The notes below the pieces were generated by a model, which saw nothing but the letters and a program-made list of their open reading frames with translations, searched no databases and had not been told where the DNA came from. The translations under genes were made by a program, and so were the position numbers. Shown here in pieces: positions 1 to 64,000 of a stretch of DNA of 64,000 nucleotides. Each line of letters begins with the position of its first letter. The first letter of the stretch is position 1. The stretch is taken from assembly GCA_040754455.1 (NCBI GenBank), contig JBFMCP010000006.1:1-64000 (forward strand), written 5' to 3'. This DNA is from Nitrospirota bacterium. Lineage in GTDB: Bacteria; Nitrospirota; Thermodesulfovibrionia; Thermodesulfovibrionales; Dissulfurispiraceae.

Positions 1-127
1 CCTAAGGATCATCCTTGGCGGAAGTTCAACATCAACCGCGACAAGCGAAAAGCCCCGCAGACGGCGGCGGCATAAACCGGACATTTCTATTTTGGTAAAA
101 ACAGGACATTTCTAAATTGGCTTGACA
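1..127 (+). mobile_element. 3' end of an IS1202/ISNCY-like insertion sequence (transposase C-terminus and right end)
   Basis: Frame 1 reads PKDHPWRKFNINRDKRKAPQTAAA*. It is followed by a doubled GGACATTTCTA motif ending ...GGCTTGACA. The last 33 bp (95-127) recur exactly at 9628-9660. Confidence 0.6.
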
Positions 128-443
128 TTTGCCATGAGCTCTATTGATTTTCTGCACGGAGATGCATTACTCTAATGCTCAGAGGGCATACCCTCGGTTG
201 CGGAACTTAACCAAAGGGCCTGGGATTCTTAAGAATCGCAGGCCCGCTTGTTTTTCTGCCCTACGTTACGTCCCCTGATGAAGTTGAACCTCGCGGCTTT
301 CTTACCTATAATTTGATTAAAAGGCAGTTCTGAACATGAAAAGGGCAAAACATCGGTGCGAATGGCACTGGTAACCGGCTCTGACGGCGGTACAAATATG
401 TCCTGGTAAACAGGAGAGAGAGAAACTGCGGAGGAGATCTGGC

Positions 444-1064
444 ATGAAAATAGTAATCATCGGCGCAACCGGGACTATAGGCAGAGCGGTCACCGAGGCG
501 CTCTCGGACCATCATACGGTTGTGCGCGTCGCCCGCACACAAGGCGAGTACCAGGTTGATATGGCTTCACCGGCTTCGCTACAACGGCTCTATGAAACGA
601 TCGCCCCGTTCGATGCCGTCGTCTGCGCAGCAGGACAGGCCAGGCTGGCTCCGCTCGATCTGCTCACCGATGAAGATTTCCACTTCAGCATATCAAACAA
701 GCTGATGGGCCAGGTCAATCTGGTACGGTTGGGAATGCGCTACATCAGCGACAATGGTTCATTCACGCTCACCAGCGGCGTGCTTGCACATGAACCCATG
801 CCGGGAAGCGCTGCAGTCAGTCTGGTCAACGCAGGTCTGGAAGGCTTTGTCCGTGCAGCCGCTTTGGAAATGCCGCGTGGCATTCGCATCAATGTGGTAA
901 GTCCGCCATGGGTCAGAGAGACGCTTGAGGCTATGGGCAGGGATACCGCTGCTGGGATGCCAGCGGTCATGGTGGCAGAGGCGTATGTCGGCAGCGTCGA
1001 GGGACAACGCACCGGCGAGGTCATCGACCCCCGCGTGCTTAGCTTTCAGAAATCAGGAGCCTAG
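444..1064 (+). CDS. Short-chain dehydrogenase/reductase
   Basis: N-terminal GATGTIG Rossmann motif, RINVVSPP motif, GGAGGAG RBS. Confidence 0.9.
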   Translation: MKIVIIGATGTIGRAVTEALSDHHTVVRVARTQGEYQVDMASPASLQRLYETIAPFDAVVCAAGQARLAPLDLLTDEDFHFSISNKLMGQVNLVRLGMRYISDNGSFTLTSGVLAHEPMPGSAAVSLVNAGLEGFVRAAALEMPRGIRINVVSPPWVRETLEAMGRDTAAGMPAVMVAEAYVGSVEGQRTGEVIDPRVLSFQKSGA

Positions 1065-1069
1065 TACCT

Positions 1070-1360
1070 ATGAATCAAATCATTTGCCGGGCCATCGGAG
1101 AGCGCAGGCTTTTGGAGCTTCACTATCACGGCTACCCTCGTATTGTAGAACCGCATGTCTACGGCAAGGACCACCATGGGGATGAGGTAGTGCGCTGTTA
1201 TCAGGTGTACGGCGGCAGCGAGAGCGGTGAGGAGGTCGGATGGAAGCTGTTAAAGGTCAGAGAGATATCCTCTCTCCATATGATAGAAACGACCTTCTCG
1301 ACGCGTCGCCGGTACCAGCGCAATGATACGATTATTGAATCCATTCTTTGCCAGGTATGA
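1070..1360 (+). CDS. Small standalone WYL-like domain protein
   Basis: AI..RRLLELHY..R.VEPH..G...V.CYQ...WKLLKV..I pattern; AGGAG RBS. Confidence 0.65.
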   Translation: MNQIICRAIGERRLLELHYHGYPRIVEPHVYGKDHHGDEVVRCYQVYGGSESGEEVGWKLLKVREISSLHMIETTFSTRRRYQRNDTIIESILCQV

Positions 1361-1624
1361 GCAAAGCCGGTTCCGTAGGAGGCGGCTTGCCGGACACGAC
1401 CCCCATCTGCTCTTTTGTGAGTTCTTTGGCCCGTATAGTATTCCTCATTGCAAATGAGAACACATACTGCTAATCTTTAAAGAGAAGGATGTTTCAGGGT
1501 CTGTTCAGCAGCTAACCGGCAGTCAACCATCTGACGTTCATTCCGGAAAATGCACTCAGAATTCATTTCACATTAGAAAACAAAGTTACCGGCGTGGGTG
1601 GTCCAGGGAAAAAAGGAGGTTCTG

Positions 1625-2122
1625 ATGAAAAGAAGCGTTCTAGCGGTACTATTTGCAGTATGCCTCATGTTTGCTTCGGTCGCTTTCGCTGCCGATTATA
1701 GCGGAACGGCCGACCAGTCGGGGGCCGCGAGAGGGGATCAGGCACAAACCAGCCAGATGGACGCAACCAGAGGAGCGCAGGCAGGGGCTGCTAACATTAT
1801 CAAGGCAGACGATCTCAAGGGCAAGAAAATCCAGGATGCTGCCGGCAACGAGATCGGGAAAGTAAAGAGTGTCGCCCTCAATACCACGACCGGCAGTGCC
1901 TATGCCCTGGTTGAGATGGACAACAAGCTGCATCCTGTCCCGGTCAGCGCCATCAAGAAGATGCAGGACAAGTACACGCTGAATATCGACAAGAGCAGGC
2001 TTGCGCAATCGCCGAGCGTCACCGAAGACAATATGGCGCAGCAGCTGGCCAGCAGTGATTTCGATACCCAGGTGCACCGGTTTTTCGGCATCGCTCCCCC
2101 TATGAGCCCAACTGCCAGATAA
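1625..2122 (+). CDS. Exported PRC-barrel domain protein
   Basis: Signal peptide ending AFA; ADDLKGKKIQDAAGNEIGKVKSV PRC-barrel pattern; AGGAGG RBS. Confidence 0.8.
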   Translation: MKRSVLAVLFAVCLMFASVAFAADYSGTADQSGAARGDQAQTSQMDATRGAQAGAANIIKADDLKGKKIQDAAGNEIGKVKSVALNTTTGSAYALVEMDNKLHPVPVSAIKKMQDKYTLNIDKSRLAQSPSVTEDNMAQQLASSDFDTQVHRFFGIAPPMSPTAR

Positions 2123-2387
2123 CGCAGTGGGCGGGAGAGCCATCTCTCAAAGCACAGCTGTTCAATAGAGGACACACAGATTTCCGTACCACCCGAAACC
2201 AATACCCTGACCCACCCACCGGTAAGCCCTACCTGTCCAGTAGGGCTCTTTTTATGCGCATTAAGGGTCGCCTTCCTCTGGGCGTCGGACGTCCGATCAT
2301 CATCTGAAAAAGAGAAAGGCATTGGTGTGCCCTTCACCAATGCCCCAAAGGATGGAGGAGGATGAATCAGAAAAAAAGACGAAAGCG

Positions 2388-2861
2388 TTATTCCGTAAAG
2401 CGCCCTGCCCCGGCGATAATGCCGAGCAGTTTGCACTGCTCCGCACTGCTCATGCCGGCAGCTTTTGCACAGGAAGCAAACCGTCCGTCACTGAAAAAGC
2501 TGAGGCTCTCTCCTTTCAGAGAATCGTTCCAAAGGTCTTCAATGGACTGGAGCACTATTGCCTCAGCAAGACGGCTGAGCAGCACTCTGGAGCCCTGCGA
2601 AGCGCCGGGGAAGAGTGTGCGCGGTTTTTTCGGTGTTCGTGCGGCGCTGCGTGGCGGCGTGGCACGCCTCACTATGCGTTTCTCTTCCTTGATTTCAGCT
2701 GCCGCAAGCATGTCCGCCCTCCAGAACCACAACCGTCGTTGCCGCACATCCAAAGGATGACACCCTATATATCGGGACTCGGGATTGTTTCCTTTAGCAG
2801 CCCAGACAGAAAATAGCGGCTCATTCATATTTTTCAGAATCCGGGCATTCCTGCCGTGCAT
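2388..2861 (-). CDS. Hypothetical protein (start uncertain)
   Basis: ORF with a protein-like C-terminal segment LAEAIVLQSIEDLW...FFSDGRFASCAKAAG. Confidence 0.45.
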   Translation of the reverse strand: MHGRNARILKNMNEPLFSVWAAKGNNPESRYIGCHPLDVRQRRLWFWRADMLAAAEIKEEKRIVRRATPPRSAARTPKKPRTLFPGASQGSRVLLSRLAEAIVLQSIEDLWNDSLKGESLSFFSDGRFASCAKAAGMSSAEQCKLLGIIAGAGRFTE

Positions 2862-3019
2862 AGTCGCCCCGCGTGCGCTCCTGCCGGTTCCGGCTGATTT
2901 AAATGCTTTTTTCTATACCAATAATTTTTTTCACTCCTGAATCTTAAGTCCTCCAGACTCCCCCCGATAACGAATAAAACCACGCTGATCACCACACCGA
3001 ATGAGAGGATAATCGCACG

Positions 3020-3592
3020 ATGGATCTATTTGAAGACGGGATTTTGAGCAATAACACTCGATGGAAGCATCCCCGACTGTCACCAAATGTGCTGAAAAAA
3101 GCGTTGTCGGAATTGAAAGTCGTTGTCTTTGAAAGCAACGACAGGGTCAGGAGCCCTTTTGAAGCGAACATCATCGCCCTTTGGAAGACCGAAGAGATGC
3201 CGGACATTATAGAAGGTCCGTTCCTTGCGTTATTCTATACGGAGAACTTCACCACCACCGGCACCGTTGTAGGCACCGAGATACTTTTCAATGTAAAAAA
3301 CATCAGCTCACCGATCGGGCATATCGCGCTCGAGATCGCCAATGAATACGATATCCCTATAACAATACGTGAAGCTATTCAATACTCAAACGAGCCTGCC
3401 CGTGAAGAGCTCGACGGCCTGATACCGATCCGGAGGCACTTTCTGAATGTCACCACCGGCCACTCGTGCTTTACCTCGGAATGCACGTATAGCATCAGAA
3501 CGGCAAAGGGCTATATATCTTTCTTCCGGGACCTTTTTATCAAGACAAAAGAGTTTGCCAAAGAGCTGGCATCAGTGGCCGCTCATCATTAA
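3020..3592 (+). CDS. Hypothetical protein
   Basis: 190-aa ORF with GAGG RBS and an upstream sigma28-like promoter. Confidence 0.65.
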   Translation: MDLFEDGILSNNTRWKHPRLSPNVLKKALSELKVVVFESNDRVRSPFEANIIALWKTEEMPDIIEGPFLALFYTENFTTTGTVVGTEILFNVKNISSPIGHIALEIANEYDIPITIREAIQYSNEPAREELDGLIPIRRHFLNVTTGHSCFTSECTYSIRTAKGYISFFRDLFIKTKEFAKELASVAAHH

Positions 3593-3759
3593 TATTCCGT
3601 GTCTGACACCGGACCGTGTAGGCACAATGTTTAGCAACGAGGTCAATAAAAAACATCATAACTGAAAATATCTGATCTCTTAACTTTTCCCGATAACACC
3701 CGATATAAAGGTCTTAGGGGGGCTGAAGCACACTACTTATTACTACGGAGGGGTCACCC

Positions 3760-5634
3760 ATGAAAATCAGCACCAGCCTCAAGATTGTCATCATCGCGCT
3801 GTTGAGCTTCTCTCTTGTCAGCGTAGTATCGGTATATCTGCAGCTCAATACAATGACCGACGACGGCCGGGTAGTCAATTATGCCGGCATTGTCAGGGGA
3901 GGCACTCAAAGGCTCGTGAAGCTGGAGATAGGAGGCCGCCAGGCCGACGATCTCATCGCCAAACTGGATAAGATAATCAACGGCCTTACCAACGGCGATG
4001 CCGAACTGCAGCTGCCAAAGGCTACGGACCGGGAATTTGTCGACCGCATGCAGGAGGTCAAAAAGTCATGGGAGGGGCTCAAACAGACCATCGCTAAAGC
4101 AAGGCAGGACAAAGCCCAACAGGACAGCCTTCTTAAAGAGAGCGAGGAGTATTTCGAAGTAACCAATAAAGCAGTGTCGGCAGCCGAGAAGTTTTCGAAA
4201 GGCAAAGTTACCGCACAGAAGACCGTGCAGATGGTTCTCTTTATTCTTAATATCATTATCCTTGGGTATATCTGGATCAGGAGCCGGAAAAAGATCGTAA
4301 AGCCGTTATCACAATTCAAGGAAAAAGTCGAGCAGATTGCAAATGGAAATCTCAAAGTGGCAATGGATTATACCGGCAAGGATGAAATAGGCGACCTCTC
4401 GCAGAGCATGAATAAAATGATTCAGTCCTTCAATACCATGATAAACGGCATACTTACGTCGTCCAACAATGTTGTGCAAACGGTGGATATCTTGAGAGTG
4501 CAGGCTGAAAAGACCTCGGATGGAGCAAAAGACCAGTCCGGACAGGCGGCCCAGATCGCCACTGCAGCGGAAGAAATGAGCCAGACCATAACGGACATTG
4601 CAAAGAATGCCTCGATCGCCTCAGATTCGTCCTCCCATGCAAAGGATGTCGCCGAAAAAGGACAGGAAGTGGCAAACAACGCAATCGAGACCGTGAACAA
4701 GGTGTATACCGCCACTGTAGAGCTCGCCTCGATGGTGGACAAGCTGAACAGCCGCACCGGGGAGATCGGCGATATCGTCACCGTTATTACCGATATAGCC
4801 GATCAGACGAACCTGCTTGCCCTGAATGCCGCGATTGAAGCAGCACGGGCAGGAGAGCAAGGAAGAGGGTTTGCCGTTGTTGCCGATGAGGTCAGAAAGC
4901 TTGCAGAAAGGACCATCAAGGCTACGACCGAGATATCGGACAAGATAAAAGCAGTACAGGCCGAATCAGAGCAGACAAAAGTTTCAATGGATGATGCATC
5001 GGGAGAGGTGACCAAAGCGACTGAATATATCAGAAACGTGGGGAGCTCCCTCCACGACATTGTCGAAGCAGTGCAGAGGGTCAGGGATCAGATAACCCAG
5101 ATAGCGACCGCTGTTGACGAGCAATCTGCGGCTTCGGAAGAAGTGGCAAAAAATATTGAAAAGACGTCGGCTATTGCACGGGACATGGAAAAGATGTCAG
5201 GAGACGTAATGCACGAGGTCAACACGCTGACCGGCATAGCGGAGGAGCTGAGAAACTCGACTGCCGGGTTTAAGACAAAAGGCAATGAGCTTATGATAGT
5301 CGATCTGGCAAAAACCGATCATAGGGTGTTTGTAGGGAGAATCTCTTCATGCCTCAAAGGGGATGTCAGGCTTGACCCCACGCAGCTGACCGATCATCGT
5401 ACCTGCAGATTCGGGAAATGGTACGACAGCGAAGGAAAACACTTGTGCGGGGACCTTCCCAGTTATAAGACAATCGCCGGGCCCCATGAGAGAATCCACA
5501 GTTTAGCAAAAGAAGCGGTAGCAGCACATAATTCAGGTGATCAGAAGAAGGCCGAACAGATTTATAAGGAGATGGAAGCGGTATCGGCACAAATCGGCAA
5601 TCTGCTGGACAGTATAAAACGAGAATATCAATAA
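3760..5634 (+). CDS. Methyl-accepting chemotaxis protein (PilJ/NarX-like sensor, HAMP, MCP signal, C-terminal CZB domain)
   Basis: Two TM helices; [38 protein letters not shown] hairpin; H..CRFGKWY...H...H CZB motif. Confidence 0.95.
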
Positions 5635-5728
5635 GCGGGGACAATCTTGACCATATCGAATATATTCCCGCGGGCAGCTCTGCGACGGGACCGCCGCGAT
5701 CACATATCCTGAAGCAAGACAGCCCTCT

Positions 5729-6199
5729 TTACGTAACCCCACAGGTCGGCTCGATGACCCAGACCGAGCAGTTGCTCGCGTTGTGGACGAGGGCGTTCGA
5801 AACACTGCCGAAGAGGAACTCTTCGGATTTGGATATTCCCCTTCTCCCGACGACGAGTGCGCAGGAACAGACCTCTTTCTGTTTCTCCAGGATGACGGAA
5901 GAGACCGGCCTGCCGTCGCTGATAACGAGCTCGGTCCTGACCTTTGTCTTGGGAAACCCCGACTGTATGAGGATATCACGGTAGCGTTCCAGCATGGCTG
6001 ACATGGACTCCCTTCTGTCTTCTATCCATTTTTCTCTCTCGTCGTCCGAGGCAAACATGTCCCTGTCCGGCACGGCTATGACGTTGAGTATCGTCGCAGA
6101 AAAACCGTGAAAGCCCCCGATAAATCCCGCTACAAAGAGGAGCGCGGCCTTTGCATTTTCCGACTCGTCGACTGCGATCATAATATGCTTGTCCTTCAT
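5729..6199 (-). CDS. Universal stress protein
   Basis: IMIAVDESE start and VVGRRG...FGSVSNALV motif; GGAGG RBS. Confidence 0.9.
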   Translation of the reverse strand: MKDKHIMIAVDESENAKAALLFVAGFIGGFHGFSATILNVIAVPDRDMFASDDEREKWIEDRRESMSAMLERYRDILIQSGFPKTKVRTELVISDGRPVSSVILEKQKEVCSCALVVGRRGISKSEEFLFGSVSNALVHNASNCSVWVIEPTCGVT

Positions 6200-6249
6200 C
6201 TTCGGTACGCCTCCATGATGTTCCATGGTTCCCTCCCCAGCAGCACCGC

Positions 6250-7251
6250 TCAGGCTCCGTGCACGGCATCGGCCGCACGGATGAGATCGTCAAGAAACTG
6301 TTCAGTGTCGTCATAGTAGACCCTTGCTCCCCTCGAAAAGTGGAGGAAAATCCGGTTGAGCGCTTCGGGAATATAGGGAAAGACCTTCCCGAGATTCGCG
6401 ACCCGATTGCGGAAGATGATATTGCAATCGTCCTCTGTAATCGTCGAACGCAGATGGGGCATCTCGTCCCGGAGCACCTGTGTCGTGATGTCACGACCAC
6501 CGGTGATGTACATGAGGATGTTCCCGAGGCCGAAGATGTCATGGATGAACTTGTTTTCGTTAGGGCCGTGGGCGAAGTCGAAATCGATCCACCGGAGCCT
6601 CTTTGCCGTCGTGTCACGAAGGAGATGGTCGCGCCTGATATCCCCGTGGATTTCATTGTGCCGGTGGAGGAAGAGAATGGCCCGCACCGCCTCGATATAT
6701 TCGTTCAGGATAACCGGGAAAGAGGTCGTGAAGTACTCCTCATGTTGTACCCCCTCGGCAGAGGCATAGTCAGTCATCGTTTGGCCGGAGATGAAATCGA
6801 TGACCCGCACAATATTGGAGGCGGTGTCCTGCACCGAGTACCCGTGCATGAAATGGTCATGCTCACGGACCAGGTTGAGAATGCGGGCCTCTTTCACGGG
6901 ACTGCGTGCACAATCAAAGAGGAGATCCCCTATGCGGGCCTGGAACCGCTCATGGAAGACGAGCTTGATGATCTTCTTTGATCCGTCGCAGAGATCAATG
7001 GCGCTCTTCACCCAGAATTTCGGCTCATCGTCCAGGCCGAAACGCCCCTCCTTCTGGTTATGCCGTATGAGGAACGGTCGGTTATCAAGGATCACGACAT
7101 CGTCATAATCGACCCTGATGAAGTTGCTCGTGTCCGTAATAATCCTGAATCTCTTCGGTACCCGGAATGGTTCGAGCCACCGTGATGCAAGGTCCCGGAG
7201 GCTCTGTTGGGTCTGCCCGTCATCACCTATACCCATCCCCTTTATCATCAA
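6250..7251 (-). CDS. Ser/Thr protein kinase-like protein
   Basis: HGDIRRDH catalytic loop, WIDFD, DIFGLG. Confidence 0.75.
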   Translation of the reverse strand: MMIKGMGIGDDGQTQQSLRDLASRWLEPFRVPKRFRIITDTSNFIRVDYDDVVILDNRPFLIRHNQKEGRFGLDDEPKFWVKSAIDLCDGSKKIIKLVFHERFQARIGDLLFDCARSPVKEARILNLVREHDHFMHGYSVQDTASNIVRVIDFISGQTMTDYASAEGVQHEEYFTTSFPVILNEYIEAVRAILFLHRHNEIHGDIRRDHLLRDTTAKRLRWIDFDFAHGPNENKFIHDIFGLGNILMYITGGRDITTQVLRDEMPHLRSTITEDDCNIIFRNRVANLGKVFPYIPEALNRIFLHFSRGARVYYDDTEQFLDDLIRAADAVHGA

Positions 7252-7321
7252 TCAAATTGTATCACTTCCGGAGCAGCATGCACAGCCTCACTCAACAGGG
7301 CAATTAGATAAACAGCCTCCG

Positions 7322-7768
7322 TCAAAAAAGAGACGATGCGATTTTAGCTGCTCTCCTGAGAGCACACACATATCCTGCACTGTAAAACGGTTCTCTTGCG
7401 AAGGTGTCTGCTGCAGCGCTTTTAAGCGCTTCTTCACTTGTTTCCGCTTCCTCCAGGAACTCGCACTTATGCTCTTCAATCCACAAGGCACTCTTTCCCG
7501 CCGCTTCGGGCTCAGTGGTCATGCGCACTATTCCTGCAGCCTCTTCAAGCCCCTTTATATATCCAGCATTGAACTCTGCAGGGAGTGGCGGTTCTATGTT
7601 TTCGCAGCTGCGTATGACCTTCAGGAGTTCCTCTTCATTGTGCCATCCGCACGCCCTCATGTAATCCATCTTCGCGCCGAGTGCCTCCATAGTCTCTTTG
7701 ATATAGCGTTCGATCCGCTTTTCGATCTCTTTCGCCGCGTCCCTTATGGATGCTATGTCTTCTCCCAT
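7322..7768 (-). CDS. Hypothetical helical protein
   Basis: ORF with AAGGAG RBS. Confidence 0.6.
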   Translation of the reverse strand: MGEDIASIRDAAKEIEKRIERYIKETMEALGAKMDYMRACGWHNEEELLKVIRSCENIEPPLPAEFNAGYIKGLEEAAGIVRMTTEPEAAGKSALWIEEHKCEFLEEAETSEEALKSAAADTFAREPFYSAGYVCALRRAAKIASSLF

Positions 7769-7808
7769 GATTTTCTCTCCTTCTGAATACGGGATCAACC
7801 TGTCTTCT

Positions 7809-8402
7809 TTACCTTATTCTACCCAGAGGCATTATCCCCAGAGGCTGCTCCTCATATGGCATGCCCATAACCTTTTTCACTTCATTGTCTTCAAAAGCCC
7901 CGACAAATACTGTTCCTAGATGTAACGAGACTGCCTGCAGGTAAATATTCTGCGCTGCATGCCCTACTTCCATATGAACGTAGCGTGAACCTCTCTCTCC
8001 GTACTTTCTCTCAGTTCGCTCATAAACTGCAGAAAAGACGATTACCGCTGCTGCATTCTTGACACAGGATTGTCTCAAGGCGGCGGCGTATAATGCATCT
8101 CGCCTATCCCCATCCTTGACTTTGATTATTTCGTGCCCTTGCGGCCTGTATTTGTATATCCCGCGGGGAAGGTTAGTTGCTCTTCCAATTGCAATATAAA
8201 TTTCAAGGGGATAGAGTGCTCCTGCAGAAGGAGATGCTCTCAACCCTCTGGGATCGGTAATGCCCTGTGCTGCCCAAAGGAGCTGCGAAATCTCGGCAAG
8301 CGTCAGTGGATCATTCGCATATTCTCTTATTGACCTTCTAACGCGCAGGGCTTGTTCGACAGAGACTGCGTCATCATATCTCGGCTCAGGCAGTTTTACC
8401 AT
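7809..8402 (-). CDS. SagB/ThcOx-family nitroreductase-like protein (N-terminal signal apparently frameshifted)
   Basis: RRSIR, SQLLWAAQG, SPSAGALYPLE and EVGHAAQNIYLQA motifs. Confidence 0.85.
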   Translation of the reverse strand: MVKLPEPRYDDAVSVEQALRVRRSIREYANDPLTLAEISQLLWAAQGITDPRGLRASPSAGALYPLEIYIAIGRATNLPRGIYKYRPQGHEIIKVKDGDRRDALYAAALRQSCVKNAAAVIVFSAVYERTERKYGERGSRYVHMEVGHAAQNIYLQAVSLHLGTVFVGAFEDNEVKKVMGMPYEEQPLGIMPLGRIR

Positions 8403-8623
8403 ATACGCAAGTACATTCTCCTGAGTGGATTCACGAAAAAAACGGTAAAATAAAAATGAGCAATACTGCAGCTCCTTTGAAAAATGTATCTGTCTACTAA
8501 TCTTAGCATGTAAATATCTTTTTGAAAGAACCTCAATCCGTAGGCAAAAAGAGGGCACCTCGGGGAAAAGGCTTGATGCAAGCCACAATTGATTTAGGAA
8601 CAATTACCCAGGGGGTGCTCAAG

Positions 8624-8788
8624 ATGAGTGTACCACAAGGTCTGCTCCCCTTCAAGTTACCAGTTGATACTTATTCAAGCATCGTGACATCATTTGCGGA
8701 ATTGTCGTTGGTAGTAGAGATGGCGTGGGCATTAAGGATACCTGAGCTTGTAGAGAGGCATGTAAAAGTAAATTTCTCCGATCTGTGA
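8624..8788 (+). pseudogene. Possible N-terminal remnant of an IS1380-like transposase
   Basis: QGLLPFKL...VTSFAELSLVVE resembles the starts of IS1380-type transposases (recalled, not searched); it ends abruptly at the antitoxin. Confidence 0.35.
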
Positions 8789-9006
8789 GTTTGCTCGCCG
8801 ATCCTGAACCCATCGATAGGCTTAAAGACCTCTCAAAACAGCATAATCGCTCTTTGCAGGGTGAGGCAAAGCTTATCCCTGAAGAAGCCGCGCAGCAGAT
8901 GACAATGGAAGAATTCAAGGCGAGAGCTCAGAAATGGCGTAAGCGTTTGTCCGGCAGGAAATTCAGTGATAGCGCAGAATTGATCCGCGAGGATAGGGAC
9001 CGTTGA
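8785..9006 (+). pseudogene. FitA/VapB-like antitoxin, 5' truncated
   Basis: RLK..S.QHNRSLQGE and DSAELIREDRDR motifs; overlaps the start of the PIN gene. Confidence 0.7.
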
Positions 9007-9414
9007 ATCGGTTTGTCGTAGATGCAAGCGTAGCTGTTAAATGGCTTGTACCCGAAATCCATGCTGATGCGGCATTACGTCTACTTGAAAAGAATAATAG
9101 GCTAACAGCTCCTGATCTCATATTCTCCGAAATCGGCACTATTCTCTTAAAGGAATCGCGCTCAGGAGAGATAGAGCGGGTTTCCGCATTAGAAATGCTG
9201 ACCGATTTTAAGGGAGTTCCGCTTCAGGCATATAAGGCTGATGAATACCTCGAATATGCGTAGACTTTGGCAGAATCTTACCGCCTCAGTTTTTACGACA
9301 GCCTGTATATGGCGCTTTCCTTAAAATATGGTTACTGCGGTTAAGAAGCTTTATAACGCTCTGAAGAATGCGCCTTTCAAGAAATGCATCCTATAGGTCG
9401 AGGATATTCCCTGA
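9003..9414 (+). pseudogene. vapC: VapC/PIN toxin pseudogene
   Basis: VVDASVAVKW start; in-frame TAG at 9261-9263; continues SFYDSLYMAL; frameshift; VTA.KKL; second TAG at 9394-9396. Confidence 0.8.
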
Positions 9415-9449
9415 TCAGCCTTTAATCATCACCGCAATTCGTACTGACA

Positions 9450-9660
9450 GATAGGTCGAGTCTGCCTTTTACAAATTTAAGGGAGCGGCAGCAGAGGAGA
9501 CTCAAGGCCGTGCAGAGAGTGAGAAAGAGCACGCCCACTATCTCCGCAGAGAATCACCCCTGGAGGAAGGGCAAATGGCAAATGTTTAAACGACAGAAAC
9601 TGGGAAGCGGCTGCAGAAAGCAGCTGCGTAAAAACAGGACATTTCTAAATTGGCTTGACA
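9450..9660 (+). mobile_element. Second IS1202/ISNCY-like remnant (3' end only)
   Basis: Encodes ...SAENHPWRK... and ends in 33 bp identical to 95-127. Confidence 0.6.
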
Positions 9661-9676
9661 AAATTTATTTATTACG

Positions 9677-9705
9677 TTGCTAATTATCAGTGGATGTGTT
9701 ATTCT
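9677..9705 (+). promoter_or_regulatory. sigma70-like promoter of the cold-shock gene
   Basis: TTGCTA-N17-TATTCT ahead of a long 5' UTR. Confidence 0.5.
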
Positions 9706-9819
9706 GTACATAGAGTTTCAGGAGTTTGTAGCCCATTCACGGCCGCAAAGACTTTTAGCTTTGTGGCTTTTTTATTTGTGCCCTTCTGAAAGTTCAACTA
9801 ACCAGTAAGGAGGAACACA

Positions 9820-10020
9820 ATGGCTAACGGAACAGTAAAGTGGTTCAATGATTCCAAAGGTTTCGGCTTTATCACCAGTAATGACGGCACCGATGTATTT
9901 GTCCACCACACGTCCATCCAGAGCAATGGCTTCAAAACCCTTGCCGAGGGAGACAGCGTTACGTTTGATACCGAAAAAGGCCCCAAAGGTCCCAAGGCAA
10001 TCAACGTCGTAAAACAGTAA
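9820..10020 (+). CDS. cspA: Cold-shock protein
   Basis: [15 protein letters not shown] and DVFVH RNP motifs. Confidence 0.97.
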
Positions 10021-10082
10021 GCATCTGAAAGAGAGCCCCTTGCCCTGTGCAGGGGGCTTTTTGTTCCTTAAGGAGGGACCTC

Positions 10083-10445
10083 ATGATCAGTAAGCAGAAG
10101 AATGCCGAGCGGCTCGAAAGAAGGCAACAGAAACTCGATGCAGGTCTGATATCTGCCCGGTATCCGGGTGTCGCATCGATTGTCATTGCAATGAACTACT
10201 ATAAAAGAGGGAGCAGCCCTTCATTTATGCAGCGCACGGTGAATTTCTTTCCCGGCAGCGCCGCCTATTTCCATATGGAATGCATGGAAGACAAATGTAT
10301 TGACGGCGGTTTCAATCTGGAGCCCATCATTTACACGATGGTGAAAGGCCACCAGGAATCAGCAAACGGAGAGCTTACCTGCGCCGGAAATGACTCTTCA
10401 GGTCACCGACGGATTGACTACAAGATAGCCATACAGTACAGTTAG
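10083..10445 (+). CDS. Hypothetical Cys-containing protein
   Basis: AAGGAGG RBS; CMEDKC...GGFNL...C. Confidence 0.7.
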   Translation: MISKQKNAERLERRQQKLDAGLISARYPGVASIVIAMNYYKRGSSPSFMQRTVNFFPGSAAYFHMECMEDKCIDGGFNLEPIIYTMVKGHQESANGELTCAGNDSSGHRRIDYKIAIQYS

Positions 10446-10815
10446 CACTATAGTGCCGCCCTGCAGCACATCATAATGAGGACGATCAATTGCGCTGCCA
10501 AGGGCACATCCCTTTTTACCCGAAATGAAACTTTCAAGAGGTTGTAAGCCCGGGTGTTCTTCAATGTGACAAAGATAGTCCTGAGCTTGACAGCACGGGG
10601 AATGGGTGTCATCATTTATAGAATGGTCGATAGATTAACCACAATCCTGTTGTTTCAATTTCTCACCACACAACATCATACACACTGAAAAGCGGCCCGC
10701 TACCCCTGTGCGCCGGGACTATCTGTGCATGCAGAGCCGCTCTATGGTCAATTTCAAGAAAATGTGGGAGGTCGTTAATTCCTGCGCGGCATGCGCGGCA
10801 ATGGAGGAATTCATT

Positions 10816-12480
10816 ATGAAGAACGAACGGACACCGATTGTTTACGTTATAGGACACAAAACTCCGGATACGGATTCCGTCTGCTCGGCTATAGGACATG
10901 CGCACTTCAAGAACATTACTGACAAGCGCTTTCTCTTCACTCCTATGCGCGCCGGGCGCCTCAATGAGGAGACTCGATTTGTGCTCGAACGCTTCGGCGT
11001 TCCCTTTCCCGCTGAGATGGAGAGCCTGGCACCAACCATCGACGACCTGGAGTTGAGCAGGCCTGTCTCTATACATATCCGTGATTCAGTACAGTCGCTC
11101 GCCTTAATGTTGCGCAAACACGGCATCAGATCGGTTCCTGTGGTGGATGACAGCGGGCGTCTTGCAGGCATTGCAGGACTGAAGAATATTGCGCAGCATT
11201 ATATGGACAGCGTTGGGCTTACTGATCTGAGCAAGGCGCATGTCAGTCTCGATATTCTGGTGAAAACCCTTAACTGCAGAGTGATCAGCAATGCCAGGAG
11301 AATCGACCATCTGAGCGGCAGGGTGCTCATCGCCGCCATGCAGAAAGGGACGATGCTCAACAGGCTGCATCCCGGCGATATCGTTATTATCGGCGACCAG
11401 CATGACATCCAGAACGACCTTGTTGCTGCCGGGTGCTCCGCCCTCATAATTACCGATAACATGCCGGTGAGCAGTGATATTATCTCTGCAGCGGAAATGC
11501 ACGGGACCCTCTTGCTTTCCTCTCCTCACTCGGCCTTTGCTACGTTTCAACTGCTGACCATGGCGGTGCCTGTAGAGGCGGTCATGTGCTCTACCCCAAA
11601 TACTGCGGGGCTCGACACGCACCTTTCACATCTTCGCAAACGCATCCCCGGATCCGAATACCGCTCTGCAGTGGTGGTGGACAGCGATGATCGTCCGATC
11701 GGATTTATCACGATGACGGACCTGGTGCAGCCTGTCCGGAAAAAGGCCATCCTGGTAGACCATAATGAAATATCGCAGGCAGTCGACCATATCGGGGAAG
11801 CGGAAATTATAGAGATCATCGATCACCACCGGGTCGGCGACATCTCCACTGTTGCTCCCATCTACGTCTACAATGATCCGCTGGGGAGCACCTGCACCGT
11901 GGTAGCTGGTACCATGTTTCTCTACCAGATCGATATTCCACCGGAGATCGCAGGGATCCTGCTTTCAGGGATACTCTCCGACACCCTGATGCTCTCTCTG
12001 TCCACCACCACCGAGCGCGATCGCGGAATTGCCGAACGGCTTGCCGAGCTGGCGGGGGTCTCGATTAAAGACTATGGCAAAGAACTTCTCCATGCCAGCA
12101 TCAATATCGAAGGGAAAAGCGCAGCAGAGCTGATCGCCGCCGACTTCAAGGAATTCGTGATCGAGGACAAAAAGTTCGGGATCAGTCAGATGATGGTGCT
12201 CGACTGCGAGGACATCGAGGCTATGGAAGTGGAGCTCCTCGAGGAGCTGGAGCGGATGCGCGAGAAGAACAGGTATGATCTCACGGCACTGCTCATGACC
12301 AATCCTCTCAATGCGCAGCATGAGCACGTGCTTCTGAAGGGAGATACTTGGCTTGTGGAGCGGGCCTATGATGTAAAGGTGGAAGGCGATACCTGTTTTT
12401 TGCCCGGCATCCTTTCGCGGAAAAAGGATTTCATTCCGGCCATCGGAGAGGCCCTGCGGCAGAGCAGAAGGAGTGGGTGA
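10816..12480 (+). CDS. ppaC: Mn-dependent family II inorganic pyrophosphatase with CBS/DRTGG domains
   Basis: GHKTPDTDS, LVDHNE, IIDHH and SRKK motifs; CBS and DRTGG insert. Confidence 0.93.
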   Translation: MKNERTPIVYVIGHKTPDTDSVCSAIGHAHFKNITDKRFLFTPMRAGRLNEETRFVLERFGVPFPAEMESLAPTIDDLELSRPVSIHIRDSVQSLALMLRKHGIRSVPVVDDSGRLAGIAGLKNIAQHYMDSVGLTDLSKAHVSLDILVKTLNCRVISNARRIDHLSGRVLIAAMQKGTMLNRLHPGDIVIIGDQHDIQNDLVAAGCSALIITDNMPVSSDIISAAEMHGTLLLSSPHSAFATFQLLTMAVPVEAVMCSTPNTAGLDTHLSHLRKRIPGSEYRSAVVVDSDDRPIGFITMTDLVQPVRKKAILVDHNEISQAVDHIGEAEIIEIIDHHRVGDISTVAPIYVYNDPLGSTCTVVAGTMFLYQIDIPPEIAGILLSGILSDTLMLSLSTTTERDRGIAERLAELAGVSIKDYGKELLHASINIEGKSAAELIAADFKEFVIEDKKFGISQMMVLDCEDIEAMEVELLEELERMREKNRYDLTALLMTNPLNAQHEHVLLKGDTWLVERAYDVKVEGDTCFLPGILSRKKDFIPAIGEALRQSRRSG

Positions 12481-12499
12481 ACTTTTCTGTAACGAGACC

Positions 12500-12784
12500 T
12501 TATCGTTTGGGCAGGGTGAAGCTGATTACGTTGATGGTTACGGCATCTCCGGAGTTAGTATATTTTATTGCATTATCGAGAGGGTTTCTGATCATACGAT
12601 TTATCATGGCTGCATCGGCATTAATGGCAGGAATCGCTGTGTCCGACAGCTCAAAAGCTATGGTAATTTGTTTCTTTTCAGCCTCAACTTCTTCTGCTTC
12701 GATATTTTTCAGCATCTCCGCTTGCACATTAAAGGAAACAAGAAATTGACCTTCTGTCTCAATAAGAAAGTCAGGTCGGTCCAA
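12500..12784 (-). pseudogene. Histidine kinase HATPase fragment
   Basis: RMIRNPLDNAIKYT N-box with no upstream HisKA domain and no G boxes. Confidence 0.6.
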
Positions 12785-12917
12785 CTCGGAGTCCAGAATG
12801 GGCCTGAATGGTTGGCGAGATTACTCGCAATGGAAGACACGATTTACTCGAAATAAGCAGAATTTTAGAGCGATTTCAGGGCGGCAAAATTGACACAGTA
12901 TAAGCCATTGAAAAGAA

Positions 12918-12964
12918 AAGAGCCGGGAAGCGGACTCGAACCGCCGACCTGCTGATTACGAATC
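12918..12964. repeat. att site (distal copy of the tRNA-Thr 3' half)
   Basis: AAGAGCCGGGAAGCGGACTCGAACCGCCGACCTGCTGATTACGAATC, identical to 25361-25407. Confidence 0.97.
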
Positions 12965-13104
12965 GCTTAAAACTACCTCCGCAAGACCTTGAAAAACCCC
13001 ACAAACCCGCATAAATACTAGCTTTGCAGGCTTTTTACATCTTTTCGATATTCATCAAAATGCACGAATATTCATGCAAATTTATCACAAATTTAGCACA
13101 GTGA

Positions 13105-13210
13105 TTACATGAAGGCTTTTCTTCTTTTAAAAGCCTTCACGTCGCTTGCAGACAATTCGAACCATTCCCCGTTTTTTCGTCTGTCTGCAAATCGACCATG
13201 CCAGTCGAAA
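13105..13210 (-). pseudogene. C-terminal fragment of a GIY-YIG/T5orf172-like protein
   Basis: [18 protein letters not shown] motif without the N-terminal part. Confidence 0.5.
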
Positions 13211-13295
13211 GGCAAAAAATAAAGGAAACAGATCACATACGCCATCTCAGGTTTCTTGGTACGATCAACGGCATTAAATACATAGGAGGCATTAT

Positions 13296-13424
13296 ATGAC
13301 GAGGCAGGAAGCAAAAGAAAAAGCAGCAGAGGTGATCGTTAGAATGGTTGCGGAGATCGAGACTAACGGTTGTCACTCGATCAAAGAGAGCGAATTACGG
13401 GAGATTGCCGACGCCCTGAAGTAG
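13296..13424 (+). CDS. 42-aa hypothetical protein (not in ORF track)
   Basis: [51 protein letters not shown]; hairpin downstream. Confidence 0.6.
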
Positions 13425-13594
13425 CAGCGAACCCAGAGCCCCAAAGACGACAAAGAGCCCCGATCCGTTGCCGGAAAAGGGCTCTTTGCTTTGACAGGAG
13501 GTACTTATGGATATCTCTTGTAATAGCATCATCGAGACATAATTTTTTCTACTCGGCGCTATTTTCATATGTATCAACTTTTAGGAGGATACTT

Positions 13595-15007
13595 ATGGAA
13601 AAGAAGCGTTTCACCGAAGAAGAAAAAGCACAAGCAAGGGCAATCGATTTACCAGCTTACCTTGAGAGCAAAGGCATCAAAATTAAACTACGGGCACCGA
13701 TTCAATCACCGTTCCGCGTGGACCGACGACCATCCTTCAGTATCTACCAGCACAAAAAAAACGGTGACTGGGTAGGCTACGACTATTCACAGCAGAAGAC
13801 TTACGACGCAATCGCCATCGTCAGCGGGTTTACCAAGTTAGACTTTGTCGCGAGCGTCAAAGATATGCTCAACTACATCAACAGCCCTCAGCAACAGACA
13901 CAGGCGACGACCACGACCAACAACAGGGCGCAGAAAGAAGATACCAAATACAACGACGACGGCTTACCAATTGAGCGCACAACCAGCCGAGGCAACACCT
14001 TTACCTATAACTGGATCGACTCCGGCGACGAGTACGCGAGAGGAAAGGCGCTTGACCATTTCGTTGAAGACCGAAAGCTTCCTGCCGGAGCCCTGAACTT
14101 CCTTCTCAATGAAATGGGCTGCAGACTTGTCGAGATAAAAAACCAGGGTAACAGCTATGACCCCCGGTTATTCCTTGGTATAAAAAACGTCAATGGCGGC
14201 TGGGCGTTCAAGAGCCTCGATAAGTACGGATTCGATCAAAGCATACCGCCAACCGGCGCGAGCATTGCAAAGCTCAAAGGGGATGAAGTGCCAACCCTCG
14301 ACAGCAAACACGCCAATGTCGTCATCGTAGAGTCTTTAGCCAATGCCGGAGCATGGCGCTACGCACTCGATGAAGATGTGTATTTTACCGATACCCGCAG
14401 CGGCGATACGTATCTGATATCACTCAACAGCGCAAACAATGCCAAGGATGTCGAGGGGATTCTCAACGACCTGAAGGCTAAAGGTTACGAGAGTATCAGG
14501 GTCGCCAGCCATACAGATTATGATCCAACAGGGGAAGACGCCAATACAAAAATCGTGGGAATGGTAGAAGCGCTCCAAGCGCAGGGCATCAATATCGAGA
14601 TCGATCAAAGAGAGCGTAAAGCTATCGGGTGCGCTCTCGCCAACACAGAGAAACAAATCAATACCCTCTTAGCTCTCCAAGAGTATGACACCAAGGTCGA
14701 GAAGATCAAGGATTTAAAAGGGCAGATGTTTATTGAATCGGAGATTAGGCGGCAGATATGGGACATAAAAAACTACATCCCCTCTGATTCTGACAGCGCC
14801 GAGGAACAGGCAAGGGGAATACATCTTGCACTCAATTTCGACGAGGCATACAGCGCGAAGCGCGAAGAGCTGTACCCGCGAAAGCCTCTCGCTCTACCGA
14901 CTAGCGACTCCATGGCCGACATCATCGACGCGCCCCCGGCCAAGAGCCTACAGAGGGCGCAGGAAGGAAAAGCTAATACCGAAACATCCTGGAGACCGTT
15001 CCCCTAG
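13595..15007 (+). CDS. DNA primase (degenerate Cys-free CHC2-like domain plus TOPRIM)
   Basis: SPFRVDRRPSF...W..YD...DAI N-domain; VVIVES and DYD TOPRIM acidic motifs; AGGAGG RBS. Confidence 0.75.
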   Translation: MEKKRFTEEEKAQARAIDLPAYLESKGIKIKLRAPIQSPFRVDRRPSFSIYQHKKNGDWVGYDYSQQKTYDAIAIVSGFTKLDFVASVKDMLNYINSPQQQTQATTTTNNRAQKEDTKYNDDGLPIERTTSRGNTFTYNWIDSGDEYARGKALDHFVEDRKLPAGALNFLLNEMGCRLVEIKNQGNSYDPRLFLGIKNVNGGWAFKSLDKYGFDQSIPPTGASIAKLKGDEVPTLDSKHANVVIVESLANAGAWRYALDEDVYFTDTRSGDTYLISLNSANNAKDVEGILNDLKAKGYESIRVASHTDYDPTGEDANTKIVGMVEALQAQGINIEIDQRERKAIGCALANTEKQINTLLALQEYDTKVEKIKDLKGQMFIESEIRRQIWDIKNYIPSDSDSAEEQARGIHLALNFDEAYSAKREELYPRKPLALPTSDSMADIIDAPPAKSLQRAQEGKANTETSWRPFP

Positions 15008-15183
15008 AGAAGCCCCTTTAAATCGCCTTAGATTCGCTCAGAGCCCCGGTGATGTTCCGGGGCTTTTTATTTTTCATTTCCCGGACAATGTCCACCGTAT
15101 ACGCATATTATTTTGACCTCATTGCTATTACTTATAGGTGAGACGGTCAAAGACTGTCTACACCAAAGTAATGGAGGATTCAA

Positions 15184-15318
15184 ATGGAAAAGAAGGCAAT
15201 CAAACTGACTGTACGGGTAACGGCAGATGATTACAAAAAGCTACTCCAGAAGGCAGAGCAACAGGGTATCGGCGTAGCCACTGTTATACGTATGGCAGTG
15301 CGTCAGGAGGTGAAGTAA
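15184..15318 (+). CDS. 44-aa CopG-like ribbon-helix-helix protein (not in ORF track)
   Basis: GGAGG RBS; MEKKAIKLTVRVTADDYKKLLQKAEQQGIGVATVIRMAVRQEVK*; TAATG coupling to the next gene. Confidence 0.75.
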   Translation: MEKKAIKLTVRVTADDYKKLLQKAEQQGIGVATVIRMAVRQEVK

Positions 15319-15518
15319 TGTCCAGAGAAATCGCAAACGAAAAAAACGGCGAAAACATCGCTGCGAAGATCAACGGCGAATTCTACCCCGCAGGTAATTT
15401 TACGTCAGTGGAAGTAACTGACGGCGGGGTCTTTAGATTTAAAAAGGAAGAGGGCGAGATTTATGTAACCGGTAATATCTCCGTTACCGTGTGGGCTAAG
15501 AACGCCTCAAGGAGGTAA
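15318..15518 (+). CDS. Hypothetical 66-aa protein
   Basis: Translationally coupled; AGGAGG RBS. Confidence 0.65.
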   Translation: MSREIANEKNGENIAAKINGEFYPAGNFTSVEVTDGGVFRFKKEEGEIYVTGNISVTVWAKNASRR

Positions 15519-15521
15519 TCC

Positions 15522-17021
15522 ATGACCACAAAAAAAACGCCCCCGGCCAGCACCGGAGGCAATGGAAACGGAACCATGTCTACTGAAGATAATAGCGTAG
15601 CCACCGAACTTCCTTACGTTCTTTTTCCAGGGACGGCGGGGGCACCTCTGGAGCCAGGGCGGACAGGGAAAAAGAAAAACGAGCACCTAGAACACGCACG
15701 CGCTGAACTCAGCGCCGGACGTTGCGGAGCAGTACGTATGTATTACGATTTGAAGGCAGGGAGTTACTTTTTGATCAACTCCCAGGACGAAATAATATTC
15801 CTGAAGGAAACCGGGGCTAAAAAAACTATCTATGATGCTTTTGGAGTGAGTGGCAAAGAGGCGCAAGCGCTCATGCTCGACGTAATGAAAGTCTATCGCG
15901 TCTTTGATCCGGCAGCGCCGGAGATCGAATACGGCAGTGAAGGTGAAGCGCCGACGCTGAACATGTTTAAACCTTCTCGATACATGGAAATTGCCGACAA
16001 AACCATGAAGGATGAACGCATAACCGAATTAGACTGGGATAAGTACCCATCGGTGCGCTTGCTCCTTAGCAACGTCTTCGGTGATGATGAGGCGGGAGTC
16101 ATGTATTTCGTGAATTGGTTAAGCACGATCATCAACACTCGCCGCAAAACCAAGACAGCCATAGTATTGAAGGGTAGCCAAGGCGCAGGGAAAGGCGTAC
16201 TATTCGATCACGTTATCTCAAAGGCTATCGGAGAGAAATATTGCGCGATCGTCTCTAATGAAGAACTGAGAAGTGACTTTAACGATATCTTGGATAACCG
16301 GCTTTGCGTCGCATTCAACGAAATTCGGGCTGATCTACACGAACGTAATACTGTTTATGAGCGCTTGAAAGCTTATGTTACCGATGACAAAATTATTATC
16401 AATGGTAAATATCGGGCAGCGGTGCAGCAGCCGCAATTCTTCAACTGTGTCGTTTTTTCTAACCATGAAATTCCTTTACAGATTGAATGGTCAGACAGGA
16501 GATACAGTGTCTTCGAAACATCGCTATACAAGTTGCCGGAAGTAGTTAATCGAGAGTACGGCGACGATGTCACTATGTCGGAATTTATAGGGAGGATTTT
16601 GCCGCCAGAGGTAGACGAATTTCTCTCCGATGTTGCACGTTTCCGCTATGACATTACAACAGCAATGACCGCGAGAGCATCGGCGGCCAAGAAGAGAATA
16701 CAGGAATCAACAACGACCGCAATTATTAAACTTATCTCTCACATGAGGGAGAAAAACGTCGAATGGCTGGAGTCAGAGTTAGCGCCGCTGGCCGAAGCAA
16801 AGCAAGCGGCGGGGAGCCTTGTTGAATGGCAACGCTTGGAAGATTTCTTAAAAGAGGTCCAGGAGAACAAGTACACTCAGGAAACCTTAAAATGGTTGTA
16901 CCTCATTTACATTGGTCCTGAACAAAGTGAACGTAAAATATGGCAGACCTGGACGACACATATCAGCCATACTTACGTCAGCAACAGTACCCGGTACAGA
17001 TCGTTCGAACGTACTAAATAG
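15522..17021 (+). CDS. SF3-type (DUF5906/primase-helicase family) replication helicase
   Basis: Walker A GSQGAGKG, Walker B-like VAFNE, motif C FSN, DRR arginine finger. Confidence 0.85.
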   Translation: MTTKKTPPASTGGNGNGTMSTEDNSVATELPYVLFPGTAGAPLEPGRTGKKKNEHLEHARAELSAGRCGAVRMYYDLKAGSYFLINSQDEIIFLKETGAKKTIYDAFGVSGKEAQALMLDVMKVYRVFDPAAPEIEYGSEGEAPTLNMFKPSRYMEIADKTMKDERITELDWDKYPSVRLLLSNVFGDDEAGVMYFVNWLSTIINTRRKTKTAIVLKGSQGAGKGVLFDHVISKAIGEKYCAIVSNEELRSDFNDILDNRLCVAFNEIRADLHERNTVYERLKAYVTDDKIIINGKYRAAVQQPQFFNCVVFSNHEIPLQIEWSDRRYSVFETSLYKLPEVVNREYGDDVTMSEFIGRILPPEVDEFLSDVARFRYDITTAMTARASAAKKRIQESTTTAIIKLISHMREKNVEWLESELAPLAEAKQAAGSLVEWQRLEDFLKEVQENKYTQETLKWLYLIYIGPEQSERKIWQTWTTHISHTYVSNSTRYRSFERTK

Positions 17022-17239
17022 TACCCTTCAGTACACGGCAGTACAGAAGTACACTATTTTTCGGAAAAAACTCTTTTCCGGCGTTTTCTCCTGCTCTGGG
17101 TGGCGGCGTGGTTCTACACTTTTTTTCTTATATTTTACTGTACTTCTGTACTGAAAGAGAGATAAGGGTATGATATTGTTGTACTTTTGGGCAGTACACT
17201 TCTCAGTACAGATGGAGTACACTTGTACTTGTTCTGTAC
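16987..17239. repeat. GTAC iteron array, putative replication origin
   Basis: 15 GTAC cores in about 250 bp, flanking a T-rich tract right after the helicase gene. Confidence 0.7.
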
Positions 17240-17479
17240 TGTTCTGTGTGCTTTTCCCTGATGCTGAAAGACGGGCATAGTAGAAAAAAGGTAGTTAAGG
17301 ACAACAACAACTCCCTGCCCAAGCCGCCGAGACGATCCCCAGCCGCCCGCCCAGGATGACGGCCAGCGGGCCGAGGTACCCCAGGAACCCGGAAAACGCA
17401 AAAATGACGGAAAAGAGCCTTGCCCCCTGTCGAGAAGTTGACACGCAAAAACCGGGGGTTGAGCGTCAATTCCTTGAGT

Positions 17480-17516
17480 AACCCCCCCTCTGGAAAATTT
17501 TTCCAGAGGGGGGGTT
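17480..17516. repeat. 37-bp perfect palindrome
   Basis: AACCCCCCCTCTGGAAAA-T-TTTTCCAGAGGGGGGGTT. Confidence 0.9.
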
Positions 17517-17738
17517 TGTAAAGACTATCTACTGATTACACTTATCAATTAACTTGACCTTGCGCCCGGTCTTCCGGCCCGCCTGCCTTGCTCTTTCTCA
17601 TATAAGAAAGAAAACTTCCATTTTGCGTTATATACGGTGGACGCCGACGCCGTTTCGATCCCTTGATATTCTCTTTCTGAGCCCCCTTTCCCTCTCCTTG
17701 CTATTACTTCCTATATCAATTTCGACAGGAGGAAACAC

Positions 17739-18164
17739 ATGAATAACGACGACTCTCTCAAGGACATCATCGACGCGAAGCCGATCAAGTTAACACCCCA
17801 GGCGCAGCCAGCGCCGGGAGATGATACCATCGAAGCCGACAATATCACTATGACGTACACGTTGACGCGCAAAGACCTTGAGGCGCACATGCGGAAATTG
17901 TACGAGATGACTAGCGCAGATAAATTCGATACGGCTGTGAGCTTGGCTTGGTATAAATTTGACCCCACGAAAGATCGTGACACAGCGAATATGATGAGCC
18001 TTTTGACTGTCCTAGCAAGGTGTGAGCAGGACGGGGCAATTAAGCCCCCGGTTTCGTTGTCAGAGATGTACGCAGTAGCAGCCGGGAAGATCAACCCCGG
18101 CCAGGGGAAGCAGTTCCCCGGCGCGGGAGGCGGGCCGACGATGATAAGCGGAGTCCGAGGATAG
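17739..18164 (+). CDS. Hypothetical protein
   Basis: AGGAGG RBS; terminator follows. Confidence 0.7.
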   Translation: MNNDDSLKDIIDAKPIKLTPQAQPAPGDDTIEADNITMTYTLTRKDLEAHMRKLYEMTSADKFDTAVSLAWYKFDPTKDRDTANMMSLLTVLARCEQDGAIKPPVSLSEMYAVAAGKINPGQGKQFPGAGGGPTMISGVRG

Positions 18165-18183
18165 AAGGAAAGAAAAGAGAGAG

Positions 18184-18209
18184 AGCCCGGTAGAGATACC
18201 GGGCTTTTT
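18184..18209 (+). terminator. Intrinsic terminator between convergent genes
   Basis: AGCCCGGTA...TACCGGGCT followed by a T run. Confidence 0.75.
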
Positions 18210-18211
18210 TA

Positions 18212-19042
18212 TTACCGAAGGAGCAGGCGGGCAGTAGCAACCAGAGTAAGACCAAGACAAATCGCAAAAAGTACGGCCATCAACAAAAGGAAAGCCCGGT
18301 CTGTAAGCTTGTATTTCTCGCGATGCTCTCGGAAACGAGCTTGCAGGGCGTTGTATTGCGCCAAGAGACTATCATACTTTTCTCCTGAAGCCCTTTTTTC
18401 ATTCAGGGCTTTTTCCGCCTCTTTTAGCGACTCCCTCAGCGTATCACGCTCATTTGTCAGAGCGCTCACCTTATCGCACATGTCGCAACTGACCGGAGCC
18501 GTTGTGGACACCGAAGCAGCAGCCTTTAAATCCTCTATCTGACCTTGCAGCTCAGCGATATTGAGCAGCGTTCTGGATAGCTCTGCTTTCGTATCGCATC
18601 TCTCGCAATCGGCAGAGACATGGATAGTCTCGCGCTCTTCCTGGAGTTCTCTTTCAAGACCGGCGACTCTGGAGCAGGAGTCGCACGAAGGCACGTTGAT
18701 TACCTCATGAGATATGTCATCGATTTGTCTTTGCAGATTGTTGACATTCTGACAATTATTACAATTCCGCTCGACTTCCAGGGCGCGGAGCTGATCGAAG
18801 AGCCTTTCAATTTCCTCCTTATCTTCCTTTTTGGCATCTTCGAAACCGGCGTCAAAGCCCTCTGTATATTCCTTGCAATTATCGCAATCGGGAGCCTGTA
18901 TACAGGTCTCCCCTTCCTGCTTACAGGGGTGTAAACAGTCCAGGACTAAGCCCTTAACAAACTCGGAAATAGTTCCGTCAGCCCTTTCCTTTAATGCGTC
19001 AAAGTCCTCTTCTGAGATTCTAAAGCTTATCGGTTTACTCAT
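18212..19042 (-). CDS. RHH DNA-binding protein with five CxxC-punctuated coiled-coil segments and a C-terminal TM helix
   Basis: AGGAGG RBS at 19051-19056; KPISFRISEEDFDALK RHH; CDNC, CNNC, CDSC, CERC, CDMC; AFLLLMAVLFAICLGLTLVATA tail. Confidence 0.8.
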   Translation of the reverse strand: MSKPISFRISEEDFDALKERADGTISEFVKGLVLDCLHPCKQEGETCIQAPDCDNCKEYTEGFDAGFEDAKKEDKEEIERLFDQLRALEVERNCNNCQNVNNLQRQIDDISHEVINVPSCDSCSRVAGLERELQEERETIHVSADCERCDTKAELSRTLLNIAELQGQIEDLKAAASVSTTAPVSCDMCDKVSALTNERDTLRESLKEAEKALNEKRASGEKYDSLLAQYNALQARFREHREKYKLTDRAFLLLMAVLFAICLGLTLVATARLLLR

Positions 19043-19212
19043 TGTATACACCTCCTGTATACGGGAAATCATCTGTATACAGGTATCAATAGCCCTGTAT
19101 ACAGGAAAGCCCCTCAACCTGTATACAGCTTATGCCCTGTATACAAAAATCTGTATACAGTCCCCCTGAAGTGTATACAAACCCGTATACAACCCTAAAA
19201 AACCTGTATACA
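19043..19212. repeat. Array of ten (T)GTATAC(A) palindromes
   Basis: Copies start at 19043, 19056, 19074, 19096, 19120, 19138, 19152, 19172, 19184, 19205. Confidence 0.92.
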
Positions 19213-19269
19213 AGGGTTTAAACACCCCCTCCATACGCATATAAATTTGAGGTCAACGCTATTGTTATA

Positions 19270-19390
19270 AGAAGAAGCAAGCAGTAGATCGCGACGCCGC
19301 CCTTTCAGGGCAGCTTACGCGCTGCTTGCCCCTCTCGGATGAGAGGGGATACCCCGCCCCCGATGGGGGCACCCCGCACGCGGGGATAGG
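19270..19390. other. Putative oriT
   Basis: Nested inverted repeats (GCAAGCAG/CTGCTTGC, GCCCCC/GGGGGC, CCCCGC/GCGGGG) directly upstream of mobC. Confidence 0.55.
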
Positions 19391-19412
19391 AGAACGACCA
19401 GGAGGAACGGCA

Positions 19413-19706
19413 ATGAGAAAACGTTTAACAGTCCGAATCACTGAAGACGAGCACGCTACTATCCAGGATAAAGCCGCAATCGCCGGGCTCAGCATGTCGA
19501 AGTATCTCATAAAGGCAGGACTCTCGCGGCAGATCAAGCCGCCGTTACCGGAGGAGGTACGGAGGGCTATAGCAGGGTTCGGCAGGAACCTTAATCAGCT
19601 TGCCCATAAATGCAATATCAACGACGCAGCACCAGAGGCGGGCGAAGTAAGGGAATTAAGGGAAGACGTAAGGGAGCTTTTAGAGGCGATCGCGGACAGG
19701 GCTTAG
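19413..19706 (+). CDS. mobC: Relaxosome accessory protein MobC
   Basis: RHH N-terminus and GRNLNQLAH motif. Confidence 0.88.
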   Translation: MRKRLTVRITEDEHATIQDKAAIAGLSMSKYLIKAGLSRQIKPPLPEEVRRAIAGFGRNLNQLAHKCNINDAAPEAGEVRELREDVRELLEAIADRA

Positions 19707-19762
19707 GGGACTTTCTCATATAAGAAAGTTTTGACTGATTTTGCGTATTGAGAGGGGACAAA

Positions 19763-20971
19763 ATGGCAACGTCGAACATGCGTGGTATCTCAGCGGCCAA
19801 TGGTTTTGTCTCGTACTGTAAAGATAAAAAAGGCAAGACAGAGCGGGTGAAATATGAGTATTCAACCTTTACCAATCAAAGGGCAGAAATGAAACTAATG
19901 CGCGGCCGTAAATATAACGGGATCGATTTCCGTGTAAGCTTTGATCCTAACGACCGGAAATTAACAGAAGAAGAATTTAAAGCCATCGCCCAAGAGCTTG
20001 CAGAGCGGTATCTAGGAAGCCGCCCTTTTGTCGCAGTACTGCACAGTGAGACGGACCATGAGCATATACATTTTGTTAGCACATACTTAGATGAAAACGG
20101 AAAATGTATTTGCACCAAAGGACCCAAGGGCGACGAAGAGTGTAAGCGGCGGCAAGAAATAGTTGATAGGGTTTGCCGGAAATACAATCTTTCTACTCTG
20201 CCACGAAATGAAAACGGCTACAACAGTAAAGACGGTATCCCAGGTTATCAATACAAAAAAGAGCGGATCACCAAAGCTGAAAAGCAGGGCAAGCAGCCTG
20301 AAAAAGCTGCACTCCGCCGGTTGATTGATGGAGCGCTATCGATAGAGAGCTTAGAACCCTACATTGTACGCGAGAAGGAAAATTCGTTGACGTTTGAATA
20401 TAAGGGGAAGCGCTATCGCCTGGATAGCTTTGATAAGAGGCTCAAGAACCGGGCTGATTTAGAAAGCCGCATCAGAGAGCGCACTATGAAAAAACAATCG
20501 TCTAATGACCGTCTCCGGCGCTCAGAGCAGTTATTTTTAAATCGCCTCTCTAGGACCGTAGAGGCTCTCTCGTACAAAAAATACAACCGCAACGAAATAC
20601 AGGGCATAGCAGACAAAGTATTGCAGCACAGAGCCCAGGCAAACGACCCCAGCCAACGCTGGGAAGCACTTAAAAAAATGCGCTCAGAGCTCGACCAGAT
20701 TATGACTCGTGAGCAGCTACGCCAGATCAAAAACCAGATGTACCAAGAGAAGCACCAGCGGTATCAATCAAAAGTGCTCCGCCGGGTGCTCCGGGAGAGG
20801 AACCCGATTATTGCGTTTGTACTCTCGATAAACGTGATCCTCTCAGCACTTGCTGAAGCTATTAAAGACAGAAAACATGACAACAACGTCAAAGATATCA
20901 TCGATCATAAGGCAAACATCCAGAGCAGCAACATAGACCACAACACTCACAACAGCGGACCAAGAGTCTAA
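19763..20971 (+). CDS. HUH relaxase (MOB-P-like)
   Basis: N-terminal Tyr (FVSYC), VSF motif II, HSETDHEHIHFV 3H motif; follows mobC. Confidence 0.85.
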   Translation: MATSNMRGISAANGFVSYCKDKKGKTERVKYEYSTFTNQRAEMKLMRGRKYNGIDFRVSFDPNDRKLTEEEFKAIAQELAERYLGSRPFVAVLHSETDHEHIHFVSTYLDENGKCICTKGPKGDEECKRRQEIVDRVCRKYNLSTLPRNENGYNSKDGIPGYQYKKERITKAEKQGKQPEKAALRRLIDGALSIESLEPYIVREKENSLTFEYKGKRYRLDSFDKRLKNRADLESRIRERTMKKQSSNDRLRRSEQLFLNRLSRTVEALSYKKYNRNEIQGIADKVLQHRAQANDPSQRWEALKKMRSELDQIMTREQLRQIKNQMYQEKHQRYQSKVLRRVLRERNPIIAFVLSINVILSALAEAIKDRKHDNNVKDIIDHKANIQSSNIDHNTHNSGPRV

Positions 20972-21023
20972 ACGAGGACGGGAATAACCCCGCCTTTGCT
21001 ATTACTAATAGAGGAGGAATGAC

Positions 21024-22250
21024 ATGGATTTTGCGACACTCTATAACAATCTAGTCCAGAGTTTTTCCGGTATCCTCAATTCATGGGGAAACGAGATTAG
21101 CGCTGTAGCAATGGGGTTGGCTCTCGCATTTACGTTGATCCGCATCGCAAATGAGGGCTGGAAAGGCGGCTATGACAAAATAATGCCCTTCATTAAAGAT
21201 CAGGTAACGAAATTCTTTATTGTTTGTGCCCTTTGTATCCCCCTCGACGTTGGACCTTTGCAGGGTAGTTTCCTAGTCGCATTTCCACGGGTCGTTATGA
21301 CGGCCGGGTTTGAGACAGCGAAAACTATGGTACAGCATAGTGAAACGTGGCACTCAGAAACACTCGTCGCGCTGCCGAAAGGTTTAGACGAAAAAATCGA
21401 TAAAATCCGCGCAGCAAAAGACGCAGAGCTTATGAAACAGAGAGGCATTATGACAAGGCTCTTGAGAATGGTAAAAGAGGCGCTTGTTATCAGTTTCATG
21501 GACTTCTTTAATATGTTCGCACATCTCAGGACGCTTGCAGTCGTTGGTATCCTCGTAATCATGTTGCTACCCGTCTTCATAGGATTAATTATGTTAGGCG
21601 GCGAGGGAGGATGGATTGCAAGCGCAGTAATCCTTGCATACTTATTCATGAAAATTGGCGCTTGGGCGACAGGCACAGAGAGCCCACAGATCGATTTGAC
21701 TGTCCATGAGACAATGACCTGGGCGACTAATAAAATCGCTAATTTCGCCTTTATCGGGATTTCATCATTTACATTTTTCGGGGTGATGATAAGCGCGACT
21801 GTTCAGAGTGTAATTCACACGCTGTTATTCCCCTTTTCCGTAATGAATATGGCATTTGAGACGCGGCGGCAGATATTTATGAATCACATTGCAAAAATGT
21901 TTCAACTAGCTTTGACGCCAGTTATCGCTTGTCTCATCTTCATGGTTTCGGCAGAGAGTTTCGCGCTACTCTCTGCAAAAAGCGGGCTCATCGAGGTCAT
22001 GCGCAGCGTCTACGTCGGAGACATGCCAGCCACGGACGCCGACTTTTTTGTCGTCGTTGGTTGGTTTTTCCGGTTTTGTGTTGCTGCTTTGATATCGCCG
22101 ATGGTGCTTGCGATGCCAGTTGCGACGTTAATCAAACAGTCATCGAGATTCGCCGGGGAAGTCGTTGGACAAGGATTCGCGATGGTAAACAATTTCCAAC
22201 AATGGAGCAGTATTGGCAGTAATCCTATGCCAATGCCGGGCAAAAAATAA
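21024..22250 (+). CDS. Polytopic membrane protein, VirB6/TrbL-like
   Basis: Several TM helices with a central soluble loop; located after the relaxase; family is inferred. Confidence 0.55.
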   Translation: MDFATLYNNLVQSFSGILNSWGNEISAVAMGLALAFTLIRIANEGWKGGYDKIMPFIKDQVTKFFIVCALCIPLDVGPLQGSFLVAFPRVVMTAGFETAKTMVQHSETWHSETLVALPKGLDEKIDKIRAAKDAELMKQRGIMTRLLRMVKEALVISFMDFFNMFAHLRTLAVVGILVIMLLPVFIGLIMLGGEGGWIASAVILAYLFMKIGAWATGTESPQIDLTVHETMTWATNKIANFAFIGISSFTFFGVMISATVQSVIHTLLFPFSVMNMAFETRRQIFMNHIAKMFQLALTPVIACLIFMVSAESFALLSAKSGLIEVMRSVYVGDMPATDADFFVVVGWFFRFCVAALISPMVLAMPVATLIKQSSRFAGEVVGQGFAMVNNFQQWSSIGSNPMPMPGKK

Positions 22251-22263
22251 CCAAGGAGGAACT

Positions 22264-22437
22264 ATGGATATCAAAAAAATCAAAAAGACTCTCACGGTGA
22301 CAGAGAAAGACAAGCAGACGTTTATCACAGCAGCGCTCGACGAGAGCTTGTCAATCGGCAGACTCAGCGTAGCTATTTTTATCGCTGTAGTAGTAATGAG
22401 CGCGGCATTTAACATCGCCGCTGAGATTGCGAGGTAA
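22264..22437 (+). CDS. 57-aa protein with a hydrophobic C-terminal helix
   Basis: AGGAGG RBS. Confidence 0.6.
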   Translation: MDIKKIKKTLTVTEKDKQTFITAALDESLSIGRLSVAIFIAVVVMSAAFNIAAEIAR

Positions 22438-22441
22438 CGCC

Positions 22442-23437
22442 ATGAGACAACTAACACCACAGCAGTACGACACTCTCAAGGCTATGAGAGATGACCTCAA
22501 CGACTTTATAGCCGAGAGGGACGCGAAGCAAAAAGAGCGCTTTGCGGAGTCGGAAGAACTCTCAAAGACCCCGAAGTGGCGGGCATTCCGGGAGCGGCTT
22601 TTCGGCTATGCTAGAGAGTGTAGAGACGTATCAATATACAACTACACTGGTAAAGACGGGCAAAAAAGAGAAGTTGTCATGCATCCGTCGAAACTGCCTC
22701 TCATAACGCAGGTACAGCGCTACGTAGAGGACAAGTACCGGCGTTACGGGCTAGACGCGCTCTATCACGTCTATCAACGTCTAACAGAGCGGCACGGGGC
22801 TTTAGCGGTATTGCTCCCGGTAGTCCGGGATATCGCGGGGCTCGATCAAGACATTATCGATGAGCTTAGTAAAGAACGGCTTATCACAGTTGCCGGAAAT
22901 CGTATCTATCCTCAGTTGTGGTTTTTCGGGGTTGAAGCCCCAAAAGCCAAAGCTGCGCTCGCACAGATGTTCTCTACTGCGCCACAAAAGACTTTAGAAG
23001 ACATCAGAGAAATGCTTGTCTATGCTAAACATCTCATCTCCGTCGAACAGCAGACGTACAACGACTATAGAGAGGCACAGAGCACTATAGATGCATCGAG
23101 ATACAGAGCGCTTCTAGCCGCAGTTGAAAGTCTCCCTACGAAGACTGAGGAAGAGGCAAAAGAACTAGACAAATTCAAAACGGAGATCACCGCTGCACAG
23201 AGCGCCGGGCTTCTGTATTCATGGTTTATCGTCAAATCACAGGTCAATAAAGAGCTCGTATCAAGCGACATCAAGCGCATTGAAAATGCGATGTACCCGT
23301 CTTCAGGCGCTGATCGGCTCTCTACCGAGGACGAGCGCGTATTTTCGTATATTGTCTCAACGTATAAACCAGCTATTTCAGGCGACACAAACGCATTCAA
23401 AGTTTACGAATCATGGATGCGTGAGCTATCCATGTAA
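22442..23437 (+). CDS. Hypothetical helical protein
   Basis: GAGG RBS; operonic. Confidence 0.7.
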   Translation: MRQLTPQQYDTLKAMRDDLNDFIAERDAKQKERFAESEELSKTPKWRAFRERLFGYARECRDVSIYNYTGKDGQKREVVMHPSKLPLITQVQRYVEDKYRRYGLDALYHVYQRLTERHGALAVLLPVVRDIAGLDQDIIDELSKERLITVAGNRIYPQLWFFGVEAPKAKAALAQMFSTAPQKTLEDIREMLVYAKHLISVEQQTYNDYREAQSTIDASRYRALLAAVESLPTKTEEEAKELDKFKTEITAAQSAGLLYSWFIVKSQVNKELVSSDIKRIENAMYPSSGADRLSTEDERVFSYIVSTYKPAISGDTNAFKVYESWMRELSM

Positions 23438-23455
23438 CCCTTAAGAAAGGAGGTA

Positions 23456-23695
23456 ATGACTATGCAATCACTAATGCAGTTAGGTATGGGCGATCCCACA
23501 CCCCTTGTAAACATGACATCCGAAGCAACGGAGCTTTTCAACAAGCTCAGCGCCGGGGCTAACGAAGCTTCACAAATGGCCGACATCATCTCTGCCCCCA
23601 GCATACTTACAAAAGGCGCAGAGTTCGTCCAGGATCAAGGACAGCAGCAGGACGAGTACACAAGCCCGTCTTTAAGTCCAAGACCGGGCATGTAA
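23456..23695 (+). CDS. Small acidic hypothetical protein
   Basis: AAGGAGG RBS; terminator at 23713-23749. Confidence 0.65.
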   Translation: MTMQSLMQLGMGDPTPLVNMTSEATELFNKLSAGANEASQMADIISAPSILTKGAEFVQDQGQQQDEYTSPSLSPRPGM

Positions 23696-23847
23696 CACTT
23701 GATATCCACCGCGAGCCCTTCCCTGGCTTTGTCAGGGCGGGGCTTTTTTATTGTCAGCATGTAAACTTTCTTTTTTTGTATATGTTCGTAAAAATGCATC
23801 GTTCTGACGCTATTTCCATATACATCAACTTTTAGGAGGAGATGTAT

Positions 23848-24153
23848 ATGGAAAAGCTTTTGACAGCAGAAGAACTCTCGAAAATACTGAGAGTAGAAGT
23901 TCACACGATTCACGTATGGACGCACTCAAAACGTATACCTTATCTCAAAGCCGGACATCTACTTAGGTTTAGGTGGTCAGATATTGAGGCATGGATGCAG
24001 GGGAAAACGACGGCGAAGATCGCGGCGCAGTACAAAGAAGAGAAGCCCAAAGCAGAGACGAAGGTAAAGACCGGGAGAAGAAAAAAAAGTCATGGGCAAG
24101 GCTCGTATATCAAGGCAATCGTAAAAGGCACAATTGCCGAGGTTATCGGCTAA
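23848..24153 (+). CDS. xis: Excisionase-like HTH protein
   Basis: LLTAEELSKILRV...W....IPY.K.G..LRF pattern; adjacent to the integrase. Confidence 0.85.
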   Translation: MEKLLTAEELSKILRVEVHTIHVWTHSKRIPYLKAGHLLRFRWSDIEAWMQGKTTAKIAAQYKEEKPKAETKVKTGRRKKSHGQGSYIKAIVKGTIAEVIG

Positions 24154-24228
24154 TTGATATAATCTCCGCAAGTGTTCTTTGACAACGGGAATTTTCAAAG
24201 GTCTTGCGGAGTCCAAGAAGGAGAAACT

Positions 24229-25290
24229 ATGAGACAACGCAAGAAATACGACGGACTTTTTCTGAGAGGAAAAATCTGGTGGATGTCGTTCGTTATTAAT
24301 GGGAGACAGTACCGAGAGTCAACAGAAACGGAAGATAGGAAACTTGCCGAAATCGTCAGGGCAAAGGTGCTTGTCGAAATAGCAGAAAATCGCTGGTTTC
24401 CGCGCAAACAAGCGGAGAAAAAAGGCTGGTCTGATATCGTTATCTTGATGAACGATAACATGGAGCAGAGAGAGCCAAAGACACAGATATTTTATAAACA
24501 GCGCCTTGCTTATCTGGACAATTATTTTAAAGGTCACAAGCTCGCTCAAATTGATCGTACCGCTATCCAAGACTATCTTACACAGAGGCGGAGGGATGCA
24601 GCAGAAGATAAAAAACGCTGCTCCGGTACGACGCTCAACAGAGAGCTTGCTATCCTCTCCAAAATGTTCAACCTTGCGATAAAACAAGGATGGATCGATT
24701 CGAACCCCTGCTTTGGAATCGAGAGATATAAAGAGCCCAAAGACATAGGACAGCATCTCTCAGAAGAGGACGAGCCGAAGCTATTAGAGGCAGCTAAACC
24801 ATATCTCAACGGCGACCTTATAGATATGGTTATATTAGCCATATATACCGGCATCCGTAAAGGACAAGTAATATCGCTGCATTGGGATAAGATTGACCTC
24901 GACGGAAAACGCTTTGAGACGTACAACGAGAAAACCAATGAATGGTATGTGCTACCCATGGCAGAGATGGTATATCAAATGCTGCTACGGCGCTCAGAAA
25001 GCCGTAAGACAGGCTATGTCTTTCAGACAGCGGCTGGGACTCAATACGACGGTATGAATGTGCTTCACTGGTTTCAGAGAGCTTGCAAAGATGCCAAGTT
25101 GCCAAAAATGAGATTCCATGATCTCAGGCACACCACTGGAAGCAGGCTTGCGCGTCTCGGGTGTGATATCCATTTTATCTCCGGGGTACTCAATCATAGT
25201 CAACTTTCGACGACCCGGCGATATGCAAAACACAACGTCGCAAGTCTTCAAAAAGGGCTCGATTTACTCACTCAAAAACAGCCAAATTAG
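24229..25290 (+). CDS. int: Tyrosine integrase
   Basis: TGIR, RFHDLRH, LNH and RRYA catalytic residues. Confidence 0.95.
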   Translation: MRQRKKYDGLFLRGKIWWMSFVINGRQYRESTETEDRKLAEIVRAKVLVEIAENRWFPRKQAEKKGWSDIVILMNDNMEQREPKTQIFYKQRLAYLDNYFKGHKLAQIDRTAIQDYLTQRRRDAAEDKKRCSGTTLNRELAILSKMFNLAIKQGWIDSNPCFGIERYKEPKDIGQHLSEEDEPKLLEAAKPYLNGDLIDMVILAIYTGIRKGQVISLHWDKIDLDGKRFETYNEKTNEWYVLPMAEMVYQMLLRRSESRKTGYVFQTAAGTQYDGMNVLHWFQRACKDAKLPKMRFHDLRHTTGSRLARLGCDIHFISGVLNHSQLSTTRRYAKHNVASLQKGLDLLTQKQPN

Positions 25291-25363
25291 CACAAAATTA
25301 GCACAATTGACCCCAAAACAGAAAAAAGGGTTACAGTATTACCTGTAACCCTTTGATTTTAAG

Positions 25364-25436
25364 AGCCGGGAAGCGGACTCGAACCGCCGACCTGCTGATT
25401 ACGAATCAGCTGCTCTACCAACTGAGCTATCCCGGC
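25364..25436 (-). tRNA. tRNA-Thr(CGT), CCA not encoded
   Basis: Cloverleaf GCCGGGA...TCCCGGCT; anticodon arm GCTGA-TT-CGT-AA-TCAGC; GGTTCGA T loop. Confidence 0.97.
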
Positions 25437-25483
25437 ACCAGCCAGAGGGTGGCTGAAGAACCAATCCCTATGAAATAACGAAG

Positions 25484-26023
25484 TTATATTTTAGCAAATT
25501 CCTGCTTAAAATAGCCAAGGGTAAGTTCATCAAAAATGCAGAATTCGACCACTTCGAGTGAGGTCGCTCCGTTTTCCTCGAGGAAACGCTTCGACTCTTC
25601 GACGAGGATCGCCGCGCAGCGGTCTTTGGGAAAGCCGAAGATGCCCGAACTGACAGCGGGCATGGAGATGCTCCTGAGGCCTTTTTCCGAGGCCAGGGCA
25701 AGGCTGCTCCGAACAGCGTTCTTGAGTTTGTTGTCTTCATCCCCCTCCCCCATCCTGGGCCCCACCGTATGGATGACGAACTTCGCCGGGAGCTTCCCGG
25801 CAGTAGTGATGACCGCTTTTCCGACAGGCACGAACCCGATCTTGTCACTCTCCTGCTGGATAACCTGCCCGCCTTTTCGCACAATCGCGCCCGCGACCCC
25901 GCCGCCGTGCTGCAGGTGCGCGTTGGCGGCGTTCACGATCGCATCAACATTCCGCTCGGTAATATCACCCATGACGAGCCGCAGCATTTTACCATTGATC
26001 CTGCGCTCCGCGATTATCTTCAT
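25484..26023 (-). CDS. Macro domain protein
   Basis: GDIT, AIVNAAN, GGGVAGAI and SSGIFG motifs. Confidence 0.93.
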   Translation of the reverse strand: MKIIAERRINGKMLRLVMGDITERNVDAIVNAANAHLQHGGGVAGAIVRKGGQVIQQESDKIGFVPVGKAVITTAGKLPAKFVIHTVGPRMGEGDEDNKLKNAVRSSLALASEKGLRSISMPAVSSGIFGFPKDRCAAILVEESKRFLEENGATSLEVVEFCIFDELTLGYFKQEFAKI

Positions 26024-26133
26024 GCTCCCTCCTTTCCGGTCTTTTATAAAGATACCGGGAAACCGCGGCGGTGTCAATTCGCTCCATCTGATACTTTTTT
26101 GCACTCCTGATGGTTACCGTGTAAAATACTTTC

Positions 26134-27306
26134 ATGAAAATAGCCTATTTCGACTGCTATGCAGGGATAAGCGGGGATATGTGCCTCGGCGCGCTCGTTG
26201 ATGCCGGAGTGGATATCGCTGATCTCAAAAAAGCACTGAAGAATATCCCTATCGCCGGGTATCAGCTCACCTACCGGAAGGCCGTGCGGAACGGGATCAG
26301 CGCGACAAAAGTGAACGTTGCTATCAAACGACACGCACACCAGAGGAGCATAAGATGGAAAGACATCGAAAAGATCATCAAGGCTTCGTCGCTCGCTCCT
26401 CATATTAAACAAAAGGGGACATCCATTTTTAAGCGGCTCTTCGAGGCAGAGGCGAAGGTCCATGGAGAGGATTTCCGCGCAGTTCATCTCCATGAGCTCG
26501 GCGGCATTGATTGCATCGTGGATGTCTTCGGCACCGTAATCGGCCTCGACATGCTCGGTATTGAGAAGATATATGCATCGCCGATCAATCTGGGAAGCGG
26601 CACCGTACAAACCGCCCATGGCATCCTGCCGGTGCCTGCCCCGGCAACCGCTGAATTGCTGAAAGGCTGTCCGGTACATTCCTCTGGCATTCCCTTCGAG
26701 CTTACGACGCCCACAGGAGCCGCCATTATCGCCAGCCTCACAACGGAATTTCTGAGCACTCCCGATATGCAGATCGAACAGGTCGGCTACGGAGCCGGTA
26801 ACAAGGATTTCACCACTTTGTCCAATACATTGCGAATAATGATCGGTGAGCATACCGGCGCTCAATACACTGATGCCGCGGTCACGATCATCGAAGCCAA
26901 TATCGATGATATGAATCCGCAGCTTTACGAAGCGGTGGTCGAGAAGCTCCTCGATGCCGGCGCCCTCGATGTCTTTCTCGAGAACATTATTATGAAGAAG
27001 GGCAGACCCGCAATAAAGTTGACAGTCATGGCAAAAGCGCAGGATGTCGACAAGCTCTCCCTGCTTCTGTTCTCGGAAACAACCACCATAGGTCTGAGAT
27101 TCTACACCGCCCAGCGGAAGACACTGGAGCGTGAGATCGTAAAAGTGAAAACAAAGTACGGTGAAGTCAGGGTCAAACGATCCAGCTTGCATGGTACGGT
27201 CTTGACCAGCGCCCCCGAATATGATGATCTGAAAGCCCTCGCGACGAAAACCGGCATCCCTCTCAAGAAGCTGGCTGAAGAGATCCGGGCACTTATTGTT
27301 CCTTAG
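26134..27306 (+). CDS. larC: Nickel pincer cofactor biosynthesis protein LarC
   Basis: GISGDM, HLHELG..D, PVPAPAT, EANIDD and PEYDD motifs. Confidence 0.93.
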   Translation: MKIAYFDCYAGISGDMCLGALVDAGVDIADLKKALKNIPIAGYQLTYRKAVRNGISATKVNVAIKRHAHQRSIRWKDIEKIIKASSLAPHIKQKGTSIFKRLFEAEAKVHGEDFRAVHLHELGGIDCIVDVFGTVIGLDMLGIEKIYASPINLGSGTVQTAHGILPVPAPATAELLKGCPVHSSGIPFELTTPTGAAIIASLTTEFLSTPDMQIEQVGYGAGNKDFTTLSNTLRIMIGEHTGAQYTDAAVTIIEANIDDMNPQLYEAVVEKLLDAGALDVFLENIIMKKGRPAIKLTVMAKAQDVDKLSLLLFSETTTIGLRFYTAQRKTLEREIVKVKTKYGEVRVKRSSLHGTVLTSAPEYDDLKALATKTGIPLKKLAEEIRALIVP

Positions 27307-27329
27307 TCCTCATTCCTGACTGTCGTTTA

Positions 27330-27358
27330 TTGACAGGCCATAGAGGGTACAGTAGAAT
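27330..27358 (+). promoter_or_regulatory. Near-consensus sigma70 promoter
   Basis: TTGACA-N17-TAGAAT. Confidence 0.75.
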
Positions 27359-27462
27359 GTAAAAGAATATTTAAGAACGCAGAAGTCAGCCGGGGCGACC
27401 CTTCACGGTTGAAGCAACGCTATGCGTAGGCTCTCTCCGAGAGACCCGCTTCGGGACGTCAG

Positions 27463-28782
27463 ATGACAAGGATACCACCGGACATCATGGTTAAGAAAAT
27501 GGTATTTCTGGTAGTATGCATGCTTGCCCTCATACCCGGCCTCTCCCGCTCCCTTACGCTCGACGAGGCGTTGACGCTTGCGACAGAGAGCCTGCCCATC
27601 TATCAGGCGGCGCGGCTTCGGGTGCTTTCCTCAGAAGCGTTGTACAAGGCGACCATCAGTCCTTATTTTCCCCGTCTCGACGGATCGGCAGCTTACAGGA
27701 GGATCTCCAACACCGATGATTTCGATACAAGAACATATGAGCTGAGACTCTCTTATCTCCTCTTCGATGGTGGAGAGCGGCGGGCAAACAGGAGCATCGA
27801 ACGCCTGAATCTCGAGAACGATCGCGAGGCATTGAGAACGACCCTCATCGATCTCCATTATAACGTCAAAGTTGCGTTCTATACGGCGATTGCCCAGCAG
27901 GAGTCGCTGGCGCAAAGGTCCATCCAGCTACAGGATGCACAGAAGGATTTCGAAGTGGCTGAAGGCCGGTATAAGTTCGGCGTCGCCAAGCTTTCCGATA
28001 TGCTCCAGGCATCGGTGCGGCTCGAGCAGGCGCGGTTCAACCTGATTCAGGCTGAAGGAGATCTTGCAAAGGCCTTTGCTGATCTCAATTCGCTCATCGG
28101 AAAGCCGCTTGATAGCCGCTACCCCCTCGAGGGATCGCTCGATAGAGAGACCGGGGTGCCGGACAAGAGATACTTCCTTGATGCCGCGCTCCAGAAGCCC
28201 GAGATCAGGCAGGCCGAAAACGCCGTCAGGATAGCAGAGCAGAACAGGTCCCTGGTGCGGAGCACCTTCTTTCCACTTATCTCAGCAGAAGCTTCGTACC
28301 AAAAGACGAGCGGCGGAGGGTCATTCAGGTTCGCGTTCCCTGAAGAGAAGAGCGCCGGGATCACAGCAACGTGGAGCCTCTTTGACCTCAGCAGGTTTTT
28401 CAGATACCGTTCCGCGGGGATTGAGAGGGCGGTTTCGAGCGAGCAGCTGAACGAGACAAAACGCCAGTTGCTGCTCTCTGTCGACAGGGCCTATGAGGAT
28501 GTCACCATCGCCTCCAACCAGCTCAATGTAGCACGGCAGCAGTTGAAACAGGCCGAGCACAATTATGCCCAGGCCTTCGGCGAATACAAGGTTGGCAAGG
28601 CCGACATCCTTTCCCTTGTCCAGGCCGAGAGCTTTCTGGCAACCGCACGCGAACAGTTGATCAGCTCCCGTCTCAACCTCATTCTCTCTCTGTCGCTGCT
28701 CGAAAGGACCTCAGGGACCCTTGCACTTTCCCTCACCCCCGGATCTCCGGGCAGCGAAGCACCGAAGACTGCTGCGCCGTAG
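27463..28782 (+). CDS. TolC-family outer-membrane efflux protein (start may be 27487)
   Basis: Signal peptide and two OEP-like repeats. Confidence 0.88.
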   Translation: MTRIPPDIMVKKMVFLVVCMLALIPGLSRSLTLDEALTLATESLPIYQAARLRVLSSEALYKATISPYFPRLDGSAAYRRISNTDDFDTRTYELRLSYLLFDGGERRANRSIERLNLENDREALRTTLIDLHYNVKVAFYTAIAQQESLAQRSIQLQDAQKDFEVAEGRYKFGVAKLSDMLQASVRLEQARFNLIQAEGDLAKAFADLNSLIGKPLDSRYPLEGSLDRETGVPDKRYFLDAALQKPEIRQAENAVRIAEQNRSLVRSTFFPLISAEASYQKTSGGGSFRFAFPEEKSAGITATWSLFDLSRFFRYRSAGIERAVSSEQLNETKRQLLLSVDRAYEDVTIASNQLNVARQQLKQAEHNYAQAFGEYKVGKADILSLVQAESFLATAREQLISSRLNLILSLSLLERTSGTLALSLTPGSPGSEAPKTAAP

Positions 28783-28793
28783 CGAGGAGATAT

Positions 28794-30002
28794 ATGAAGA
28801 AAGCGTTGATTGTTGCTTTTGCCGCATTGCTCGTTGCAGGCGGCGTTCTCGCGTATAAAAGTTTTTTTGGAACGCCTGACATCAAAGTACTCGAGACCGC
28901 CCGGATTACGCGCGGCAGTGTCAGGGGAGTGCTTGTCGAGACCGGCATCATTAAGCCCCAGGTCGGCGCCCTGGTCAAAGTAGGTACGCGGGCAACGGGC
29001 ACCATCGTGAAAATGAACGTGAAAGTGGGGGATCGGGTTGAGAGGGGACAGCTTATTGCGCTCATCGATGACCGGGAAGTGAGAAAGGGCATCGAACAGC
29101 AGCAGGCCGCACTGCTCTCCGCACAGAATACCCTCTCGCAGGTTGAGCTCACCTATCCCGAACGCATCAAGGAGGCCCAGGCGAACTATGATTATGCAAA
29201 AACAACGTACGAACGGGAAAAAGAGCTCATCAAGCACGAATATACCACCAGGGATGCCGTTGACAGGGCGAGGAGCCAGTTCGAGGCTGCGGAAGCGAAC
29301 CTCAAAAGATTAAAGGAAGAATACCGGACGCAGCTCAAAATCTCGAAGGCCAACATCGAAGACCGTGCTGCCCAGCTGGCGCAGCAGCAGACCAAGCTGA
29401 CCTATACGCGCATTTACGCCCCCATGGACGGCGTCGTCTCCGAAGTGACGGCCCAGGAGGGAGAGACGACGGTCGCAGGGCTGCAGGTCGCCAATCTCGT
29501 TACAGTTCTCGACCCGACCCGGCTCGAAATGTGGATCTACGTTGATGAGACCGACGTCGGTAAAGTAAAGGTAGGGCAGCAGGTCGAGTACTACGTTGAT
29601 ACGCTTCCCGATAAACTCTTCCGCGGCGCCATACAGAAGACCTATCCCCAGCCGGTGGTGAAAGACAATATTGTCTATTACCTCGCTATCGTGAAAGTGC
29701 CCGAGCACGAAGCCGTCTACCTCAAACCCGAAATGACCACCCATGTCCGGATCATTTTTGACGAACGGCAGGGCGTGCTCACCGCGCCGAATGCCGCCAT
29801 AAAGTTCGAGAGGGGCAAGCAGATTGCGTATCAGGTCATCGCACCAAAAAAGGTGCAGAAAGTCGAGGTGAGGATCGGCATCAGAGGTGAGGAAAGGACA
29901 GAGATACTGTCAGGCGTAAAAGAAGGGGATATCCTCGCGACAAAGATCATCCTGCCCATAGAAAAAAACCAGAAGACGGGGAATGAAAAACAAAAACAAT
30001 AA
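28794..30002 (+). CDS. Efflux periplasmic adaptor (MacA-like)
   Basis: N-terminal anchor, VKVGDRVERGQ lipoyl motif, coiled coil, IYAPMDGVV. Confidence 0.92.
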   Translation: MKKALIVAFAALLVAGGVLAYKSFFGTPDIKVLETARITRGSVRGVLVETGIIKPQVGALVKVGTRATGTIVKMNVKVGDRVERGQLIALIDDREVRKGIEQQQAALLSAQNTLSQVELTYPERIKEAQANYDYAKTTYEREKELIKHEYTTRDAVDRARSQFEAAEANLKRLKEEYRTQLKISKANIEDRAAQLAQQQTKLTYTRIYAPMDGVVSEVTAQEGETTVAGLQVANLVTVLDPTRLEMWIYVDETDVGKVKVGQQVEYYVDTLPDKLFRGAIQKTYPQPVVKDNIVYYLAIVKVPEHEAVYLKPEMTTHVRIIFDERQGVLTAPNAAIKFERGKQIAYQVIAPKKVQKVEVRIGIRGEERTEILSGVKEGDILATKIILPIEKNQKTGNEKQKQ

Positions 30003-30124
30003 AAACTACAGGGCGTACGCGCCTATGTATAGGCGGACAAAGGCTGGAATGGCCGCCTTTGTCATATACATTCCGGAATATTTTTTATTACAACATTAAT
30101 CCTTTGCTTTCAGGATCAGAATAA

Positions 30125-30805
30125 ATGTCGTTGTGCTTAATGGAAAATATCCGCAAGACCTACCGGATCGGCGATGCTGACGTCGAGGTCCTGAAAGGAA
30201 TAAACCTGCGCATTGAGGAGGGGGAGTTCGTTGCTATCATGGGGACCTCGGGTTCTGGCAAGACAACGCTCATGAACATCATCGGCTGCCTCGACACCCC
30301 CACATCAGGACGTTACTTTCTCGCTGGAAAGGAGGTCTCGCAACTCAACGATGACGAACTCTCGGTACTGAGAAATGAGCATATCGGCTTCGTATTTCAA
30401 AGCTTTTATCTCCTTCCCTATGCCACCGTGCTCGAAAACGTACTCCTTCCGACGCTCTATGTGGAGAAACCGCTTGACGATAGGGAGAAAAGGGCGATGG
30501 AACTGTTACGGCTCGTAGGACTGGAAGATAGGGCCGACTTCAGGCCGAACCAGCTCTCGGGCGGCCAGCAGCAGCGTGTTGCCATAGGAAGGGCGCTGGT
30601 AAACAATCCCGAGCTCCTGCTCGCCGACGAGCCTACCGGCCAGCTCGACAGCAAGACCGCAACAGAGATAATGCGCTTGCTTTCAACGATGAACGAGCAG
30701 GGCAAGACCGTGCTGGTGATAACCCATGATGCCGGTATAGCAGCATATGCCAGGCGCATAATACAGATATCGGACGGACAGATAAAAGAGTCAGGCCAAG
30801 GCTAG
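30125..30805 (+). CDS. MacB/LolD-type ABC ATP-binding protein
   Basis: GTSGSGKT, LSGGQQQR, LLADEPT. Confidence 0.95.
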   Translation: MSLCLMENIRKTYRIGDADVEVLKGINLRIEEGEFVAIMGTSGSGKTTLMNIIGCLDTPTSGRYFLAGKEVSQLNDDELSVLRNEHIGFVFQSFYLLPYATVLENVLLPTLYVEKPLDDREKRAMELLRLVGLEDRADFRPNQLSGGQQQRVAIGRALVNNPELLLADEPTGQLDSKTATEIMRLLSTMNEQGKTVLVITHDAGIAAYARRIIQISDGQIKESGQG

Positions 30806-30883
30806 GCTGAAGTTAATGCTGAGACCGAGGAGCCCCTAAGTCGTGACCTCATCCTTAACCTGCCTTCCCTTAACCAATACTTA

Positions 30884-31076
30884 GAGCGTCTAACGGAATG
30901 AGGAAGAGGGAGTCAGAGAAGGCAGAGTATGATCGCTCATTCTCGGAGGAATACATCCACGCATTCCTCCGAGGGAAACAGCCTGCTTCACCATCCCTGG
31001 TTACGCGTAGGCTGTCTAAACCGCCCTCATTCTCTACCCTGCCCGACTCAGGGCTCTTTCATTTCGTTAGAGGCTC
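30884..31076. mobile_element. 193-bp MITE-like element
   Basis: 18-bp terminal inverted repeats (16/18 match) flanked by TTA direct repeats. Confidence 0.6.
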
Positions 31077-31149
31077 TTAATATTTTAAGATTGTTGTTGC
31101 GTATACACTCTGTTTTTTGCTTTAATATTTAAAAGGGGATAATCTCATC

Positions 31150-31325
31150 TGCCTACCCTGTAGGTGTTTAGGTGGAAATGTTGATCCCGCAAATTAGATC
31201 TTAAGGGAGCCGGAGTAAGATGCGCGGTGTGCATGTCTCCCGCTAAGGAGAAAGCCTAAGCCATCTTCAAGGCACCCACCTTTTAACAAAAGGGATCTAA
31301 TTTCGCCTTCACGACAGGGTGGGTA
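31150..31325 (+). ncRNA. ssrS: 6S RNA
   Basis: Closing stem CCTACCCTGT/ACAGGGTGGG; GGGAGC, GTGTGCATGTC and GCACCCACC motifs; upstream of rny. Confidence 0.8.
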
Positions 31326-31347
31326 TTTATTATCCCCGCACGTGGCG

Positions 31348-31404
31348 TTAGTGATTATCACCGGAGAATAAGAGTGGAACTTATTCTCCGGTGGTAATCA
31401 CTAA
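31348..31404. repeat. 57-bp inverted repeat (25-bp arms, 7-nt loop)
   Basis: TTAGTGATTATCACCGGAGAATAAG / CTTATTCTCCGGTGGTAATCACTAA. Confidence 0.85.
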
Positions 31405-31690
31405 GTACGGTGATTGGGCAGGTGCAATTAACTTTTTGCAAATAGAGGAGTCAGGGGTTTGAATATTTTGTATTTTCTCAGATGCAAACGACATCGCTTG
31501 TACAGCGTTTTATATAGATCTCACCGTCATATGTACAGTGATGCACCCCGACTCTTTCCGGCTTATTGCCCCGCTTGCATATCGTAATTGCCCCTCCCCA
31601 CATCGCCTGCAGTAGCTGAGCGGTAATCTGGACGCTATCAAAAAGCGCGTCCGGATTACAAAAACACTTTACAGGAGGGGGGTTTTACCC

Positions 31691-33256
31691 ATGGAGACTA
31701 TCATAATCTCAATTCTGATTGCGCTTGTAGCGGGTGTTATAAGCGGTTTTGCCTTCTCCAGGATTTACAAAAATACCCTGAAATCAGAAAAAGAGGCCAT
31801 CAGCAAAGAGAGGGAACGTCTTCTCGAAGATGCAAAACGGGAAGTCGAGGCAATCAAGAAAGAGGCCGTTATTGCGGCAAAAGACCAGGCATACCAGGCA
31901 AAAGTCGAGGCCGAGAAAGAGATACGTGAAAGAACACGGGAGCTCAACCAGCTGGACAAGCGCCTGCGGCAGAAGGAGGAGCAGCTCGATAAAAAGATCG
32001 ACCAGCTCGAGAGACGGGAGCACGAACTTTCCCGGAAAGAGCGGGAGTACGGATCGAGAGAGCGGGCGCTGAACGAGAAAGAGAACCAGTATACCCAGCT
32101 CATCAAGGACCAGATACTGATCCTCGAACGGCTCTCTGCAATCTCCTCCGAAGAGGCCCGTAAGGAACTCTTCAGAAGAGTCGAGGAGGAGTCGAAGTTC
32201 GAGGCGGCGAAACTCGCCAAGCGGATCGAGGACGAGGCCCGCGAGACTGCCGAACGGAAGGCAAAAGAGGTCATCAGCGTCGCCATTCAGCGCTACTCCA
32301 GTGATTACGTGGCCGATGCCACCGTATCGGCGGTAAGCCTGCCGAATGATGAAATGAAGGGAAGGATCATCGGGAGAGAAGGGCGCAACATCAGGGCCTT
32401 TGAAGCGGCGACCGGTGTCGACATCCTTATCGACGATACCCCTGAATTGGTGACCCTGTCGGCTCACGACCCGGTGCGGCGCGAAATAGCGCGCATCTCC
32501 CTTGAGCGCCTGGTGAACGACGGAAGAATACATCCTGCCCGGATCGAGGAGCTTGTCGAGAAGGTAAAGAAAGAGGTCGAAACTACTATCAGGGAGGAAG
32601 GTGAGAAAGCGGTCTTTGACCTCGGCATTTCCGGCATGCACCCTGAACTGGTAAGGACAATCGGGAGACTGAAATACCGTACGTCCTATGGCCAGAACAT
32701 TCTCCAGCATTCAAAAGAGGTCGCGTATCTTGCCGGCATGATGGCAGGAGAGCTCGGCGTCGACATCAAATTGGCGAAACGCGGCGGACTCCTCCACGAC
32801 ATCGGCAAAGCAATCGATCACGAGATCGAGGGCTCCCATCAGGAGATCGGTACCGCGCTGGCAAAAAAGCATGGGGAAAACGACAAGGTCCTCAATGCCA
32901 TCCTGGCGCACCACGGCGACACTGACTTCACCAGTATAGAATCTGCGCTCGTTGCGGCAGCAGACGCCCTCTCCGCAGCACGCCCCGGCGTGAGGAGAGA
33001 GAGCATCGAGAACTACCTCAAGCGTCTGGAAAAATTGGAAGAGCTGGCGATGTCCTTCGACGGTGTCGAAAAGTGTTACGCGATCCAGGCGGGAAGGGAA
33101 ATACGCATTATCGTCAAGCCCGAGAATGTGAATGACGATATGTGTGCTGTTGTATCGAGAGACCTTGCCCGGAAGATAGAGTCAGAAATGACCTATCCCG
33201 GCCAGATAAAGGTAACCGTCATCCGCGAGTCACGCCACGTGGACTATGCGAAATAA
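31691..33256 (+). CDS. rny: Ribonuclease Y
   Basis: TM anchor, coiled coil, KH ([10 protein letters not shown]), HD (LLHDIGK). Confidence 0.97.
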
Positions 33257-33282
33257 AGGCCGTACCGAGTAATGGTCTCTTT

Positions 33283-34104
33283 ATGAAAATTCTCTTCATC
33301 GGCGATATTGTCGGTAAGGTCGGGCGACAGGCGGTCAAAACACTGCTGCCCAATCTTGTCGACCGCTACAAGATCGATCTGGTTATTGCCAACGGCGAGA
33401 ATGCCGCTGCCGGTTTCGGCATTACCGAGCCGACCGCAACCGATCTCTTTGAGTGTGGGATTCATGTCATCACCACCGGCAATCACGTGTGGGACAAAAA
33501 AGAGACCGTCCCCTACCTCGCCAAAGAGCACAGGGTACTGAGGCCCCTCAACTATCCTCCCGGGACGCCAGGCTCCGGCAGCATCGTCATCACCCTTCCC
33601 AATAACAAAAAGGCAGCAGTCATCAATGTCCTAGGCAGGGTCTTCATGAACCTCCTCGATTGTCCCTTCAGGACCTGCGAGAGCGAGATAGAGAAGCTCT
33701 CGAAAATCACCAACGTTATCCTCATCGATCTTCACGCCGAGGCAACCTCGGAAAAGATCGCCTTCGGCTATTACTTTGACGGCAAAGTCAGCGCGATCAT
33801 CGGCACCCATACCCATGTGCAGACCGCCGATGAAAAGATCCTCCAGGGCGGCACCGCCTATATTACCGACGCTGGAATGACCGGCCCTCAGATATCGGTG
33901 ATCGGCATAGAAAAAGAGCAGATCATCGAGCGCTTCCTCACCCATATGCCGAGGAGATACGACGTCGCCGGAGGCGCGGCAATCTTCTCCGGCGTTGTGA
34001 TCGAGATAGACGACACAAGCGGCAAAGCGAAAGGAATACAGCGGTTGCAGTTAACTACTTCATCGGGAGGTATGTATGGTTCAGGCAAAAGTGAAATGGG
34101 TTGA
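33283..34104 (+). CDS. YmdB-like metallophosphoesterase
   Basis: GDIVG, NGEN, GNH, HAEATSEK, GTHTHV. Confidence 0.95.
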   Translation: MKILFIGDIVGKVGRQAVKTLLPNLVDRYKIDLVIANGENAAAGFGITEPTATDLFECGIHVITTGNHVWDKKETVPYLAKEHRVLRPLNYPPGTPGSGSIVITLPNNKKAAVINVLGRVFMNLLDCPFRTCESEIEKLSKITNVILIDLHAEATSEKIAFGYYFDGKVSAIIGTHTHVQTADEKILQGGTAYITDAGMTGPQISVIGIEKEQIIERFLTHMPRRYDVAGGAAIFSGVVIEIDDTSGKAKGIQRLQLTTSSGGMYGSGKSEMG

Positions 34105-34495
34105 TGGTCTTCAATTCGTTGGAGAATCGCAAACAAAGCATGCAATCGTCATGGATGCCGATCCCGAGGTCGGCGGCGCTGACACCGGTATGCGTCCTAT
34201 GGAACTGCTCCTCATCGGCCTCGGCGGCTGCTCCGGCATGGATGTCGCCTCCATCCTCCAGAAAAAGCGGCAGCAGATCGCCGATATCGAGATCAACGTT
34301 AAAGGCAACAAGGCCGAGACCTATCCCAAGAAGTACACCGACATCGAGATCGAATTCATCGTCAAAGGAAAAGAGGTATCCGAAGAGGCTGTCAAAAAAG
34401 CAGTAGAAGCCTCAATGGAAAAGTACTGCTCCGTCAAAGCAACCCTCGAAGGCACCGCGAAAATTACCTGGAGCTATAAAATAGTACAGGTTTGA
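34076..34495 (+). CDS. OsmC-family protein
   Basis: PMELLL.GLGGC...KYCSV. Confidence 0.92.
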   Translation: MVQAKVKWVDGLQFVGESQTKHAIVMDADPEVGGADTGMRPMELLLIGLGGCSGMDVASILQKKRQQIADIEINVKGNKAETYPKKYTDIEIEFIVKGKEVSEEAVKKAVEASMEKYCSVKATLEGTAKITWSYKIVQV

Positions 34496-34570
34496 TCTCT
34501 TAGCCCTTTTCTGAAGCGGTTAGCGAGCAGGTGCAGAAGTTAAACGAGGAACTAAGGAACCAGTTACAAC

Positions 34571-35806
34571 TTAGAAAAGCCGTACCGTAACTTCCTCTCC
34601 GGCATCCAACCCCAGCTTTTCCTGGGGAATCATCACGGTACCGTCGGCTTTTACCAGCGTGGTAATCAGTCCCGATTTGCCGAGGACAGGAACAGCGTAC
34701 CATTCTCCATCCAGTTCTTCGAGGGCAACACGAATGTGGTCCTCTCTTCCGGCAGAGGATGCTATGCTCTTGGCCATTTTGGCTCTGGCTGTTTTGAAAA
34801 AAGATCGCTTTGGATGCAGTCCGCTCAGTCGTTCGAGGAGCGGTCGTATGAAGAGGTCGAAACAGACTGCCGTAGCGGCAGGATGTCCCGGCAGTCCAAG
34901 AATGGGCTTATTGTTCACCAGTCCGCCGATCATCGGTTTTCCGGGTTTCAGTGACACGCCGTGAAAGAGCACGCCGGGGCTTCCGATATCGTTGATGATA
35001 TCGGCGGTCATATCCTTGGTGCCGGCAGAGGTCCCGCCGCTGATGAGGACCATATCAGATTCCTGCAGTGCTTCTTCAATCGCCGTTCTGATGAGCGTAT
35101 ACTCGTCCTTAAAAATTCCTTTTTTAACCGGGATACCACCGTGGTCACTGATGAGTCCGGCTAATGTAAAAGAATTGATATCCCTCACCTGCCCCGGTCC
35201 TAAGGGGCTGCGTGCAGGAACGATTTCATCACCGGTAGAGATGACGGCGACAACCGGTTTCATATAGACTTCTATCTCGGTGATGCCGAGGCCTGCAAGG
35301 GCGGCAATATCCTGCGCCCTCAGGCGGTGACCTTTTATGATGATCACTTCGCCGTTCTTTACATCCTCACCTCGCTGGATCACATTTTCATTCGGAGCGA
35401 CCGACTTCAGCACCTCGATCATATCATCGGATACGACCTGCACATGTTCGAGCATTACTACTGCATCAGCTCCTTCGGGGAGCATTCCGCCGGTAGGGAT
35501 CTTCGCGGTCTCGCCCTTGGCGATATTGACAGCCGGCGCCATCCCCATGAATATCTCGCCTTTCAGGGTGATATACGCAGGAGCGGTCTCCTTTGCGCCG
35601 AACGTATCCGCGGCATTCACTGCATATCCGTCGACGGTAGAACGCGCAAAGCCGGGAAGATCTTCAGGTGCGATAACATCGTGAGCGATAACGCGGCCGT
35701 AGCATTCTTCTATAGGAAGCCGCTCGGCAGAGGGCCGTAACTCCGGAGAGGATTTCAATATGCGCTGTAATGCATCGGAAGGTAAAAGATAGCTTTTATC
35801 GAACAT
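34571..35806 (-). CDS. moeA: Molybdopterin molybdotransferase
   Basis: STVDGYA, STGDE, SGGTS, KPGKP, LPGHP. Confidence 0.95.
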   Translation of the reverse strand: MFDKSYLLPSDALQRILKSSPELRPSAERLPIEECYGRVIAHDVIAPEDLPGFARSTVDGYAVNAADTFGAKETAPAYITLKGEIFMGMAPAVNIAKGETAKIPTGGMLPEGADAVVMLEHVQVVSDDMIEVLKSVAPNENVIQRGEDVKNGEVIIIKGHRLRAQDIAALAGLGITEIEVYMKPVVAVISTGDEIVPARSPLGPGQVRDINSFTLAGLISDHGGIPVKKGIFKDEYTLIRTAIEEALQESDMVLISGGTSAGTKDMTADIINDIGSPGVLFHGVSLKPGKPMIGGLVNNKPILGLPGHPAATAVCFDLFIRPLLERLSGLHPKRSFFKTARAKMAKSIASSAGREDHIRVALEELDGEWYAVPVLGKSGLITTLVKADGTVMIPQEKLGLDAGEEVTVRLF

Positions 35807-35936
35807 AACTCAGAAATATCCTACATACGAAGCACGAAATCCTAAGCAGCTTCGCAAGACCGAAACCGTTTTGAATTTCTGATATTTCATTTGTTTAGAA
35901 TTTAGAAATTAGGATTTCGTATGTGCCGTTTCGTTT

Positions 35937-36644
35937 TTAGAGGGGGCTTTTTTTCAAGACCTCGGCATTCCGGCCGTTTTTGAGCAGATCGAGAATCCGT
36001 GTTATCGACTCGTCATGGAGCTGATAAATGTAATCCTTGTCGAGGCCCATCTTCCTCTTTTTATTGAAGAGCGAGAGATAGAGAATTCCTTTATATATCC
36101 TCTTATTGGTCTTGAAAGAAAAGATGTAGCTGTCGAGAGAGCCTTCGAGAAAACTGTCGTTTCTCTGCTGGACCGTCTTGCTGATGGTCACCGTCTGGAG
36201 CCAATAGACCTTGTTGATCATGCTGTCGGCCTTGAGCTCGAGCCAGGTGTGCTCCATGTCCATGGTATCTTCGGTCAGGGTCTCATGGGCAACGGTATCG
36301 GCAGCGAGATGGCTCAAATAGCCGTAGACAAAGGCCTTTTCTGGCCCCTTCTTCGCCTGCGAGAGGAGATTAAGCCCTACCTCCCAGCTGTGCGAGCTCT
36401 TATTGTCAGGCAGATATTTTTTCCCGAGAATCATGTCGGCCATCAGGTTGCCGTAGAGAAAGTCCTGGCGGTATTTACGCATAAGGCCCAATACGCCTGC
36501 GGGAATGAGCGGTGCGTAGGCAAAAAGCTCGTTGCCGAGATACATGTGGGTAAGGGGTCCCCAGGCAAAGGCAAAAGAAGGCACAAGGATGAGGCCGATC
36601 AGAAGCAGCACAAAAAACATAATTTTATACCTCGAAGGAGCCAC
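35937..36644 (-). CDS. Zinc-dependent phospholipase C family protein
   Basis: AWGPLTH and GYLSHLAADTVAH motifs. Confidence 0.85.
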   Translation of the reverse strand: MAPSRYKIMFFVLLLIGLILVPSFAFAWGPLTHMYLGNELFAYAPLIPAGVLGLMRKYRQDFLYGNLMADMILGKKYLPDNKSSHSWEVGLNLLSQAKKGPEKAFVYGYLSHLAADTVAHETLTEDTMDMEHTWLELKADSMINKVYWLQTVTISKTVQQRNDSFLEGSLDSYIFSFKTNKRIYKGILYLSLFNKKRKMGLDKDYIYQLHDESITRILDLLKNGRNAEVLKKSPL

Positions 36645-36658
36645 AGACGTGGCTCAAC

Positions 36659-38155
36659 TCATTTTCCCGCAGGGCAAAGCCCTTCCAAAAAGGTTACTAA
36701 TAAACGCACCCCGATCCCGGTCGCGCCTTTCGGGATATAGGGTTTATCCTTTTCATTCCATGCGGTGCCTGCGATGTCGAGATGGATCCATGGAGTGGTA
36801 CCGGCGAACTCTTTGAGGAAGTATGCTGCGGTGACGAGCGAGCCCTTTCTGCCGCCCGCATTCTTCATATCCGCAACATCGCTCTTCAGGTAATCCTTAT
36901 ATTCATCATAGAGCGGCATCTGCCATACCCGTTCATAAGTCTCTTCAGATGCCCTCTTCACCTGCTCCATCAGATCCTGGTCATTTCCCATCATGGCTAT
37001 CGCCTCATTCCCCAGAGCAATCGAACAGGCTCCGGTAAGGGTTGCTATATCGATGACCGCCTTAGGACTATAGTATTTTAGTGCATAACCGATAGCATCC
37101 GCAAGGATTAATCTGCCCTCGGCATCGGTGCTGATGATTTCGATCGTCAATCCGTTGACAGCCCTGAGCACATCGCCGGGCTTGAATGCCGTGCCGCTGG
37201 GGAGATTCTCCGTTGCCGGGACAATGCCGACCAGGTTGACCGGCAGACCAAGCGCTGCAGCGGCCTTGATTACCCCGAGCACGGCCGAGCCTCCGGCCAT
37301 ATCGTATTTCATCTTTTCCATTCCCTCTGCGGGCTTGATGGAAATGCCGCCGCTGTCGAAGGTGATCGCCTTTCCGATAAGAACGAGAGGAGCACCCTTC
37401 CCTCCTTTATATTCGAGAACAATAAATTTCGGAGGTTCGGCAGAGCCCCTGGCAACGGCGAGGTAGGCGCCCATACCCTCTTTTTTGGTGTCCCTTTCCT
37501 CCAATATTTTCACTTTGATCTTTTTATTTTCAGCAAGCGATTGTGCTGCAACACTTAATGCGGTAGGCGTCATATCGTTAGAGGGCGTATTGACGAGGTC
37601 CCGCGCAAACATCACGGCTGATACGACCGTCTCAATCTTTTTTAAGGGAAGACCCTTATCATCGTCGAGCACAATGAGCGTGGCGAGCCCTTTGCCGTTT
37701 TCCTTTTTCTTGTATTTCTCGAACCGGTAAAGGGAGAGCAGCCCGCCTTCGACGAAATATACCACCTGCTTGTTTTTTGCACCCGTCGCAATCGCAAACT
37801 CTTGCAGTGTCGTGCGGAACTGCATCGTAGAGACAGCGATATCAGAACACCCGAGATCTCGTGCATAAGAAAAGGCCTTTCCTCCTGCCTGCCTGAGGCG
37901 CTCGGGAGTAAGCTCAGCCTGTTTACCGAGGCCGATCATCAGGATTCGCGATGCATTGATGCCGTGGGCATGAAGAAGGGTGAGCTGATTGTGCTTCCCG
38001 GTAAATTCCTTTGTGTTGATTACTTTTGCAATGAGGCCGCCGATGATAGCATTGATATCGGCATATATGTCCGAAGGAGGATTTTCGAAACAAGGGAGGA
38101 CCAGTACGTCAGCACGTACCGCTTCTTCTGCCGTATCCTTGATGACGATATTCAT
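36659..38155 (-). CDS. pepA: Leucyl aminopeptidase
   Basis: GKAITFDSGG, MKYDM, TDAEGRL, HLDIAG. Confidence 0.96.
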   Translation of the reverse strand: MNIVIKDTAEEAVRADVLVLPCFENPPSDIYADINAIIGGLIAKVINTKEFTGKHNQLTLLHAHGINASRILMIGLGKQAELTPERLRQAGGKAFSYARDLGCSDIAVSTMQFRTTLQEFAIATGAKNKQVVYFVEGGLLSLYRFEKYKKKENGKGLATLIVLDDDKGLPLKKIETVVSAVMFARDLVNTPSNDMTPTALSVAAQSLAENKKIKVKILEERDTKKEGMGAYLAVARGSAEPPKFIVLEYKGGKGAPLVLIGKAITFDSGGISIKPAEGMEKMKYDMAGGSAVLGVIKAAAALGLPVNLVGIVPATENLPSGTAFKPGDVLRAVNGLTIEIISTDAEGRLILADAIGYALKYYSPKAVIDIATLTGACSIALGNEAIAMMGNDQDLMEQVKRASEETYERVWQMPLYDEYKDYLKSDVADMKNAGGRKGSLVTAAYFLKEFAGTTPWIHLDIAGTAWNEKDKPYIPKGATGIGVRLLVTFLEGLCPAGK

Positions 38156-38751
38156 TATTCGATCTGGGCCCTGCCCGGACGCGGGGAACGGTTGAACCTG
38201 TTCATTGCCTTGTCGATGCCTTCTGCCACAATGACCGAAACGGCGTCGGATGCATTAATTATAGCATCTTTTATTGCGTTCTTCTCCGCAGTCGTAAAAG
38301 TGCTCAGGACATAGCGCTCGACGGGGATATCCCGGTCGCGCCCGATGCCCACTTTGACCCTTATGAAATCCTTCGTTCCCGTCTCCTGTATAATCGACTC
38401 GATGCCTTTATGTCCGCCCGATGAGCCGCCCTTCCTGATCTTTATGACGCCGGTTTCGAGGTCGAGATCGTCGTGGACGACGATCAGTGTTTTGGATAGA
38501 TTATCGGTGGGGATTCCGTATTTCTTGAGAACCCTTTTGACGGCAAGGCCGCTCCTGTTCATAAAGGTAAGGGGCTTGAGGAGGACGGTCTCCTGCCCCT
38601 CAATAGCCCCTTTCCCTATGCTGTAGAGCTCTTTTTCATTCAGGGTAATCCGGTAGGCTTCGGCGAGCTGGTCGATGACATTGAAGCCGACATTATGACG
38701 GGTCTTAGCATACCTGCTGCCCGGATTTCCCAGTCCGACAATGATCCACAT
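38155..38751 (-). CDS. pth: Peptidyl-tRNA hydrolase
   Basis: VGLGNPG, TRHNVGF, HDDLD, GGHKG. Confidence 0.96.
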   Translation of the reverse strand: MWIIVGLGNPGSRYAKTRHNVGFNVIDQLAEAYRITLNEKELYSIGKGAIEGQETVLLKPLTFMNRSGLAVKRVLKKYGIPTDNLSKTLIVVHDDLDLETGVIKIRKGGSSGGHKGIESIIQETGTKDFIRVKVGIGRDRDIPVERYVLSTFTTAEKNAIKDAIINASDAVSVIVAEGIDKAMNRFNRSPRPGRAQIE

Positions 38752-38837
38752 AAATAAAGCCGTTATAGCGTCCAGCGTTATTGCGCACAAGGATCACTCT
38801 TGCTATAAACGCTATAACGCGACAGACGCGATAAACG

Positions 38838-39497
38838 TTATTTTTTCTCTTTTGTCTCTTTCGCTTCCTCTTCGGTCTTCTTGCCCTTCTTGATCACTTC
38901 GGGCTCTGCAACCTCTGTTACTGCCTCTGCAGGCGCCGCTTCCTCCTTGACGCCGACTACGGAAGCGAGCACTTCATGAGGTTCGCTGAGGATGCGGACT
39001 CCCTCGCCGGGCTGCAGATCGCTGACATGAATAGACTGGCCGATCAACAGGTTGGTAACATCAACATCGAAATGGCCGGGAATCTTGTCAGGAAGACACT
39101 CGACCTCGATTTCTCTGAGACCGTGCTGCAGGATGCCCTTATCTCTCTTGACTCCAATGGCCTCACCTTTGATCACCACATGCACCATAACCCTTATTGC
39201 CTCGGTAGCGGAGACCTCCTGAAAATCCACATGGATCAGATCACCCGTAATGGGGTCCGTCTGGTAGTCCTTTACAATAGCCTGTTTGGTATCGCCAGGG
39301 AACTTGAGGTTCACGATCACCTGTTCGCCTGCCGTCTTGCTGATAAAAGATGCAAGCTCCTTGCCTGAAAGCTGTATGGACTGGGCATTGCCTTTCCGGT
39401 ACATGACTCCAGGAACCGAGCCGTTTGCTCTCAGCGAACGCGCTCCGCCTTTACCCGTTCTCTCTCTCTTTTCGACACTCAACACGACTTTTTCCAT
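38838..39497 (-). CDS. rplY: 50S ribosomal protein L25/Ctc
   Basis: R...GKG.AR.LR, PGVMY, HVDF; GGAGG RBS. Confidence 0.95.
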   Translation of the reverse strand: MEKVVLSVEKRERTGKGGARSLRANGSVPGVMYRKGNAQSIQLSGKELASFISKTAGEQVIVNLKFPGDTKQAIVKDYQTDPITGDLIHVDFQEVSATEAIRVMVHVVIKGEAIGVKRDKGILQHGLREIEVECLPDKIPGHFDVDVTNLLIGQSIHVSDLQPGEGVRILSEPHEVLASVVGVKEEAAPAEAVTEVAEPEVIKKGKKTEEEAKETKEKK

Positions 39498-39610
39498 AAT
39501 TCCTCCATTCAAAAGTAAGAAGTAGGAAGTAGGAAGTAAGAAGTAAAAGAGAGAAAATAGTTGTTTGTTTCCAACTTCCCGCTTCTTACTTCTCACTTCT
39601 TACTTTTTAT

Positions 39611-40552
39611 TTATACAAACAACGAGCTTACCGACGTCTCCTCGTGGATCCTCTTGATCGCTTCTGAAAGAAGCTTCGAAACGCTCAGCACCTTAAGCTT
39701 TTTACAGATACTCACCTTGTCATCCAGAGGAATTGTATCGGTGGTGATCACTTCCTCCAATACCGAATTGTTTATCCTGTCGATAGCAGGACCCGACAAT
39801 ACCGCGTGGCTGCATGCAGCGCATACCCGCTTCGCCCCATTCTCATGCAGGGCCTGTGCCGCCTGGGTAATGGTGCCTGCCGTATCGATCATATCATCAA
39901 GCAGGATGACATCCCTGTCCTTCACGTTGCCGATAACGTTCATGACCTTCGATACATTCGCTGCTTCGCGCCGCTTGTCGACAATCGCGAGCGACGCATT
40001 CAGCCGTTTTGCAAACGCCCGTGCACGCTCGACACCGCCTGCATCCGGGGAGACGATGACAAGATTGTCGAACTGACTCTTCTTTATATATTCAAGCAGG
40101 ACCGGCGCAGCGTAAAGATGATCAACAGGAATATCGAAAAATCCCTGGATCTGCGCGGCATGGAGATCGATGGTCAACACCCTGTTCGTCCCTGCCGCGG
40201 TGAGGAGATCGGCAACGAGTTTCGATGAAATAGGTACCCTCGGCTGGACCTTCCGGTCCTGGCGCGCATACCCGTAGTAGGGCACTACCGCCGTGATCCT
40301 GCGCGCAGAGGCCCGCTTCAAGGCATCGATGATGAGGAGCAGTTCCATAAGGTTGTGGTTCACGGGCGAACAGGTGGGCTGTATGACAAAGACGTCGCAC
40401 CCCCTGACGTTCTCATTGATCTGTACCGTTATCTCGCCATCGCTGAAGGTGTTCACCATAGTGTCGGTCAAGGAAATTCCGCTCTGTTTGCTCACAGCCT
40501 CCGCGAGCGGCCGGTTTGCATTGCCAGTAATAAGCTTGATACGGTCAGACAT
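39611..40552 (-). CDS. prs: Ribose-phosphate pyrophosphokinase
   Basis: [25 protein letters not shown]. Confidence 0.97.
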
Positions 40553-40666
40553 GCTCTCTCCTCCAATTTAATAGTGCGTTATAGCGCCAAGCGTTCATCG
40601 CGTTTAGAGCGAGGCAGATTTCTTGTACACTGGAACGCTCTACGCTGCACGCTACAACGCTTTTAC

Positions 40667-40738
40667 CTGGGGCGCCAGGATTCGAACCTGGGAATGGCAG
40701 ATCCAAAATCTGCTGACTTACCGCTTGTCGACGCCCCA
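40667..40738 (-). tRNA. tRNA-Gln(TTG)
   Basis: Cloverleaf; anticodon arm GCAGA-TT-TTG-GA-TCTGC; canonical ispE-prs position. Confidence 0.96.
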
Positions 40739-40819
40739 AAATTTTCGTTTATAGCGCCGAGCGTTGCTAAAATCAGAATCCTTTATGTCTAAACGCACAA
40801 CGCTGAACGCTATAACGCT

Positions 40820-41692
40820 CTACGATGTTAATGTTTCGACCACCCTGCAAAAATACGGTGCGAATTGATGCGATGCAGCGACCGCCTGTTCGCGGTTTTC
40901 AAAAAGGCCGAATACGGTGGACCCGCTCCCGCTCATGAGGGCAAGCCCGGCCCCGCATGCGAGCAGCTGCCCTTTCAGAGCTCCGATAACAGGATACCGC
41001 CCAATCACCTCGTCTTCGAAATCGTTACGGATGAGTGCCTTGAGACGTGTACGATCACCGACTTTCAGGGCCTCATAAATTAACTGGATATTATTATCGG
41101 AATTACCCTTATTTGTCAATTCCCTTCGGCCTGCGAAACTGCTCCGCCGGGCGCTGAGCGCACCGTAGGCCCATGCCGTCGCCACGGATACCGGGGGCTT
41201 TACCAGAAGCAAGGTGTAAGGAATCTCTATGGCGAGGGGGGTGAGGACCTCTCCTCTTCCCTCAGCAAGCGCCAGAGGGCCGTCAAAAAAGAAGGGAACA
41301 TCGGACCCCAGCGTGCCACCGACCATTTTAAGCTCCTCCTCGCTGAGGCGGAGTCCCCAGAGGGTATTCAGTCCCCTCAATGCCGAGGCTGCATCGCTGC
41401 TCCCCCCACCGAGTCCGGCTCCCCAGGGGATCTCCTTGTTCAGCACGATGCGCGCCCCCCTGGTGCAACCGGTAAACTGCTGCAAGGACCGCGCGGCTTT
41501 AAAGACGAGGTTCTGCTCGGGCGGCAGCTCCATTCCGGTAATCAATTCAAGCGTATCGGCAGGGCTGAACGACAGCGTATCACAGAGAGTGATGCAGTGC
41601 ATCAGAGAGCGGATGTTGTGGTACCCGTCAGCTCTTTTATCCAATACCGAGAGGGTCCAGTTTATCTTGGCAGGCGCCTTAATGGTGAGCAT
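40820..41692 (-). CDS. ispE: 4-diphosphocytidyl-2-C-methyl-D-erythritol kinase
   Basis: APAKIN, GAGLGGGSSDA, MSGSG. Confidence 0.96.
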   Translation of the reverse strand: MLTIKAPAKINWTLSVLDKRADGYHNIRSLMHCITLCDTLSFSPADTLELITGMELPPEQNLVFKAARSLQQFTGCTRGARIVLNKEIPWGAGLGGGSSDAASALRGLNTLWGLRLSEEELKMVGGTLGSDVPFFFDGPLALAEGRGEVLTPLAIEIPYTLLLVKPPVSVATAWAYGALSARRSSFAGRRELTNKGNSDNNIQLIYEALKVGDRTRLKALIRNDFEDEVIGRYPVIGALKGQLLACGAGLALMSGSGSTVFGLFENREQAVAASHQFAPYFCRVVETLTS

Positions 41693-41712
41693 GGGATCGG
41701 TTGAGGAACGCG

Positions 41713-43461
41713 TTACAGAGCGCTCTTCTGATGCTGCTTCTGTTTTATGTTCCGTATCTTCCGCTCAATACGCTCTTTCAGTCCCTCTTCCTTAGCAGGA
41801 AATTTCAGTGCCTCATTCCACGATTCAAGGGCATCGTGATCACTCTTCAGTGCTTCATAGACATCGCCGATATGCTCATGCAGCACAGGATCGTCGTTCA
41901 CTGACTTCAGGGCCTTTTTAAGTGTCGTCAGTGCTTCATCGAACCTGCCGAGCTTGAAATAGACCCAGCCGAGGCTATCGATAATGTACCCGCTGTCGGG
42001 TTTCAGGTCCAGCGCCCTGGTGATGAGATTGAGGGCCTCATCGAGGTGGATGCCCTTTTCCGCATAGCTGTAGCCGAGGTAATTCATGGCATCGGCATGC
42101 TTCGGATTCAGCTCAATCGTATACTTGAGTGCCGCTACCATATCATCAAAGCGCCCCATCTTCTCATAGAGAACAGCAAGGTTGAAGTTCAGCTCGTCGT
42201 TCTCCTTGAACCGTGCCAGCCCCTCCCTGAAGACAGCTTCAGCTTTGATATAATTCTTCAGCTGCATATGGGCGGCGCCGAGATACGCATAGATTTCGGG
42301 CTTGTCCTTTTCAAAGCTCAGTATTTCCTCATAGATTCTCGCTGCATCATCGTAGCGGTTCTTCTGTGCGTAGATAAATCCGAGGGAAAGAAAAGCGCTG
42401 ATGTTCTTGGGGTCGAGCGTGAGGATCTTTTTCAACTCCTCGATGGCTGCATCGTGCCGGTCCAGCTCTTCGAGGGCGAGCACCTTGTAGTTCCTCACTG
42501 CAAGGTCTCTCGGCTTCGCAGCGAGGACAACCTCGAATTCCGCGAGCGCCCGCTCGTACTGTTTTTCCTGCAGATAGAGCAATCCGAGCCTGAGGTGGGC
42601 GTCGACATTGCCCGGCACCCGCTCCAGCGCCTCTTCAAGGGCCTTGATCGCTTTCCTGAAATCCTTCTCAGAGAGGTACATCTGGAAGAGTTTCTCCCTG
42701 GTGAGCATATTGTTGGGATTCACCTCGAGGGCTTTCATATAGTATGCCTCAGCGGTAGGCAGGTCTCCTTTCAGCTCACGAATAAAACCTGCATTGACGT
42801 ACGCGGCATCAAAGGACGGGCGGATGGTGATGATTTTCCTAAACATATCTTCGGCGCTGTCATAAGACTTCGCTTCGAGATAGGCCGATCCTATATAATA
42901 CAGGGCCATAATATTATCGGGATCCTTTTCCAGTACTTTCCCGAACAGGGCTTGCGCCTTTCTTGTTTCTCCCTTTCCTGCATAGAGCGAACCGAGGAAC
43001 AGAAGCGCCTCATCCTTGTCCGGAGCCAGCCGTACCACACGTTCGTATATTTTTATCGCTGCGTCGCTCTTTTTCTCATTATGGTAAAGCTCGCCGAGAA
43101 GCATGAGTGCAGGGACGTAATCGGGATGCACTTTTATCAGCTCTTCTAGTCCGGTCAGCGCATCAGAGATCCGTCCCACTTTGATGAGCGCCATACTGAT
43201 CTGGGTTTTCAGATGGACAGAATGCGGATCGAACGCAAGGGCGTTCTGGTAGTGCTGCAGCGCCTCTTCCCACTTCTCATCCTGTTCTGCCGCGTAGCCC
43301 TGAAGATACGCCAGAAACGCCTTTCCGGCATAGGGCGGCCACTCCTCCCGATGTCTTTTCTCCGGAGTTGCCGTACTGATCGTCTTCTGGGCAGTCGTTG
43401 CGCACGAGGCAGTAAACAGCGGGAATAGCAAGAGCAGGGGAACGAAAAGTCTTAATAGCAT
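41713..43461 (-). CDS. TPR-repeat lipoprotein
   Basis: Lipobox TASC, many TPRs, NYLGY...DSLGW. Confidence 0.9.
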   Translation of the reverse strand: MLLRLFVPLLLLFPLFTASCATTAQKTISTATPEKRHREEWPPYAGKAFLAYLQGYAAEQDEKWEEALQHYQNALAFDPHSVHLKTQISMALIKVGRISDALTGLEELIKVHPDYVPALMLLGELYHNEKKSDAAIKIYERVVRLAPDKDEALLFLGSLYAGKGETRKAQALFGKVLEKDPDNIMALYYIGSAYLEAKSYDSAEDMFRKIITIRPSFDAAYVNAGFIRELKGDLPTAEAYYMKALEVNPNNMLTREKLFQMYLSEKDFRKAIKALEEALERVPGNVDAHLRLGLLYLQEKQYERALAEFEVVLAAKPRDLAVRNYKVLALEELDRHDAAIEELKKILTLDPKNISAFLSLGFIYAQKNRYDDAARIYEEILSFEKDKPEIYAYLGAAHMQLKNYIKAEAVFREGLARFKENDELNFNLAVLYEKMGRFDDMVAALKYTIELNPKHADAMNYLGYSYAEKGIHLDEALNLITRALDLKPDSGYIIDSLGWVYFKLGRFDEALTTLKKALKSVNDDPVLHEHIGDVYEALKSDHDALESWNEALKFPAKEEGLKERIERKIRNIKQKQHQKSAL

Positions 43462-43505
43462 AATTTTTTATTATCGCACAATGGATAGATAAAGTTAAAG
43501 GTGAT

Positions 43506-43536
43506 AAAAACAGTGGGGAGCCGACAGCTCCCCACT
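43506..43536 (-). terminator. Intrinsic terminator after the peptide gene
   Basis: AGTGGGGAGC-TGTCG-GCTCCCCACT-GTTTTT on the minus strand. Confidence 0.8.
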
Positions 43537-43562
43537 CATGAAGTCTTTGTAATGAAGCAACG

Positions 43563-43625
43563 TTAGCACGAACCCTTACATTTGCAGGTCATCGCTGCCT
43601 TTTTGGCTACCTTCTTGATCGTCAT
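43563..43625 (-). CDS. 20-aa Cys-rich putative RiPP precursor MTIKKVAKKAAMTCKCKGSC
   Basis: AAAGGAGGTG RBS 5 nt before ATG; terminator downstream; directly after the rSAM/SPASM gene. Confidence 0.75.
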   Translation of the reverse strand: MTIKKVAKKAAMTCKCKGSC

Positions 43626-43679
43626 CGGCGCACCTCCTTTTCCAAGGGGTCATGCCGGACTTCATGCCCGGTTATTTCA

Positions 43680-44840
43680 TTATATCATAATATCATATGC
43701 ATAGCAGCGGTAGAGGTCCCGCTTCAGTGATATTTCATTGCCTTCCGTTCCCGTCCCCGCCCTGAACCGGCAGCCCCCGCGACAAAGGTGCATTACCTCA
43801 CAATCCAGTGCGGCGCATTCAAGATCGTCAATCCGTACTGGTTTCATTCTGGTCCAACTCGTCCTCAGCCCTTCCCGTATCGTGCCTATCGGTGCAGTGG
43901 CATAAAAGGCGCATTTGCTTATGCGTCCGTCGGCGAGCACTGACATCAAATGATGTCCGCAGGCATATCCGTCTCCTCCTCCATGCAGGCCGCTGCCGAA
44001 CCCATACCGCAGGTACCTTCCGGCCCTTTCCGGACTCACCTGCAGAAGGGGGTTACATAGCAAATTACCCGCAGCGCAGGGCACATCGACAGTCCACTCC
44101 CTGATGCCCATCTCCTTGAAGAGCACTTCCATTGCATCGAATTCACCGAGGTTCTCCCGATGCACCATGGTGGCAATGGATACCGCTATTCCCGTATTCA
44201 GCACCCTCTTGACCCGCTCCATCACCCGTTTGTAGGTCCCCCTCCCTCTGAGCGCATCATGACCGCGCTCCAGGCCGTCAACGCTGAATTGCACTTCTTG
44301 CACGTTCAATGTTTCCAGTATTTCATCATGCAGCATGAGACCATTGGTGAAGAGTATCTTCCTGAACCGGTATCGGGGCAGCAGCTCATTGAGCGCTGCA
44401 AAGCGGCGGTGCATCAGCGGCTCGCCGCCGGTGATCAGGAGGCGGAGGCCCTGCATCTCCTCGAACTCATCGAGAATTGTCGCGATGCTTTCGATTGACA
44501 ACTCGTTGTCGCGTGCCGCCCCGAGGTAACAATGTCTGCAGGAGAGGTTGCAGCGGTCGGTAATCTGCAATTCGAGATACCGCAAAGAGGGAACCGGTGC
44601 TGCTCCAAACGGAGGCCGTTCCGCTGAAACAGCCTCCGTTGTCAGAATGCCTTCTGAAAGGCAAGAGCCGATAAAGTCTTTTTCAACTCCCGCGCCGCTG
44701 CATCCATCGTGAGCTGCACAGCACTGGAGGAACGAAAAGGCCTCTTCGTCAAGTTCATAAAGCTCATCATTGACCATATCATACACGGCAAAGGTTTCGA
44801 GCCGCTTCAGAACAAACCTGTCGGAGAGATAATAGCGCAT
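43680..44840 (-). CDS. Radical SAM/SPASM-domain protein with an N-terminal RRE-like extension
   Basis: CNLSCRHC, TGGEP, and SPASM cysteines (CGHH...KC...EC....C.....CRGGC...C). Confidence 0.92.
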   Translation of the reverse strand: MRYYLSDRFVLKRLETFAVYDMVNDELYELDEEAFSFLQCCAAHDGCSGAGVEKDFIGSCLSEGILTTEAVSAERPPFGAAPVPSLRYLELQITDRCNLSCRHCYLGAARDNELSIESIATILDEFEEMQGLRLLITGGEPLMHRRFAALNELLPRYRFRKILFTNGLMLHDEILETLNVQEVQFSVDGLERGHDALRGRGTYKRVMERVKRVLNTGIAVSIATMVHRENLGEFDAMEVLFKEMGIREWTVDVPCAAGNLLCNPLLQVSPERAGRYLRYGFGSGLHGGGDGYACGHHLMSVLADGRISKCAFYATAPIGTIREGLRTSWTRMKPVRIDDLECAALDCEVMHLCRGGCRFRAGTGTEGNEISLKRDLYRCYAYDIMI

Positions 44841-44879
44841 ACCTTATTTTACAACAGCCATGTCTTGTTATAATTAACA

Positions 44880-45314
44880 ATGCACTATTTAGAACATCCG
44901 CTACCATCACTGCCGCGACTGCGAGGCCATCATCTCATCTGTCTTCATTTCTATCGCGGTGAGGGGTACAACGAGGCATTTATCGCCAATCTAGAGAGTG
45001 TTTTAGAGAGAGCAGAAGAGTATGGTGTCGAGGTCTGTCGCGGGACAGACGACGTCTGCTGTGCCTGTCCCTCTCGCGATCTCAACCGCTGCGCCCATAC
45101 CGAGCATGCCGAAGAAGAGATACAGGCAATGGATGATCGCGCACTGCATCTATTAGGGGTGCGGCATGGGCAAACAGTGCAGTGGGGGGCGGTCAGAAAA
45201 AGACTCTCCGGCCTCTTCTCCGAATGGTATGCGGCATGCTGTGATGGATGCAATTGGAAAAGGGCGTGCGAGAAAAACGACCTTTACCGGGATCTTTCTG
45301 CTAAAACAGCATAA
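44880..45314 (+). CDS. DUF1284-like Cys/His protein
   Basis: LRGHHLICL...GEGY..F, DDVC..CP, C..C.W...C. Confidence 0.8.
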   Translation: MHYLEHPLPSLPRLRGHHLICLHFYRGEGYNEAFIANLESVLERAEEYGVEVCRGTDDVCCACPSRDLNRCAHTEHAEEEIQAMDDRALHLLGVRHGQTVQWGAVRKRLSGLFSEWYAACCDGCNWKRACEKNDLYRDLSAKTA

Positions 45315-47394
45315 GATTTTGGTACAGGGGCCACTCATCGATGGTCAGCACCTCCACACGATTCTTGCCCCTTCCCTTTGCCTGATAGAGCGCATCGTCT
45401 GCCCTCTTTATAAAACTGTCTGCGATGTCATTTTCATTGAGCTCGGTCACTCCTATGCTTACGGTGACCTCTCCGACGGCACTGAAGAACTGGCTCTCGA
45501 TCTCTTTTCTTATCTTCTCCGCCAGCCACACCGCTCCCTCAAGCTCTGTTTCCGGAGCAAGCAGGATGAATTCCTCACCGCCGAATCGTGCAAAGACATC
45601 GGTACTCCGTATGTTCCTGCTTACAATATTGGTGGCCGTCACCAGCACCGCGTCCCCCATGGCGTGTCCGAAGGTATCATTCACCTTTTTGAAATCATCG
45701 ATATCGAAGAGGATGAGTGAAAGGGGAATTTTATACCGTGCGGACCGCTGCAGCTCTCTCTCGAGAACCTCGTAGAACTTCCTCCGGTTGTAGATGTTGG
45801 TGAGGGTATCCCGCTCTGCAAGGTCCCTCAACTTCTCCTCCATCATTTTACGTTCCGTAACATCACGGAAGATAGCGCGCGTGGCAAAAGGTTTGCCGTT
45901 TACAAAATTGCAATTAACGCTCCCCTCCACCGTCATTGTCCTTCCCTCTTTCGTCACAAACACCACTTCAACCTTATCGATAACCTCTCCCGCCATCACG
46001 CGTTGGAACATTTCGCCACAGTGGGCATGACAGTCGGGATGAATGATATTAAAGATGGTGAGTTTCGAAACTTCCTCCTCGGTATAGCCCAGAGCTTTCC
46101 GCCACGCATTGTTTACATACTGGAACGTCCCGTCGGGGGCGACGCTCTGGATGAGGTCGTTGGCGTTCTCGAAAAGGTCGCGGTATCGTTCTTCGCTCTC
46201 CCTCAATGCCTCTTCAGCCCATGTCCTGACAATGATCTCCTGCCGCAGGTCCGCATTCACCCGTTCGAGCTCCGCCGTCCGCTCCATGACCCGCTCTTCG
46301 AGCTCGTGCCGTGCCTGTTCCAATGCCGCCCGGGAGATGCTCAGCCGCCGGTTCAGCTTCATCACATAGGTCGTCGTTATCGCCATGAGTGTTACCGCTG
46401 CAGCCGCCAGAGCAAACCAGTACCAGTATGCCCTGAGAAGTTCGGCGGCCGTAATCTTCCCGGAATCCTTATAAATACCGACCTTGAGCTCTTTCAGACA
46501 TTCGTGTACCGGCTGATAATCAAGGGGGATGGTCCAGCCTGCACTGCCGGCCGCCCGTGCCGCACGGCTATTACGGGGCATGTTCAAAAGCGCAATCGTC
46601 ACCTTTCTCGCATTCTCCTCTGAGGTGTGCCGCACTCTCGCAATCGGCCATTCCGGATAAAGAGATGTACTGTGCAGGAAGAGAAATTCCTCATTGTACT
46701 GACGGTTGAGGATACGGAAATCGTCAAGGTCGATTTTTCCTTCCTGGACCATCCGTTCGAGGATGCAGGTGCGAACCGTCCCGGCATCGACCTTACCGTC
46801 CCTTACCGCAAAAACAACGGCATCATGCGTGCCGCCGAATTCGAGCTTCTTGAAATCTTTGTAGGGGTCGATTCCTTTTCGCTTCAGCTCGCGCAGGGCC
46901 ATCCACCACCCCCCGAGGGAATTCTCCTCGACCGCCATAAAGGAGGCATTCGCCAGATCAGTCAGCTCCCTGATATCCTCTCGATCGGCACGGGTGAAAA
47001 TGACGCCGCCGTATTGCGTGTAGCTGCTCCCGTATGCATAGTTCCTCAACGTGGCTATTCTGTTGACGCCATACAGCTTCTCCATCTCAACATAATCGGC
47101 GGGGTTGGTGATGATGAAATCGACCCCTCCCTGTTTCACGACGTGTCTGATTTCATTGAAAGTGAGAGGGACAATGGTAAACGAATGCTCCGGTATCTGC
47201 CGGGAGAGATAGGCAGCAGTGGGATCCCACATCGTGCGTGCGGCTGCAGTGCCCCTGTAGGCGAGCACACCGATCCTGATTTCCTGCTTCGGCTGAGACA
47301 ATACATCGCCGCAGAGCATAAGAGAGACGAGGAGGACCGCTCCTATGAATGTGCATGCGTGCGTTCTCTCGCAGAATTTCGTTACACAGCTCAT
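45301..47394 (-). CDS. Diguanylate cyclase with periplasmic binding-protein and PAS domains
   Basis: Phosphonate-binding-like domain, TM, PAS, RSTD I-site, GGEEF. Confidence 0.93.
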   Translation of the reverse strand: MSCVTKFCERTHACTFIGAVLLVSLMLCGDVLSQPKQEIRIGVLAYRGTAAARTMWDPTAAYLSRQIPEHSFTIVPLTFNEIRHVVKQGGVDFIITNPADYVEMEKLYGVNRIATLRNYAYGSSYTQYGGVIFTRADREDIRELTDLANASFMAVEENSLGGWWMALRELKRKGIDPYKDFKKLEFGGTHDAVVFAVRDGKVDAGTVRTCILERMVQEGKIDLDDFRILNRQYNEEFLFLHSTSLYPEWPIARVRHTSEENARKVTIALLNMPRNSRAARAAGSAGWTIPLDYQPVHECLKELKVGIYKDSGKITAAELLRAYWYWFALAAAAVTLMAITTTYVMKLNRRLSISRAALEQARHELEERVMERTAELERVNADLRQEIIVRTWAEEALRESEERYRDLFENANDLIQSVAPDGTFQYVNNAWRKALGYTEEEVSKLTIFNIIHPDCHAHCGEMFQRVMAGEVIDKVEVVFVTKEGRTMTVEGSVNCNFVNGKPFATRAIFRDVTERKMMEEKLRDLAERDTLTNIYNRRKFYEVLERELQRSARYKIPLSLILFDIDDFKKVNDTFGHAMGDAVLVTATNIVSRNIRSTDVFARFGGEEFILLAPETELEGAVWLAEKIRKEIESQFFSAVGEVTVSIGVTELNENDIADSFIKRADDALYQAKGRGKNRVEVLTIDEWPLYQNLMLF

Positions 47395-47601
47395 AGCGTA
47401 CGTGATTCCTCCCCTTGGATGTCCTGTCCTGAAACAAGCATCAACGGCTCCTCAACGCTGCATATGCGCTCATGTCGCTCTCGAGCATTCTGCGACTGGC
47501 TTAGCTTATCAAAAACGCTGCGTGCAGCGAAAGACATTTTCGTCCCTGAAAAGCCTTTTTTTGTTATTCGTGATGTACATCACAAGGACTCCGGACTGCG
47601 T

Positions 47602-48753
47602 TTATTCGGGAGTCCTTTCCCTTCGTGCCTTGAAATAGTCCAGAAAGGCTTTTACCACCGCCGGATCGAACTGTCTCCCGGAATGCTTCTGCAGTTCTGC
47701 AAGTGCATTCTCCCAGCTCAGCCCTTTCCGGTACGGCCTGTTGGTCGTCATTGCATCAAAGGCATCGGCCACGGCAACGATGCGCGCCAGAAGGGGAATC
47801 GCCTCCCCCTTCAAACCCTCGGGATACCCGGAGCCGTCGTACCGCTCATGATGATATTTTATGCCGGGAATGACTCCCCTGAGCTTCTTGATCCGGGAGA
47901 GGACAGCGGCACCGAATTCAGGATGTTTCCGCATCTCGCCGAACTCCTCGGAAGTAAGTCTGCCCGGGTTCAGCAATATGGTATCCCTGACGCCTATCTT
48001 CCCGATATCGTGCAGTATTGCGGCAAGCCGCAGCCTGACCATCTCTCTTCTGGTCAAGCCTATTCGCCTGCCAATGGCCAGACTATACTCCATAACCCGC
48101 CGCGTATGCCCGCCGGTATAGGGATCTCTCATTTCTATGGTCTCGGCCAGGGCCTGCATGGTGTTATAGAATGTCTCGTTCAGCTCGTCACGGAGCCGCG
48201 TATTTTCCACAGCAATGGCGACCTGATTTGAGAATGAGACCATCAGCACCATATCCTCAGAAGTAAACATCCCGCTCTTCTTGTTGATTACCTGGAGCAC
48301 CCCGAGAAGCTTATTGCGGGCGGTTACCGGAACGCAGACCATATTTCTGGTTTTAAATCCGCTCCGTTCATCGACCTTTTTGAAAAATCGGGGGTCGTTT
48401 TCGGCATCTTCTACAATCAAGGGAAGCTGGTTCTCTGCAACCCATCCAGCGATGCCCTGCCCTTTCTTCAGCCGGACCGTCTTGACCACGTCGCCCCGCT
48501 TACCGCTCGCCACATCGAAATAGAGATCACCGGTGCTTCCGTCGACAAAGAGCAGGCTGCCGGCTTCGGCATCAGTCATGCGCATAGCGGATTCAATAGC
48601 ACGCCGCTTGATTTCATCGATATCGAGGGCTGAATTGATAAGCGTCGTAAGCTCCACAAAGGCATCAAGGTGATTTGCCTTATGGGGATATGTATATGCG
48701 CTATATCCCTTAGCGCCCACGCCTGCCGCCTCCTCTGCGGTCAACAGGCGCAT
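47602..48753 (-). CDS. GAF + HD-GYP phosphodiesterase
   Basis: LHDIGK and HHERYDGSGYP. Confidence 0.93.
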   Translation of the reverse strand: MRLLTAEEAAGVGAKGYSAYTYPHKANHLDAFVELTTLINSALDIDEIKRRAIESAMRMTDAEAGSLLFVDGSTGDLYFDVASGKRGDVVKTVRLKKGQGIAGWVAENQLPLIVEDAENDPRFFKKVDERSGFKTRNMVCVPVTARNKLLGVLQVINKKSGMFTSEDMVLMVSFSNQVAIAVENTRLRDELNETFYNTMQALAETIEMRDPYTGGHTRRVMEYSLAIGRRIGLTRREMVRLRLAAILHDIGKIGVRDTILLNPGRLTSEEFGEMRKHPEFGAAVLSRIKKLRGVIPGIKYHHERYDGSGYPEGLKGEAIPLLARIVAVADAFDAMTTNRPYRKGLSWENALAELQKHSGRQFDPAVVKAFLDYFKARRERTPE

Positions 48754-48971
48754 TCAGCCTGTTTTCAACAGCTTCCATCCTTATAATTATCGACGTCTTC
48801 CCCCGAACACTTAAGATGACCGCTGCATTGGTTGAGCGGAAAGCCCGCTGTTCTGCCGACAGCGGAAAAGGGTATTTTCCTTTCTAATTGAGCAACTTGC
48901 CACGTCATTTCATATAATAAGTCGGTCTGTAGTATAATTCAGGATGTATTTTCTCAGGAGAGGACCCGAAC

Positions 48972-51539
48972 GTGTCTGAACTTACCCCCTTAATGAAGCA
49001 GTATTTCAGCATCAAGGAGAAGTACCACGATGCCATTGTGCTCTTCAGGCTGGGTGATTTCTATGAAATGTTCGGAGAAGACGCAAAGACCGCCTCCAGA
49101 ATACTGCAGATAGCCCTAACCAGCAGGGACAAGAGCAAGGACGACCCTCTTCCCATGTGCGGCGTCCCCTACTTTTCAGTGGATACCTATATTTCGAAGC
49201 TCATCAAAGCGGGCCGCAAGGTCGCCATCTGCGAGCAGGTCGAAGATCCCAAGCTTGCAAAAGGCATTGTCCAGAGGGAGGTCGTAAAAGTCATCACCCC
49301 CGGCACCCATGTCCCTGAGCAGCCGAAAGAGAATGCCTATATTATGAGCATTTTCTCCTATCAGGGGACGAGCGGCATCACCCTTGCCGACCTCTCGACC
49401 GGCGCCTTCATTCTTTACGAAACCGAACGGCCGATCGAGGATGAAATCGGGCGCTGTGAACCGCGGGAAATCCTCTGTCCCCGGAGTGCAAAAGACAATC
49501 TCCATTATCAGGAGGCCTTCAGGGGGCTCTTTGTATCCTATTATGACGACTGGTATTTCGATTATCCCGAAGCGTACAAGACGCTCCTCAAATATTTCAA
49601 GGTATCTTCCCTTGACGGCTACGGCTGCAGCGGGCTCACCACTGCTCTTTCCGCTGCCGGGGCATTGATCAGCTATCTTGAAGAGACGCAGCGGGTGCTT
49701 TCGTTCAAAAAGATCTCGGTCCTGAACCAGTCATTCTACATGTTCCTGGATACCGCAACAAAGAGAAATCTCGAGCTCACCCATAACCTGCGGGACGGCG
49801 CAGTCGAGGGGTCACTGCTCTGGGTGCTGGACGAAACTCTTACTCCCATGGGAGGCCGGTTTCTGAGAGACGCAGTGACGATGCCCCTGCTCTCCACGGA
49901 TGAGATCAGGCAGCGTCAGGACGCGGTTGAGGCGCTTATCGAGGATTATGAGTTGATGGAGGACCTCAGGACCGTCCTCAGAAAGATTCAGGACATCGAC
50001 CGCCTCACCTCTCGCGTCATTTCCCGGTCAGCCGGCCCAAGGGATGTCGTGGCATTAAAGACCACGGTTGTCCATCTCCCCGATATAAAAAAATACCTGA
50101 TCGCCTCGTCGAACCCTTTTATCAAGGAAACAGGAAAGAATATCGGCGAGTTCAAAGAGCTGGAAGAGCTGATCAGCGCAAGCATTGTCGATAATCCTCC
50201 GGTCAATCCCCGGGACGGCGGCATCATTAAAAAGGGGTATAACAGGGAGATCGATGAGCTCAGGGATATCTCTACCAGCGGCAAGGATTTCATCGCACGC
50301 CTTGAGGCTGATGAAAAACAGAGGACCGGTATCCCTTCCCTGAAGGTGGGATTCAACAAGGTCTTCGGTTATTACATCGAAGTGACCAAGCCCAATCTCC
50401 ATCTCGTCCCTGATGATTATATAAGGAAACAGACCCTCGCCAATTGCGAGCGGTTCATCACTCCTGACCTGAAGGAGTATGAGACCAAAGTACTGGGAGC
50501 CGAGGACCGGCTTCGGGAGCTTGAATACGAGCTCTTTCAGAATATCCTCGAAAAGATGCAGAAGCACACCGCGGCGCTCCTCGCTACTGCAGCACAGATC
50601 GCGCTCGTCGATTTCCTGCTCTCGCTGGCAGTGGTCGCCAAACGGTACGATTACGTAAAGCCCGCAATCCATGATGACGGCATGCTCGAAATAATTGAGG
50701 GAAGGCATCCTGTCATCGAGCGGCTCATCACAACACGCAGCAGTGCCGCTATGGACGAGAAGTTCATTCCCAACAATACCGTGATGGATTACGAGGACAA
50801 CAGGCTCCTGATCATCACCGGCCCCAACATGGCGGGTAAGTCCACCTACATGCGTCAGGTCGCCCTTATCGTGCTGATGGCGCAGATCGGTTCCTTTGTC
50901 CCTGCGACACGGGCCGGCATCGGCATCGCAGACCGGATCTTTACCCGCATCGGTGCATCGGATTTCATCACCAAAGGGCAGAGCACCTTCATGGTAGAGA
51001 TGATCGAGACTGCCAATATCCTCAATAACGCCACAGGGAAGAGCCTGATCCTCCTCGATGAAGTGGGAAGGGGTACGAGCACCTTCGACGGAATCAGCAT
51101 CGCCTGGTCCGTAGCGGAATACCTTGCGAATACCCTTAAGGCACGCACGCTCTTTGCCACCCATTACAATGAGCTGACCGATCTCTCGTTAAACATCGAA
51201 GGGGTTAAAAACTATAATGTGGTGGTCAAGGAATGGGGAGACGAGGTCATATTCCTGAGAAAGATCGAGAAGGGACCGGCCGACAAGAGCTACGGCATAC
51301 AGGTCGCCCGCCTCGCCGGCCTTCCCGAAGGTGTCATCGAACGGGCAAAAGTCGTGCTCGATAAACTCGAGAAGAAAGAGGCCAGGACCTTGATGCCGAG
51401 ACATGCACAGATGGACCTTTTCACGACCGGCGACCCTGTCACCCAGGAATTGCTTATGATCGACATGGAAACGATGACGCCGCAGAAGGCGCTCAAGACA
51501 CTGGCTGCCCTGAAGAAGAAAGCTGAAGGGGCGCTATGA
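48972..51539 (+). CDS. mutS: DNA mismatch repair protein MutS
   Basis: GDFYEMF, GPNMAGKS, STFMVEM, DEVGRGT. Confidence 0.97.
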   Translation: MSELTPLMKQYFSIKEKYHDAIVLFRLGDFYEMFGEDAKTASRILQIALTSRDKSKDDPLPMCGVPYFSVDTYISKLIKAGRKVAICEQVEDPKLAKGIVQREVVKVITPGTHVPEQPKENAYIMSIFSYQGTSGITLADLSTGAFILYETERPIEDEIGRCEPREILCPRSAKDNLHYQEAFRGLFVSYYDDWYFDYPEAYKTLLKYFKVSSLDGYGCSGLTTALSAAGALISYLEETQRVLSFKKISVLNQSFYMFLDTATKRNLELTHNLRDGAVEGSLLWVLDETLTPMGGRFLRDAVTMPLLSTDEIRQRQDAVEALIEDYELMEDLRTVLRKIQDIDRLTSRVISRSAGPRDVVALKTTVVHLPDIKKYLIASSNPFIKETGKNIGEFKELEELISASIVDNPPVNPRDGGIIKKGYNREIDELRDISTSGKDFIARLEADEKQRTGIPSLKVGFNKVFGYYIEVTKPNLHLVPDDYIRKQTLANCERFITPDLKEYETKVLGAEDRLRELEYELFQNILEKMQKHTAALLATAAQIALVDFLLSLAVVAKRYDYVKPAIHDDGMLEIIEGRHPVIERLITTRSSAAMDEKFIPNNTVMDYEDNRLLIITGPNMAGKSTYMRQVALIVLMAQIGSFVPATRAGIGIADRIFTRIGASDFITKGQSTFMVEMIETANILNNATGKSLILLDEVGRGTSTFDGISIAWSVAEYLANTLKARTLFATHYNELTDLSLNIEGVKNYNVVVKEWGDEVIFLRKIEKGPADKSYGIQVARLAGLPEGVIERAKVVLDKLEKKEARTLMPRHAQMDLFTTGDPVTQELLMIDMETMTPQKALKTLAALKKKAEGAL

Positions 51540-52144
51540 TCGTGGTCGGGCTCACAGGCAATTACGGAATGGGGAAAAGCACCGTGGCCGGAATGTTCAA
51601 GGAAGCCGGTGCGCTCACGATCGATACCGACGAGATTGTTAAGGAGCTCCTTCGCGAGCCTGCGGTGATCAATGAGATAAAAAACGCTTTTGGCGAGGAT
51701 GTCGTGGCAAACAATGTCATCAACAAAAAGAAGCTTGCTGATATCGTCTTCCAGAACCCCCATCTCCGTATCAGCCTCGAGAACATCCTTCATCCCAAAG
51801 TCTTCGAAGAAGTCAATAAACGGCTCTCCCGCATTCATTCGGGAGATGCAGCTGTTGTGATTATAGAGGCACCGGTGCTCTTCGAAAGGGGATACCAGAA
51901 CAGATTCGATAAGATTATTACGGTCTTCGCCTCGGAAGAGGTGACACTGAAACGACTTAAGGCAAAAGGAATTCCCGAGGAGGAAGCGCTGCGGCGATTG
52001 AAGAGCCAGTTCCCGAGCGGGATGAAGATCGGCAAGTCGGACTTTACCATAGATAACAGCGGCGATCCTGAGGAGACGAGAAAACAGGTTGAAACAGTAT
52101 ACGAGGAGCTCGCAGCAATGGAACGAAGACATGGAAATAATTAA
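51536..52144 (+). CDS. coaE: Dephospho-CoA kinase
   Basis: GLTGNYGMGKST, LENILHP. Confidence 0.93.
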   Translation: MIVVGLTGNYGMGKSTVAGMFKEAGALTIDTDEIVKELLREPAVINEIKNAFGEDVVANNVINKKKLADIVFQNPHLRISLENILHPKVFEEVNKRLSRIHSGDAAVVIIEAPVLFERGYQNRFDKIITVFASEEVTLKRLKAKGIPEEEALRRLKSQFPSGMKIGKSDFTIDNSGDPEETRKQVETVYEELAAMERRHGNN

Positions 52145-53147
52145 GCACCTGGACACCTTGGCGTCCTATCCCAACCCTGTCGTCACCATCGGAAACTTTG
52201 ATGGAGTGCATCGGGGACACCAGAAGATCTTTTCCCGGGTCGTTCAAAAGGCGAAGGAGATCAACGGCACTCCCATTGCAATCACGTTCAATCCCCATCC
52301 GGTGCGTGTCCTGGCTCCCGAGAGGGGCATGAAGATGATCAACACCATCGATGATAAGCGCTCGTTGATCGCCCGCATGGGAATCAAGGTCCTCATCTGC
52401 ATCAATTTTGACAAGGAGTTCGCCAGAACGGAGCCTGATGAATTTATCAAAAATGTCCTTGTCGGGAAACTCCATACCCGCTGGGTGATCGTCGGCCACA
52501 GCTACTCTTTCGGGAAAGGGAAGAAAGGGACCACCGCGCTGCTCAGGGCACGGGGGAAGAAGTACGGATTCAAGGTCAGTGTGGTGCGGTATGCTGAATT
52601 CCATGGAGAGAAGGTAAGCAGCAGCAGGATACGAAGCGCAATCTTGCGTGGCAAGGTATGCGAGGCTTCCCAGATGCTCGGCCGCGCCTATCATATCAAC
52701 GGCACGGTCATCAAAGGCGCCGGAAGAGGATGCCCGCTACTCCATACCCCCACAGCAAACCTGAGCACCCCCAATGAGCTCATCCCGAAAGAGGGCGTTT
52801 ATGCGGTGAGAGTATCATTTCCGGAGTCGGAGCACCGATTCCCCCATTCACCGGTTCACCCATTCACCGATTTTCCGATTCACCGGTTCACCGATGTGCC
52901 GGTGTACGACGGGATAGCGAATATAGGGAACAATCCTACCTTTGAGAATGCCGCAATGAGCTATGAGGTGCACCTGTTTGATTTCAATAAAAATATCGTA
53001 GGAGAACGGCTGAGGGTACATTTCATCGAGCGCATCAGGGACGAGAAAAAGTTCTCGAGCGTCAAAGAGCTCGAAATGCATATACATAATGATATAGAAA
53101 AAGCAAAGGCTATCCTGTCGAAAAAAAAGGACCCGCTATATCTTTAG
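52131..53147 (+). CDS. ribF: Riboflavin kinase/FAD synthetase with an internal repeat insertion
   Basis: GNFDGVHRGH, SSSRIR, PTAN, NIG.NPTF, EVH. Confidence 0.95.
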   Translation: MEIIKHLDTLASYPNPVVTIGNFDGVHRGHQKIFSRVVQKAKEINGTPIAITFNPHPVRVLAPERGMKMINTIDDKRSLIARMGIKVLICINFDKEFARTEPDEFIKNVLVGKLHTRWVIVGHSYSFGKGKKGTTALLRARGKKYGFKVSVVRYAEFHGEKVSSSRIRSAILRGKVCEASQMLGRAYHINGTVIKGAGRGCPLLHTPTANLSTPNELIPKEGVYAVRVSFPESEHRFPHSPVHPFTDFPIHRFTDVPVYDGIANIGNNPTFENAAMSYEVHLFDFNKNIVGERLRVHFIERIRDEKKFSSVKELEMHIHNDIEKAKAILSKKKDPLYL

Positions 53148-55226
53148 CGGATCGACATCAACCATCACCCTTATGCCTTTTATTCCCTCAAGCCGCCTGA
53201 GGACCTCCTGTGCCGCCGCATGCAGGGCCTTTCGCTCTTTCGATTTCATGAGCACCTGAAAACAGTACCGGTGCGTCCGGGAGTGGCTGGGCACCGCTGC
53301 CGGCCCCAGTATCTCAACTTCCCGCAGGTCGCCCCTCCCCAGTACGCGCGCCACCTCAGCCTCATATATCTCGGGATTTTCCTTGGCACGCACGGTAAAA
53401 AGAACGAGCTTTGAAAAAGGCGGGTAGTCAAGCAGCTTTCTCTGGGAGAGCTCATAGTTATAAAAGCCGTCCAGGTCGAAATTTTTTATATAACGGAACA
53501 TCCTGTTCTTCGGCATGAAGGTTTGCATGAAAAGAAAGCCGTTTGATCGTACCATCTGTGCGATGTACAGAACCTCCTGCATAGCATGCTCATGAGCCCT
53601 GAAGTCAGGCTGCGAAAGCAGGAGGTCCATGTTCAAAAAAGCAGCAGCCCCGAAAGCCTCATCTCCGGCGCCGGTATATTCGAGCCGCTTCGCATAGGCA
53701 GTCCCGATAACAAGCGGAGTCATATCAGCGGCAAGCGCAAGAGCATCCGGCTCAACGGTAGTGGCGGTTATTCTTCTTTGTCGCTTCATGCGCGATCCTT
53801 CTCTCTTTTCAAGGAGCACTGCTTCCGCGTGCAGTGCCTTTTCCACCTCCTCCTTCACCCGTTCGGTGCCGGCACCGAAAGGCACTATCGCCGTGCTTTT
53901 ACACTGTTCACATTGGTCAGGAACAGACTCGCGATACCCGCAGTAATGGCACTTTGCTGTTTTTTCGTTCTTATGGAACACCAATGATGCGTTACACCGC
54001 TTACACCGGGCTATCGATCCGCATTCCTCGCACCGTATGAGCGAATACCCCTTCCTGTTGATAAGGAAGAGCACCCGCTCGCCGGCCACCACAAGCCCTC
54101 CCGCGTGTCTCAGAAGCTCTCGGGACACCGGCAGATTTCCTTTGCCCTGCCGCCTCATATCTATGATCTTTACTCTAGGCCGTTCTACCTCGGGCACCCT
54201 GATCTCCTCCTCCTCACTGTACGGTTCGCCGGCTCGTGGCCGTTCCTTGCCTTTAAGTAAGGTGTATTTCCCGATGCGTGCATTCTGTACCGATTCCAGT
54301 GACGGACAGAGGGAGGAGAGCACCACGCAGGCATGCTCCATGAACCCCCGCATCACGGCAACATCTCTTCCGTTATAGCGAAGCCCCTCCTCTCCTTTAT
54401 AGGAAGGACTGTGTTCCTCCAGTACCGCAACGAAAGAGAGCTTCTTAAGCGGGGCCAGGGCTGCTGAGCGCGTGCCGACCACAATGTCCGATACGCCATT
54501 GATGATGGCGCTGATCGCCTCACCTCTCTGGCGCTTGCCCAGCCTGCTGTGGAGCACGCTCAACCGCTCTCCTGCGAGAGGCCTCAGCAGCGCTTCCAGC
54601 CGGGGGATATGGCCGATTTCAGGGACGAGAATGATGATACCTCTCGCCTCATTCCCCACTGCCCTGATGATCTCGCTCAAAAAAAGGTACTCGTAAAAAA
54701 CAAAGGGTGCCGGAAGAAGAAAAGCCTTGTAACACTCTTCCCTTATCGCCGCGACCACCGTTGCACAATGTTCATCAAAACGCTGAAAGTCGAGATGATG
54801 CTGCGGTGCGTCGATGGTTGAGGGAGGGGCGAACGGTATGCTATTATTAGTGGTGTCGTTTGCGTTCGCCCCTTCTGCCCGCCCCCTCTTTCGTCCCGTA
54901 CCTTTTTCAAACATGGCTGCAAGGGTTTCCTCAAAAAAACTGCTCTTCAGGGCAATTCCCATAGGGGTCAGATAGTAGTCGGAGAGCCATTTCAGGAAGA
55001 GCGTCGTTGATGCTGCGGCAAAATGCTGATGAATAGCGGCAAGCTCTTTGATCCCCTTGCTCACCCCACTGTAGTTTTCTTCATGGGCACCGATAACTAT
55101 CCCATAAGAGGTCTTGCGCATGAGCGGCGCTGCTACGATTCTGCCGATGAGATCAGGCGGAGCGCAGGAAGGAACCCTGTAGGTAAGCGGACGGATTTTC
55201 AAGGGGAAGACGACATCGGCAAACAT
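53136..55226 (-). CDS. priA: Primosomal protein N' with degenerate helicase motifs
   Basis: LVPEI, VVGTRSA, four CxxC pairs, G.GTER, PDFRA, YPPF, DVDP. Confidence 0.88.
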   Translation of the reverse strand: MFADVVFPLKIRPLTYRVPSCAPPDLIGRIVAAPLMRKTSYGIVIGAHEENYSGVSKGIKELAAIHQHFAAASTTLFLKWLSDYYLTPMGIALKSSFFEETLAAMFEKGTGRKRGRAEGANANDTTNNSIPFAPPSTIDAPQHHLDFQRFDEHCATVVAAIREECYKAFLLPAPFVFYEYLFLSEIIRAVGNEARGIIILVPEIGHIPRLEALLRPLAGERLSVLHSRLGKRQRGEAISAIINGVSDIVVGTRSAALAPLKKLSFVAVLEEHSPSYKGEEGLRYNGRDVAVMRGFMEHACVVLSSLCPSLESVQNARIGKYTLLKGKERPRAGEPYSEEEEIRVPEVERPRVKIIDMRRQGKGNLPVSRELLRHAGGLVVAGERVLFLINRKGYSLIRCEECGSIARCKRCNASLVFHKNEKTAKCHYCGYRESVPDQCEQCKSTAIVPFGAGTERVKEEVEKALHAEAVLLEKREGSRMKRQRRITATTVEPDALALAADMTPLVIGTAYAKRLEYTGAGDEAFGAAAFLNMDLLLSQPDFRAHEHAMQEVLYIAQMVRSNGFLFMQTFMPKNRMFRYIKNFDLDGFYNYELSQRKLLDYPPFSKLVLFTVRAKENPEIYEAEVARVLGRGDLREVEILGPAAVPSHSRTHRYCFQVLMKSKERKALHAAAQEVLRRLEGIKGIRVMVDVDPLKI

Positions 55227-55350
55227 GATATGTAGGATAAAAAATAGGCGAACGGAAAAACAAGATAGATAAGGGGTTTGGTTGACATTGCCCGGCTAAA
55301 AGGGGTAATATTTGCATAGAAGACTTACAACATTTTAGAGGTGAAAAAGG

Positions 55351-57804
55351 ATGTTTGAGAAATTTACCGAACGAGGTCGCAAGATCATAATATATGCCAA
55401 GGAGGAAGCCGAACGGAGGAGCAACGACTACCTCGGCACCGAGCACCTTCTTCTGGCCATATTGAGAGAAGAGGACAGCATTCCCATCACCATCATCAAG
55501 AAGATGGGATTGAATATAGATGAAATAAAGTTCGAAATAGAGAAAAACCTTCCTATCGGCGGTAACCTCTTGACTTTCGGAGATATTCCCTTTACACCGC
55601 GGGCAAAGAAAGTGCTCGAGCTCGCCATAGAAGAGGCCAGGCTGTTAGGCCACAACTATATCGGCAGCGAGCATCTCCTCCTCGGCCTTATCAGAGAGGA
55701 TGAGGGTATCGCCGGAAAGATACTGAGGAATCTCGGTGCAAACCTCCTCGCTGCCCGCCAGCTGACCATCAATCTCGCTATCAAACCGCAATTCCAGCAG
55801 GCGAGCCAGAAGGAACGGAGGAAGACCAACACCCCTGCCCTGGATGAGTTCGGAAGGGATCTGACCATGCTCGCGGTCGAAGGAAAACTCGATCCGGTCA
55901 TCGGAAGAGATGACGAGATCGAGCGCGTCCTGCAGATCCTTGGCAGGAGAATCAAGAACAATCCGGCTATCATCGGCGAACCCGGCGTCGGAAAAACCGC
56001 TATTGTCGAAGGACTTGCCCAGAAGATCGTTGCCGGTGATGTCCCCGACAGCCTTATCGGCAAGAGAATCATCTCCCTTGATCTCGGCGCCCTGATCGCA
56101 GGCACCAAATACAGAGGCCAGTTCGAGGAACGGCTGAAGGCGGTCATGAGAGAAATCCTGCAGTCAGAGAATGTCATCCTCTTCATCGACGAGTTCCATA
56201 CCCTCATCGGTGCGGGAGCGGCGGAAGGCTCGGTCGATGCATCGAACATGCTGAAACCGGCGCTCTCAAGGGGCGAGCTGCAGTGCATCGGCGCGACAAC
56301 ACCCGATGAATACAGGAAGTATATCGAGAAAGACGGCGCACTGGAGCGGAGATTCCAGTCTGTGTACATACAGCCGCCTGCGGTCGAAACAGCGATAGAT
56401 ATACTCAAGGGTCTGCGGCCGAGGTATGAGAACCATCACAAAGTGAAAATCCAGGATGATTCCGTCGAGGCAGCGGTGAAGCTCTCTGACCGGTACATCA
56501 CCGACCGGTACCTGCCTGACAAGGCGATCGATGTTATCGACGAGACCGGTTCACGGATAAAGCTCAAGAGATCCACCATGCCCCAGGAGCTGAGGGATAT
56601 GGAGACCGAGCTGATCCAGCTCTCGAAGGAAAAGAGCCTGTATGTACGGCTGCATGATATCGACAAGGCTCAGAGCATCCGGGTAAAAGAGGACAAGCTC
56701 AGGAAGACGTATGAGCACCAATATAAAAAATGGAAGGACTCGCTGAGCAAAGAGGTTCCGGTAGTCACTGAAGAGGATGTTGCCTACACCGTTTCGAAGA
56801 TGACCGGCATCCCTCTCTTCAAGCTCGAAGAGACAGAGTCCGAAAAGCTTATCAAGATGGAAGAGATCCTGCACCAGAGGATCATCGGGCAGGATGAGGG
56901 CATCAGGGCGATTGCGAAGGCAATACGCCGCTCCAGAGCAGGCCTGAAGCACAAGAACAGGCCGATCGGCTCGTTCTTCCTCCTCGGCCCTACTGGCGTC
57001 GGAAAGACCGAGCTCGCAAAAGCGTTGGCCGAATTCATGTTCAACGATGAGACCGCCCTGATAAAAGTCGATATGTCCGAATACATGGAGCGGTTCAATG
57101 TGTCACGGCTGACCGGCGCACCTCCCGGTTACGTGGGATACGAAGAGGGAGGCCAGCTGACCGAGAAGGTCCGCAAGCGGCCCTATTCAGTCATCCTCTT
57201 TGACGAGATCGAGAAGGCGCACCAGGATGTCTTCAACATGCTTCTCCAGATACTGGACGAAGGCGTGCTGACGGACAGCTACGGCAGGAAGATCGATTTC
57301 AGAAACACGATCATCATGATGACCTCCAACCTGGGGGCAAGGATCATCGAGAAGGCGACACCGCTCGGCTTCTTCCGTACCTCAGGATCGGAAGACACCT
57401 ACGGGAAGATCAAGGACAATGTCCTTTCCGAGCTGAAGAAAACCTTCAACCCCGAGTTCCTCAACCGTGTCGATGATATCGTGGTCTTCCACCCTCTCGA
57501 AAAAGAGCACCTGCTCTCCATCATCGATCTGCTGCTCATCGAGACGAACAAGAAGCTCACCGAGCATGCGTTGACCGTAGAGGTATCTCCTGAGGCAAAG
57601 GAGTGGCTGCTCAACAAATACTATCAGCCCGCCTACGGTGCGCGGCCGATGAGAAGAGCGATCTCCAAGGAGATCGAAGACCCGCTCTCCGAGGAGATCA
57701 TCAAGGGCAGATTCAAGAACACGTCGGTGGTCAAGGTAGTTCTTGAAGGTGACAAGCTCACCTTTAAAGAGGCCGAAGAAGCGGTGCTGGTGTCGGTCAA
57801 CTAA
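55351..57804 (+). CDS. clpC: ClpC-type AAA+ chaperone
   Basis: Clp N repeats; two NBDs ([16 protein letters not shown]). Confidence 0.95.
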
Positions 57805-57925
57805 AAACGACCGCATCCCACATACATAAAAACAGCCTGTCATCTTTCAAGGTGGCAGGCTTTTTTTTTATGAAGCCAGTTGCTATAATAATGTACTTCA
57901 CATCATTTTATCCCAGGGAGCTATC

Positions 57926-58453
57926 GTGAACACTAAGACTATCACCTTATTGCTTCTCCTTATTGTAGGCGTTGCCGGTGTCGTCCTCCTTTCGAGGACC
58001 GAAGAAAAGCCACGCGCAACAACAGCGGTCAAGGGCCTCGACGCCCCTGCCTTCGAGCTGAAGGACACCACAGGGAAGGTGTGGAAGCTCTCGGATCTGA
58101 AGGGCAAGGTGGTGCTGGTGAATTTCTGGGCCACCTGGTGCGACACCTGTAAAGAGGAAAAGCCTTCCCTCGTGAACCTGATCAATAGTGAGAAAGGGAA
58201 TGACAAATTCGTCTTTGTCTCGGTGCTCTTCAGGGACGATCCGGCCAAGGTGCCGGCTTATATGAGGGAGTACGGTTACTCTTTCCCCGTTCTCATCGAC
58301 GACAAAAATATTGCCAAGGCCTATGGACTGACCGGCGTCCCCGAAAGCTTCCTGATCGACAAGAATGGAATACTCAGAGAGAAGGTCATCGGCCCGATGC
58401 AGTGGGATACCCCTGAGGTCAAGGCAGTTATTGCAAAACTCATCGGCGAATAG
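57926..58453 (+). CDS. TlpA/ResA-like thiol-disulfide oxidoreductase
   Basis: NFWATWCDTC and GVPES; N-terminal anchor. Confidence 0.92.
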   Translation: MNTKTITLLLLLIVGVAGVVLLSRTEEKPRATTAVKGLDAPAFELKDTTGKVWKLSDLKGKVVLVNFWATWCDTCKEEKPSLVNLINSEKGNDKFVFVSVLFRDDPAKVPAYMREYGYSFPVLIDDKNIAKAYGLTGVPESFLIDKNGILREKVIGPMQWDTPEVKAVIAKLIGE

Positions 58454-58456
58454 TCG

Positions 58457-58990
58457 ATGCGGAGAAGATCCCCTACCCCTCCTGAAAAGGCGCTTCTCCT
58501 GATCGGCACGCTCTTCTCTGATGATGCCTCCTTTGTCAAGGCGCAGCAGGTGCTTGAAGAGACGTTTGGCGAGATCATCATGGAGAGTCCCGTCATCCCC
58601 TGGAATTTTTCCGAACACTATAAGCAGGAGCTCGGCGAGCCCATCTACCGCAAGTTCCTCTTCTTCAAAAATCTCATTGATCAGGATCAGCTCGCCTCGA
58701 TCAAACTGAAGACCTTCGAGATCGAAAACAATCTTTCCATAGACGGAAAGCGGACCATCAATATCGATCCCGGCTACCTGACCCTCGCAAAACTCGTCCT
58801 GGCCACCACAAAGGATTATTCCCACCGCCTTTACCTCGGACAGGGCGTTTACGCAGAAGTGACGCTCATCTACAACAAAGAGGGCAGGTTTGTTCCTCTT
58901 CCCAACACCTATAGAGATTTTCAGGACGAGCGGTACCAGAAAACCTTTTTAATGGCGCGGATGCTGCTGTACGCTCTCCTGGGCAGGTGA
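58457..58990 (+). CDS. DUF4416-like protein
   Basis: RTINIDPGY...LATTKDYSHRLYL. Confidence 0.8.
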   Translation: MRRRSPTPPEKALLLIGTLFSDDASFVKAQQVLEETFGEIIMESPVIPWNFSEHYKQELGEPIYRKFLFFKNLIDQDQLASIKLKTFEIENNLSIDGKRTINIDPGYLTLAKLVLATTKDYSHRLYLGQGVYAEVTLIYNKEGRFVPLPNTYRDFQDERYQKTFLMARMLLYALLGR

Positions 58991-59061
58991 ATCGGAAGCA
59001 GAACTTACGCTTTATGTGTGATTTTGAAACTCACGCGGGGTAACGGCAGGGACAGGTACTG

Positions 59062-59667
59062 CTACAGCAGCACCAGAAGGCTCATCATTGCAATCGACCA
59101 GATGATGTCCAGCGGCAGTTGGAGCTCGCAGGTCGAATCAAAGAGAATATCCACGCGCGGCGGGAATTCCTCATCGGCAAGCCATAGGATCACCGTCACC
59201 GGGACCCGGGGCACGGGAAAGAGCGTAAACGAGGCATCGCCATATCCTGCTTGTATGCCGTCGAAATGCGCCCCCTTCTTCAAAAAACCCTCGCGGTCGT
59301 TGCGGTACTTTTCCGCAACTTTGTCGAGCGGCAGCACATGTGACCCTCTGAAAAAAAGCTGCCCCCCCGTAAGGTTGACCGGCGCAACGAGCTTGCCTGA
59401 AAGGGCAATGTCCTTTGCGCTGACAAGATACCAGGGCACGGAGAGCCGGAAGAAATAGGCGAGGCGGTTCAGGAAGAGCGCACTGTCAGGTGCTTCACTC
59501 GTGATCTTTCCCTCCTTGGGTGAAATAAGGAAATCCTTGCCGCAGGAACGCAATGTATACATGCCTGAGGCTTTGTCAAAAGTGACCTGCGCGTTCCTGC
59601 AGACCTGATCGGGATCGAGACCGGAAAGTATTTCCCAGGCTTTATCTTCTCCGGGAGCAATCGACAT
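59062..59667 (-). CDS. DUF3786-like protein
   Basis: PRVPV...W.ADEEFP....LFD. Confidence 0.8.
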   Translation of the reverse strand: MSIAPGEDKAWEILSGLDPDQVCRNAQVTFDKASGMYTLRSCGKDFLISPKEGKITSEAPDSALFLNRLAYFFRLSVPWYLVSAKDIALSGKLVAPVNLTGGQLFFRGSHVLPLDKVAEKYRNDREGFLKKGAHFDGIQAGYGDASFTLFPVPRVPVTVILWLADEEFPPRVDILFDSTCELQLPLDIIWSIAMMSLLVLL

Positions 59668-59776
59668 AGATTAATTATACCTTATACCACACAAAGTTTT
59701 GATAGTAACGGTGCGCAGGTTATTTAAAATCCAATGTGCAGCAGGCAGAAAAGGAGTTTACAGAGGGAACTTCCGC

Positions 59777-60280
59777 CTACTTTCTTTTCATGAGAAGCTT
59801 GCTGAGGCTTACAATAATCTCCACATCCTCCACTCCCGCCTTCTTACGCACAATTACTTTCACCACATCAGGAGCTACGACCTGGACATTTGAATCTTTT
59901 ACCGTGCCTACATATTTATCGAGAGAGAACACTCTCTTGTGTCTTCGTGAATAGAAATCCACCGGAGCATGCCAGGGCTGGTGCCCGCCGGAGCTATACC
60001 TGCCGATTATGAAGAACCTGGAATCAGGCGTCCAAGTAGCGTGATTGACGACCCAGCCGTGACTGCCGTCGGAAGAACTATAATCCTTTTCAAAAATAAG
60101 CGCTCCGTTCATTTTCCGGATCTCGATACGGCTTTCCGGGAGCCCGGAGCCCTCTTTGCTCACCGGGACCACCAGGGCACGGAGACGGCCATCCGGAGAG
60201 ATATATTCCTTTTGTCCCCTTGCGTATCCGGCAGCTGGAAGCATAACAAACAGCAAAACTACCAGCATCCATCTCAGCAT
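59777..60280 (-). CDS. Exported hypothetical protein
   Basis: Signal peptide; SPDG and WTPDS motifs; GAGGAGG RBS. Confidence 0.7.
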   Translation of the reverse strand: MLRWMLVVLLFVMLPAAGYARGQKEYISPDGRLRALVVPVSKEGSGLPESRIEIRKMNGALIFEKDYSSSDGSHGWVVNHATWTPDSRFFIIGRYSSGGHQPWHAPVDFYSRRHKRVFSLDKYVGTVKDSNVQVVAPDVVKVIVRKKAGVEDVEIIVSLSKLLMKRK

Positions 60281-60477
60281 GTGCTATCCTCCTCATTACA
60301 CCACCTTTTGAAAGTATCGAAATTATAGCAGAATCAGCGCTGCAGCGTGGAAGTGAGTATTCACCTGATGCATTATTGTCGTCACCTACGTTGTTCAACC
60401 TCTTGCTGACAAAGCTGGTCTCTATAATGTAAAATATTACGATATACCGACCTGGGGCGGTATATAAGTTATTGACT

Positions 60478-60567
60478 GGAGAGGTGACCGAGAGGCCGAA
60501 GGTGCACGACTGGAAATCGTGTGTGGGGTCAAACTCACCCAGGGTTCGAATCCCTGCCTCTCCGCCA
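60478..60567 (+). tRNA. tRNA-Ser(GGA)
   Basis: Anticodon arm CACGA-CT-GGA-AA-TCGTG, long variable arm, encoded CCA. Confidence 0.97.
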
Positions 60568-60664
60568 GAATTTAAAGTTCACTGTTCACGGTTCATTGTT
60601 CATGGTTTCCTGCTATTTACAACGAACAGTAAACGGTAAACCATAAGCGGTCTTTCTACAGCCG

Positions 60665-60761
60665 GGGGCTGGCCCTGCGCAGCAGGCTCGTGTGAATCCC
60701 GCCAGGTCCGGAAGGAAGCAACGGTAAGCATTCTGTCTGGGTGCCGCAGCAAGCCGGCCCC
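60665..60761 (+). ncRNA. ffs: Small SRP RNA (4.5S)
   Basis: CCAGGTCCGGAAGGAAGCAACGG helix-8 motif; closing stem; upstream of dnaX. Confidence 0.93.
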
Positions 60762-60977
60762 ATAAACGTAAAGCGTTATGCGTTGAGCGTTATAGCGTAA
60801 AAATAAAATGTTATAAACGCGATAAATGCTGTACGCTATAACGATGGCGAGCCGGTCCCCGGGTGTAGAAAGAAAGGCTGAGGATATAAAGGGCAAAAAT
60901 CAAAGAGCAAAAATAAAAAATAGGGACTCTTTATTTTTTCATTTTGCTCTTTACATTTTGATTTTTTTCGAGGATAA

Positions 60978-62615
60978 ATGGCGTACCTGGTTTTAGCACG
61001 AAAATGGAGACCGCAGACCTTCGATGATCTCGTCGGTCAGGAGCATGTAGCCCGTATTCTCAAAAACGCCATCACCAACAGCAAGGTAGCCCACGCATAC
61101 ATCTTCTCCGGTCCCCGCGGTGTCGGCAAGACATCGACCGCACGTATTCTTGCAAAAGCACTGAACTGTATTCAGGGGCCGACGCCCGATCCCTGCGGAA
61201 CGTGCCCCTCGTGCACGGCGGTTGCCGACGGCTCATCCATCGATGTCTCCGAAATCGACGGTGCTTCGAATACCGGCGTCGATAACATCCGGGACCTCAG
61301 GGAGAGGATCAGGTATGCCCCCTCTGAAAGCAGGTACAAGATATATATTATTGACGAGGCGCATATGCTCTCCACCTCTGCCTTCAACGCCTTGCTCAAG
61401 ACACTCGAAGAGCCGCCGCCTCATGTGATCTTTGTGCTCGCAACGACCGAGCCCAAGAAGATTCCCCCGACCGTGCTTTCACGATGCCAGCATCTGCCGT
61501 TCAAAAGAATCTCTGGGCAACAGATCAAGGGACGGCTGAAGGTCATTGCCGATGCCGAAAAGATAAGTATCGCCGGGCCTGCACTCGATATGATTGCCCG
61601 GGCAGCTGAAGGGAGCATGAGAGACGCTCTGACGATTCTGGACCAGATCGTCTCCTTTACGGAAAATATCACCGCCGCTGAGGTCAAAGACCTGCTCGGT
61701 ATTACCGATACCGAGACCCTCTCCCGACTCACGGCAGCGGTTATCGAAGGCAATCGCAAAGAGATCATCAACCTGCTCGCAGAGCTTACCGATACCGGGA
61801 CCGACCTCAAGGCGTTCACCAGGGACCTCTTACAATTCATAAGGAACCTCCTGATTGCAAAGATAGTGGATGAGCCGGAAGGTATCGTTGATCTGAGTGA
61901 AGAGGAAGTAGCGTCGATCGGCACGATAAAAGACAGCACCACCGAAGAGCACCTCGCCCTCATCCTCTCCGACCTGATTAAAGCAGAGCCGGGCATCAGA
62001 GGGGCCTTCTATCCGAGGATCGCCCTCGAGATGGCGCTCCTCAGATTAAGCTTCCTCAACCATCTTACCGTGATCAATGAAGCCCTCAGGGTCGTACAGG
62101 GCGCGGATACCGGTGACCGGCGGACCAGCCGCACGCTGCCTGCAGGAAGTGAAAAAAAAAATGAACAAATAGTTTCGGAAAACAAGCCAAACAGAGATAT
62201 TCCTGTCCCGTCCACACCTCCCCCCCGTCAGTTTCCTGAGAGGAACACGCCACTGCCCGACCTCTGGAACAAGGTACTCGATGCCATCGACGAGACCAAC
62301 CATCCGCTTGCGAGCAAGCTGAGGGATGGCAAGGCATCCTTCGCTGCCGATGAAATTACGATTGTCTTTAACGGCGGCATGTCAGTGCATGTCGAATCGG
62401 TGAAAGAGAATCTTCCGGCAATCAGGGACATGATCAAGGAGCGGTCGGGAAAAACAGTATCATTTAAAATCGAGACCGCGAAATCAACGGGAATAAGCAA
62501 AAAAGAGTTGAAGGAGAAGGCGCTTCGGAATCCGGTGGTGGTGGAGGCGCTCGAATTGTTCGAGGGCAGGATCGTTGATGTCATCCCGATGAATAATAAG
62601 AGCGAGATATCCTAG
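60978..62615 (+). CDS. dnaX: DNA polymerase III subunit tau/gamma
   Basis: LARKWRP, GPRGVGKT, Zn cysteines, IIDEAHML, SRC. Confidence 0.97.
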   Translation: MAYLVLARKWRPQTFDDLVGQEHVARILKNAITNSKVAHAYIFSGPRGVGKTSTARILAKALNCIQGPTPDPCGTCPSCTAVADGSSIDVSEIDGASNTGVDNIRDLRERIRYAPSESRYKIYIIDEAHMLSTSAFNALLKTLEEPPPHVIFVLATTEPKKIPPTVLSRCQHLPFKRISGQQIKGRLKVIADAEKISIAGPALDMIARAAEGSMRDALTILDQIVSFTENITAAEVKDLLGITDTETLSRLTAAVIEGNRKEIINLLAELTDTGTDLKAFTRDLLQFIRNLLIAKIVDEPEGIVDLSEEEVASIGTIKDSTTEEHLALILSDLIKAEPGIRGAFYPRIALEMALLRLSFLNHLTVINEALRVVQGADTGDRRTSRTLPAGSEKKNEQIVSENKPNRDIPVPSTPPPRQFPERNTPLPDLWNKVLDAIDETNHPLASKLRDGKASFAADEITIVFNGGMSVHVESVKENLPAIRDMIKERSGKTVSFKIETAKSTGISKKELKEKALRNPVVVEALELFEGRIVDVIPMNNKSEIS

Positions 62616-62680
62616 CGGTACTTATGTTTTAGTATATAATTATTAGAAAACCGGGAAAAAAACAGCCAAAGGAGGCGAAG

Positions 62681-63022
62681 ATGTCGAAGAAGATGCTCGG
62701 AGATATAATGCGTGAGGCGCAGAAGCTGCAGGCCGAAATGCAGAAAATGCAGGAAGCGGCAAAGACCAAAACGGTTGAGGCCACAGCCGGCGGCGGCATG
62801 GTCACCGTCGTTGCAAACGGCGGCGGCGAGCTGGTATCGATAAAGATAGAGAAAGATGTGGTCAATCCTGACGATGTCGATATGCTCCAGGACCTCATCC
62901 TCGCTGCATCGAATGAAGCGCTGAGGAGGGCCCAGCAGATGATGAATGAGGAGATGTCGAAGCTTACGATGGGGATGCAGCTGCCGGGCATGGGCGGACT
63001 GGGCAACCTCTTCGGAAAATAA
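62681..63022 (+). CDS. ybaB: YbaB/EbfC nucleoid-associated protein
   Basis: AGGGMVTV...D.DMLQDLI; dnaX-recR synteny. Confidence 0.95.
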   Translation: MSKKMLGDIMREAQKLQAEMQKMQEAAKTKTVEATAGGGMVTVVANGGGELVSIKIEKDVVNPDDVDMLQDLILAASNEALRRAQQMMNEEMSKLTMGMQLPGMGGLGNLFGK

Positions 63023-63115
63023 ACGGCGTTCAGCGTTGGGCGTTATAGCGTCTATTGCGATTAAACGTAATAAACTCTGAACGCGATGAACGCCGCACGC
63101 AATAACGGTTTTCTT

Positions 63116-63709
63116 ATGACACAAGGAATTATCGAGAATCTTATCACCCAGCTTTCAAAACTTCCCGGCATCGGGAGGAAGAGCGCACAGCGTCTTGCCT
63201 TTTTCATCCTGACCATGCCTCCTGAAGAGGCAAAAGGGATCGCCGCTGCGATCAGCGACGTGAAGGACAAGGCGCGGTTCTGCTCCACCTGTTTCAATAT
63301 TACTGATGTCGATCCCTGCGAGATCTGCAGTAATCCGGAGAGAGATAAAGGCAAAATCTGCGTGGTCGAGGAACCGAGCAATATCCTTGCCGTTGAACGG
63401 ACCAGGAGCTTTACCGGCGTCTACCATGTCCTGCTGGGCGCGCTCTCGCCTCTCGACGGGATAACACCTGACCGCCTGAAAATACATGAGCTTACCACAC
63501 GGATACAGACCGACTATGTGCAGGAGGTTATTCTGGCGACAAACCCCAACACCAAGGGGGAAATGACCGCCCGTTATATTACCGAAGTGATTAAACCGCT
63601 CAATGTAAGAGTCACGAGGATTGCCTACGGGCTACCCATCGGCAGCGATATCGAATTCGCGGATGAAGTCACACTCGCCAAAGCCCTCGAAGGTAGAAGA
63701 GACATGTAA
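63116..63709 (+). CDS. recR: Recombination protein RecR
   Basis: LPGIGRKSAQR, C4 finger, TOPRIM CVVE. Confidence 0.96.
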   Translation: MTQGIIENLITQLSKLPGIGRKSAQRLAFFILTMPPEEAKGIAAAISDVKDKARFCSTCFNITDVDPCEICSNPERDKGKICVVEEPSNILAVERTRSFTGVYHVLLGALSPLDGITPDRLKIHELTTRIQTDYVQEVILATNPNTKGEMTARYITEVIKPLNVRVTRIAYGLPIGSDIEFADEVTLAKALEGRRDM

Positions 63710-63722
63710 AAGTCAAAAAGTT

Positions 63723-64000
63723 TTACTCGTTTTCTTCTCTTTTAATCCCGATCTCAACCTGCTTTTGCGCAATCCTTGTTCCCCTCGGCAGTCTCCTCCG
63801 GTCGAGCACTTCAGCGAGAAAGGGCAACAGAAGAGAGCCGAAAGGGAGCAGAAAAATAATCAGGACAGGGATAATAAGTGAGATCTTCAATAAATGAAGC
63901 TTGATCTTCAGCTTTTCCTCTGCTGTCCAGGGCTTACCGGTATTGCGGTTTTTCATCAGCAACTGCATCAGCCCTTTGGTTTCGAGGACCTGTTCGAGAA
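63723..64000 (-). CDS. Hypothetical membrane protein, probably 5' partial
   Basis: GLMQLLMK.RN...W...LPFGSLLLP; reading frame open toward the window edge. Confidence 0.6.
   Translation of the reverse strand, partial: LEQVLETKGLMQLLMKNRNTGKPWTAEEKLKIKLHLLKISLIIPVLIIFLLPFGSLLLPFLAEVLDRRRLPRGTRIAQKQVEIGIKREENE

Follow-up and report, generated by a model that had tools for sequence, protein, structure and literature searches.

A 12.4-kb island in tRNA-Thr of an uncultured Nitrospirota bacterium, a probable integrative mobilizable element with its own candidate replicon

Background

Phage satellites of the P4 type and the PICI/SaPI type have an iteron origin beside their replication gene. Among the mobilizable elements of Bacteroidota, NBU1 uses the 3′ end of a tRNA as its insertion site and carries a primase-like gene; we know of no SF3 helicase or iteron origin in NBU1, NBU2, Tn4555, or Tn4399. 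According to excerpts of PMC7433901, excision of the island SGI1 is triggered by a helper, after which SGI1 replicates as a plasmid, with its iterons immediately 3′ of rep, and alternative modules for replication are found in relatives of SGI1; its TraG, a homologue of VirB6, remodels the pore of the helper (excerpts of PMC7433901 and PMC5704250). The excerpted text of PMC5704250 further describes an IncP island with its own MobP relaxase, TraJ/TraK-type relaxosome proteins, TrbJ, TrbL (VirB6), and a small intervening protein, as well as GISul2, which encodes TrbJ, TrbK, and TrbL, and notes that integrative mobilizable elements (IMEs) having a relaxase plus TrbL are known. SGI1, the IncP island, and GISul2 are precedents for the concept that we apply here, which is one of a known kind. 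We analysed a 64,000-nucleotide stretch of Nitrospirota DNA (the window) and found an island that is likely an IME with its own primase-helicase-iteron replicon, for which we infer a course from excision to helper-dependent transfer.

Results

The island of 12,443 bp is enclosed by a perfect 47-bp direct repeat and lies at the 3′ part of a tRNA-Thr(CGT) gene (Table 1). The repeat takes in the 3′ 45 nt of the tRNA (positions 30-74), reaching into the anticodon stem, and has only two copies across the 3.27-Mb assembly; its 33-nt core matched twice in the window and not once in 100 shuffles. GC content was 0.44-0.51 within the element and 0.55-0.58 in the 1-kb flanks. In another genome of the same genus (G202), tRNA-Thr(CGT) has the same tRNA-side genes (60-88% protein identity), and we found no match there to the element, the integrase, or the membrane protein. 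The window's left flank had no match in G202. To judge from the DNA itself, the 12.4-kb island is an insertion in tRNA-Thr of an uncultured Nitrospirota bacterium.

Table 1. Features of the island and its target, with positions in the window
Feature	Position	Strand	Evidence
attL, left-hand repeat copy (perfect, 47 bp), duplicating the 3′ part of tRNA-Thr	12918..12964		
69-aa ORF, fragment: C-terminal end of MUG113/T5orf172-type domain only	13105..13314	-	PF13455, profile positions 43-72 of 73
Divergent DnaG-type Toprim primase; tail ends in shared peptide MADIIDAPP	13595..15007	+	
66-aa ORF, directly 5′ of helicase gene	15318..15518	+	no family match
SF3 helicase (DUF5906/VapE-like/P4-family primase C-terminal region)	15522..17021	+	DUF5906 70.7 bits, cut-off 27.6
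Candidate oriV: direct and inverted AGTACA/TGTACT repeats either side of a T-rich stretch	17021..17245		starts at helicase stop codon
Terminator-like hairpin, read as two-way	17473..17523		25-nt inverted repeat, 88% complementary, T/A runs
o141, conserved 141-aa protein	17739..18164	+	shared peptide LKDIIDAKP at N-terminus
o301, 276-aa protein, transcribed away from mobC	18212..19042	-	
Array: eight exact copies of the palindrome TGTATACA, between divergent o301 and mobC	19043..19212		
Candidate oriT: three conserved hairpins 5′ of mobC	19277..19370		z = -4.18
mobC, NikA-like/MobA-type ribbon-helix-helix relaxosome accessory protein	19413..19706	+	NikA-like 9.9e-20
Relaxase, N-terminal MobA/VirD2-type nuclease domain	19763..20971	+	PF03432 3.2e-16
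408-aa polytopic membrane protein, rare family	21024..22250	+	
Small ORF, one hydrophobic segment	22213..22437	+	beside membrane protein in one relative too
o336, conserved 336-aa protein	22427..23437	+	
o79, 79-aa protein	23456..23695	+	C-terminal part like relaxase tails (MADIISAPS ... LSPRPGM)
Excisionase-type HTH_17 protein (xis)	23842..24153	+	HTH_17 2.7e-11; TIGR01764 above cut-off
Tyrosine integrase (int)	24172..25290	+	PF00589, 1.9e-26
attR, right-hand repeat copy (47 bp), within the tRNA gene	25361..25407		
tRNA-Thr(CGT), integration target	25363..25436	-	Rfam tRNA 71.5 bits

Every ORF has the full length of its homologues, and no defence family gave a match of note in the element. 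Two related elements were found, both within one other Nitrospirota genome, a Nitrospirae MAG (G114). The first is bounded by a perfect 23-bp repeat away from any tRNA and shares the order helicase (71% identity), o301, mobC, relaxase, membrane protein, o336, xis, and int. In this copy o141 is placed elsewhere, following o336, and the N-terminal primase-like match is on the other strand. The second keeps mobC, the C-terminal half of the relaxase, the membrane protein, o336, o141, and o79, and carries RepB_primase, an AAA_25 helicase, and a different integrase in place of the window's. Given this exchange of modules, a primase and helicase pair is kept by function, not by descent.

Phage-family matches in the element were confined to int, xis, and the helicase, which matched P4-family primase_Cterm (TIGR01613, 9e-8) and PHROG primase/helicase families. 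Along with the integrase, the primase, and an iteron origin adjoining the helicase gene, this would suit a P4/PICI-type satellite that a helper phage packages and in which the relaxase is a side feature. We regard such a satellite as very improbable, since no ORF matched capsid, terminase (including its small subunit), packaging, or capsid-size-redirection families, and the three elements have the relaxase block, and not that for replication, as their conserved core. VirB4 and coupling protein families likewise had no match within the element. Lacking a transfer channel of its own, the element most likely rides another element's conjugation machine.

An earlier note, made from the letters of this DNA, had described att repeats reaching the tRNA-Thr anticodon arm, intact int and xis, a TOPRIM primase, an SF3-type helicase, iterons, and an oriT-mobC-relaxase block, and had listed VirB4, coupling protein, capsid, and terminase genes as lacking. 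Our repeat, profile, and family searches bear these readings out, with the primase recognised through its homologues' domains and the oriT kept as a candidate. The gene content (int, xis, relaxosome, no mating-pair apparatus) is that of an IME, in agreement with the mobilisable, conjugation-dependent element that the note had proposed.

The N-terminal domain of the primase is zinc-ribbon-like and degenerate, without the CHC2 cysteines (zinc ligands), and its Toprim residues E246 and D308xD310 are kept, the E and DxD being invariant among homologues. The protein scored under all curated cut-offs (Zn_ribbon_DnaG 0.019, Toprim 0.041); its homologues carry PF13155/PF01807/PF13362 (E 5.9e-14 and 7.2e-7), and the three top Foldseek rows for its model (pLDDT 56) are DnaG and T7 primases (E 1.9e-3 to 9.6e-3). 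The helicase gene is the genome's only DUF5906 gene, and its product is likely the origin-binding initiator. Of the 25 AGTACA/TGTACT occurrences in the window, where about 12 are expected, 11 fall within 17030-17240. The region 3′ of the helicase gene can be aligned between the window's element and the G114 relative, and nine aligned origin repeats read AGTACA/TGTACT in the former and AGCACA/TGTGCT in the latter, a concerted one-base change that is expected of initiator-specific iterons. By this comparison the replication module looks functional, because the origin layout is kept beside the helicase gene with nine repeats changed in concert, and because one relative has a non-homologous primase and helicase module in its place.

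Within the mobilisation block, the relaxase has invariant residues Y23 and H99..H104xH106xH108, and its C-terminal half is conserved and ends in a tail that contains VKDIIDHK. The palindrome TGTATACA occurs eight times in 19043-19212, against 0.18 copies expected for the whole window; such arrays are kept in both elements compared and are a candidate operator or relaxosome loading region. The neighbouring o301 has a conserved N-terminal part (MSK.ISFR.SE), which by its pattern may be ribbon-helix-helix-like, after which come a coiled coil containing CxxC pairs and, at the C-terminus, a hydrophobic anchor.

The gene after the relaxase had been called VirB6-like. Indirect leads point that way, but the membrane protein itself has no Pfam match, hhalign against Nitrospirota TrbL gave a probability of 0.9%, and its AF2 model (pLDDT 54) had no significant fold match; a distant TrbL/VirB6 relative is possible, as a weak lead. 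Among 401 Nitrospirota genomes searched, the protein is present in this genome and one other only, which accords with the note's statement that few such elements are characterised in the lineage.

A short peptide, DII[DS]/D[IV]LNPP, is common to the relaxase, the primase, and two small proteins (o141 and o79), and this shared tail peptide is new here. About 3,900 residues of the element include 5 occurrences of DII[DS], compared with 43 per million residues genome-wide. The G114 orthologues have D[IV]LNPP at equivalent places, and homologues of the relaxase and primase have DIL/DIM/DII-N-P close to their C-termini.

A helper T4SS in the host genome, proposed earlier as a check, was not found: VirB4, AAA_10, TrbL, TrbI, and TraC_F_IV had 0 matches in the element's own genome (100% complete by markers, 92 contigs), whose only coupling protein is on a different contig, inside a second island. 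Canonical T4SS genes were found neither there nor in G114, and VirB4 was above cut-off in 1 of the 61 host-family genomes searched. The block after the relaxase is kept in all three elements, neither host genome yielded canonical T4SS genes, and T4SS are nearly missing from the host-family genomes searched. On these grounds the block might form with o301 a minimal VirB4-less apparatus (membrane protein, small membrane ORF, o336, o141, o79) that makes the element self-transmissible, or might plug into a non-T4SS machine of the host envelope. Either seems most unlikely to us: the block has no NTPase and no Walker-type family match, and to our knowledge all conjugation systems need a motor. Two host-family genomes hold VirB4-like genes, and MAG binning often loses plasmids, which could hide a helper.

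We compared whole-contig depth, which is not copy number, in Logan contigs from three runs (X1, X2, and X3), where contigs end at the 47-bp repeat. Neither a circular form nor an unoccupied site was seen among them. The element had 58.4 against flanks of 68.9 and 64.5 in X1, 26.4 against 45.3 and 41.4 in X2, and about 5-6 against 10.2 and 9.2 in X3. The element/chromosome coverage ratio, another check proposed earlier, gave no sign of over-replication in X1-X3; depth below that of the flanks in all three suggests that part of the population is without the element. The 12,456-bp element contig was letter-identical between runs of two studies, and each flank had one changed letter in X2.

A stranded immobile remnant, integrated once in a lineage with no helper and kept by inertia, would account for the T4SS searches of this genome and family and for the Logan contigs, among which there is no junction. 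We consider it improbable. The ORFs are all homologue-length and the 47-bp repeats perfect, the element's letters are unchanged between two studies while both flanks differ, its low depth points to cells without it, and relatives occupy other sites.

Somewhat less remote, though still unlikely, is that primase and helicase serve establishment in the recipient (priming and unwinding for synthesis of the complementary strand once transfer has occurred, as plasmid-encoded primases do), not vegetative replication; the element would still be an IME. Conjugative T4SS move several plasmid proteins into recipients, according to the abstract of PMC8406263, and a primase tail peptide that is the same as the relaxase's would fit co-transfer. 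An element depth not above flank depth also agrees with this. Against it, from one element to the other the repeats around the T-rich stretch vary together with the helicase, which is origin-like and unneeded for mere priming, and a relative has instead an RSF1010-type RepB primase and AAA_25 helicase, which we take to be a vegetative replication pair.

For an IME with its own replicon, the course of events would be as follows. Int and Xis would recombine attL with attR and free a 12,443-bp circle. The helicase would recognise the AGTACA repeats around the T-rich stretch 3′ of its own gene and open the origin, and helicase and primase would replicate the circle, which would then not be lost before transfer or re-integration. 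MobC and relaxase would nick the hairpin-rich oriT immediately 5′ of mobC, and the nucleoprotein would be passed to the coupling protein and type IV secretion system of another element. The conserved block 3′ of the relaxase (a possibly VirB6-type membrane protein, the small membrane ORF, o336, o141, and o79) may adapt the element to that foreign machine, with the tail peptide of relaxase, primase, o141, and o79 perhaps a common recognition handle.

Discussion

SGI1 resembles this element in being an integrated island that is mobilizable and depends on a helper, in having int and xis, and in an oriV whose iterons and AT-rich regions come directly after rep (excerpts of PMC7433901 and PMC5704250). 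It is set apart, by description, in its RepA-type initiator, in contrast to the split primase and SF3 helicase here, and as excerpted in PMC5704250 it lacks its own relaxase and relaxosome proteins. It also differs in its trmE site, 42-kb size, resistance cargo, Gammaproteobacteria hosts, and known IncA/C helper. The IncP island and GISul2, as far as the excerpts of PMC5704250 describe them, share a relaxosome, membrane subunit, and small protein without VirB4 or coupling protein; their subunits are plainly homologous to the IncP helper's, whereas the membrane protein here has no family-level match, and those excerpts describe no primase-helicase replicon for them.

NBU1, NBU2, Tn4555, and Tn4399 are likewise helper-dependent, with a tyrosine integrase, excision factor, and MobP-type relaxase (excerpts of PMC5704250), and Bacteroid_MobB is the nearest curated model to the relaxase here (3.9e-12). 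The likeness is distant, with a score of 45.9 far under the cut-off of 400 and, across the nuclease domain, no more than about 28% identity to the closest relaxases beyond the small family (Flavobacteriaceae). With P4, PICI, and SaPI satellites the element shares an integrase and primase and SF3-type helicase functions, the helicase matching TIGR01613 and PHROG primase families; where those satellites have packaging or capsid-remodelling genes, this element has a relaxase block.

Borders and target of the element

The element lies between the two copies of a perfect 47-nt direct repeat that has no third copy in the source assembly (3.27 Mb in 92 contigs, 100% complete by markers). The 33-nt core of this repeat occurs at 2 sites in the window and at none in 100 shuffles. 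The right copy comprises positions 30-74 of a tRNA-Thr(CGT) gene plus two bases, the left copy duplicates the 3' part of the same tRNA, and the arrangement has the form of a classic tRNA-gene integration footprint. This tRNA was the sole RNA family matched in an Rfam scan. The GC content of the element is 0.44-0.51 versus 0.55 and 0.58 in the adjacent flanks, and the integrase and excisionase genes adjoin attR. At the left end, a 69-aa ORF matches just the final 30 positions of the MUG113/T5orf172 domain and is probably a remnant.

In a genome of the same genus (G202), the tRNA-Thr(CGT) gene has the genes of the window on one side (protein identity 60-88%) and a P-type ATPase, a Usp protein and sensor kinases on the other. 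We found no integrase beside this tRNA, no copy of its 3' part among the repeats listed, and no homologue of the element's membrane protein in G202. Judged by this comparison, the element is an insertion relative to G202. The exact empty site could not be reconstructed because the left flank of the window (10700-12917) found no DNA match in that genome.

Coordinates of features of the element and of the loci compared with it (positions in the window unless another contig or locus is named)
Feature	Position	Strand	Details
Left direct repeat	12918-12964		47 nt
69-aa ORF	13105-13314	-
Primase	13595-15007
Helicase	15522-17021
49-aa ORF	17295-17444	-
Two-way hairpin	17473-17523
o301	18212-19042	-	276-aa product
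TGTATACA array	19043-19212
Three hairpins	19277-19370
mobC	from 19413		likely start, ATG
Relaxase	19763-20971
Membrane protein	21024-22250	+	408-aa product
Right direct repeat	25361-25407		47 nt
tRNA-Thr(CGT)	25363-25436	-	ARAGORN; Rfam 71.5 bits
Second island, own genome	contig C8, L003:9914-19347 and L004:4316-5476		HTH_17, 1261-aa TrwC relaxase, ParM-like protein, TrwB-type coupling protein, cytochrome c7, tyrosine integrase
Relaxase-like ORF, G114 copy 2	L097:11316-12554 (G114:C58)
VirB4-like gene	G401:C37:11586-12209
VirB4-like gene	G338:C98:25371-25655

Gene content and classification

We compared 14 ORFs of the element with Pfam, NCBIfam, PHROGs and PADLOC. The integrase matched PF00589 (1.9e-26) and phrog_1 (1.1e-58), the excisionase (HTH_17) scored 35.5 bits against TIGR01764 (cut-off 28.8), and the mobC product matched the NikA-like accessory proteins (9.9e-20). 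The relaxase, which is the only PF03432 relaxase of the genome, scored 60.3 bits against that family (cut-off 24.6) and stayed below the NCBIfam cut-offs for Bacteroid_MobB (45.9 vs 400) and MobP1 (18.8 vs 200). Its residues Y23, H99, H104, H106 and H108 are unchanged across 7 aligned sequences. With its nuclease domain, N-terminal catalytic tyrosine and histidine triad, the protein types by sequence as a MobA/VirD2-type (PF03432), MOBP-like relaxase. The helicase scored 70.7 bits against the DUF5906/VapE-like/P4 family (cut-off 27.6) and has both a Walker A (GSQGAGKG) and a Walker B (VAFNE) motif; this NTPase core has the hallmarks of an SF3 helicase of the P4-alpha/DUF5906 type.

As the term is used by Guedon et al. 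2017, an integrative and mobilizable element (IME) describes what we found: a chromosomal segment bounded by att repeats that has its own recombinase, a PF03432 relaxase and a NikA-like protein, and no full conjugation apparatus. Under the same definition, its transfer would depend on a helper conjugative element. None of the element's ORFs matched VirB4, AAA_10, TraC, TrbL, TrbI or a T4CP, which sets it outside the ICE class. Satellites of the P4 or PICI kind also use a primase and an SF3 helicase; among the 14 ORFs, no match to a small terminase, to capsid-size or packaging redirection or to a phage-responsive repressor was found in Pfam, NCBIfam or PHROG. The best explanation is an IME with its own primase-helicase-iteron replicon. 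Repeat and family searches bore out the anatomy that had been read from the sequence alone (repeats, int and xis, primase, SF3 helicase, iterons and mobC-relaxase), with the exception of a VirB6-like gene, and likewise returned no VirB4, coupling protein, capsid or terminase family within the element. Defence cargo was rejected, as PADLOC gave merely weak coiled-coil-type matches to o301 and a DnaG-like match to the primase. For the conserved protein o336, the ESM Atlas gave no usable lead.

Relatives and exchange of modules

In a large protein set, we found 6 relatives of the relaxase (identity 39-56%), and among 185,579 species genomes the sole close locus was in a Nitrospirae MAG, G114 (51%), the next best being in Flavobacteriaceae at about 28%. 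G114 has two copies of the element on a single contig. Copy 1 (L005/L098) has 23-bp perfect repeats 11,359 bp apart that are not at a tRNA gene, and its gene order is that of the window except for o141, which has moved behind o336. Identities to the window are 71% for the helicase, 31% for the o301-like protein (on the opposite strand), 51% for mobC, 51% for the relaxase, 46% for the membrane protein, 29% for o336, 43% for o141, 32% for o79, 43% for xis and 34% for int.

Copy 2 (L097) begins beside tRNA-Val and tRNA-Asp genes and retains mobC, the relaxase in its C-terminal half (47%), the membrane protein (49%), a small ORF, o336, o141 and o79. Its relaxase-like ORF shares only residues 206-378 with the window relaxase; the N-terminal 200 residues are unrelated to that protein and matched no Pfam family, so the C-terminal half of the relaxase appears to move as a unit of its own together with the membrane protein. 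Where the window has its DnaG-type primase and SF3 helicase, copy 2 has a RepB_primase (2.8e-12, 3.1e-11), an AAA_25 helicase (9.8e-27) and then a different integrase. Comparing the two copies thus indicates that the mobilisation block is constant and that a primase-helicase pair is always there yet exchangeable.

This comparison is limited to three elements, since wider scans yielded no further ones: a single-protein scan of genome contigs and a metagenome scan with a membrane-protein alignment gave none, and a metagenome scan with a relaxase alignment gave just distant relaxases (45% identity or less, over short segments). We found no paper that combines DUF5906 with a relaxase and, by title and abstract, none on such an element in Nitrospirota.

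Primase and candidate origin of replication

The primase matched nothing over curated cut-offs, its best values being Zn_ribbon_DnaG 0.019, Toprim 0.041, dnaG 0.0079 and a PHROG DNA primase 6.1e-5. A database search gave three relatives, two of them with PF13155, PF01807 and PF13362. In the 4-sequence alignment, the Toprim residues E246, D308 and D310 (E, DxD) are unchanged, and the Cys/His ligands of the CHC2 zinc ribbon are replaced by SPFR..PSF and G.W.G.D in 4/4 sequences. An AF2 model reached a pLDDT of 56 overall and about 80 in the N-terminal domain, and its top three Foldseek matches were Aquifex DnaG, T7 primase and B. subtilis DnaG (E 1.9e-3 to 9.6e-3); a search against PDB sequences gave no match. 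From the alignment and the predicted fold, we accept the protein as a DnaG-type Toprim primase that has diverged and whose zinc ribbon is degenerate.

Directly 3' of the helicase stop codon, 11 exact AGTACA/TGTACT hexamers fall within 211 bp, in direct and inverted groups that flank a T-rich stretch on both sides. The window as a whole has 25 such hexamers where about 12 are expected, a count that none of 100 shuffles reached. The counterpart region of copy 1 aligns well, with almost identical spacers, and there 9 aligned repeats read AGCACA/TGTGCT. A concerted one-base change beside a 71%-identical helicase is best explained if the repeats are origin iterons recognised in a protein-specific manner. 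Because the specificity repeats of the two relatives are one base apart, an origin swap experiment is possible.

Between the origin repeats and a strong two-way hairpin lies a 49-aa ORF whose product has an extended hydrophobic segment and ends in SCCCP. It matched no family; it could encode a small membrane peptide, be toxin-like, or be no gene at all.

Candidate oriT, o301 and the membrane protein

Eight exact TGTATACA palindromes occur in 170 bp between the divergent genes o301 and mobC (0.18 expected for the window), and the same place in copy 1 has at least 10, counted by eye. Three hairpins between this array and mobC (-30.7 kcal/mol, z = -4.18) have their sequences kept in copy 1. We read the array as putative o301 or MobC binding sites and the hairpins upstream of mobC as a candidate oriT. 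Five CxxC pairs are spaced over a predicted coiled coil in the o301 product, whose C-terminus forms a hydrophobic anchor; its G114 orthologue retains three of the CxxC pairs, an N-terminal MSK.ISFR.SE motif and the anchor. BLASTP of o301 against MobC gave no significant similarity. Next to the TGTATACA array, o301 may act as a DNA-binding protein tethered to the membrane.

The membrane protein had been described as VirB6-like. It is polytopic, and its AF2 model is almost entirely helical (pLDDT 54). It belongs to a rare family: 5.8 billion clustered proteins yielded 7 relatives, and a set of 1.84 billion gave 26 representatives at E <= 0.001. In favour of the description, sub-threshold matches to TrbL (PF04610) occur in the same region of 6 of 29 family members (best E 2.6e-4), any other family recurs at most 3 times in these 29, and the ESM Atlas neighbours of the protein are TrbL and CtnDOT_TraJ clusters (0.91-0.93, TM 0.49-0.59). 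Against it, the protein has no Pfam match even at E 10, and hhalign of its family against six Nitrospirota TrbL proteins, a shallow alignment, gave a probability of 0.9%. Foldseek of the low-pLDDT model also returned nothing at E <= 0.001, with R388 TrwI/VirB6 (7o3v_H, from the VirB5/VirB6 stalk) at rank 30 (E 1.5), and a profile search of PDB sequences gave no match. We regard a distant relationship to VirB6 as evenly balanced, and the description stands as a lead.

Transfer machinery in the host and its lineage

The earlier note had proposed a search of the genome for a helper type IV secretion system. In this genome, VirB4, AAA_10, TraC_F_IV, TrbL and TrbI were not found, and the sole coupling protein, of the TrwB type (2.9e-99), is encoded within the second island on contig C8, where VirB4 is absent too. 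The element and this island might cooperate. Across 401 Nitrospirota genomes, TrbL and VirB4 are concentrated in one family other than the host's, f29 (20/75 and 18/75 genomes); the host family has TrbL in 0/35 and VirB4 in 1/35, a weak match. A denser sample of the host family had VirB4 over the cut-off in 1 of 61 genomes and strong TrwB-type coupling proteins (best E <= 1e-70) in 10 of 61, the host genome and G114 included. No helper was found in the assembly, and none was identified in the lineage. The sole VirB4-like genes in the 61 genomes are at two loci, in G401 and G338, each with a coupling-protein-like gene nearby; both are candidates for the helper of islands in this lineage.

A peptide shared by proteins of the element

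We traced a short peptide from two entries (D7 and D16) in the window's list of DNA repeats. It occurs at the C-terminus of the primase (SMADIIDAPPAKSL), at the N-terminus of o141 (SLKDIIDAKPIKL), in o79 (QMADIISAPSIL) and in the C-terminal tail of the relaxase (NVKDIIDHKANI); a fifth DIID, in o336, is not conserved. In the six-frame ORFs of the genome (2.17 million residues), DII[DS] was counted 94 times (43 per million), and the roughly 3,900 residues of the element have 5 where about 0.17 are expected. The G114 orthologues have D[IV]LNPP at matching positions, namely the o141 N-terminus, o79 and a 90-95-aa ORF. Primase homologues end in DV[ST]DI[IM]NP, and relaxase homologues have DIL[NK].P before ends in ...PGR; the o79 orthologues share these ends (...DNY..DLSPRPGR). 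Since the peptide changes together within each element (DII[DS]A in the window, D[IV]LNP in G114), there is a hint of a partner that co-evolves with it.

From these alignments, we propose that the peptide could be a common docking or export handle. There is precedent for a conjugative T4SS that moves several plasmid proteins (PMC8406263). It is a speculative and rather unlikely extension that the mobilisation block does more than form a relaxosome, and that the peptide (DII[DS]A.P in the window, D[IV]LNPP in relatives, in several proteins with a ...P.PGR end after it) marks relaxase, primase and a further two or three small proteins for a single recognition site, either for co-export with DNA or on a docking platform. 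Such a platform may belong to an unrecognised transfer machine, because canonical type IV secretion genes are nearly missing from the host family. A predicted complex of o336 and o79 scored 0.09, a value uninformative on binding.

State of the element in natural communities

The stretch is present in assembled contigs of four public sequencing runs (X1-X4) from two studies. A single contig of 12,456 bp (12935-25390) represents the element in both X1 and X2, with its ends inside the repeats; no junction can be read from contigs, as a 31-mer graph must break there. Whole-contig depths, which are not copy numbers, were 58.4 for the element and 68.9 and 64.5 for the flanks in X1, 26.4 against 45.3 and 41.4 in X2, and about 5-6 against 10.2 and 9.2 in X3. 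The earlier note had supposed that the element replicates on its own after excision and suggested coverage as a check; a depth below that of the flanks in X1-X3 gives no sign of over-replication. These depths fit a population in which some genomes are without the element.

The element contig has zero letter differences in X1 and X2, from the two studies, and each flank has one in X2 (12873 and 25784). A letter-identical element beside differing flanks fits a recent spread of the element; the numbers are small.

Small contigs of low depth (4.7-11.2; X1-X3) carry a variant of the TGTATACA region (window 18930-19093) with several changed letters. They have a 50-base skip, with 9 other letters, at 19042-19093 and a strand-switch joint at 17482/18893. 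This variant region represents either another allele or a related element present in these communities.

Significance and comparison with known systems

Nitrospirota mobile elements are barely described, and the host belongs to a groundwater and biofilm lineage known solely from metagenomes. Here the element offers an example that is compact and apparently complete: its ends are defined, and it has a candidate origin, a candidate oriT and a small number of conserved proteins of unknown function. The tail peptide gives a concrete handle on the way in which an island that has no coupling protein offers its own proteins to machinery that it borrows. What is new is the phylum, the rare protein families, a split DnaG-type/SF3 replicon with a readable change of specificity, a mobilisation block that stays constant while replication modules are exchanged around it, and the tail peptide that several proteins have in common.

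The principle of the element is already known from SGI1, the IncP island and GISul2. According to one review, maintenance modules such as replication are present in most IMEs, and the IncP island and GISul2 carry TrbL (PMC5704250). SGI1 replicates following helper-triggered excision and encodes a VirB6 homologue; its oriV has iterons and AT-rich regions directly downstream of rep, a layout like that of the candidate origin here (PMC7433901). The same paper defines the SGI1 family by integration at trmE and a RepA-type rep/oriV, whereas the present element uses tRNA-Thr and a primase with an SF3 helicase and thus does not belong to that family. SGI1-like islands have alternative replication modules (PMC7433901), a pattern mirrored by the window and G114 elements. 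The element supports a point first made for SGI1, that mobilizable islands maintain their own replicon and swap it as a module.

Follow-up and report, generated by a model that had tools for sequence, protein, structure and literature searches.

P0001, a 276-aa protein encoded beside the putative oriT of an integrative mobilizable element, has a predicted RHH-like DNA-binding domain at its N-terminus, a helical region with five CxxC motifs and a hydrophobic helix at its extreme C-terminus, and its gene is preceded by an array of ten GTATAC-core palindromes. We read P0001, with a probability of about 0.5, as a tail-anchored inner-membrane protein whose cytoplasmic RHH dimer would bind TGTATACAGG sites around the 5' end of its own gene; the protein would be autoregulated and would tie the oriT-proximal array to the membrane. 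The anatomy of the protein is conserved in its family, and both the array and the gene order are conserved in a second element.

The element lies in the window, which is the whole stretch of 64,000 nucleotides that was analysed, and carries the following features besides the P0001 gene and its array.

12918..25407, integrative mobilizable element of 12.5 kb, bounded by an exact 47-bp direct repeat (12918-12964 = 25361-25407) at tRNA-Thr
17022..17260, iteron region and candidate oriV directly after the helicase gene, with 11 AGTACA copies and an AT-rich spacer
19262..19412, putative oriT region, with inverted repeats 19277-84/19322-29, 19329-36/19341-48 and 19318-38/19360-80
19413..19706, plus strand, NikA-like RHH relaxosome accessory gene (Pfam NikA-like, E 5.1e-20), divergent from the P0001 gene
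19748..20971, plus strand, MobA/VirD2-type relaxase gene (Pfam Relaxase, E 3.2e-16)
24172-25290, integrase gene, within the element

The P0001 gene is placed between the replication module and the oriT/NikA/relaxase module. The NikA-like gene begins about 200 bp past the far end of the array, its start being about 370 bp from the P0001 ATG. When 10 ORFs of the element of at least 110 aa were scanned against Pfam and NCBIfam, none matched a ParA, ParM or TubZ family, in agreement with the first-pass annotation, and no partner NTPase as in type I, II or III partition systems was found among them. Coupling-protein families were likewise unmatched in these 10 ORFs.

The gene and its product are laid out as follows.

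18184..18205, hairpin terminator common to the P0001 gene and the convergent gene 17739-18164 (9-bp stem with 6 GC pairs, T run)
18212..19042, minus strand, P0001 gene, 276-aa product (ORF and translation)
18236..18292, minus strand, predicted C-terminal transmembrane helix (tail anchor), codons 251-269, followed by 7 residues (Kyte-Doolittle)
18293..18886, minus strand, helical heptad-rich region with five CxxC motifs, codons 53-250 (AF2, motif positions, heptad statistics)
18895..18939, minus strand, in-gene sites just past the RHH-coding part, a perfect CCTGTATACAGG at 18895-18906 and two decayed copies
18932..19042, minus strand, predicted RHH-like DNA-binding domain, codons 1-37 (sub-threshold PF21983 match, AF2 secondary structure)
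19043..19212, ten GTATAC-core sites, eight of them full TGTATACA (motif counts; alignment with the array of the related locus L001)

The ORF, the motif positions, the Kyte-Doolittle profile and the AF2 model bear out the earlier description of the protein, in its length of 276 aa, its RHH-like N-terminus, its five CxxC motifs and its C-terminal hydrophobic helix. The motifs are CDNC at residue 53, CNNC at 94, CDSC at 120, CERC at 146 and CDMC at 186, spaced 26-41 residues apart, and 13 of the 14 cysteines are cytoplasmic. The top 19-residue hydrophobic window is 251-269 (Kyte-Doolittle 2.83); this single hydrophobic helix at the extreme C-terminus, with its short tail, has the sequence characters of a tail anchor. 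The AF2 monomer is of low confidence (pLDDT 59.6). It begins with an RHH topology (extended N-terminus, helices 11-20 and 25-37) and continues with long helices at 67-115, 121-140, 150-177, 186-219 and 224-275. CxxC motifs 120, 146 and 186 stand at or just ahead of helix starts in this model, but motif 94 lies within a modelled helix and motif 53 opens a helix of merely 4 residues, so the claim that each motif opens a heptad-rich segment holds only in part. Residues 61-250 gave a heptad contrast of 0.401 versus 0.274 +/- 0.036 in shuffles, a value reached by 0 of 300 shuffles.

The N-terminus is read as an RHH-like DNA-binding domain at a sub-threshold level. In Pfam, each of the three RHH-type N-termini in the family matched NikA-like PF21983 best (E 0.047, 0.24 and 0.019), at 14.3, 12.0 and 15.6 bits versus a curated cut-off of 27. 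These three N-termini share the invariant residues M1, S2, K3, I5, S6, F7, R8, S10 and E11, giving the invariant strand pattern S-K-x-I-S-F-R-h-S-E. A separate AF2 model of the P0001 N-terminus, likewise of low confidence (pLDDT 67.4), had an extended stretch at 1-10 and helices at 11-20 and 25-37, the strand of the predicted domain spanning approximately residues 3-10. Comparison of the P0001 N-terminus with the element's own NikA by hhalign was weak (probability 5.6%). Searching the PDB with the N-terminal model in Foldseek gave no match at E <= 0.001 (best E 4.6), a PDB sequence search with P0001 gave no relative and nothing below E 0.45, and the ESM Atlas look-alike search gave no match at 0.9 or above. 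P0001 weakly matched SbcC-like and SMC-like coiled-coil profiles (phrog_77, E 2.9e-6; NF045487, E 3.2e-5). A defence role was considered and rejected, the PADLOC matches being at the coiled-coil level only (LmuB and JetC arms).

The family of P0001 is unnamed; out of about 15 billion proteins it counts 10, which fall into clusters of 1-2. Eight relatives were found by exhaustive HMMER searching, to which P0001 itself and its cluster mate P0011 were added; a ninth HMMER match, P0008, is an unrelated Cys-repeat protein of 805 aa and was left out. Each of the 10 members carries 1-5 CxxC motifs within helical sequence; a C-terminal hydrophobic helix followed by a tail of 2-7 residues is present in 9. 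Their alignment contains the conserved motif ETI(K/H)(I/V)SADCxxC...LLxIxxL. An indexed homologue search returned only P0001 when P0001 alone was the query and at least 4 proteins, among the matches listed, when the family alignment was used; the conserved motif of P0003 returned 5 members, all already in the family. A tblastn search of a plasmid collection with P0001, P0002, the helicase and the relaxase gave no matches.

The N-terminus is exchanged among the members and the remainder is kept, as one would expect of a DNA-binding module that does the targeting. Of the ten members, three are RHH-type and seven HTH-like; P0007 matches HTH_psq above the gathering score, the HTH_28 matches of P0004 and P0005 fall below threshold, and the remaining HTH-like members were assigned by alignment alone. 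The alignment supports the view that the family conserves the architecture of DNA-binding domain, CxxC coiled coil and membrane anchor, and that the ORF is not a product of chance. It is possible that the family is a lineage-specific oddity with a minor role, because it is extremely rare.

The palindromes cluster at the 5' end of the P0001 gene far above chance. In the 64-kb window GTATAC occurs 20 times versus 4.6 +/- 2.1 expected, with ten copies in 19044-19211 and one at 18898. Full TGTATACA occurs 10 times versus 0.18 expected; eight of these copies belong to the array, one lies inside the gene, and the copy at 59554 is unrelated. The array consensus TGTATACAGG reads towards the P0001 gene, its GG being mostly gene-side; perfect 10-mers of this consensus on the gene strand versus the other number 5 versus 3 in the window and 7 versus 0 in L001. 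The centres of the two cores nearest the gene stand 4 and 17 bp ahead of the ATG, with GGAGG between them and the ATG abutted. The perfect CCTGTATACAGG inside the gene falls on codons C47-I48-Q49, and the decayed sites beside it (18916-18925 and 18930-18939) have 2 mismatches each. These counts agree with the first-pass annotation, which had placed ten palindromes in the 170 bp upstream, two of them abutting or overlapping the RBS and start codon, and an eleventh at 18895-18906; the two decayed neighbours were absent from that description. The array also borders the putative oriT as had been claimed, adjoining the conserved inverted-repeat region ahead of the NikA-like and relaxase genes. A literature search with TGTATACA gave, among the matches listed, none on bacteria or plasmids.

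A genome scan by alignment found a single homologous locus, L001, in a Nitrospirae MAG. Both loci compared at the DNA level, the window and L001, are RHH-type with an identical motif, and the gene order of L001 is as in the window. L001 has 8 GTATAC cores upstream of the gene and 5 perfect cores in the gene directly after the RHH part, with TGTATACAGG sites as in the window; 13 of the 14 GTATAC in 13 kb sit at the P0001-homologue gene, versus 1.45 expected. The two arrays align with each other, proximal sites standing at -15, -37 and -60 from the ATG in L001 and at -17, -35 and -57 in the window. In both loci the proximal sites overlap the RBS and start codon, with just one copy beside the RBS in L001. 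P0001 and its homologue there are about 30-33% identical overall and 47% identical in their RHH parts, where S6, R8 and S10 are invariant, as compared with 71% for the helicase and 51% each for the NikA-like protein and the relaxase. Blocks of the putative oriT are conserved as well. Homologues had been expected to carry an upstream array, and in this independent genome one was present. These two loci support the view that the array accompanies the RHH-type form of the protein. As a protein-level proxy, the translated traces of the palindrome (CIQ, CIH, VY) were found in all three RHH-type proteins and within the first 260 residues of none of the seven HTH-type proteins, the sole HTH-type trace being VY at residue 264 of P0004.

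The spacing of the sites is irregular (12-34 bp). In the array of the window it is 12-24 bp from centre to centre, and the minimum is 12 bp in both loci. This minimum fits one RHH dimer per short palindrome, as in F TraM, where a 12-bp motif spacing is used and 10 bp would clash (PMC3159463). We counted the irregularity of the P0001 array against the tether reading. Classical ParR centromeres, like the arrays bound by ParG and omega, consist of regularly spaced repeats.

If P0001 is such a tether, occupied sites flanking the Shine-Dalgarno sequence and start codon would hold its synthesis low. Many occupied sites, the helical CxxC stalk and the membrane helix would together fix the array DNA at the inner membrane face, and the membrane-held stretch and the putative oriT would be separated by about 60-200 bp. 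The CxxC pairs would most likely clamp two parallel P0001 chains through shared metal sites.

The foremost rival, which we consider unlikely, is that P0001 is a regulator only, a membrane-sequestered repressor or sensor that would bind the array to control its own gene, and perhaps also the divergent nikA-relaxase operon, membrane placement being functionless. The Cys-rich stalk would then respond to redox state or metal, or proteolysis would free the protein. The overlap of sites with the RBS and start codon, the position of the array between divergent genes and the abundance of cytoplasmic cysteines (13 of 14) are consistent with it, and membrane-bound transcription factors such as ToxR and CadC are well known. 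Against it, the 10-13 sites extend over 170-370 bp and some are in the coding region, whereas simple operators usually have far fewer. With just 2-7 residues past the membrane helix there is no external sensor domain, and a CxxC number varying from 1 to 5 among members would be odd for a defined sensing centre.

Less probable still is that the array extends oriT and is the target of the NikA-like protein, of the relaxase or of a host factor, the P0001 N-terminus binding other DNA or none. The array does abut the conserved inverted repeats that precede nikA; the NikA protein encoded nearby is confidently assigned to the RHH proteins (E 5.1e-20), and its strand residues are likewise conserved in both elements. 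But the sites hug the P0001 start codon and run into and beyond the RHH-coding part, away from nikA, and the distribution of GTATAC-derived tripeptides between RHH-type and HTH-type proteins also argues against another binder. The inverted repeats closer to nikA are better candidates for the NikA or relaxase site.

A replication origin whose iterons are bound by the primase-helicase of the element, as in P4-type replicons, is a very improbable reading of the array. The helicase is indeed of P4/D5 type (DUF5906, E 2.1e-19; TIGR01613, E 9e-8) and is 71% identical between the two motif-sharing elements, and P4 alpha binds octamer arrays. However, both elements have a separate iteron region with an AT-rich spacer after the helicase stop codon, with 11 AGTACA in 261 bp in the window and 12 AGCACA in 321 bp in L001 (aligned columns) and no GTATAC within the region of either. 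The iteron unit has changed in concert, which is the pattern expected of initiator sites, whereas the core of the TGTATACA array is identical in both elements. The moderately AT-rich stretch beside the window array is missing in L001. Since the separate iteron region beside the helicase gene (17022-17260) accounts for a replication origin, the GTATAC array was rejected as oriV. In tblastn searches of phages the helicase had best identities of 26-29% (NrS-1 26%, phiA008 29%), too distant to inform on the array.

That the palindromes act as structure in the mRNA leader or the transferred strand (RBS hiding, complementary-strand priming) and not as protein sites is scarcely credible. The 191-nt leader has a predicted folding energy of -70.4 kcal/mol (z = -5.8), a stability that 0 of 200 shuffles reached, and GGAGG is flanked by the two proximal copies, but ten self-complementary 8-mers make strong folding trivial, L001 has just one copy beside the RBS, an exact 8-10 bp sequence is conserved beyond pairing alone, which points to sequence-specific recognition, and a sigma-70-like promoter scan upstream of the P0001 gene called no promoter in support of transcription of the array.

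pSK1 Par, RocS and F TraM are best read as analogues of the P0001 tether and not as its homologues. pSK1 Par is said to bind repeats upstream of its own gene. Like P0001, it is the product of one gene, without an NTPase, and has an N-terminal DNA-binding domain followed by a coiled coil. It is described as a one-protein partition system with these two parts, and its C-terminal stretch, which is almost the same as the amphipathic helix of RocS/MinD, suggests that it may bind membrane (PMC11500499). The DNA-binding domain of pSK1 Par is a MerR-type winged HTH combined with DUF536, in contrast to the RHH-like domain of P0001, and neither MerR nor DUF536 was among the 18 Pfam matches of P0001 at E <= 1. 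P0001 also differs in its predicted true transmembrane helix, its five CxxC motifs and its location in an integrative mobilizable element beside oriT, and there is no sequence relationship between the two. RocS of S. pneumoniae is described as having a DNA-binding domain, a parallel oligomerising coiled coil and a membrane-binding C-terminus (PMC11500499), the same order of parts as in P0001. RocS is chromosomal; its DNA-binding domain is a winged HTH, its anchor is an amphipathic helix and it lacks Cys motifs, and the part of PMC11500499 on RocS mentions no repeat array at its own gene. At its C-terminus P0001 has a hydrophobic helix of 19 residues, where the pSK1 Par/RocS family has an amphipathic one.

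F TraM resembles the P0001 locus in combining an RHH protein, multiple sites and an oriT. TraM is autoregulated, and the order at its locus is oriT, sites, gene. Its N-terminal RHH dimer is described as binding one short palindromic motif, several of which lie 12 bp apart within oriT, and its C-terminal oligomerisation domain as the link between DNA and the membrane machinery (PMC3159463). The contact of TraM with the membrane is indirect, through the tail of the coupling protein TraD, whereas P0001 would have an anchor of its own. TraM, a 127-aa tetramer, lacks Cys motifs, unlike P0001 with its five CxxC. No TraM family match for P0001 was found in the Pfam, NCBIfam and PHROG tables.

The RHH proteins ParR (R1 and pSK41, with parC), ParG and omega coat repeat arrays at their own promoters and autoregulate (PMC3159463, in part), much as is proposed for P0001. 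Unlike P0001, they have a partner NTPase (ParM or ParA) and no membrane anchor. The phi29 protein p16.7 is a membrane-anchored, coiled-coil, dimeric DNA-binding protein, with an N-terminal anchor and DNA binding that is not sequence-specific. It is described as taking part in how membrane-associated replication of viral DNA is organised (PMC11476376). p16.7 is a phage protein and is unrelated to P0001 in sequence. In the Rad50/SbcC zinc hook, a coiled-coil CxxC shares one zinc between two chains. That hook is a single CxxC at the apex of the antiparallel coiled coil of an ATPase, whereas P0001 has five CxxC and no ATPase domain, and its matches to the SbcC-like and SMC-like profiles cover helical, low-information sequence only.

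The first-pass annotation knew of no described protein with such an architecture. This has to be narrowed, as RocS shares the domain logic, pSK1 Par the first two parts and TraM the genetic layout. In a literature search outside subscription journals, the matches listed showed no membrane-anchored RHH coiled-coil protein. Within the same scope, no paper combined an integrative mobilizable element with partition, membrane, DNA binding and coiled coil. The earlier interpretation as a whole, a one-gene DNA tethering or segregation system, is supported in part. It gains from the conserved architecture, from the array at L001, from the palindrome traces in RHH-type proteins and from the separate iterons owned by the replicase, and it is weakened by the sub-threshold RHH match.

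The purpose of a P0001 tether can be proposed from these analogies. We slightly and tentatively favour segregation, in which the excised, self-replicating circle would be kept in both daughter cells without an NTPase, like pSK1 Par and RocS; excised integrative elements are described as able to replicate and to use partition genes (PMC4489591). Next in rank, and somewhat more doubtful, is that oriT would be presented to the coupling protein of a helper, as by F TraM. It is possible, at rather less than even odds, that P0001 is an undescribed one-protein DNA-to-membrane tether, NTPase-free, with a metal-stapled, tail-anchored stalk and an exchangeable RHH/HTH cassette that travels with its own sites. 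The coiled-coil segments of two chains would then be stapled together by shared metal at each CxxC, and the binding sites of the cassette would lie on both sides of the cassette-coding sequence. The replicating excised element would be positioned at the inner membrane, which may serve inheritance, hand-over to the transfer machine of a helper, or both.

The extreme rarity of the family limits the impact of these findings, and the case is made from sequence. How small mobile elements without a partition NTPase persist in dividing cells is still poorly understood, as is the route of oriT to the transfer pore of a helper in mobilizable elements without their own coupling protein, and the mechanism of the known one-protein systems pSK1 Par, RocS and RacA is unclear. 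As a model, the P0001 system would combine a true membrane helix with a conspicuous array that is easy to mutate, and it would offer a natural exchange between RHH and HTH domains. If the tether reading is true, it could reveal a new role for CxxC metal sites in the coiled coils of bacteria, and an unrelated family converging on the same domain logic would provide an independent simple model for DNA-to-membrane tethering.

GTATAC palindromes are concentrated at the 5′ end of the gene for P0001, a 276-aa protein with an RHH-like N-terminus, a helical CxxC region and a C-terminal membrane helix.

18212-19042, minus strand: P0001 gene, ORF of 276 aa
18184-18205: hairpin terminator closing the P0001 gene

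Ten copies lie in 19044-19211, upstream of the gene, and one at 18898 within it; the whole 64-kb window holds 20 (4.6 expected) and ten copies of the full TGTATACA (0.18 expected). The two proximal sites bracket GGAGG and adjoin the P0001 ATG. The ten upstream palindromes described in the first-pass annotation, two of them at the RBS and start codon, and the eleventh inside the gene were all recovered in these counts. Two decayed copies adjoin the in-gene palindrome. The fuller form of the site is TGTATACAGG, with GG mostly toward the gene, and centre spacings are irregular (12-24 bp, none below 12). If transcribed, 19025-19215 (minus strand) is predicted to fold at −70.4 kcal/mol (z −5.8), because all cores are mutually complementary. 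At the two proximal copies, GGAGG may end up inside a hairpin loop. A promoter scan located no P0001 promoter.

The gene and its array are carried by a 12.5-kb element whose G+C content, 47.5%, is below that of the flanking DNA (50.7% and 52.6%). Its features are given here with counterparts in L001, a related locus in a Nitrospirae MAG that encodes the P0001 homologue P0002.

12918-12964 and 25361-25407: exact 47-bp direct repeat bounding the element and overlapping the 3′ part of tRNA-Thr (25363-25436)
13370-15007: 545-aa protein, weak matches to DnaG zinc ribbon, Toprim and a phage primase family
17022-17260 (L001 7440-7760, minus strand): candidate replication origin, directly 3′ of the helicase stop codon
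17473-17523: hairpin, nearly perfect, two arms of 25 nt with 88% complementarity (window copy)
17739-18164: 141-aa hypothetical-protein gene adjoining the P0001 gene
21024-22250 (L001 3138-4361): 408-aa protein gene, 3′ of the relaxase gene in both, long hydrophobic stretches
22427-23437 (L001 1618-2394): 336-aa protein gene, 3′ of the relaxase gene in both, products 29% identical
24172-25290: tyrosine integrase

The element comprises, in order, a DnaG-like primase candidate, a DUF5906/P4-type helicase, the 141-aa protein, P0001 on the opposite strand and the array; beyond the array come inverted repeats, the genes for a NikA-like RHH protein and a MobA/VirD2 relaxase, the 408-aa and 336-aa proteins and the integrase. 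The 545-aa protein is probably a divergent primase partnered with the DUF5906 helicase, and the whole is an integrative mobilizable element carrying its own replication module. No match to ParA, ParM or TubZ families was obtained among the element ORFs scanned with family profiles, in agreement with their reported absence. The 408-aa and 336-aa proteins were unmatched in Pfam, NCBIfam (apart from one 15-bit noise match), PHROGs and PADLOC, and may be uncharacterised mobilisation or membrane components.

A genome scan returned L001 as the single matching locus, and the DNA-level comparison covers these two loci, both with an RHH-type protein. Gene order is identical in the two elements, and identities are 71% for the helicase, 51% for the relaxase, 51% for NikA, 46% for the 408-aa protein and 37% for the integrase. 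The homologue of the 141-aa protein (44% identical) is encoded elsewhere in the L001 element, at 1255-1617 near the integrase end. A hairpin of similar sequence (about 7068-7115) lies directly 3′ of the P0002 gene, and in the window the 141-aa gene is placed between hairpin and P0001; in each hairpin, AAAATTTTT is embedded in a C/G run. As entered in the database, P0002 is 66 residues too long (5995-6198): the array itself is translated there, as V-Y and L-Y-T, whereas the gene starts at the ATG at 6199, preceded by AGGAGG. GTATAC occurs 14 times in 13 kb of L001 (1.45 expected), with eight copies upstream of the P0002 gene and five in the gene directly after the RHH part. The two arrays can be aligned, their proximal sites lying at −15, −37, −60 and −78 from the ATG in L001 and at −17, −35, −57 and −81 in the window. 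The 8-10 bp site is unchanged although P0001 and P0002, about 30% identical, are the most diverged pair when compared with the helicase, relaxase, NikA, 408-aa protein and integrase.

The RHH-like domain of P0001, the NikA-like protein and the replicase were weighed as binders of the array. Judged from the sequence, P0001 is the probable binder (probability about 0.7). In the TraM-sbmA structure each short palindrome is bound by a single RHH dimer, and adjacent dimers are at least about 11-12 bp apart (PMC3159463); the 12-bp minimum spacing of the array fits this. The NikA-like protein, itself an RHH relaxosome accessory, is a possible binder, but the sites crowd around the start of the P0001 gene and extend into it, away from nikA, and conserved inverted repeats closer to nikA are more typical of NikA/relaxase sites. 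The replicase is unlikely, as both elements have iteron regions of their own 3′ of the helicase gene, in which no GTATAC was found. These candidate origins are non-coding and consist of a conserved AT-rich spacer and a dense repeat, with 11 AGTACA in 261 bp of the window (42 per kb against 0.22 elsewhere) and 12 AGCACA in 321 bp of L001. The copies occupy matching alignment columns; therefore the iteron unit changed from T to C in concert, the pattern that would be expected of initiator sites, between two elements with 71% identical helicases.

Translation and hydrophobicity bore out the five CxxC motifs and C-terminal hydrophobic helix attributed to P0001. The motifs are at residues 53, 94, 120, 146 and 186, the cysteines number 14 in total, and a hydrophobic 19-mer (residues 251-269) is followed by a 7-residue tail. 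Heptad periodicity over residues 61-250 was above that of 300/300 shuffles. The AF2 monomer (pLDDT 59.6, low confidence) has an extended N-terminus, helices at 11-20 and 25-37, then five long helices to residue 275. The proposal that each CxxC opens a heptad-rich segment stood for three of the five, which are at a helix start in this model; one is intrahelical and the fifth is followed by no more than a short helix. P0001 gave matches at the coiled-coil level only in Pfam, NCBIfam, PHROGs and PADLOC, and no sequence relative in PDB.

Exhaustive HMMER searching of 1.84 billion cluster representatives found nine matches besides the query. P0008, an 805-aa Cys-repeat protein matching residues 60-104 only, was rejected, and the family set comprises ten proteins: P0001, the other eight matches and the cluster mate P0011. 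Word-based homologue searches found no members beyond these, and all family clusters have one or two members; the family is real but tiny. The conserved core is ETIKISADCxxC...ELxxxLLQIxDLxxEIEEL, followed by more CxxC motifs and KCDRL. Nine of the ten have a C-terminal hydrophobic helix followed by 2-7 residues, the exception being P0004, which has a different C-terminal end and comes from a 1.7-kb contig. Because odd CxxC counts are frequent across the ten (5, 4, 1, 4, 4, 3, 3, 4, 3 and 3) and Asp, Asn or Ser precedes each first Cys, metal sites bridging two parallel chains would be a better fit than intrachain sites.

P0001, P0002 and P0006 start with MSK(P/V)ISFR(I/V)SE and are 45-47% identical over about 38 N-terminal residues, with M1, S2, K3, I5, S6, F7, R8, S10 and E11 invariant. 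The best Pfam match of all three N-termini was the NikA-like RHH family, below threshold (E 0.047, 0.24 and 0.019). The remaining seven proteins have an N-terminus of another kind: P0007 matched HTH_psq above the gathering score, and P0004 and P0005 matched HTH_28 below threshold. P0003, P0009 and P0010 had no HTH match at E ≤ 0.05 and were placed with the HTH-type by alignment, and P0011 by cluster membership. The segment CDNC...GFDAGFEDAKKED..EIE (P0001 residues about 53-80; within window 18293-18886) is common to P0001 and HTH-type members and not to P0002 or P0006. The family is therefore mosaic, which points to recombination exchanging the DNA-binding cassette; the exchange point is just 3′ of the in-gene sites. 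Palindrome-derived tripeptides (CIQ, CIH, VY) occur in all three RHH-type proteins (1, 5 and 2 times) and in none of the seven HTH-type proteins within the first 260 residues, the sole case being VY at residue 264 of P0004. The two CIQ in P0006, read from the protein alone, are suggestive of a palindrome trace. The array thus appears to accompany the RHH form of the family.

We propose that P0001 would insert through its C-terminal helix, with the entire N-terminal part cytoplasmic, and would dimerise both by its RHH domain and by a segmented, parallel coiled coil that metal may clamp at each CxxC. The RHH domain would fill 11-13 sites around the 5′ end of its own gene, repressing P0001 expression and holding oriT-proximal DNA at the membrane. 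By analogy, such a tether might serve to keep the excised, replicating circle stably inherited at cell division. Precedents are pSK1 Par and RocS, each a system of one protein, and the partition of SXT/R391. RocS combines a DNA-binding domain and a coiled coil with a C-terminus that binds membrane and requires oligomerisation to do so, and pSK1 Par is reported with a C-terminal stretch nearly identical to that of RocS (PMC11500499); excised SXT/R391 elements are described as replicating and actively partitioned (PMC4489591). A slightly less favoured purpose is that the tether would present oriT to the coupling protein of a helper; the precedent is TraM, whose genetic layout the P0001 locus mirrors (PMC3159463). 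Regulation only is rated slightly lower still.

The P0001 family falls outside the Par/RocS, TraM, ParR, KfrA and Rad50-hook families, because the relevant profiles were unmatched and the defining features are absent. In the literature searched, of which most subscription journals were no part, no protein of the P0001 type was found described. In its working it would be nearest to pSK1 Par or RocS, or to TraM, and its broad class would be that of NTPase-free DNA-binding coiled-coil tethers. What appears new is that a mobile-element protein with an RHH-like or HTH DNA-binding domain has a tail anchor predicted to be truly transmembrane, together with a coiled coil punctuated by CxxC, a DNA-binding cassette with presumed sites on both flanks, and a natural swap of the DNA-binding domain.

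Follow-up and report, generated by a model that had tools for sequence, protein, structure and literature searches.

A 20-codon cysteine-rich peptide gene beside a radical SAM enzyme points to an undescribed peptide-maturation system in anaerobic bacteria

Introduction

Several described systems pair a ribosomal peptide with a radical SAM (rSAM) enzyme, and the locus reported here resembles each of them only in part. In the SCIFF/ranthipeptide systems of anaerobes, a short Cys-rich ribosomal peptide is encoded beside an RRE-rSAM-SPASM enzyme, with wide conservation and no exporter; the arrangement here is similar, with an enzyme whose N- and C-terminal parts are RRE-like and SPASM-like. We take CteA-CteB and Tte1186a-Tte1186 to be pairs of this kind, and TIGR03973 and TIGR03974 to be the models for the SCIFF peptide and the SCIFF maturase, respectively. 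CteB (5WHY/5WGG) matches the predicted model of our enzyme with a Foldseek E value of 3e-14 and a Z score of 21.4 over model residues 84-383. Nonetheless, SCIFF peptides have roughly 45 residues and six cysteines, whereas the peptide described here has 20 residues and three cysteines and matches no NCBIfam or Pfam peptide model, and the top curated model for the enzyme (among the best 25 of 74 families) reaches 91 bits against a cut-off of 400. The present system also includes a putative helper with seven cysteines, sometimes fused to the enzyme, and is found in Nitrospirota and a Desulfobacteraceae-type phylum, whereas SCIFF belongs to Clostridia.

SkfB (6EFN), which forms Cys-derived thioethers, is the best PDB sequence match of the enzyme (E value 8e-17) and its top Foldseek match (E value 2.5e-15); the structural alignment covers model residues 7-362, N-terminal domain included, with a Z score of 24.8. 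The sequence identity, however, is only 18%, and the corresponding model TIGR04403 scores 60 bits against 300. SKF, a killing factor, is exported and has an operon dedicated to it, whereas no export or killing-factor operon genes are present here. The best full-length structural alignment is to SuiB (5V1T), with a Z score of 25.0 and an rmsd of 3.9-4.1 over 354-355 residues. It pairs model residues 2-385 with chain residues 1-439, places the N-terminal leader-binding domain in the same relative position and includes the entry with bound precursor (5v1t). SuiB makes a Lys-Trp carbon-carbon bond, but our peptide has no Trp and the enzymes are only 15-18% identical.

The mycofactocin (MftA/B/C) and PQQ (PqqA/D/E) pathways offer a likeness of another sort: they are single-copy housekeeping systems without export, in which an rSAM/SPASM enzyme equipped with a PqqD-type binding module processes a very short ribosomal peptide whose C-terminal end is invariant. 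The enzyme scores far below their models (75.6 bits against 265 and 53.6 against 381), no downstream tailoring genes are conserved here, and the tail is rich in Cys and Lys, unlike the Gly-Val-Tyr or Glu...Tyr tails of the mycofactocin and PQQ precursors.

The RRE-rSAM-SPASM enzyme CrpC of Methanococcus voltae installs ranthionine-type thioethers on the Cys-rich CrpA, a product of unknown and possibly iron-sulfur-linked role (PMC13692751). It shares with our system an anaerobic host, an enzyme of RRE-rSAM-SPASM type and a Cys-rich ribosomal product; CrpA, however, is a large, repeat-containing protein whose leader has 47 residues, compared to 20 residues for the whole peptide here, and CrpC belongs to family TIGR04463 (PMC13692751), which is not among the best 25 of 74 families for our enzyme. 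We found no description of the present peptide-enzyme system in the literature searched. Our data point to an undescribed system in which the enzyme would modify the peptide.

Results

A conserved gene of 20 codons

The window analysed here is a stretch of 64,000 nucleotides from a Nitrospirota contig (JBFMCP010000006.1). On its minus strand, an open reading frame of 20 codons and a stop (43563..43625) reads MTIKKVAKKAAMTCKCKGSC*. Residues 1-12 are basic and leader-like, and residues 13-20 form a near-invariant TCKCKxSC tail that ends at the C-terminus.

A preliminary description of the window had proposed that this micro-ORF is a real gene, tied to the adjacent enzyme, and that translating the flanks of enzyme homologs in six frames should reveal a conserved peptide. 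Such a peptide does exist: in 48 of 56 orthologous loci, one ending in TCKCK[GSA]SC lies 56-375 nt past the enzyme stop, with the consensus MxIKKVSKKxxTTCKCK[GSA]SC. Three of the eight remaining loci are at contig ends, and in four the peptide is encoded elsewhere in the genome.

Searched as a 27-nt degenerate motif, the peptide was matched in 152 of 401 Nitrospirota genomes, while the reversed control gave 0 matches; the genome of the window has a single match. A search of metagenome contigs, which specified only the last nine codons, gave at least 119 motif matches, and among the matches listed, 101 of 119 begin with M-x-I-[KRT]-[KR] exactly 20 codons ahead of the stop. Across 63 distinct loci, I3, C14, C16, K17, S19 and C20 are invariant, and the stop codon is TAA in 39, TAG in 16 and TGA in 8. 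Leader codons 2-13, which the search pattern left unconstrained, have entropies of 0.75, 0.76 and 1.55 bits at the first, second and third codon positions (63 distinct loci). The 20-aa ORF is accordingly a real gene, far beyond chance.

The peptide was also suggested to lie outside the named families. This holds for NCBIfam, where 0 families match even at E<=10, and Pfam gives no match either. Of ten peptide forms looked up in a collection of 15 billion proteins, nine are absent and the tenth is unnamed.

The enzyme resembles RRE-containing peptide maturases

The gene upstream of the peptide (43680..44840, minus strand), separated from it by 54 nt, encodes a protein of 386 aa. It is a member of the radical SAM superfamily: PF04055 (Radical_SAM) scores 70 bits against a cut-off of 29.5, and the CxxxCxxC motif read from the sequence earlier is invariant in 59 orthologs as C97xxxC101xxC104. 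Seven further cysteines (C294, C310, C342, C347, C353, C357 and C379) are invariant in the same 59 orthologs. The preliminary description had assigned a full SPASM cysteine set; the invariant cysteines are indeed there, but the Pfam SPASM model PF13186 has no match to the enzyme at E<=0.01, and the C-terminal motif is CX4CX5CX3C rather than the SPASM-type CX2CX5CX3C. Structurally, the C-terminal part aligns with anSME, CteB and SuiB up to residues 383-386.

The N-terminal extension noticed earlier corresponds to a predicted domain. In the structure model (pLDDT 85.7 overall), residues 1-65 are predicted to form four strands (2-5, 9-13, 17-21 and 26-30) and two helices (32-41 and 54-62), with a pLDDT of 87-96 for this block. 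The Pfam PqqD model does not match the enzyme at E<=0.01. The structure model nevertheless favors an RRE, as the full-length alignments to SuiB and SkfB take in the N-domain. The predicted layout thus starts with an RRE-like N-domain (about residues 1-80, nt 44601-44840), continues with the rSAM core and closes with a C-terminal part resembling SPASM. In addition, as in RRE-dependent RiPP maturases, a short candidate precursor gene adjoins the enzyme gene and is co-inherited with it. Judged by its model, the enzyme fits an RRE-rSAM-SPASM-type peptide maturase.

No NCBIfam cut-off is reached among the best 25 of 74 families. The top match, the ACGX system rSAM model TIGR04340, scores 91.1 bits against 400 and covers residues 90-237 only. 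The sactipeptide maturase models SkfB (TIGR04403, 60.2 bits against 300) and StsB (NF045574, 61 against 625) and the cofactor maturase models MftC (TIGR03962, 75.6 against 265) and PqqE (TIGR02109, 53.6 against 381.35) all remain far below. Neither the SCIFF maturase nor the PapB-type model NF047865 is found among these best 25 of 74 families; on P0354, a fused relative, NF047865 scores 43.2 bits against 340.

A seven-cysteine protein as third component

The preliminary description missed a third component, a helical protein of about 100 aa with seven invariant cysteines. In the genome of the window its gene is located on another contig, behind cutA. This arrangement is common: in 11 of 14 loci cutA precedes the gene and the start and stop codons overlap by 1 nt, and in 7 of the 14, all from one family, an M29 aminopeptidase gene lies upstream of the two. 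Selenocysteine encoded by an internal TGA in the seven-Cys gene was considered and rejected; no such codon is needed for a complete ORF, and the TGA is the stop, read through in the match.

For the seven-Cys protein, as for a cupin-like ORF, NCBIfam and Pfam contain no family above cut-off. When the predicted model was compared with 48,161 chains, the best Z score was 3.8 over 41 residues, a value that marks the fold neither as new nor as known.

In three loci of the second phylum (see below) the seven-Cys domain is fused ahead of the RRE-rSAM part, giving proteins of 508-536 aa, and the same fusion recurs in two proteins from databases, 505 and 506 aa long. Apparent C-terminal seven-Cys fusions (to a response regulator/kinase, a tRNA synthetase and endonuclease V) were taken as gene-calling run-ons because these partners are mutually inconsistent.

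The remaining neighbours in the window are ordinary genes, for example ispE and prs. As noted earlier, no protease or exporter is adjacent, and this extends to the whole window: no exporter, leader protease or immunity gene is found in it or in the relatives' loci examined. Dedicated peptidase, oxidase, cofactor-dependent enzyme or tailoring genes are likewise not conserved beside the cassette in the loci examined. Going by ORF listings, copper-export genes are seen neither in 21 loci of the second phylum nor in those of Nitrospirota. The DUF1284 gene, which had been suggested to belong to the system, is rejected as a part of it, since only 2 of 62 loci have a homolog alongside the enzyme gene.

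Downstream of the peptide gene, a gene for a secreted lipoprotein with TPR repeats (41713..43461, minus strand) is a conserved neighbour within the class. A homolog is found in 27 of 62 enzyme loci, and even at loci with an unlinked enzyme (L059-L062) the gene comes directly after that of the peptide. It has a promoter-like site of its own at 43498..43470. We regard this gene as context and not as a proven part of the system.

Co-occurrence in two phyla

Among 401 Nitrospirota genomes, 162 have the enzyme, 152 the peptide motif and 150 both, leaving 12 with the enzyme only and 2 with the peptide only. Two of the 12 enzyme-only genomes have adjoining peptides with variant tails, NCKCKSSC and TCTCKSSC. 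The seven-Cys protein is present in 157 of the 401 genomes and in 150 of the 162 with the enzyme. Whole families of the sample have the system almost universally, while none of the three components was found in three other sampled families (f29, 75 genomes; f30, 28; f28, 11).

G211 and G219 have the enzyme with neither peptide motif nor seven-Cys protein. Five genomes have the seven-Cys protein and no enzyme ortholog at E<=1e-25. Two of these five, G181 (99% complete) and G372 (94% complete), have the peptide as well; peptide and helper may therefore work without the enzyme, unless its gene is unassembled. In several lineages (f10, f8 and G340) the peptide gene is not linked to the enzyme gene.

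In a second, Desulfobacteraceae-type phylum, the motif occurs in 31 of 401 genomes (33 matches, compared to 1 control match), and 17 of 21 loci fetched contain an enzyme homolog that is 40-47% identical. In these loci either the Cys-protein gene comes first, followed by enzyme and peptide, or the peptide gene leads, followed by Cys-protein and enzyme. The peptide keeps its reading frame, length and start both in this phylum and in the metagenomes. A protein atlas search returned unnamed Nitrospirota clusters only, and a scan of contigs with a single protein gave 2 loci; the counts rest on whole-genome searches covering the two phyla. The tie between the peptide and an RRE-bearing rSAM/SPASM-type enzyme asserted in the preliminary description is hence seen both in the 150 of 401 genomes and in the adjoining loci, and peptide, enzyme and seven-Cys protein are linked three-way in anaerobes of at least two phyla.

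Signals around the peptide gene

The ribosome-binding site, terminator and TGaTATAAT box listed in the preliminary description are all located where it had placed them. The candidate promoter is an extended -10 box of the TGnTATAAT type, TGATATAAT (43679..43687, minus strand), which overlaps the TAA stop of the enzyme (43682-43680). A consensus promoter scan of the window does not list this box because its -35 element is weak here. In relatives, TTTACA-N17-TGnTATAAT recurs at the same place; this conservation is ambiguous since the enzyme's C-terminal codons, within which the box falls, are themselves conserved. At loci where peptide and enzyme genes are unlinked (L060-L062), the peptide gene is again preceded by a TGnTATAAT box.

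The 5' leader is structured, a feature absent from the preliminary description. A hairpin at 43655..43671 (minus strand) has a 6-bp stem, CCGGGC/GTCCGG, and a conserved AUGAA pentaloop. In an alignment of 31 loci (A4), 80.6% of cells are paired compared to 63.1% after shuffling, and the covariation score is 0.443 compared to 0.180, with 0 of 500 shuffles reaching 0.443. Two-sided changes are found at all 7 pairs, and slid controls are at most 49% paired. Rfam gives nothing near a gathering score within 43300-43900.

Closer to the gene, the strong Shine-Dalgarno sequence AAAGGAGGTG (43631..43640, minus strand) ends 5 nt before the ATG, and AAGGGAGGTG-type sequences take its place in the aligned relatives. 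An upstream pyrimidine run pairs with part of it in a short hairpin, CCTT-GGAA-AAGG (43636..43647, minus strand). For 31 relatives RNAalifold predicts 3 pairs, with one-sided variation only and no two-sided changes; by eye, the upstream run tracks Shine-Dalgarno variants, for example CCAC with GGTGG in locus L019. Going by these sequences, the short hairpin may mask the ribosome site.

The gene is followed by an intrinsic terminator (43503..43536, minus strand), with a stem at 43536..43512 of 11 pairs (7 GC), a 3-nt loop and then the T-run GTTTTTAT. It folds as a closed hairpin in the window RNA fold, and by eye a GC hairpin with a T-run follows the peptide gene in most relatives. The minimum-energy fold of the window also pairs CAUGAAGUC of the 5' hairpin with GACUUCAUG at 43545-43537. 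We take this pairing as chance because the complement is not seen in the 3' regions of the relatives examined. With its own extended -10 promoter, AUGAA-loop hairpin, partly masked ribosome-binding site and terminator, the 20-residue peptide would be made from a transcript of about 150 nt.

Discussion

We consider it fairly probable that anaerobes share a conserved three-gene system for peptide maturation and that two of its genes lie in the window; for this system we infer the peptide's status as substrate, the chemistry and the role. The basic N-terminal stretch M-x-I-K-K-V-S-K-K would dock as a strand on the RRE-like domain, and the invariant tail T-C-K-C-K-x-S-C would enter the active site, where 5'-deoxyadenosyl radical chemistry may crosslink or otherwise convert the tail cysteines. 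Thioether bridges to neighbouring residues are our leading guess for this chemistry, a pure guess by analogy with the nearest structures. The seven-Cys protein, translationally coupled to cutA and encoded on another contig in this genome, would serve as a helper subunit of the enzyme.

The leader, at 12-13 residues, is very short for RRE recognition, which counts against a maturation reading.

The core is near-invariant, each genome has a single copy, the system is near-universal in whole families, and no exporter, protease or immunity gene accompanies it. The product is therefore probably a housekeeping one, intracellular and metal- or redox-linked, rather than an antibiotic; an intracellular product had been suggested before, and the distribution fits it. 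If the maturation reading is true, the product is a modified peptide that nobody has described, made by environmentally important anaerobes including sulfate-reducing and related Nitrospirota and the Desulfobacteraceae-type phylum. Thermodesulfovibrio and Dissulfurispira are hosts that can be cultivated. That the eight C-terminal residues are so extremely conserved, and that the helper has no usable fold match, suggests a function under strong selection, possibly metal or iron-sulfur handling. A bolder version can be offered only tentatively: an ancient peptide of strict anaerobes, nearly unchanged in sequence, might be turned by a dedicated radical SAM enzyme into a new cofactor or metallochaperone central to physiology, similar in standing to PQQ or mycofactocin, with a helper whose fold is unseen in solved structures and a structured leader RNA (the AUGAA-loop hairpin and the masked ribosome site) controlling synthesis.

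It is unlikely, but deserves weight, that the peptide is instead a small three-Cys protein handling metal or iron-sulfur, or a subunit of the enzyme complex, with the enzyme acting on the seven-Cys protein or on a small molecule. Three invariant cysteines flanked by Lys do resemble a metal site, the partner has seven invariant cysteines and sits in a cutA operon, and two genomes (G181 and G372) retain both Cys-rich components with no enzyme. Modification of whole Cys-rich proteins by an RRE-bearing rSAM/SPASM enzyme is also known, as for CrpA (PMC13692751). Several lineages, however, carry the seven-Cys domain fused to the N-terminus of the enzyme, and for this reason it is expected to be a subunit and not the substrate. 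The enzyme further retains an RRE-like domain, and the known job of an RRE domain is to bind a short leader. The close placement of the peptide gene behind the enzyme gene (56-375 nt in 48 of 56 loci) and a conserved basic N-terminal strand, with no obvious use in a plain metal site, likewise speak against this alternative.

The first step of the preferred maturation reading is common to another proposal, in which the peptide is the precursor of a small cofactor made in the manner of PQQ or mycofactocin: the C-terminal residues would be crosslinked or decarboxylated and general peptidases would trim the rest. A very short, single-copy precursor whose extreme C-terminus is invariant, a lineage-wide, housekeeping-like distribution and the presence of mycofactocin and PQQ maturases among the distant sequence matches of the enzyme all agree with it, as does the M29 aminopeptidase gene upstream of cutA and the seven-Cys gene in 7 of 14 loci. 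But that neighbour is confined to one family, the cassette has no conserved neighbour that could be a dedicated peptidase, oxidase or cofactor-dependent enzyme, and the MftC and PqqE models stay far under their cut-offs (75.6 against 265 and 53.6 against 381). We therefore judge this proposal quite improbable.

A secreted antimicrobial or signalling RiPP, such as a sactipeptide- or ranthipeptide-like bacteriocin, is suggested by the nearest solved structures, since SkfB, SuiB and CteB are maturases of secreted peptides. Yet genes for an exporter, a leader protease or immunity are absent from the loci examined, the window included, and the system is found almost throughout whole families. The core is near-invariant across two phyla whereas bacteriocin cores usually diversify rapidly, and we hold this role very improbable.

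Finally, that the ORF is no functional protein gene but arose by chance, encodes a regulatory leader peptide or belongs to a non-coding RNA, could be argued from its 20 codons, the structured 5' leader before it and the database in which nine of ten forms are absent and the tenth unnamed, but this reading is already contradicted at the codon level, where variation is seen at third positions and among all three stop codons but the amino acids are conserved, as well as by the 0 matches of the reversed control in 401 genomes and by the frame, length and start retained in the second phylum and in metagenomes, so that we give it next to no credence.

The peptide gene is invisible to annotation, as gene finders miss an ORF of 20 codons. 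Searching for the conserved C-terminal motif together with the stop codon recovered this micro-gene with almost no false matches.

A conserved 20-codon gene behind the enzyme

The gene pair at 43 kb of the window represents a system of the radical SAM/SPASM-plus-short-peptide type for which we found no published description. None of the curated families covers the peptide, its enzyme or the seven-cysteine helper protein described below; a full-text search, covering the main text of non-subscription papers, found no paper describing the system. The peptide ORF MTIKKVAKKAAMTCKCKGSC (43625..43563, minus strand) starts 54 nt past the stop codon of the 386-aa enzyme (43680..44840, minus strand). 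All elements listed in the preliminary description are in place: the ORF itself, the ribosome-binding site AAAGGAGGTG ahead of it (43640-43631, minus strand), a downstream terminator-like hairpin (43536..43512, minus strand; 11 bp, GC-rich, followed by a T-run) and the -10 box TGATATAAT (43687-43679, minus strand), which overlaps the enzyme stop codon. This box is absent from the list given by a simple promoter scan of the window because its -35 is poor.

The closest database match to the enzyme is 98% identical and carries the name of a Nitrospirota MAG; those ranked after it, at around 60% identity, carry the names Dissulfurispira, Thermodesulfovibrionales and Nitrospirae. A whole-genome search (E<=1e-100) found full-length orthologs in 31 of 41 relatives. 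As anticipated, a small peptide is conserved beside the enzyme homologs: a downstream ORF ending in TCKCK[GS]SC was found in all 20 loci fetched first. In the larger set, 48 of 56 loci carry the peptide 56-375 nt behind the enzyme gene. Three of the eight others are contig ends (loci L046, L047 and L058), and for the remaining five a motif search places the peptide gene elsewhere in four of the genomes, with a secreted TPR protein encoded directly behind it, as in the window. The window's gene for this periplasmic TPR lipoprotein (41713-43461, minus strand) follows the peptide gene, and within this class it keeps that place even when the enzyme gene is at a different site (L059-L062).

A degenerate 27-nt motif that spans the final eight codons and the stop matched 152 of the 401 Nitrospirota genomes in the sample, nearly always once per genome; the reversed control motif gave no match in the same 401 genomes. 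The window's own genome has a single copy. Among 63 distinct loci, residues I3, C14, C16, K17, S19 and C20 never vary, whereas the stop codon can be TAA, TAG or TGA. In leader codons 2-13, which lie outside what the search motif constrains, the first, second and third codon positions have entropies of 0.75, 0.76 and 1.55 bits. This codon-level pattern has the signature of selection on protein, and from sequence comparison we conclude that the 20-codon gene is translated. Metagenome contigs gave at least 119 motif matches; 101 of those listed start with M-x-I-[KRT]-[KR] exactly 20 codons ahead of the stop. The gene is effectively unannotated: in an exact-sequence look-up of 10 peptide forms among around 15 billion proteins, nine were absent and one was an unnamed ORF call.

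The divergent DUF1284 gene (44880-45314, plus strand; 73 bits), thought earlier to be a possible member, encodes a cysteine-rich protein but adjoins the enzyme in only 2 of 62 loci, and is thus a local neighbour and no part of the system. Two c-di-GMP signalling genes also lie in the window, one with a periplasmic phosphonate-binding-type domain, PAS and GGDEF (45301-47394, minus strand) and one with GAF and an HD-GYP-type HD domain (47602-48753, minus strand).

Enzyme architecture

Pfam recognizes only the Radical_SAM core of the enzyme; its SPASM and PqqD models do not match. Of the 74 NCBIfam families listed, none comes near its cut-off (the best, ACGX rSAM, reaches 91 bits against 400), and the best 25 matches span roughly residues 57-272. 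Of the cysteines read from the sequence, C97/C101/C104 of the CxxxCxxC motif and seven in the C-terminal part are invariant in 59 orthologs; the SPASM assignment itself is the part that Pfam leaves unmatched.

In an AlphaFold model (pLDDT 85.7), the N-terminal domain consists of four strands and two helices, and SkfB, CteB and SuiB take the top Foldseek ranks. SuiB superposes over the full length (Z 25.0, rmsd 3.9-4.1, 354-355 residues, model residues 2-385) and SkfB over residues 7-362 (Z 24.8), both with the N-domain included, whereas alignments with CteB, anSME and ChlB begin only at residue ~81. The N-domains of SuiB and SkfB are RREs, the PqqD-like leader-binding domains of peptide maturases. 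By its model the enzyme thus has the architecture of a leader-binding peptide maturase, and its N-terminal extension is RRE-like.

A seven-cysteine protein is co-inherited with the pair

Neighbour mapping revealed, in other families, a divergent cysteine-rich ORF of ~110 aa located 47 nt from the enzyme gene. Its seven invariant cysteines lie in CxxxC, C, CxxC, C-D-F and C-G-G, and neither Pfam nor NCBIfam has a matching family. The model is all-helical (pLDDT 77.9), and a comparison with 48,161 solved chains gave nothing meaningful (best Z 3.8).

Co-occurrence was counted in the same 401 Nitrospirota genomes. An enzyme ortholog (E<=1e-60) is present in 162 and the peptide motif in 152; 150 have both, 12 the enzyme only and two the peptide only (G181 and G372). 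Among the enzyme-only genomes, two have variant tails adjoining the enzyme (NCKCKSSC and TCTCKSSC) and two further ones have the enzyme gene at a contig end. By profile search the helper is found in 157 genomes: 150 of the 162 with the enzyme versus 7 of the 239 others. Genomes G211 and G219 have an enzyme homolog, with motif and helper both absent. Conversely, G181 (99% complete) and G372 have peptide and helper, and G403, G205 and G366 the helper alone, without an enzyme ortholog at E<=1e-25. These five reflect either assembly gaps or an ability of peptide and helper to act without the enzyme. In some lineages the three genes are unlinked.

The helper gene of the window's genome (99 aa) is on another contig (locus L070, contig C18, 1501..1800, minus strand). 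Together with the CutA1 region upstream it occupies 1501-3257 (minus strand), and its start overlaps the CutA1 stop (PF03091, E 5e-40) by one base. CutA precedes the helper in 11 of 14 loci from the window's family and a sister family (among L070 and L071-L084), and in these 11 the two genes are translationally coupled. The link may be relevant to the helper's function. Further upstream come an M29 aminopeptidase gene (7 of the 14 loci) and a purF-like gene (9 of the 14). Right behind the L070 helper gene is a convergent gene (1140-1490, plus strand) for a 116-aa CxxCxxCC-domain protein (PF03692, putative zinc or iron chelating).

The system in a second phylum, and helper-enzyme fusions

In one Desulfobacteraceae-titled record, genes for a peptide (…CKCKRSC), the seven-Cys protein and an enzyme of 42% identity follow one another. 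A shorter motif matched 31 of 401 genomes of this second phylum (33 matches, against one control match), and 17 of 21 fetched loci have an enzyme homolog (40-47% identical), in the order Cys-protein > enzyme > peptide or peptide > Cys-protein > enzyme. Of the four loci without one, L101 and L104 each hold an extra, orphan copy of the peptide gene, the genome's first copy being cassette-borne. In both phyla the peptide is tightly co-inherited with, and often adjacent to, a single enzyme family and a single helper family.

At L102, L103 and L105 the RRE-rSAM protein carries the seven-Cys domain as an N-terminal fusion (508-536 aa). Searching 1.84 billion representatives exhaustively with a profile gave 255 members of the seven-Cys family, two of them enzyme fusions of 505 and 506 aa. 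Such fusions are the strongest evidence that the small protein would be a working part of the enzyme and not a substrate. A cupin-like ORF of ~115 aa (Cupin_2 24 bits, below the 27.2 cut-off), placed behind the fused enzyme, is found with the cassette in some lineages (L102 5655-5993; also L103, L105, L021 and L101). Elsewhere it is fused to the seven-Cys protein (L019, P0347), which makes it an occasional fourth member. The Desulfobacteraceae-titled L021 also has a second, shorter rSAM/SPASM gene (4163-5140, plus strand; 325 aa, Pfam SPASM match) that overlaps the end of the cassette enzyme gene; the cupin-like ORF comes next.

Possible mechanism and role

We propose, from gene linkage and enzyme architecture, that the peptide is modified. 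Its basic N-terminal half would bind the RRE-like domain, and radical chemistry would take place on the invariant tail T-C-K-C-K-x-S-C. Our first guess is Cys-derived thioether bridges, since SkfB and CteB, the nearest solved relatives, form them. A related archaeal enzyme, which installs such bridges on a cysteine-rich protein (PMC13692751), points the same way.

The product probably works inside the cell: the gene is single-copy in its genomes, its core hardly varies, whole families carry it in almost every member, and it is accompanied by no exporter, protease or immunity gene (that no protease or exporter is adjacent in the window was noted originally). This distribution resembles that of PQQ and mycofactocin, unlike that of bacteriocins. 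A link to metal or redox handling is hinted at by the cutA operon, the cupin and the many cysteines of both small partners; this is the weakest step of the proposal. The main alternative, in which the peptide serves as a small metal-binding partner instead of the enzyme's substrate, seems unlikely to us.

Elements of the peptide transcript

Within the window's class, the region 5′ of the peptide gene aligns well. The alignment covers 31 of 41 loci; seven were left out for different leader length (L011, L013, L016, L028, L029, L031 and L035) and three as near-duplicates (L026, L060 and L061). A hairpin at window 43671..43655 (minus strand), which closes an A-U/C-G-A-A pentaloop, is backed by covariation: 80.6% of cells are paired versus 63.1% in shuffled alignments, the covariation score of 0.443 versus 0.180 was reached by none of 500 shuffles, and slid controls pair at most 49%. 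The hairpin, with AUGAA or ACGAA, occurs among loci L002-L065, doubled in tandem in L060-L062; loci of the other class (L036, L039-L044 and L057) showed no sign of it, and an Rfam search of the leader region matched no family. It may be a candidate binding site for some factor, or a stability element.

A second small stem, in which a pyrimidine run pairs with part of the Shine-Dalgarno sequence, has one-sided changes only. In the window, the 5′ hairpin contains CAUGAAGUC (43658-43666, minus strand), to which GACUUCAUG in the 3′ UTR (43537-43545, minus strand) is exactly complementary, so the minimum-energy fold of the transcript pairs both ends; by eye, the complement was not seen in relatives. 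Finally, TTTACA-N17-TGnTATAAT is conserved upstream, inside the enzyme's conserved last codons, so that conservation alone proves nothing; peptide genes that are unlinked from the enzyme have a TGnTATAAT box as well.
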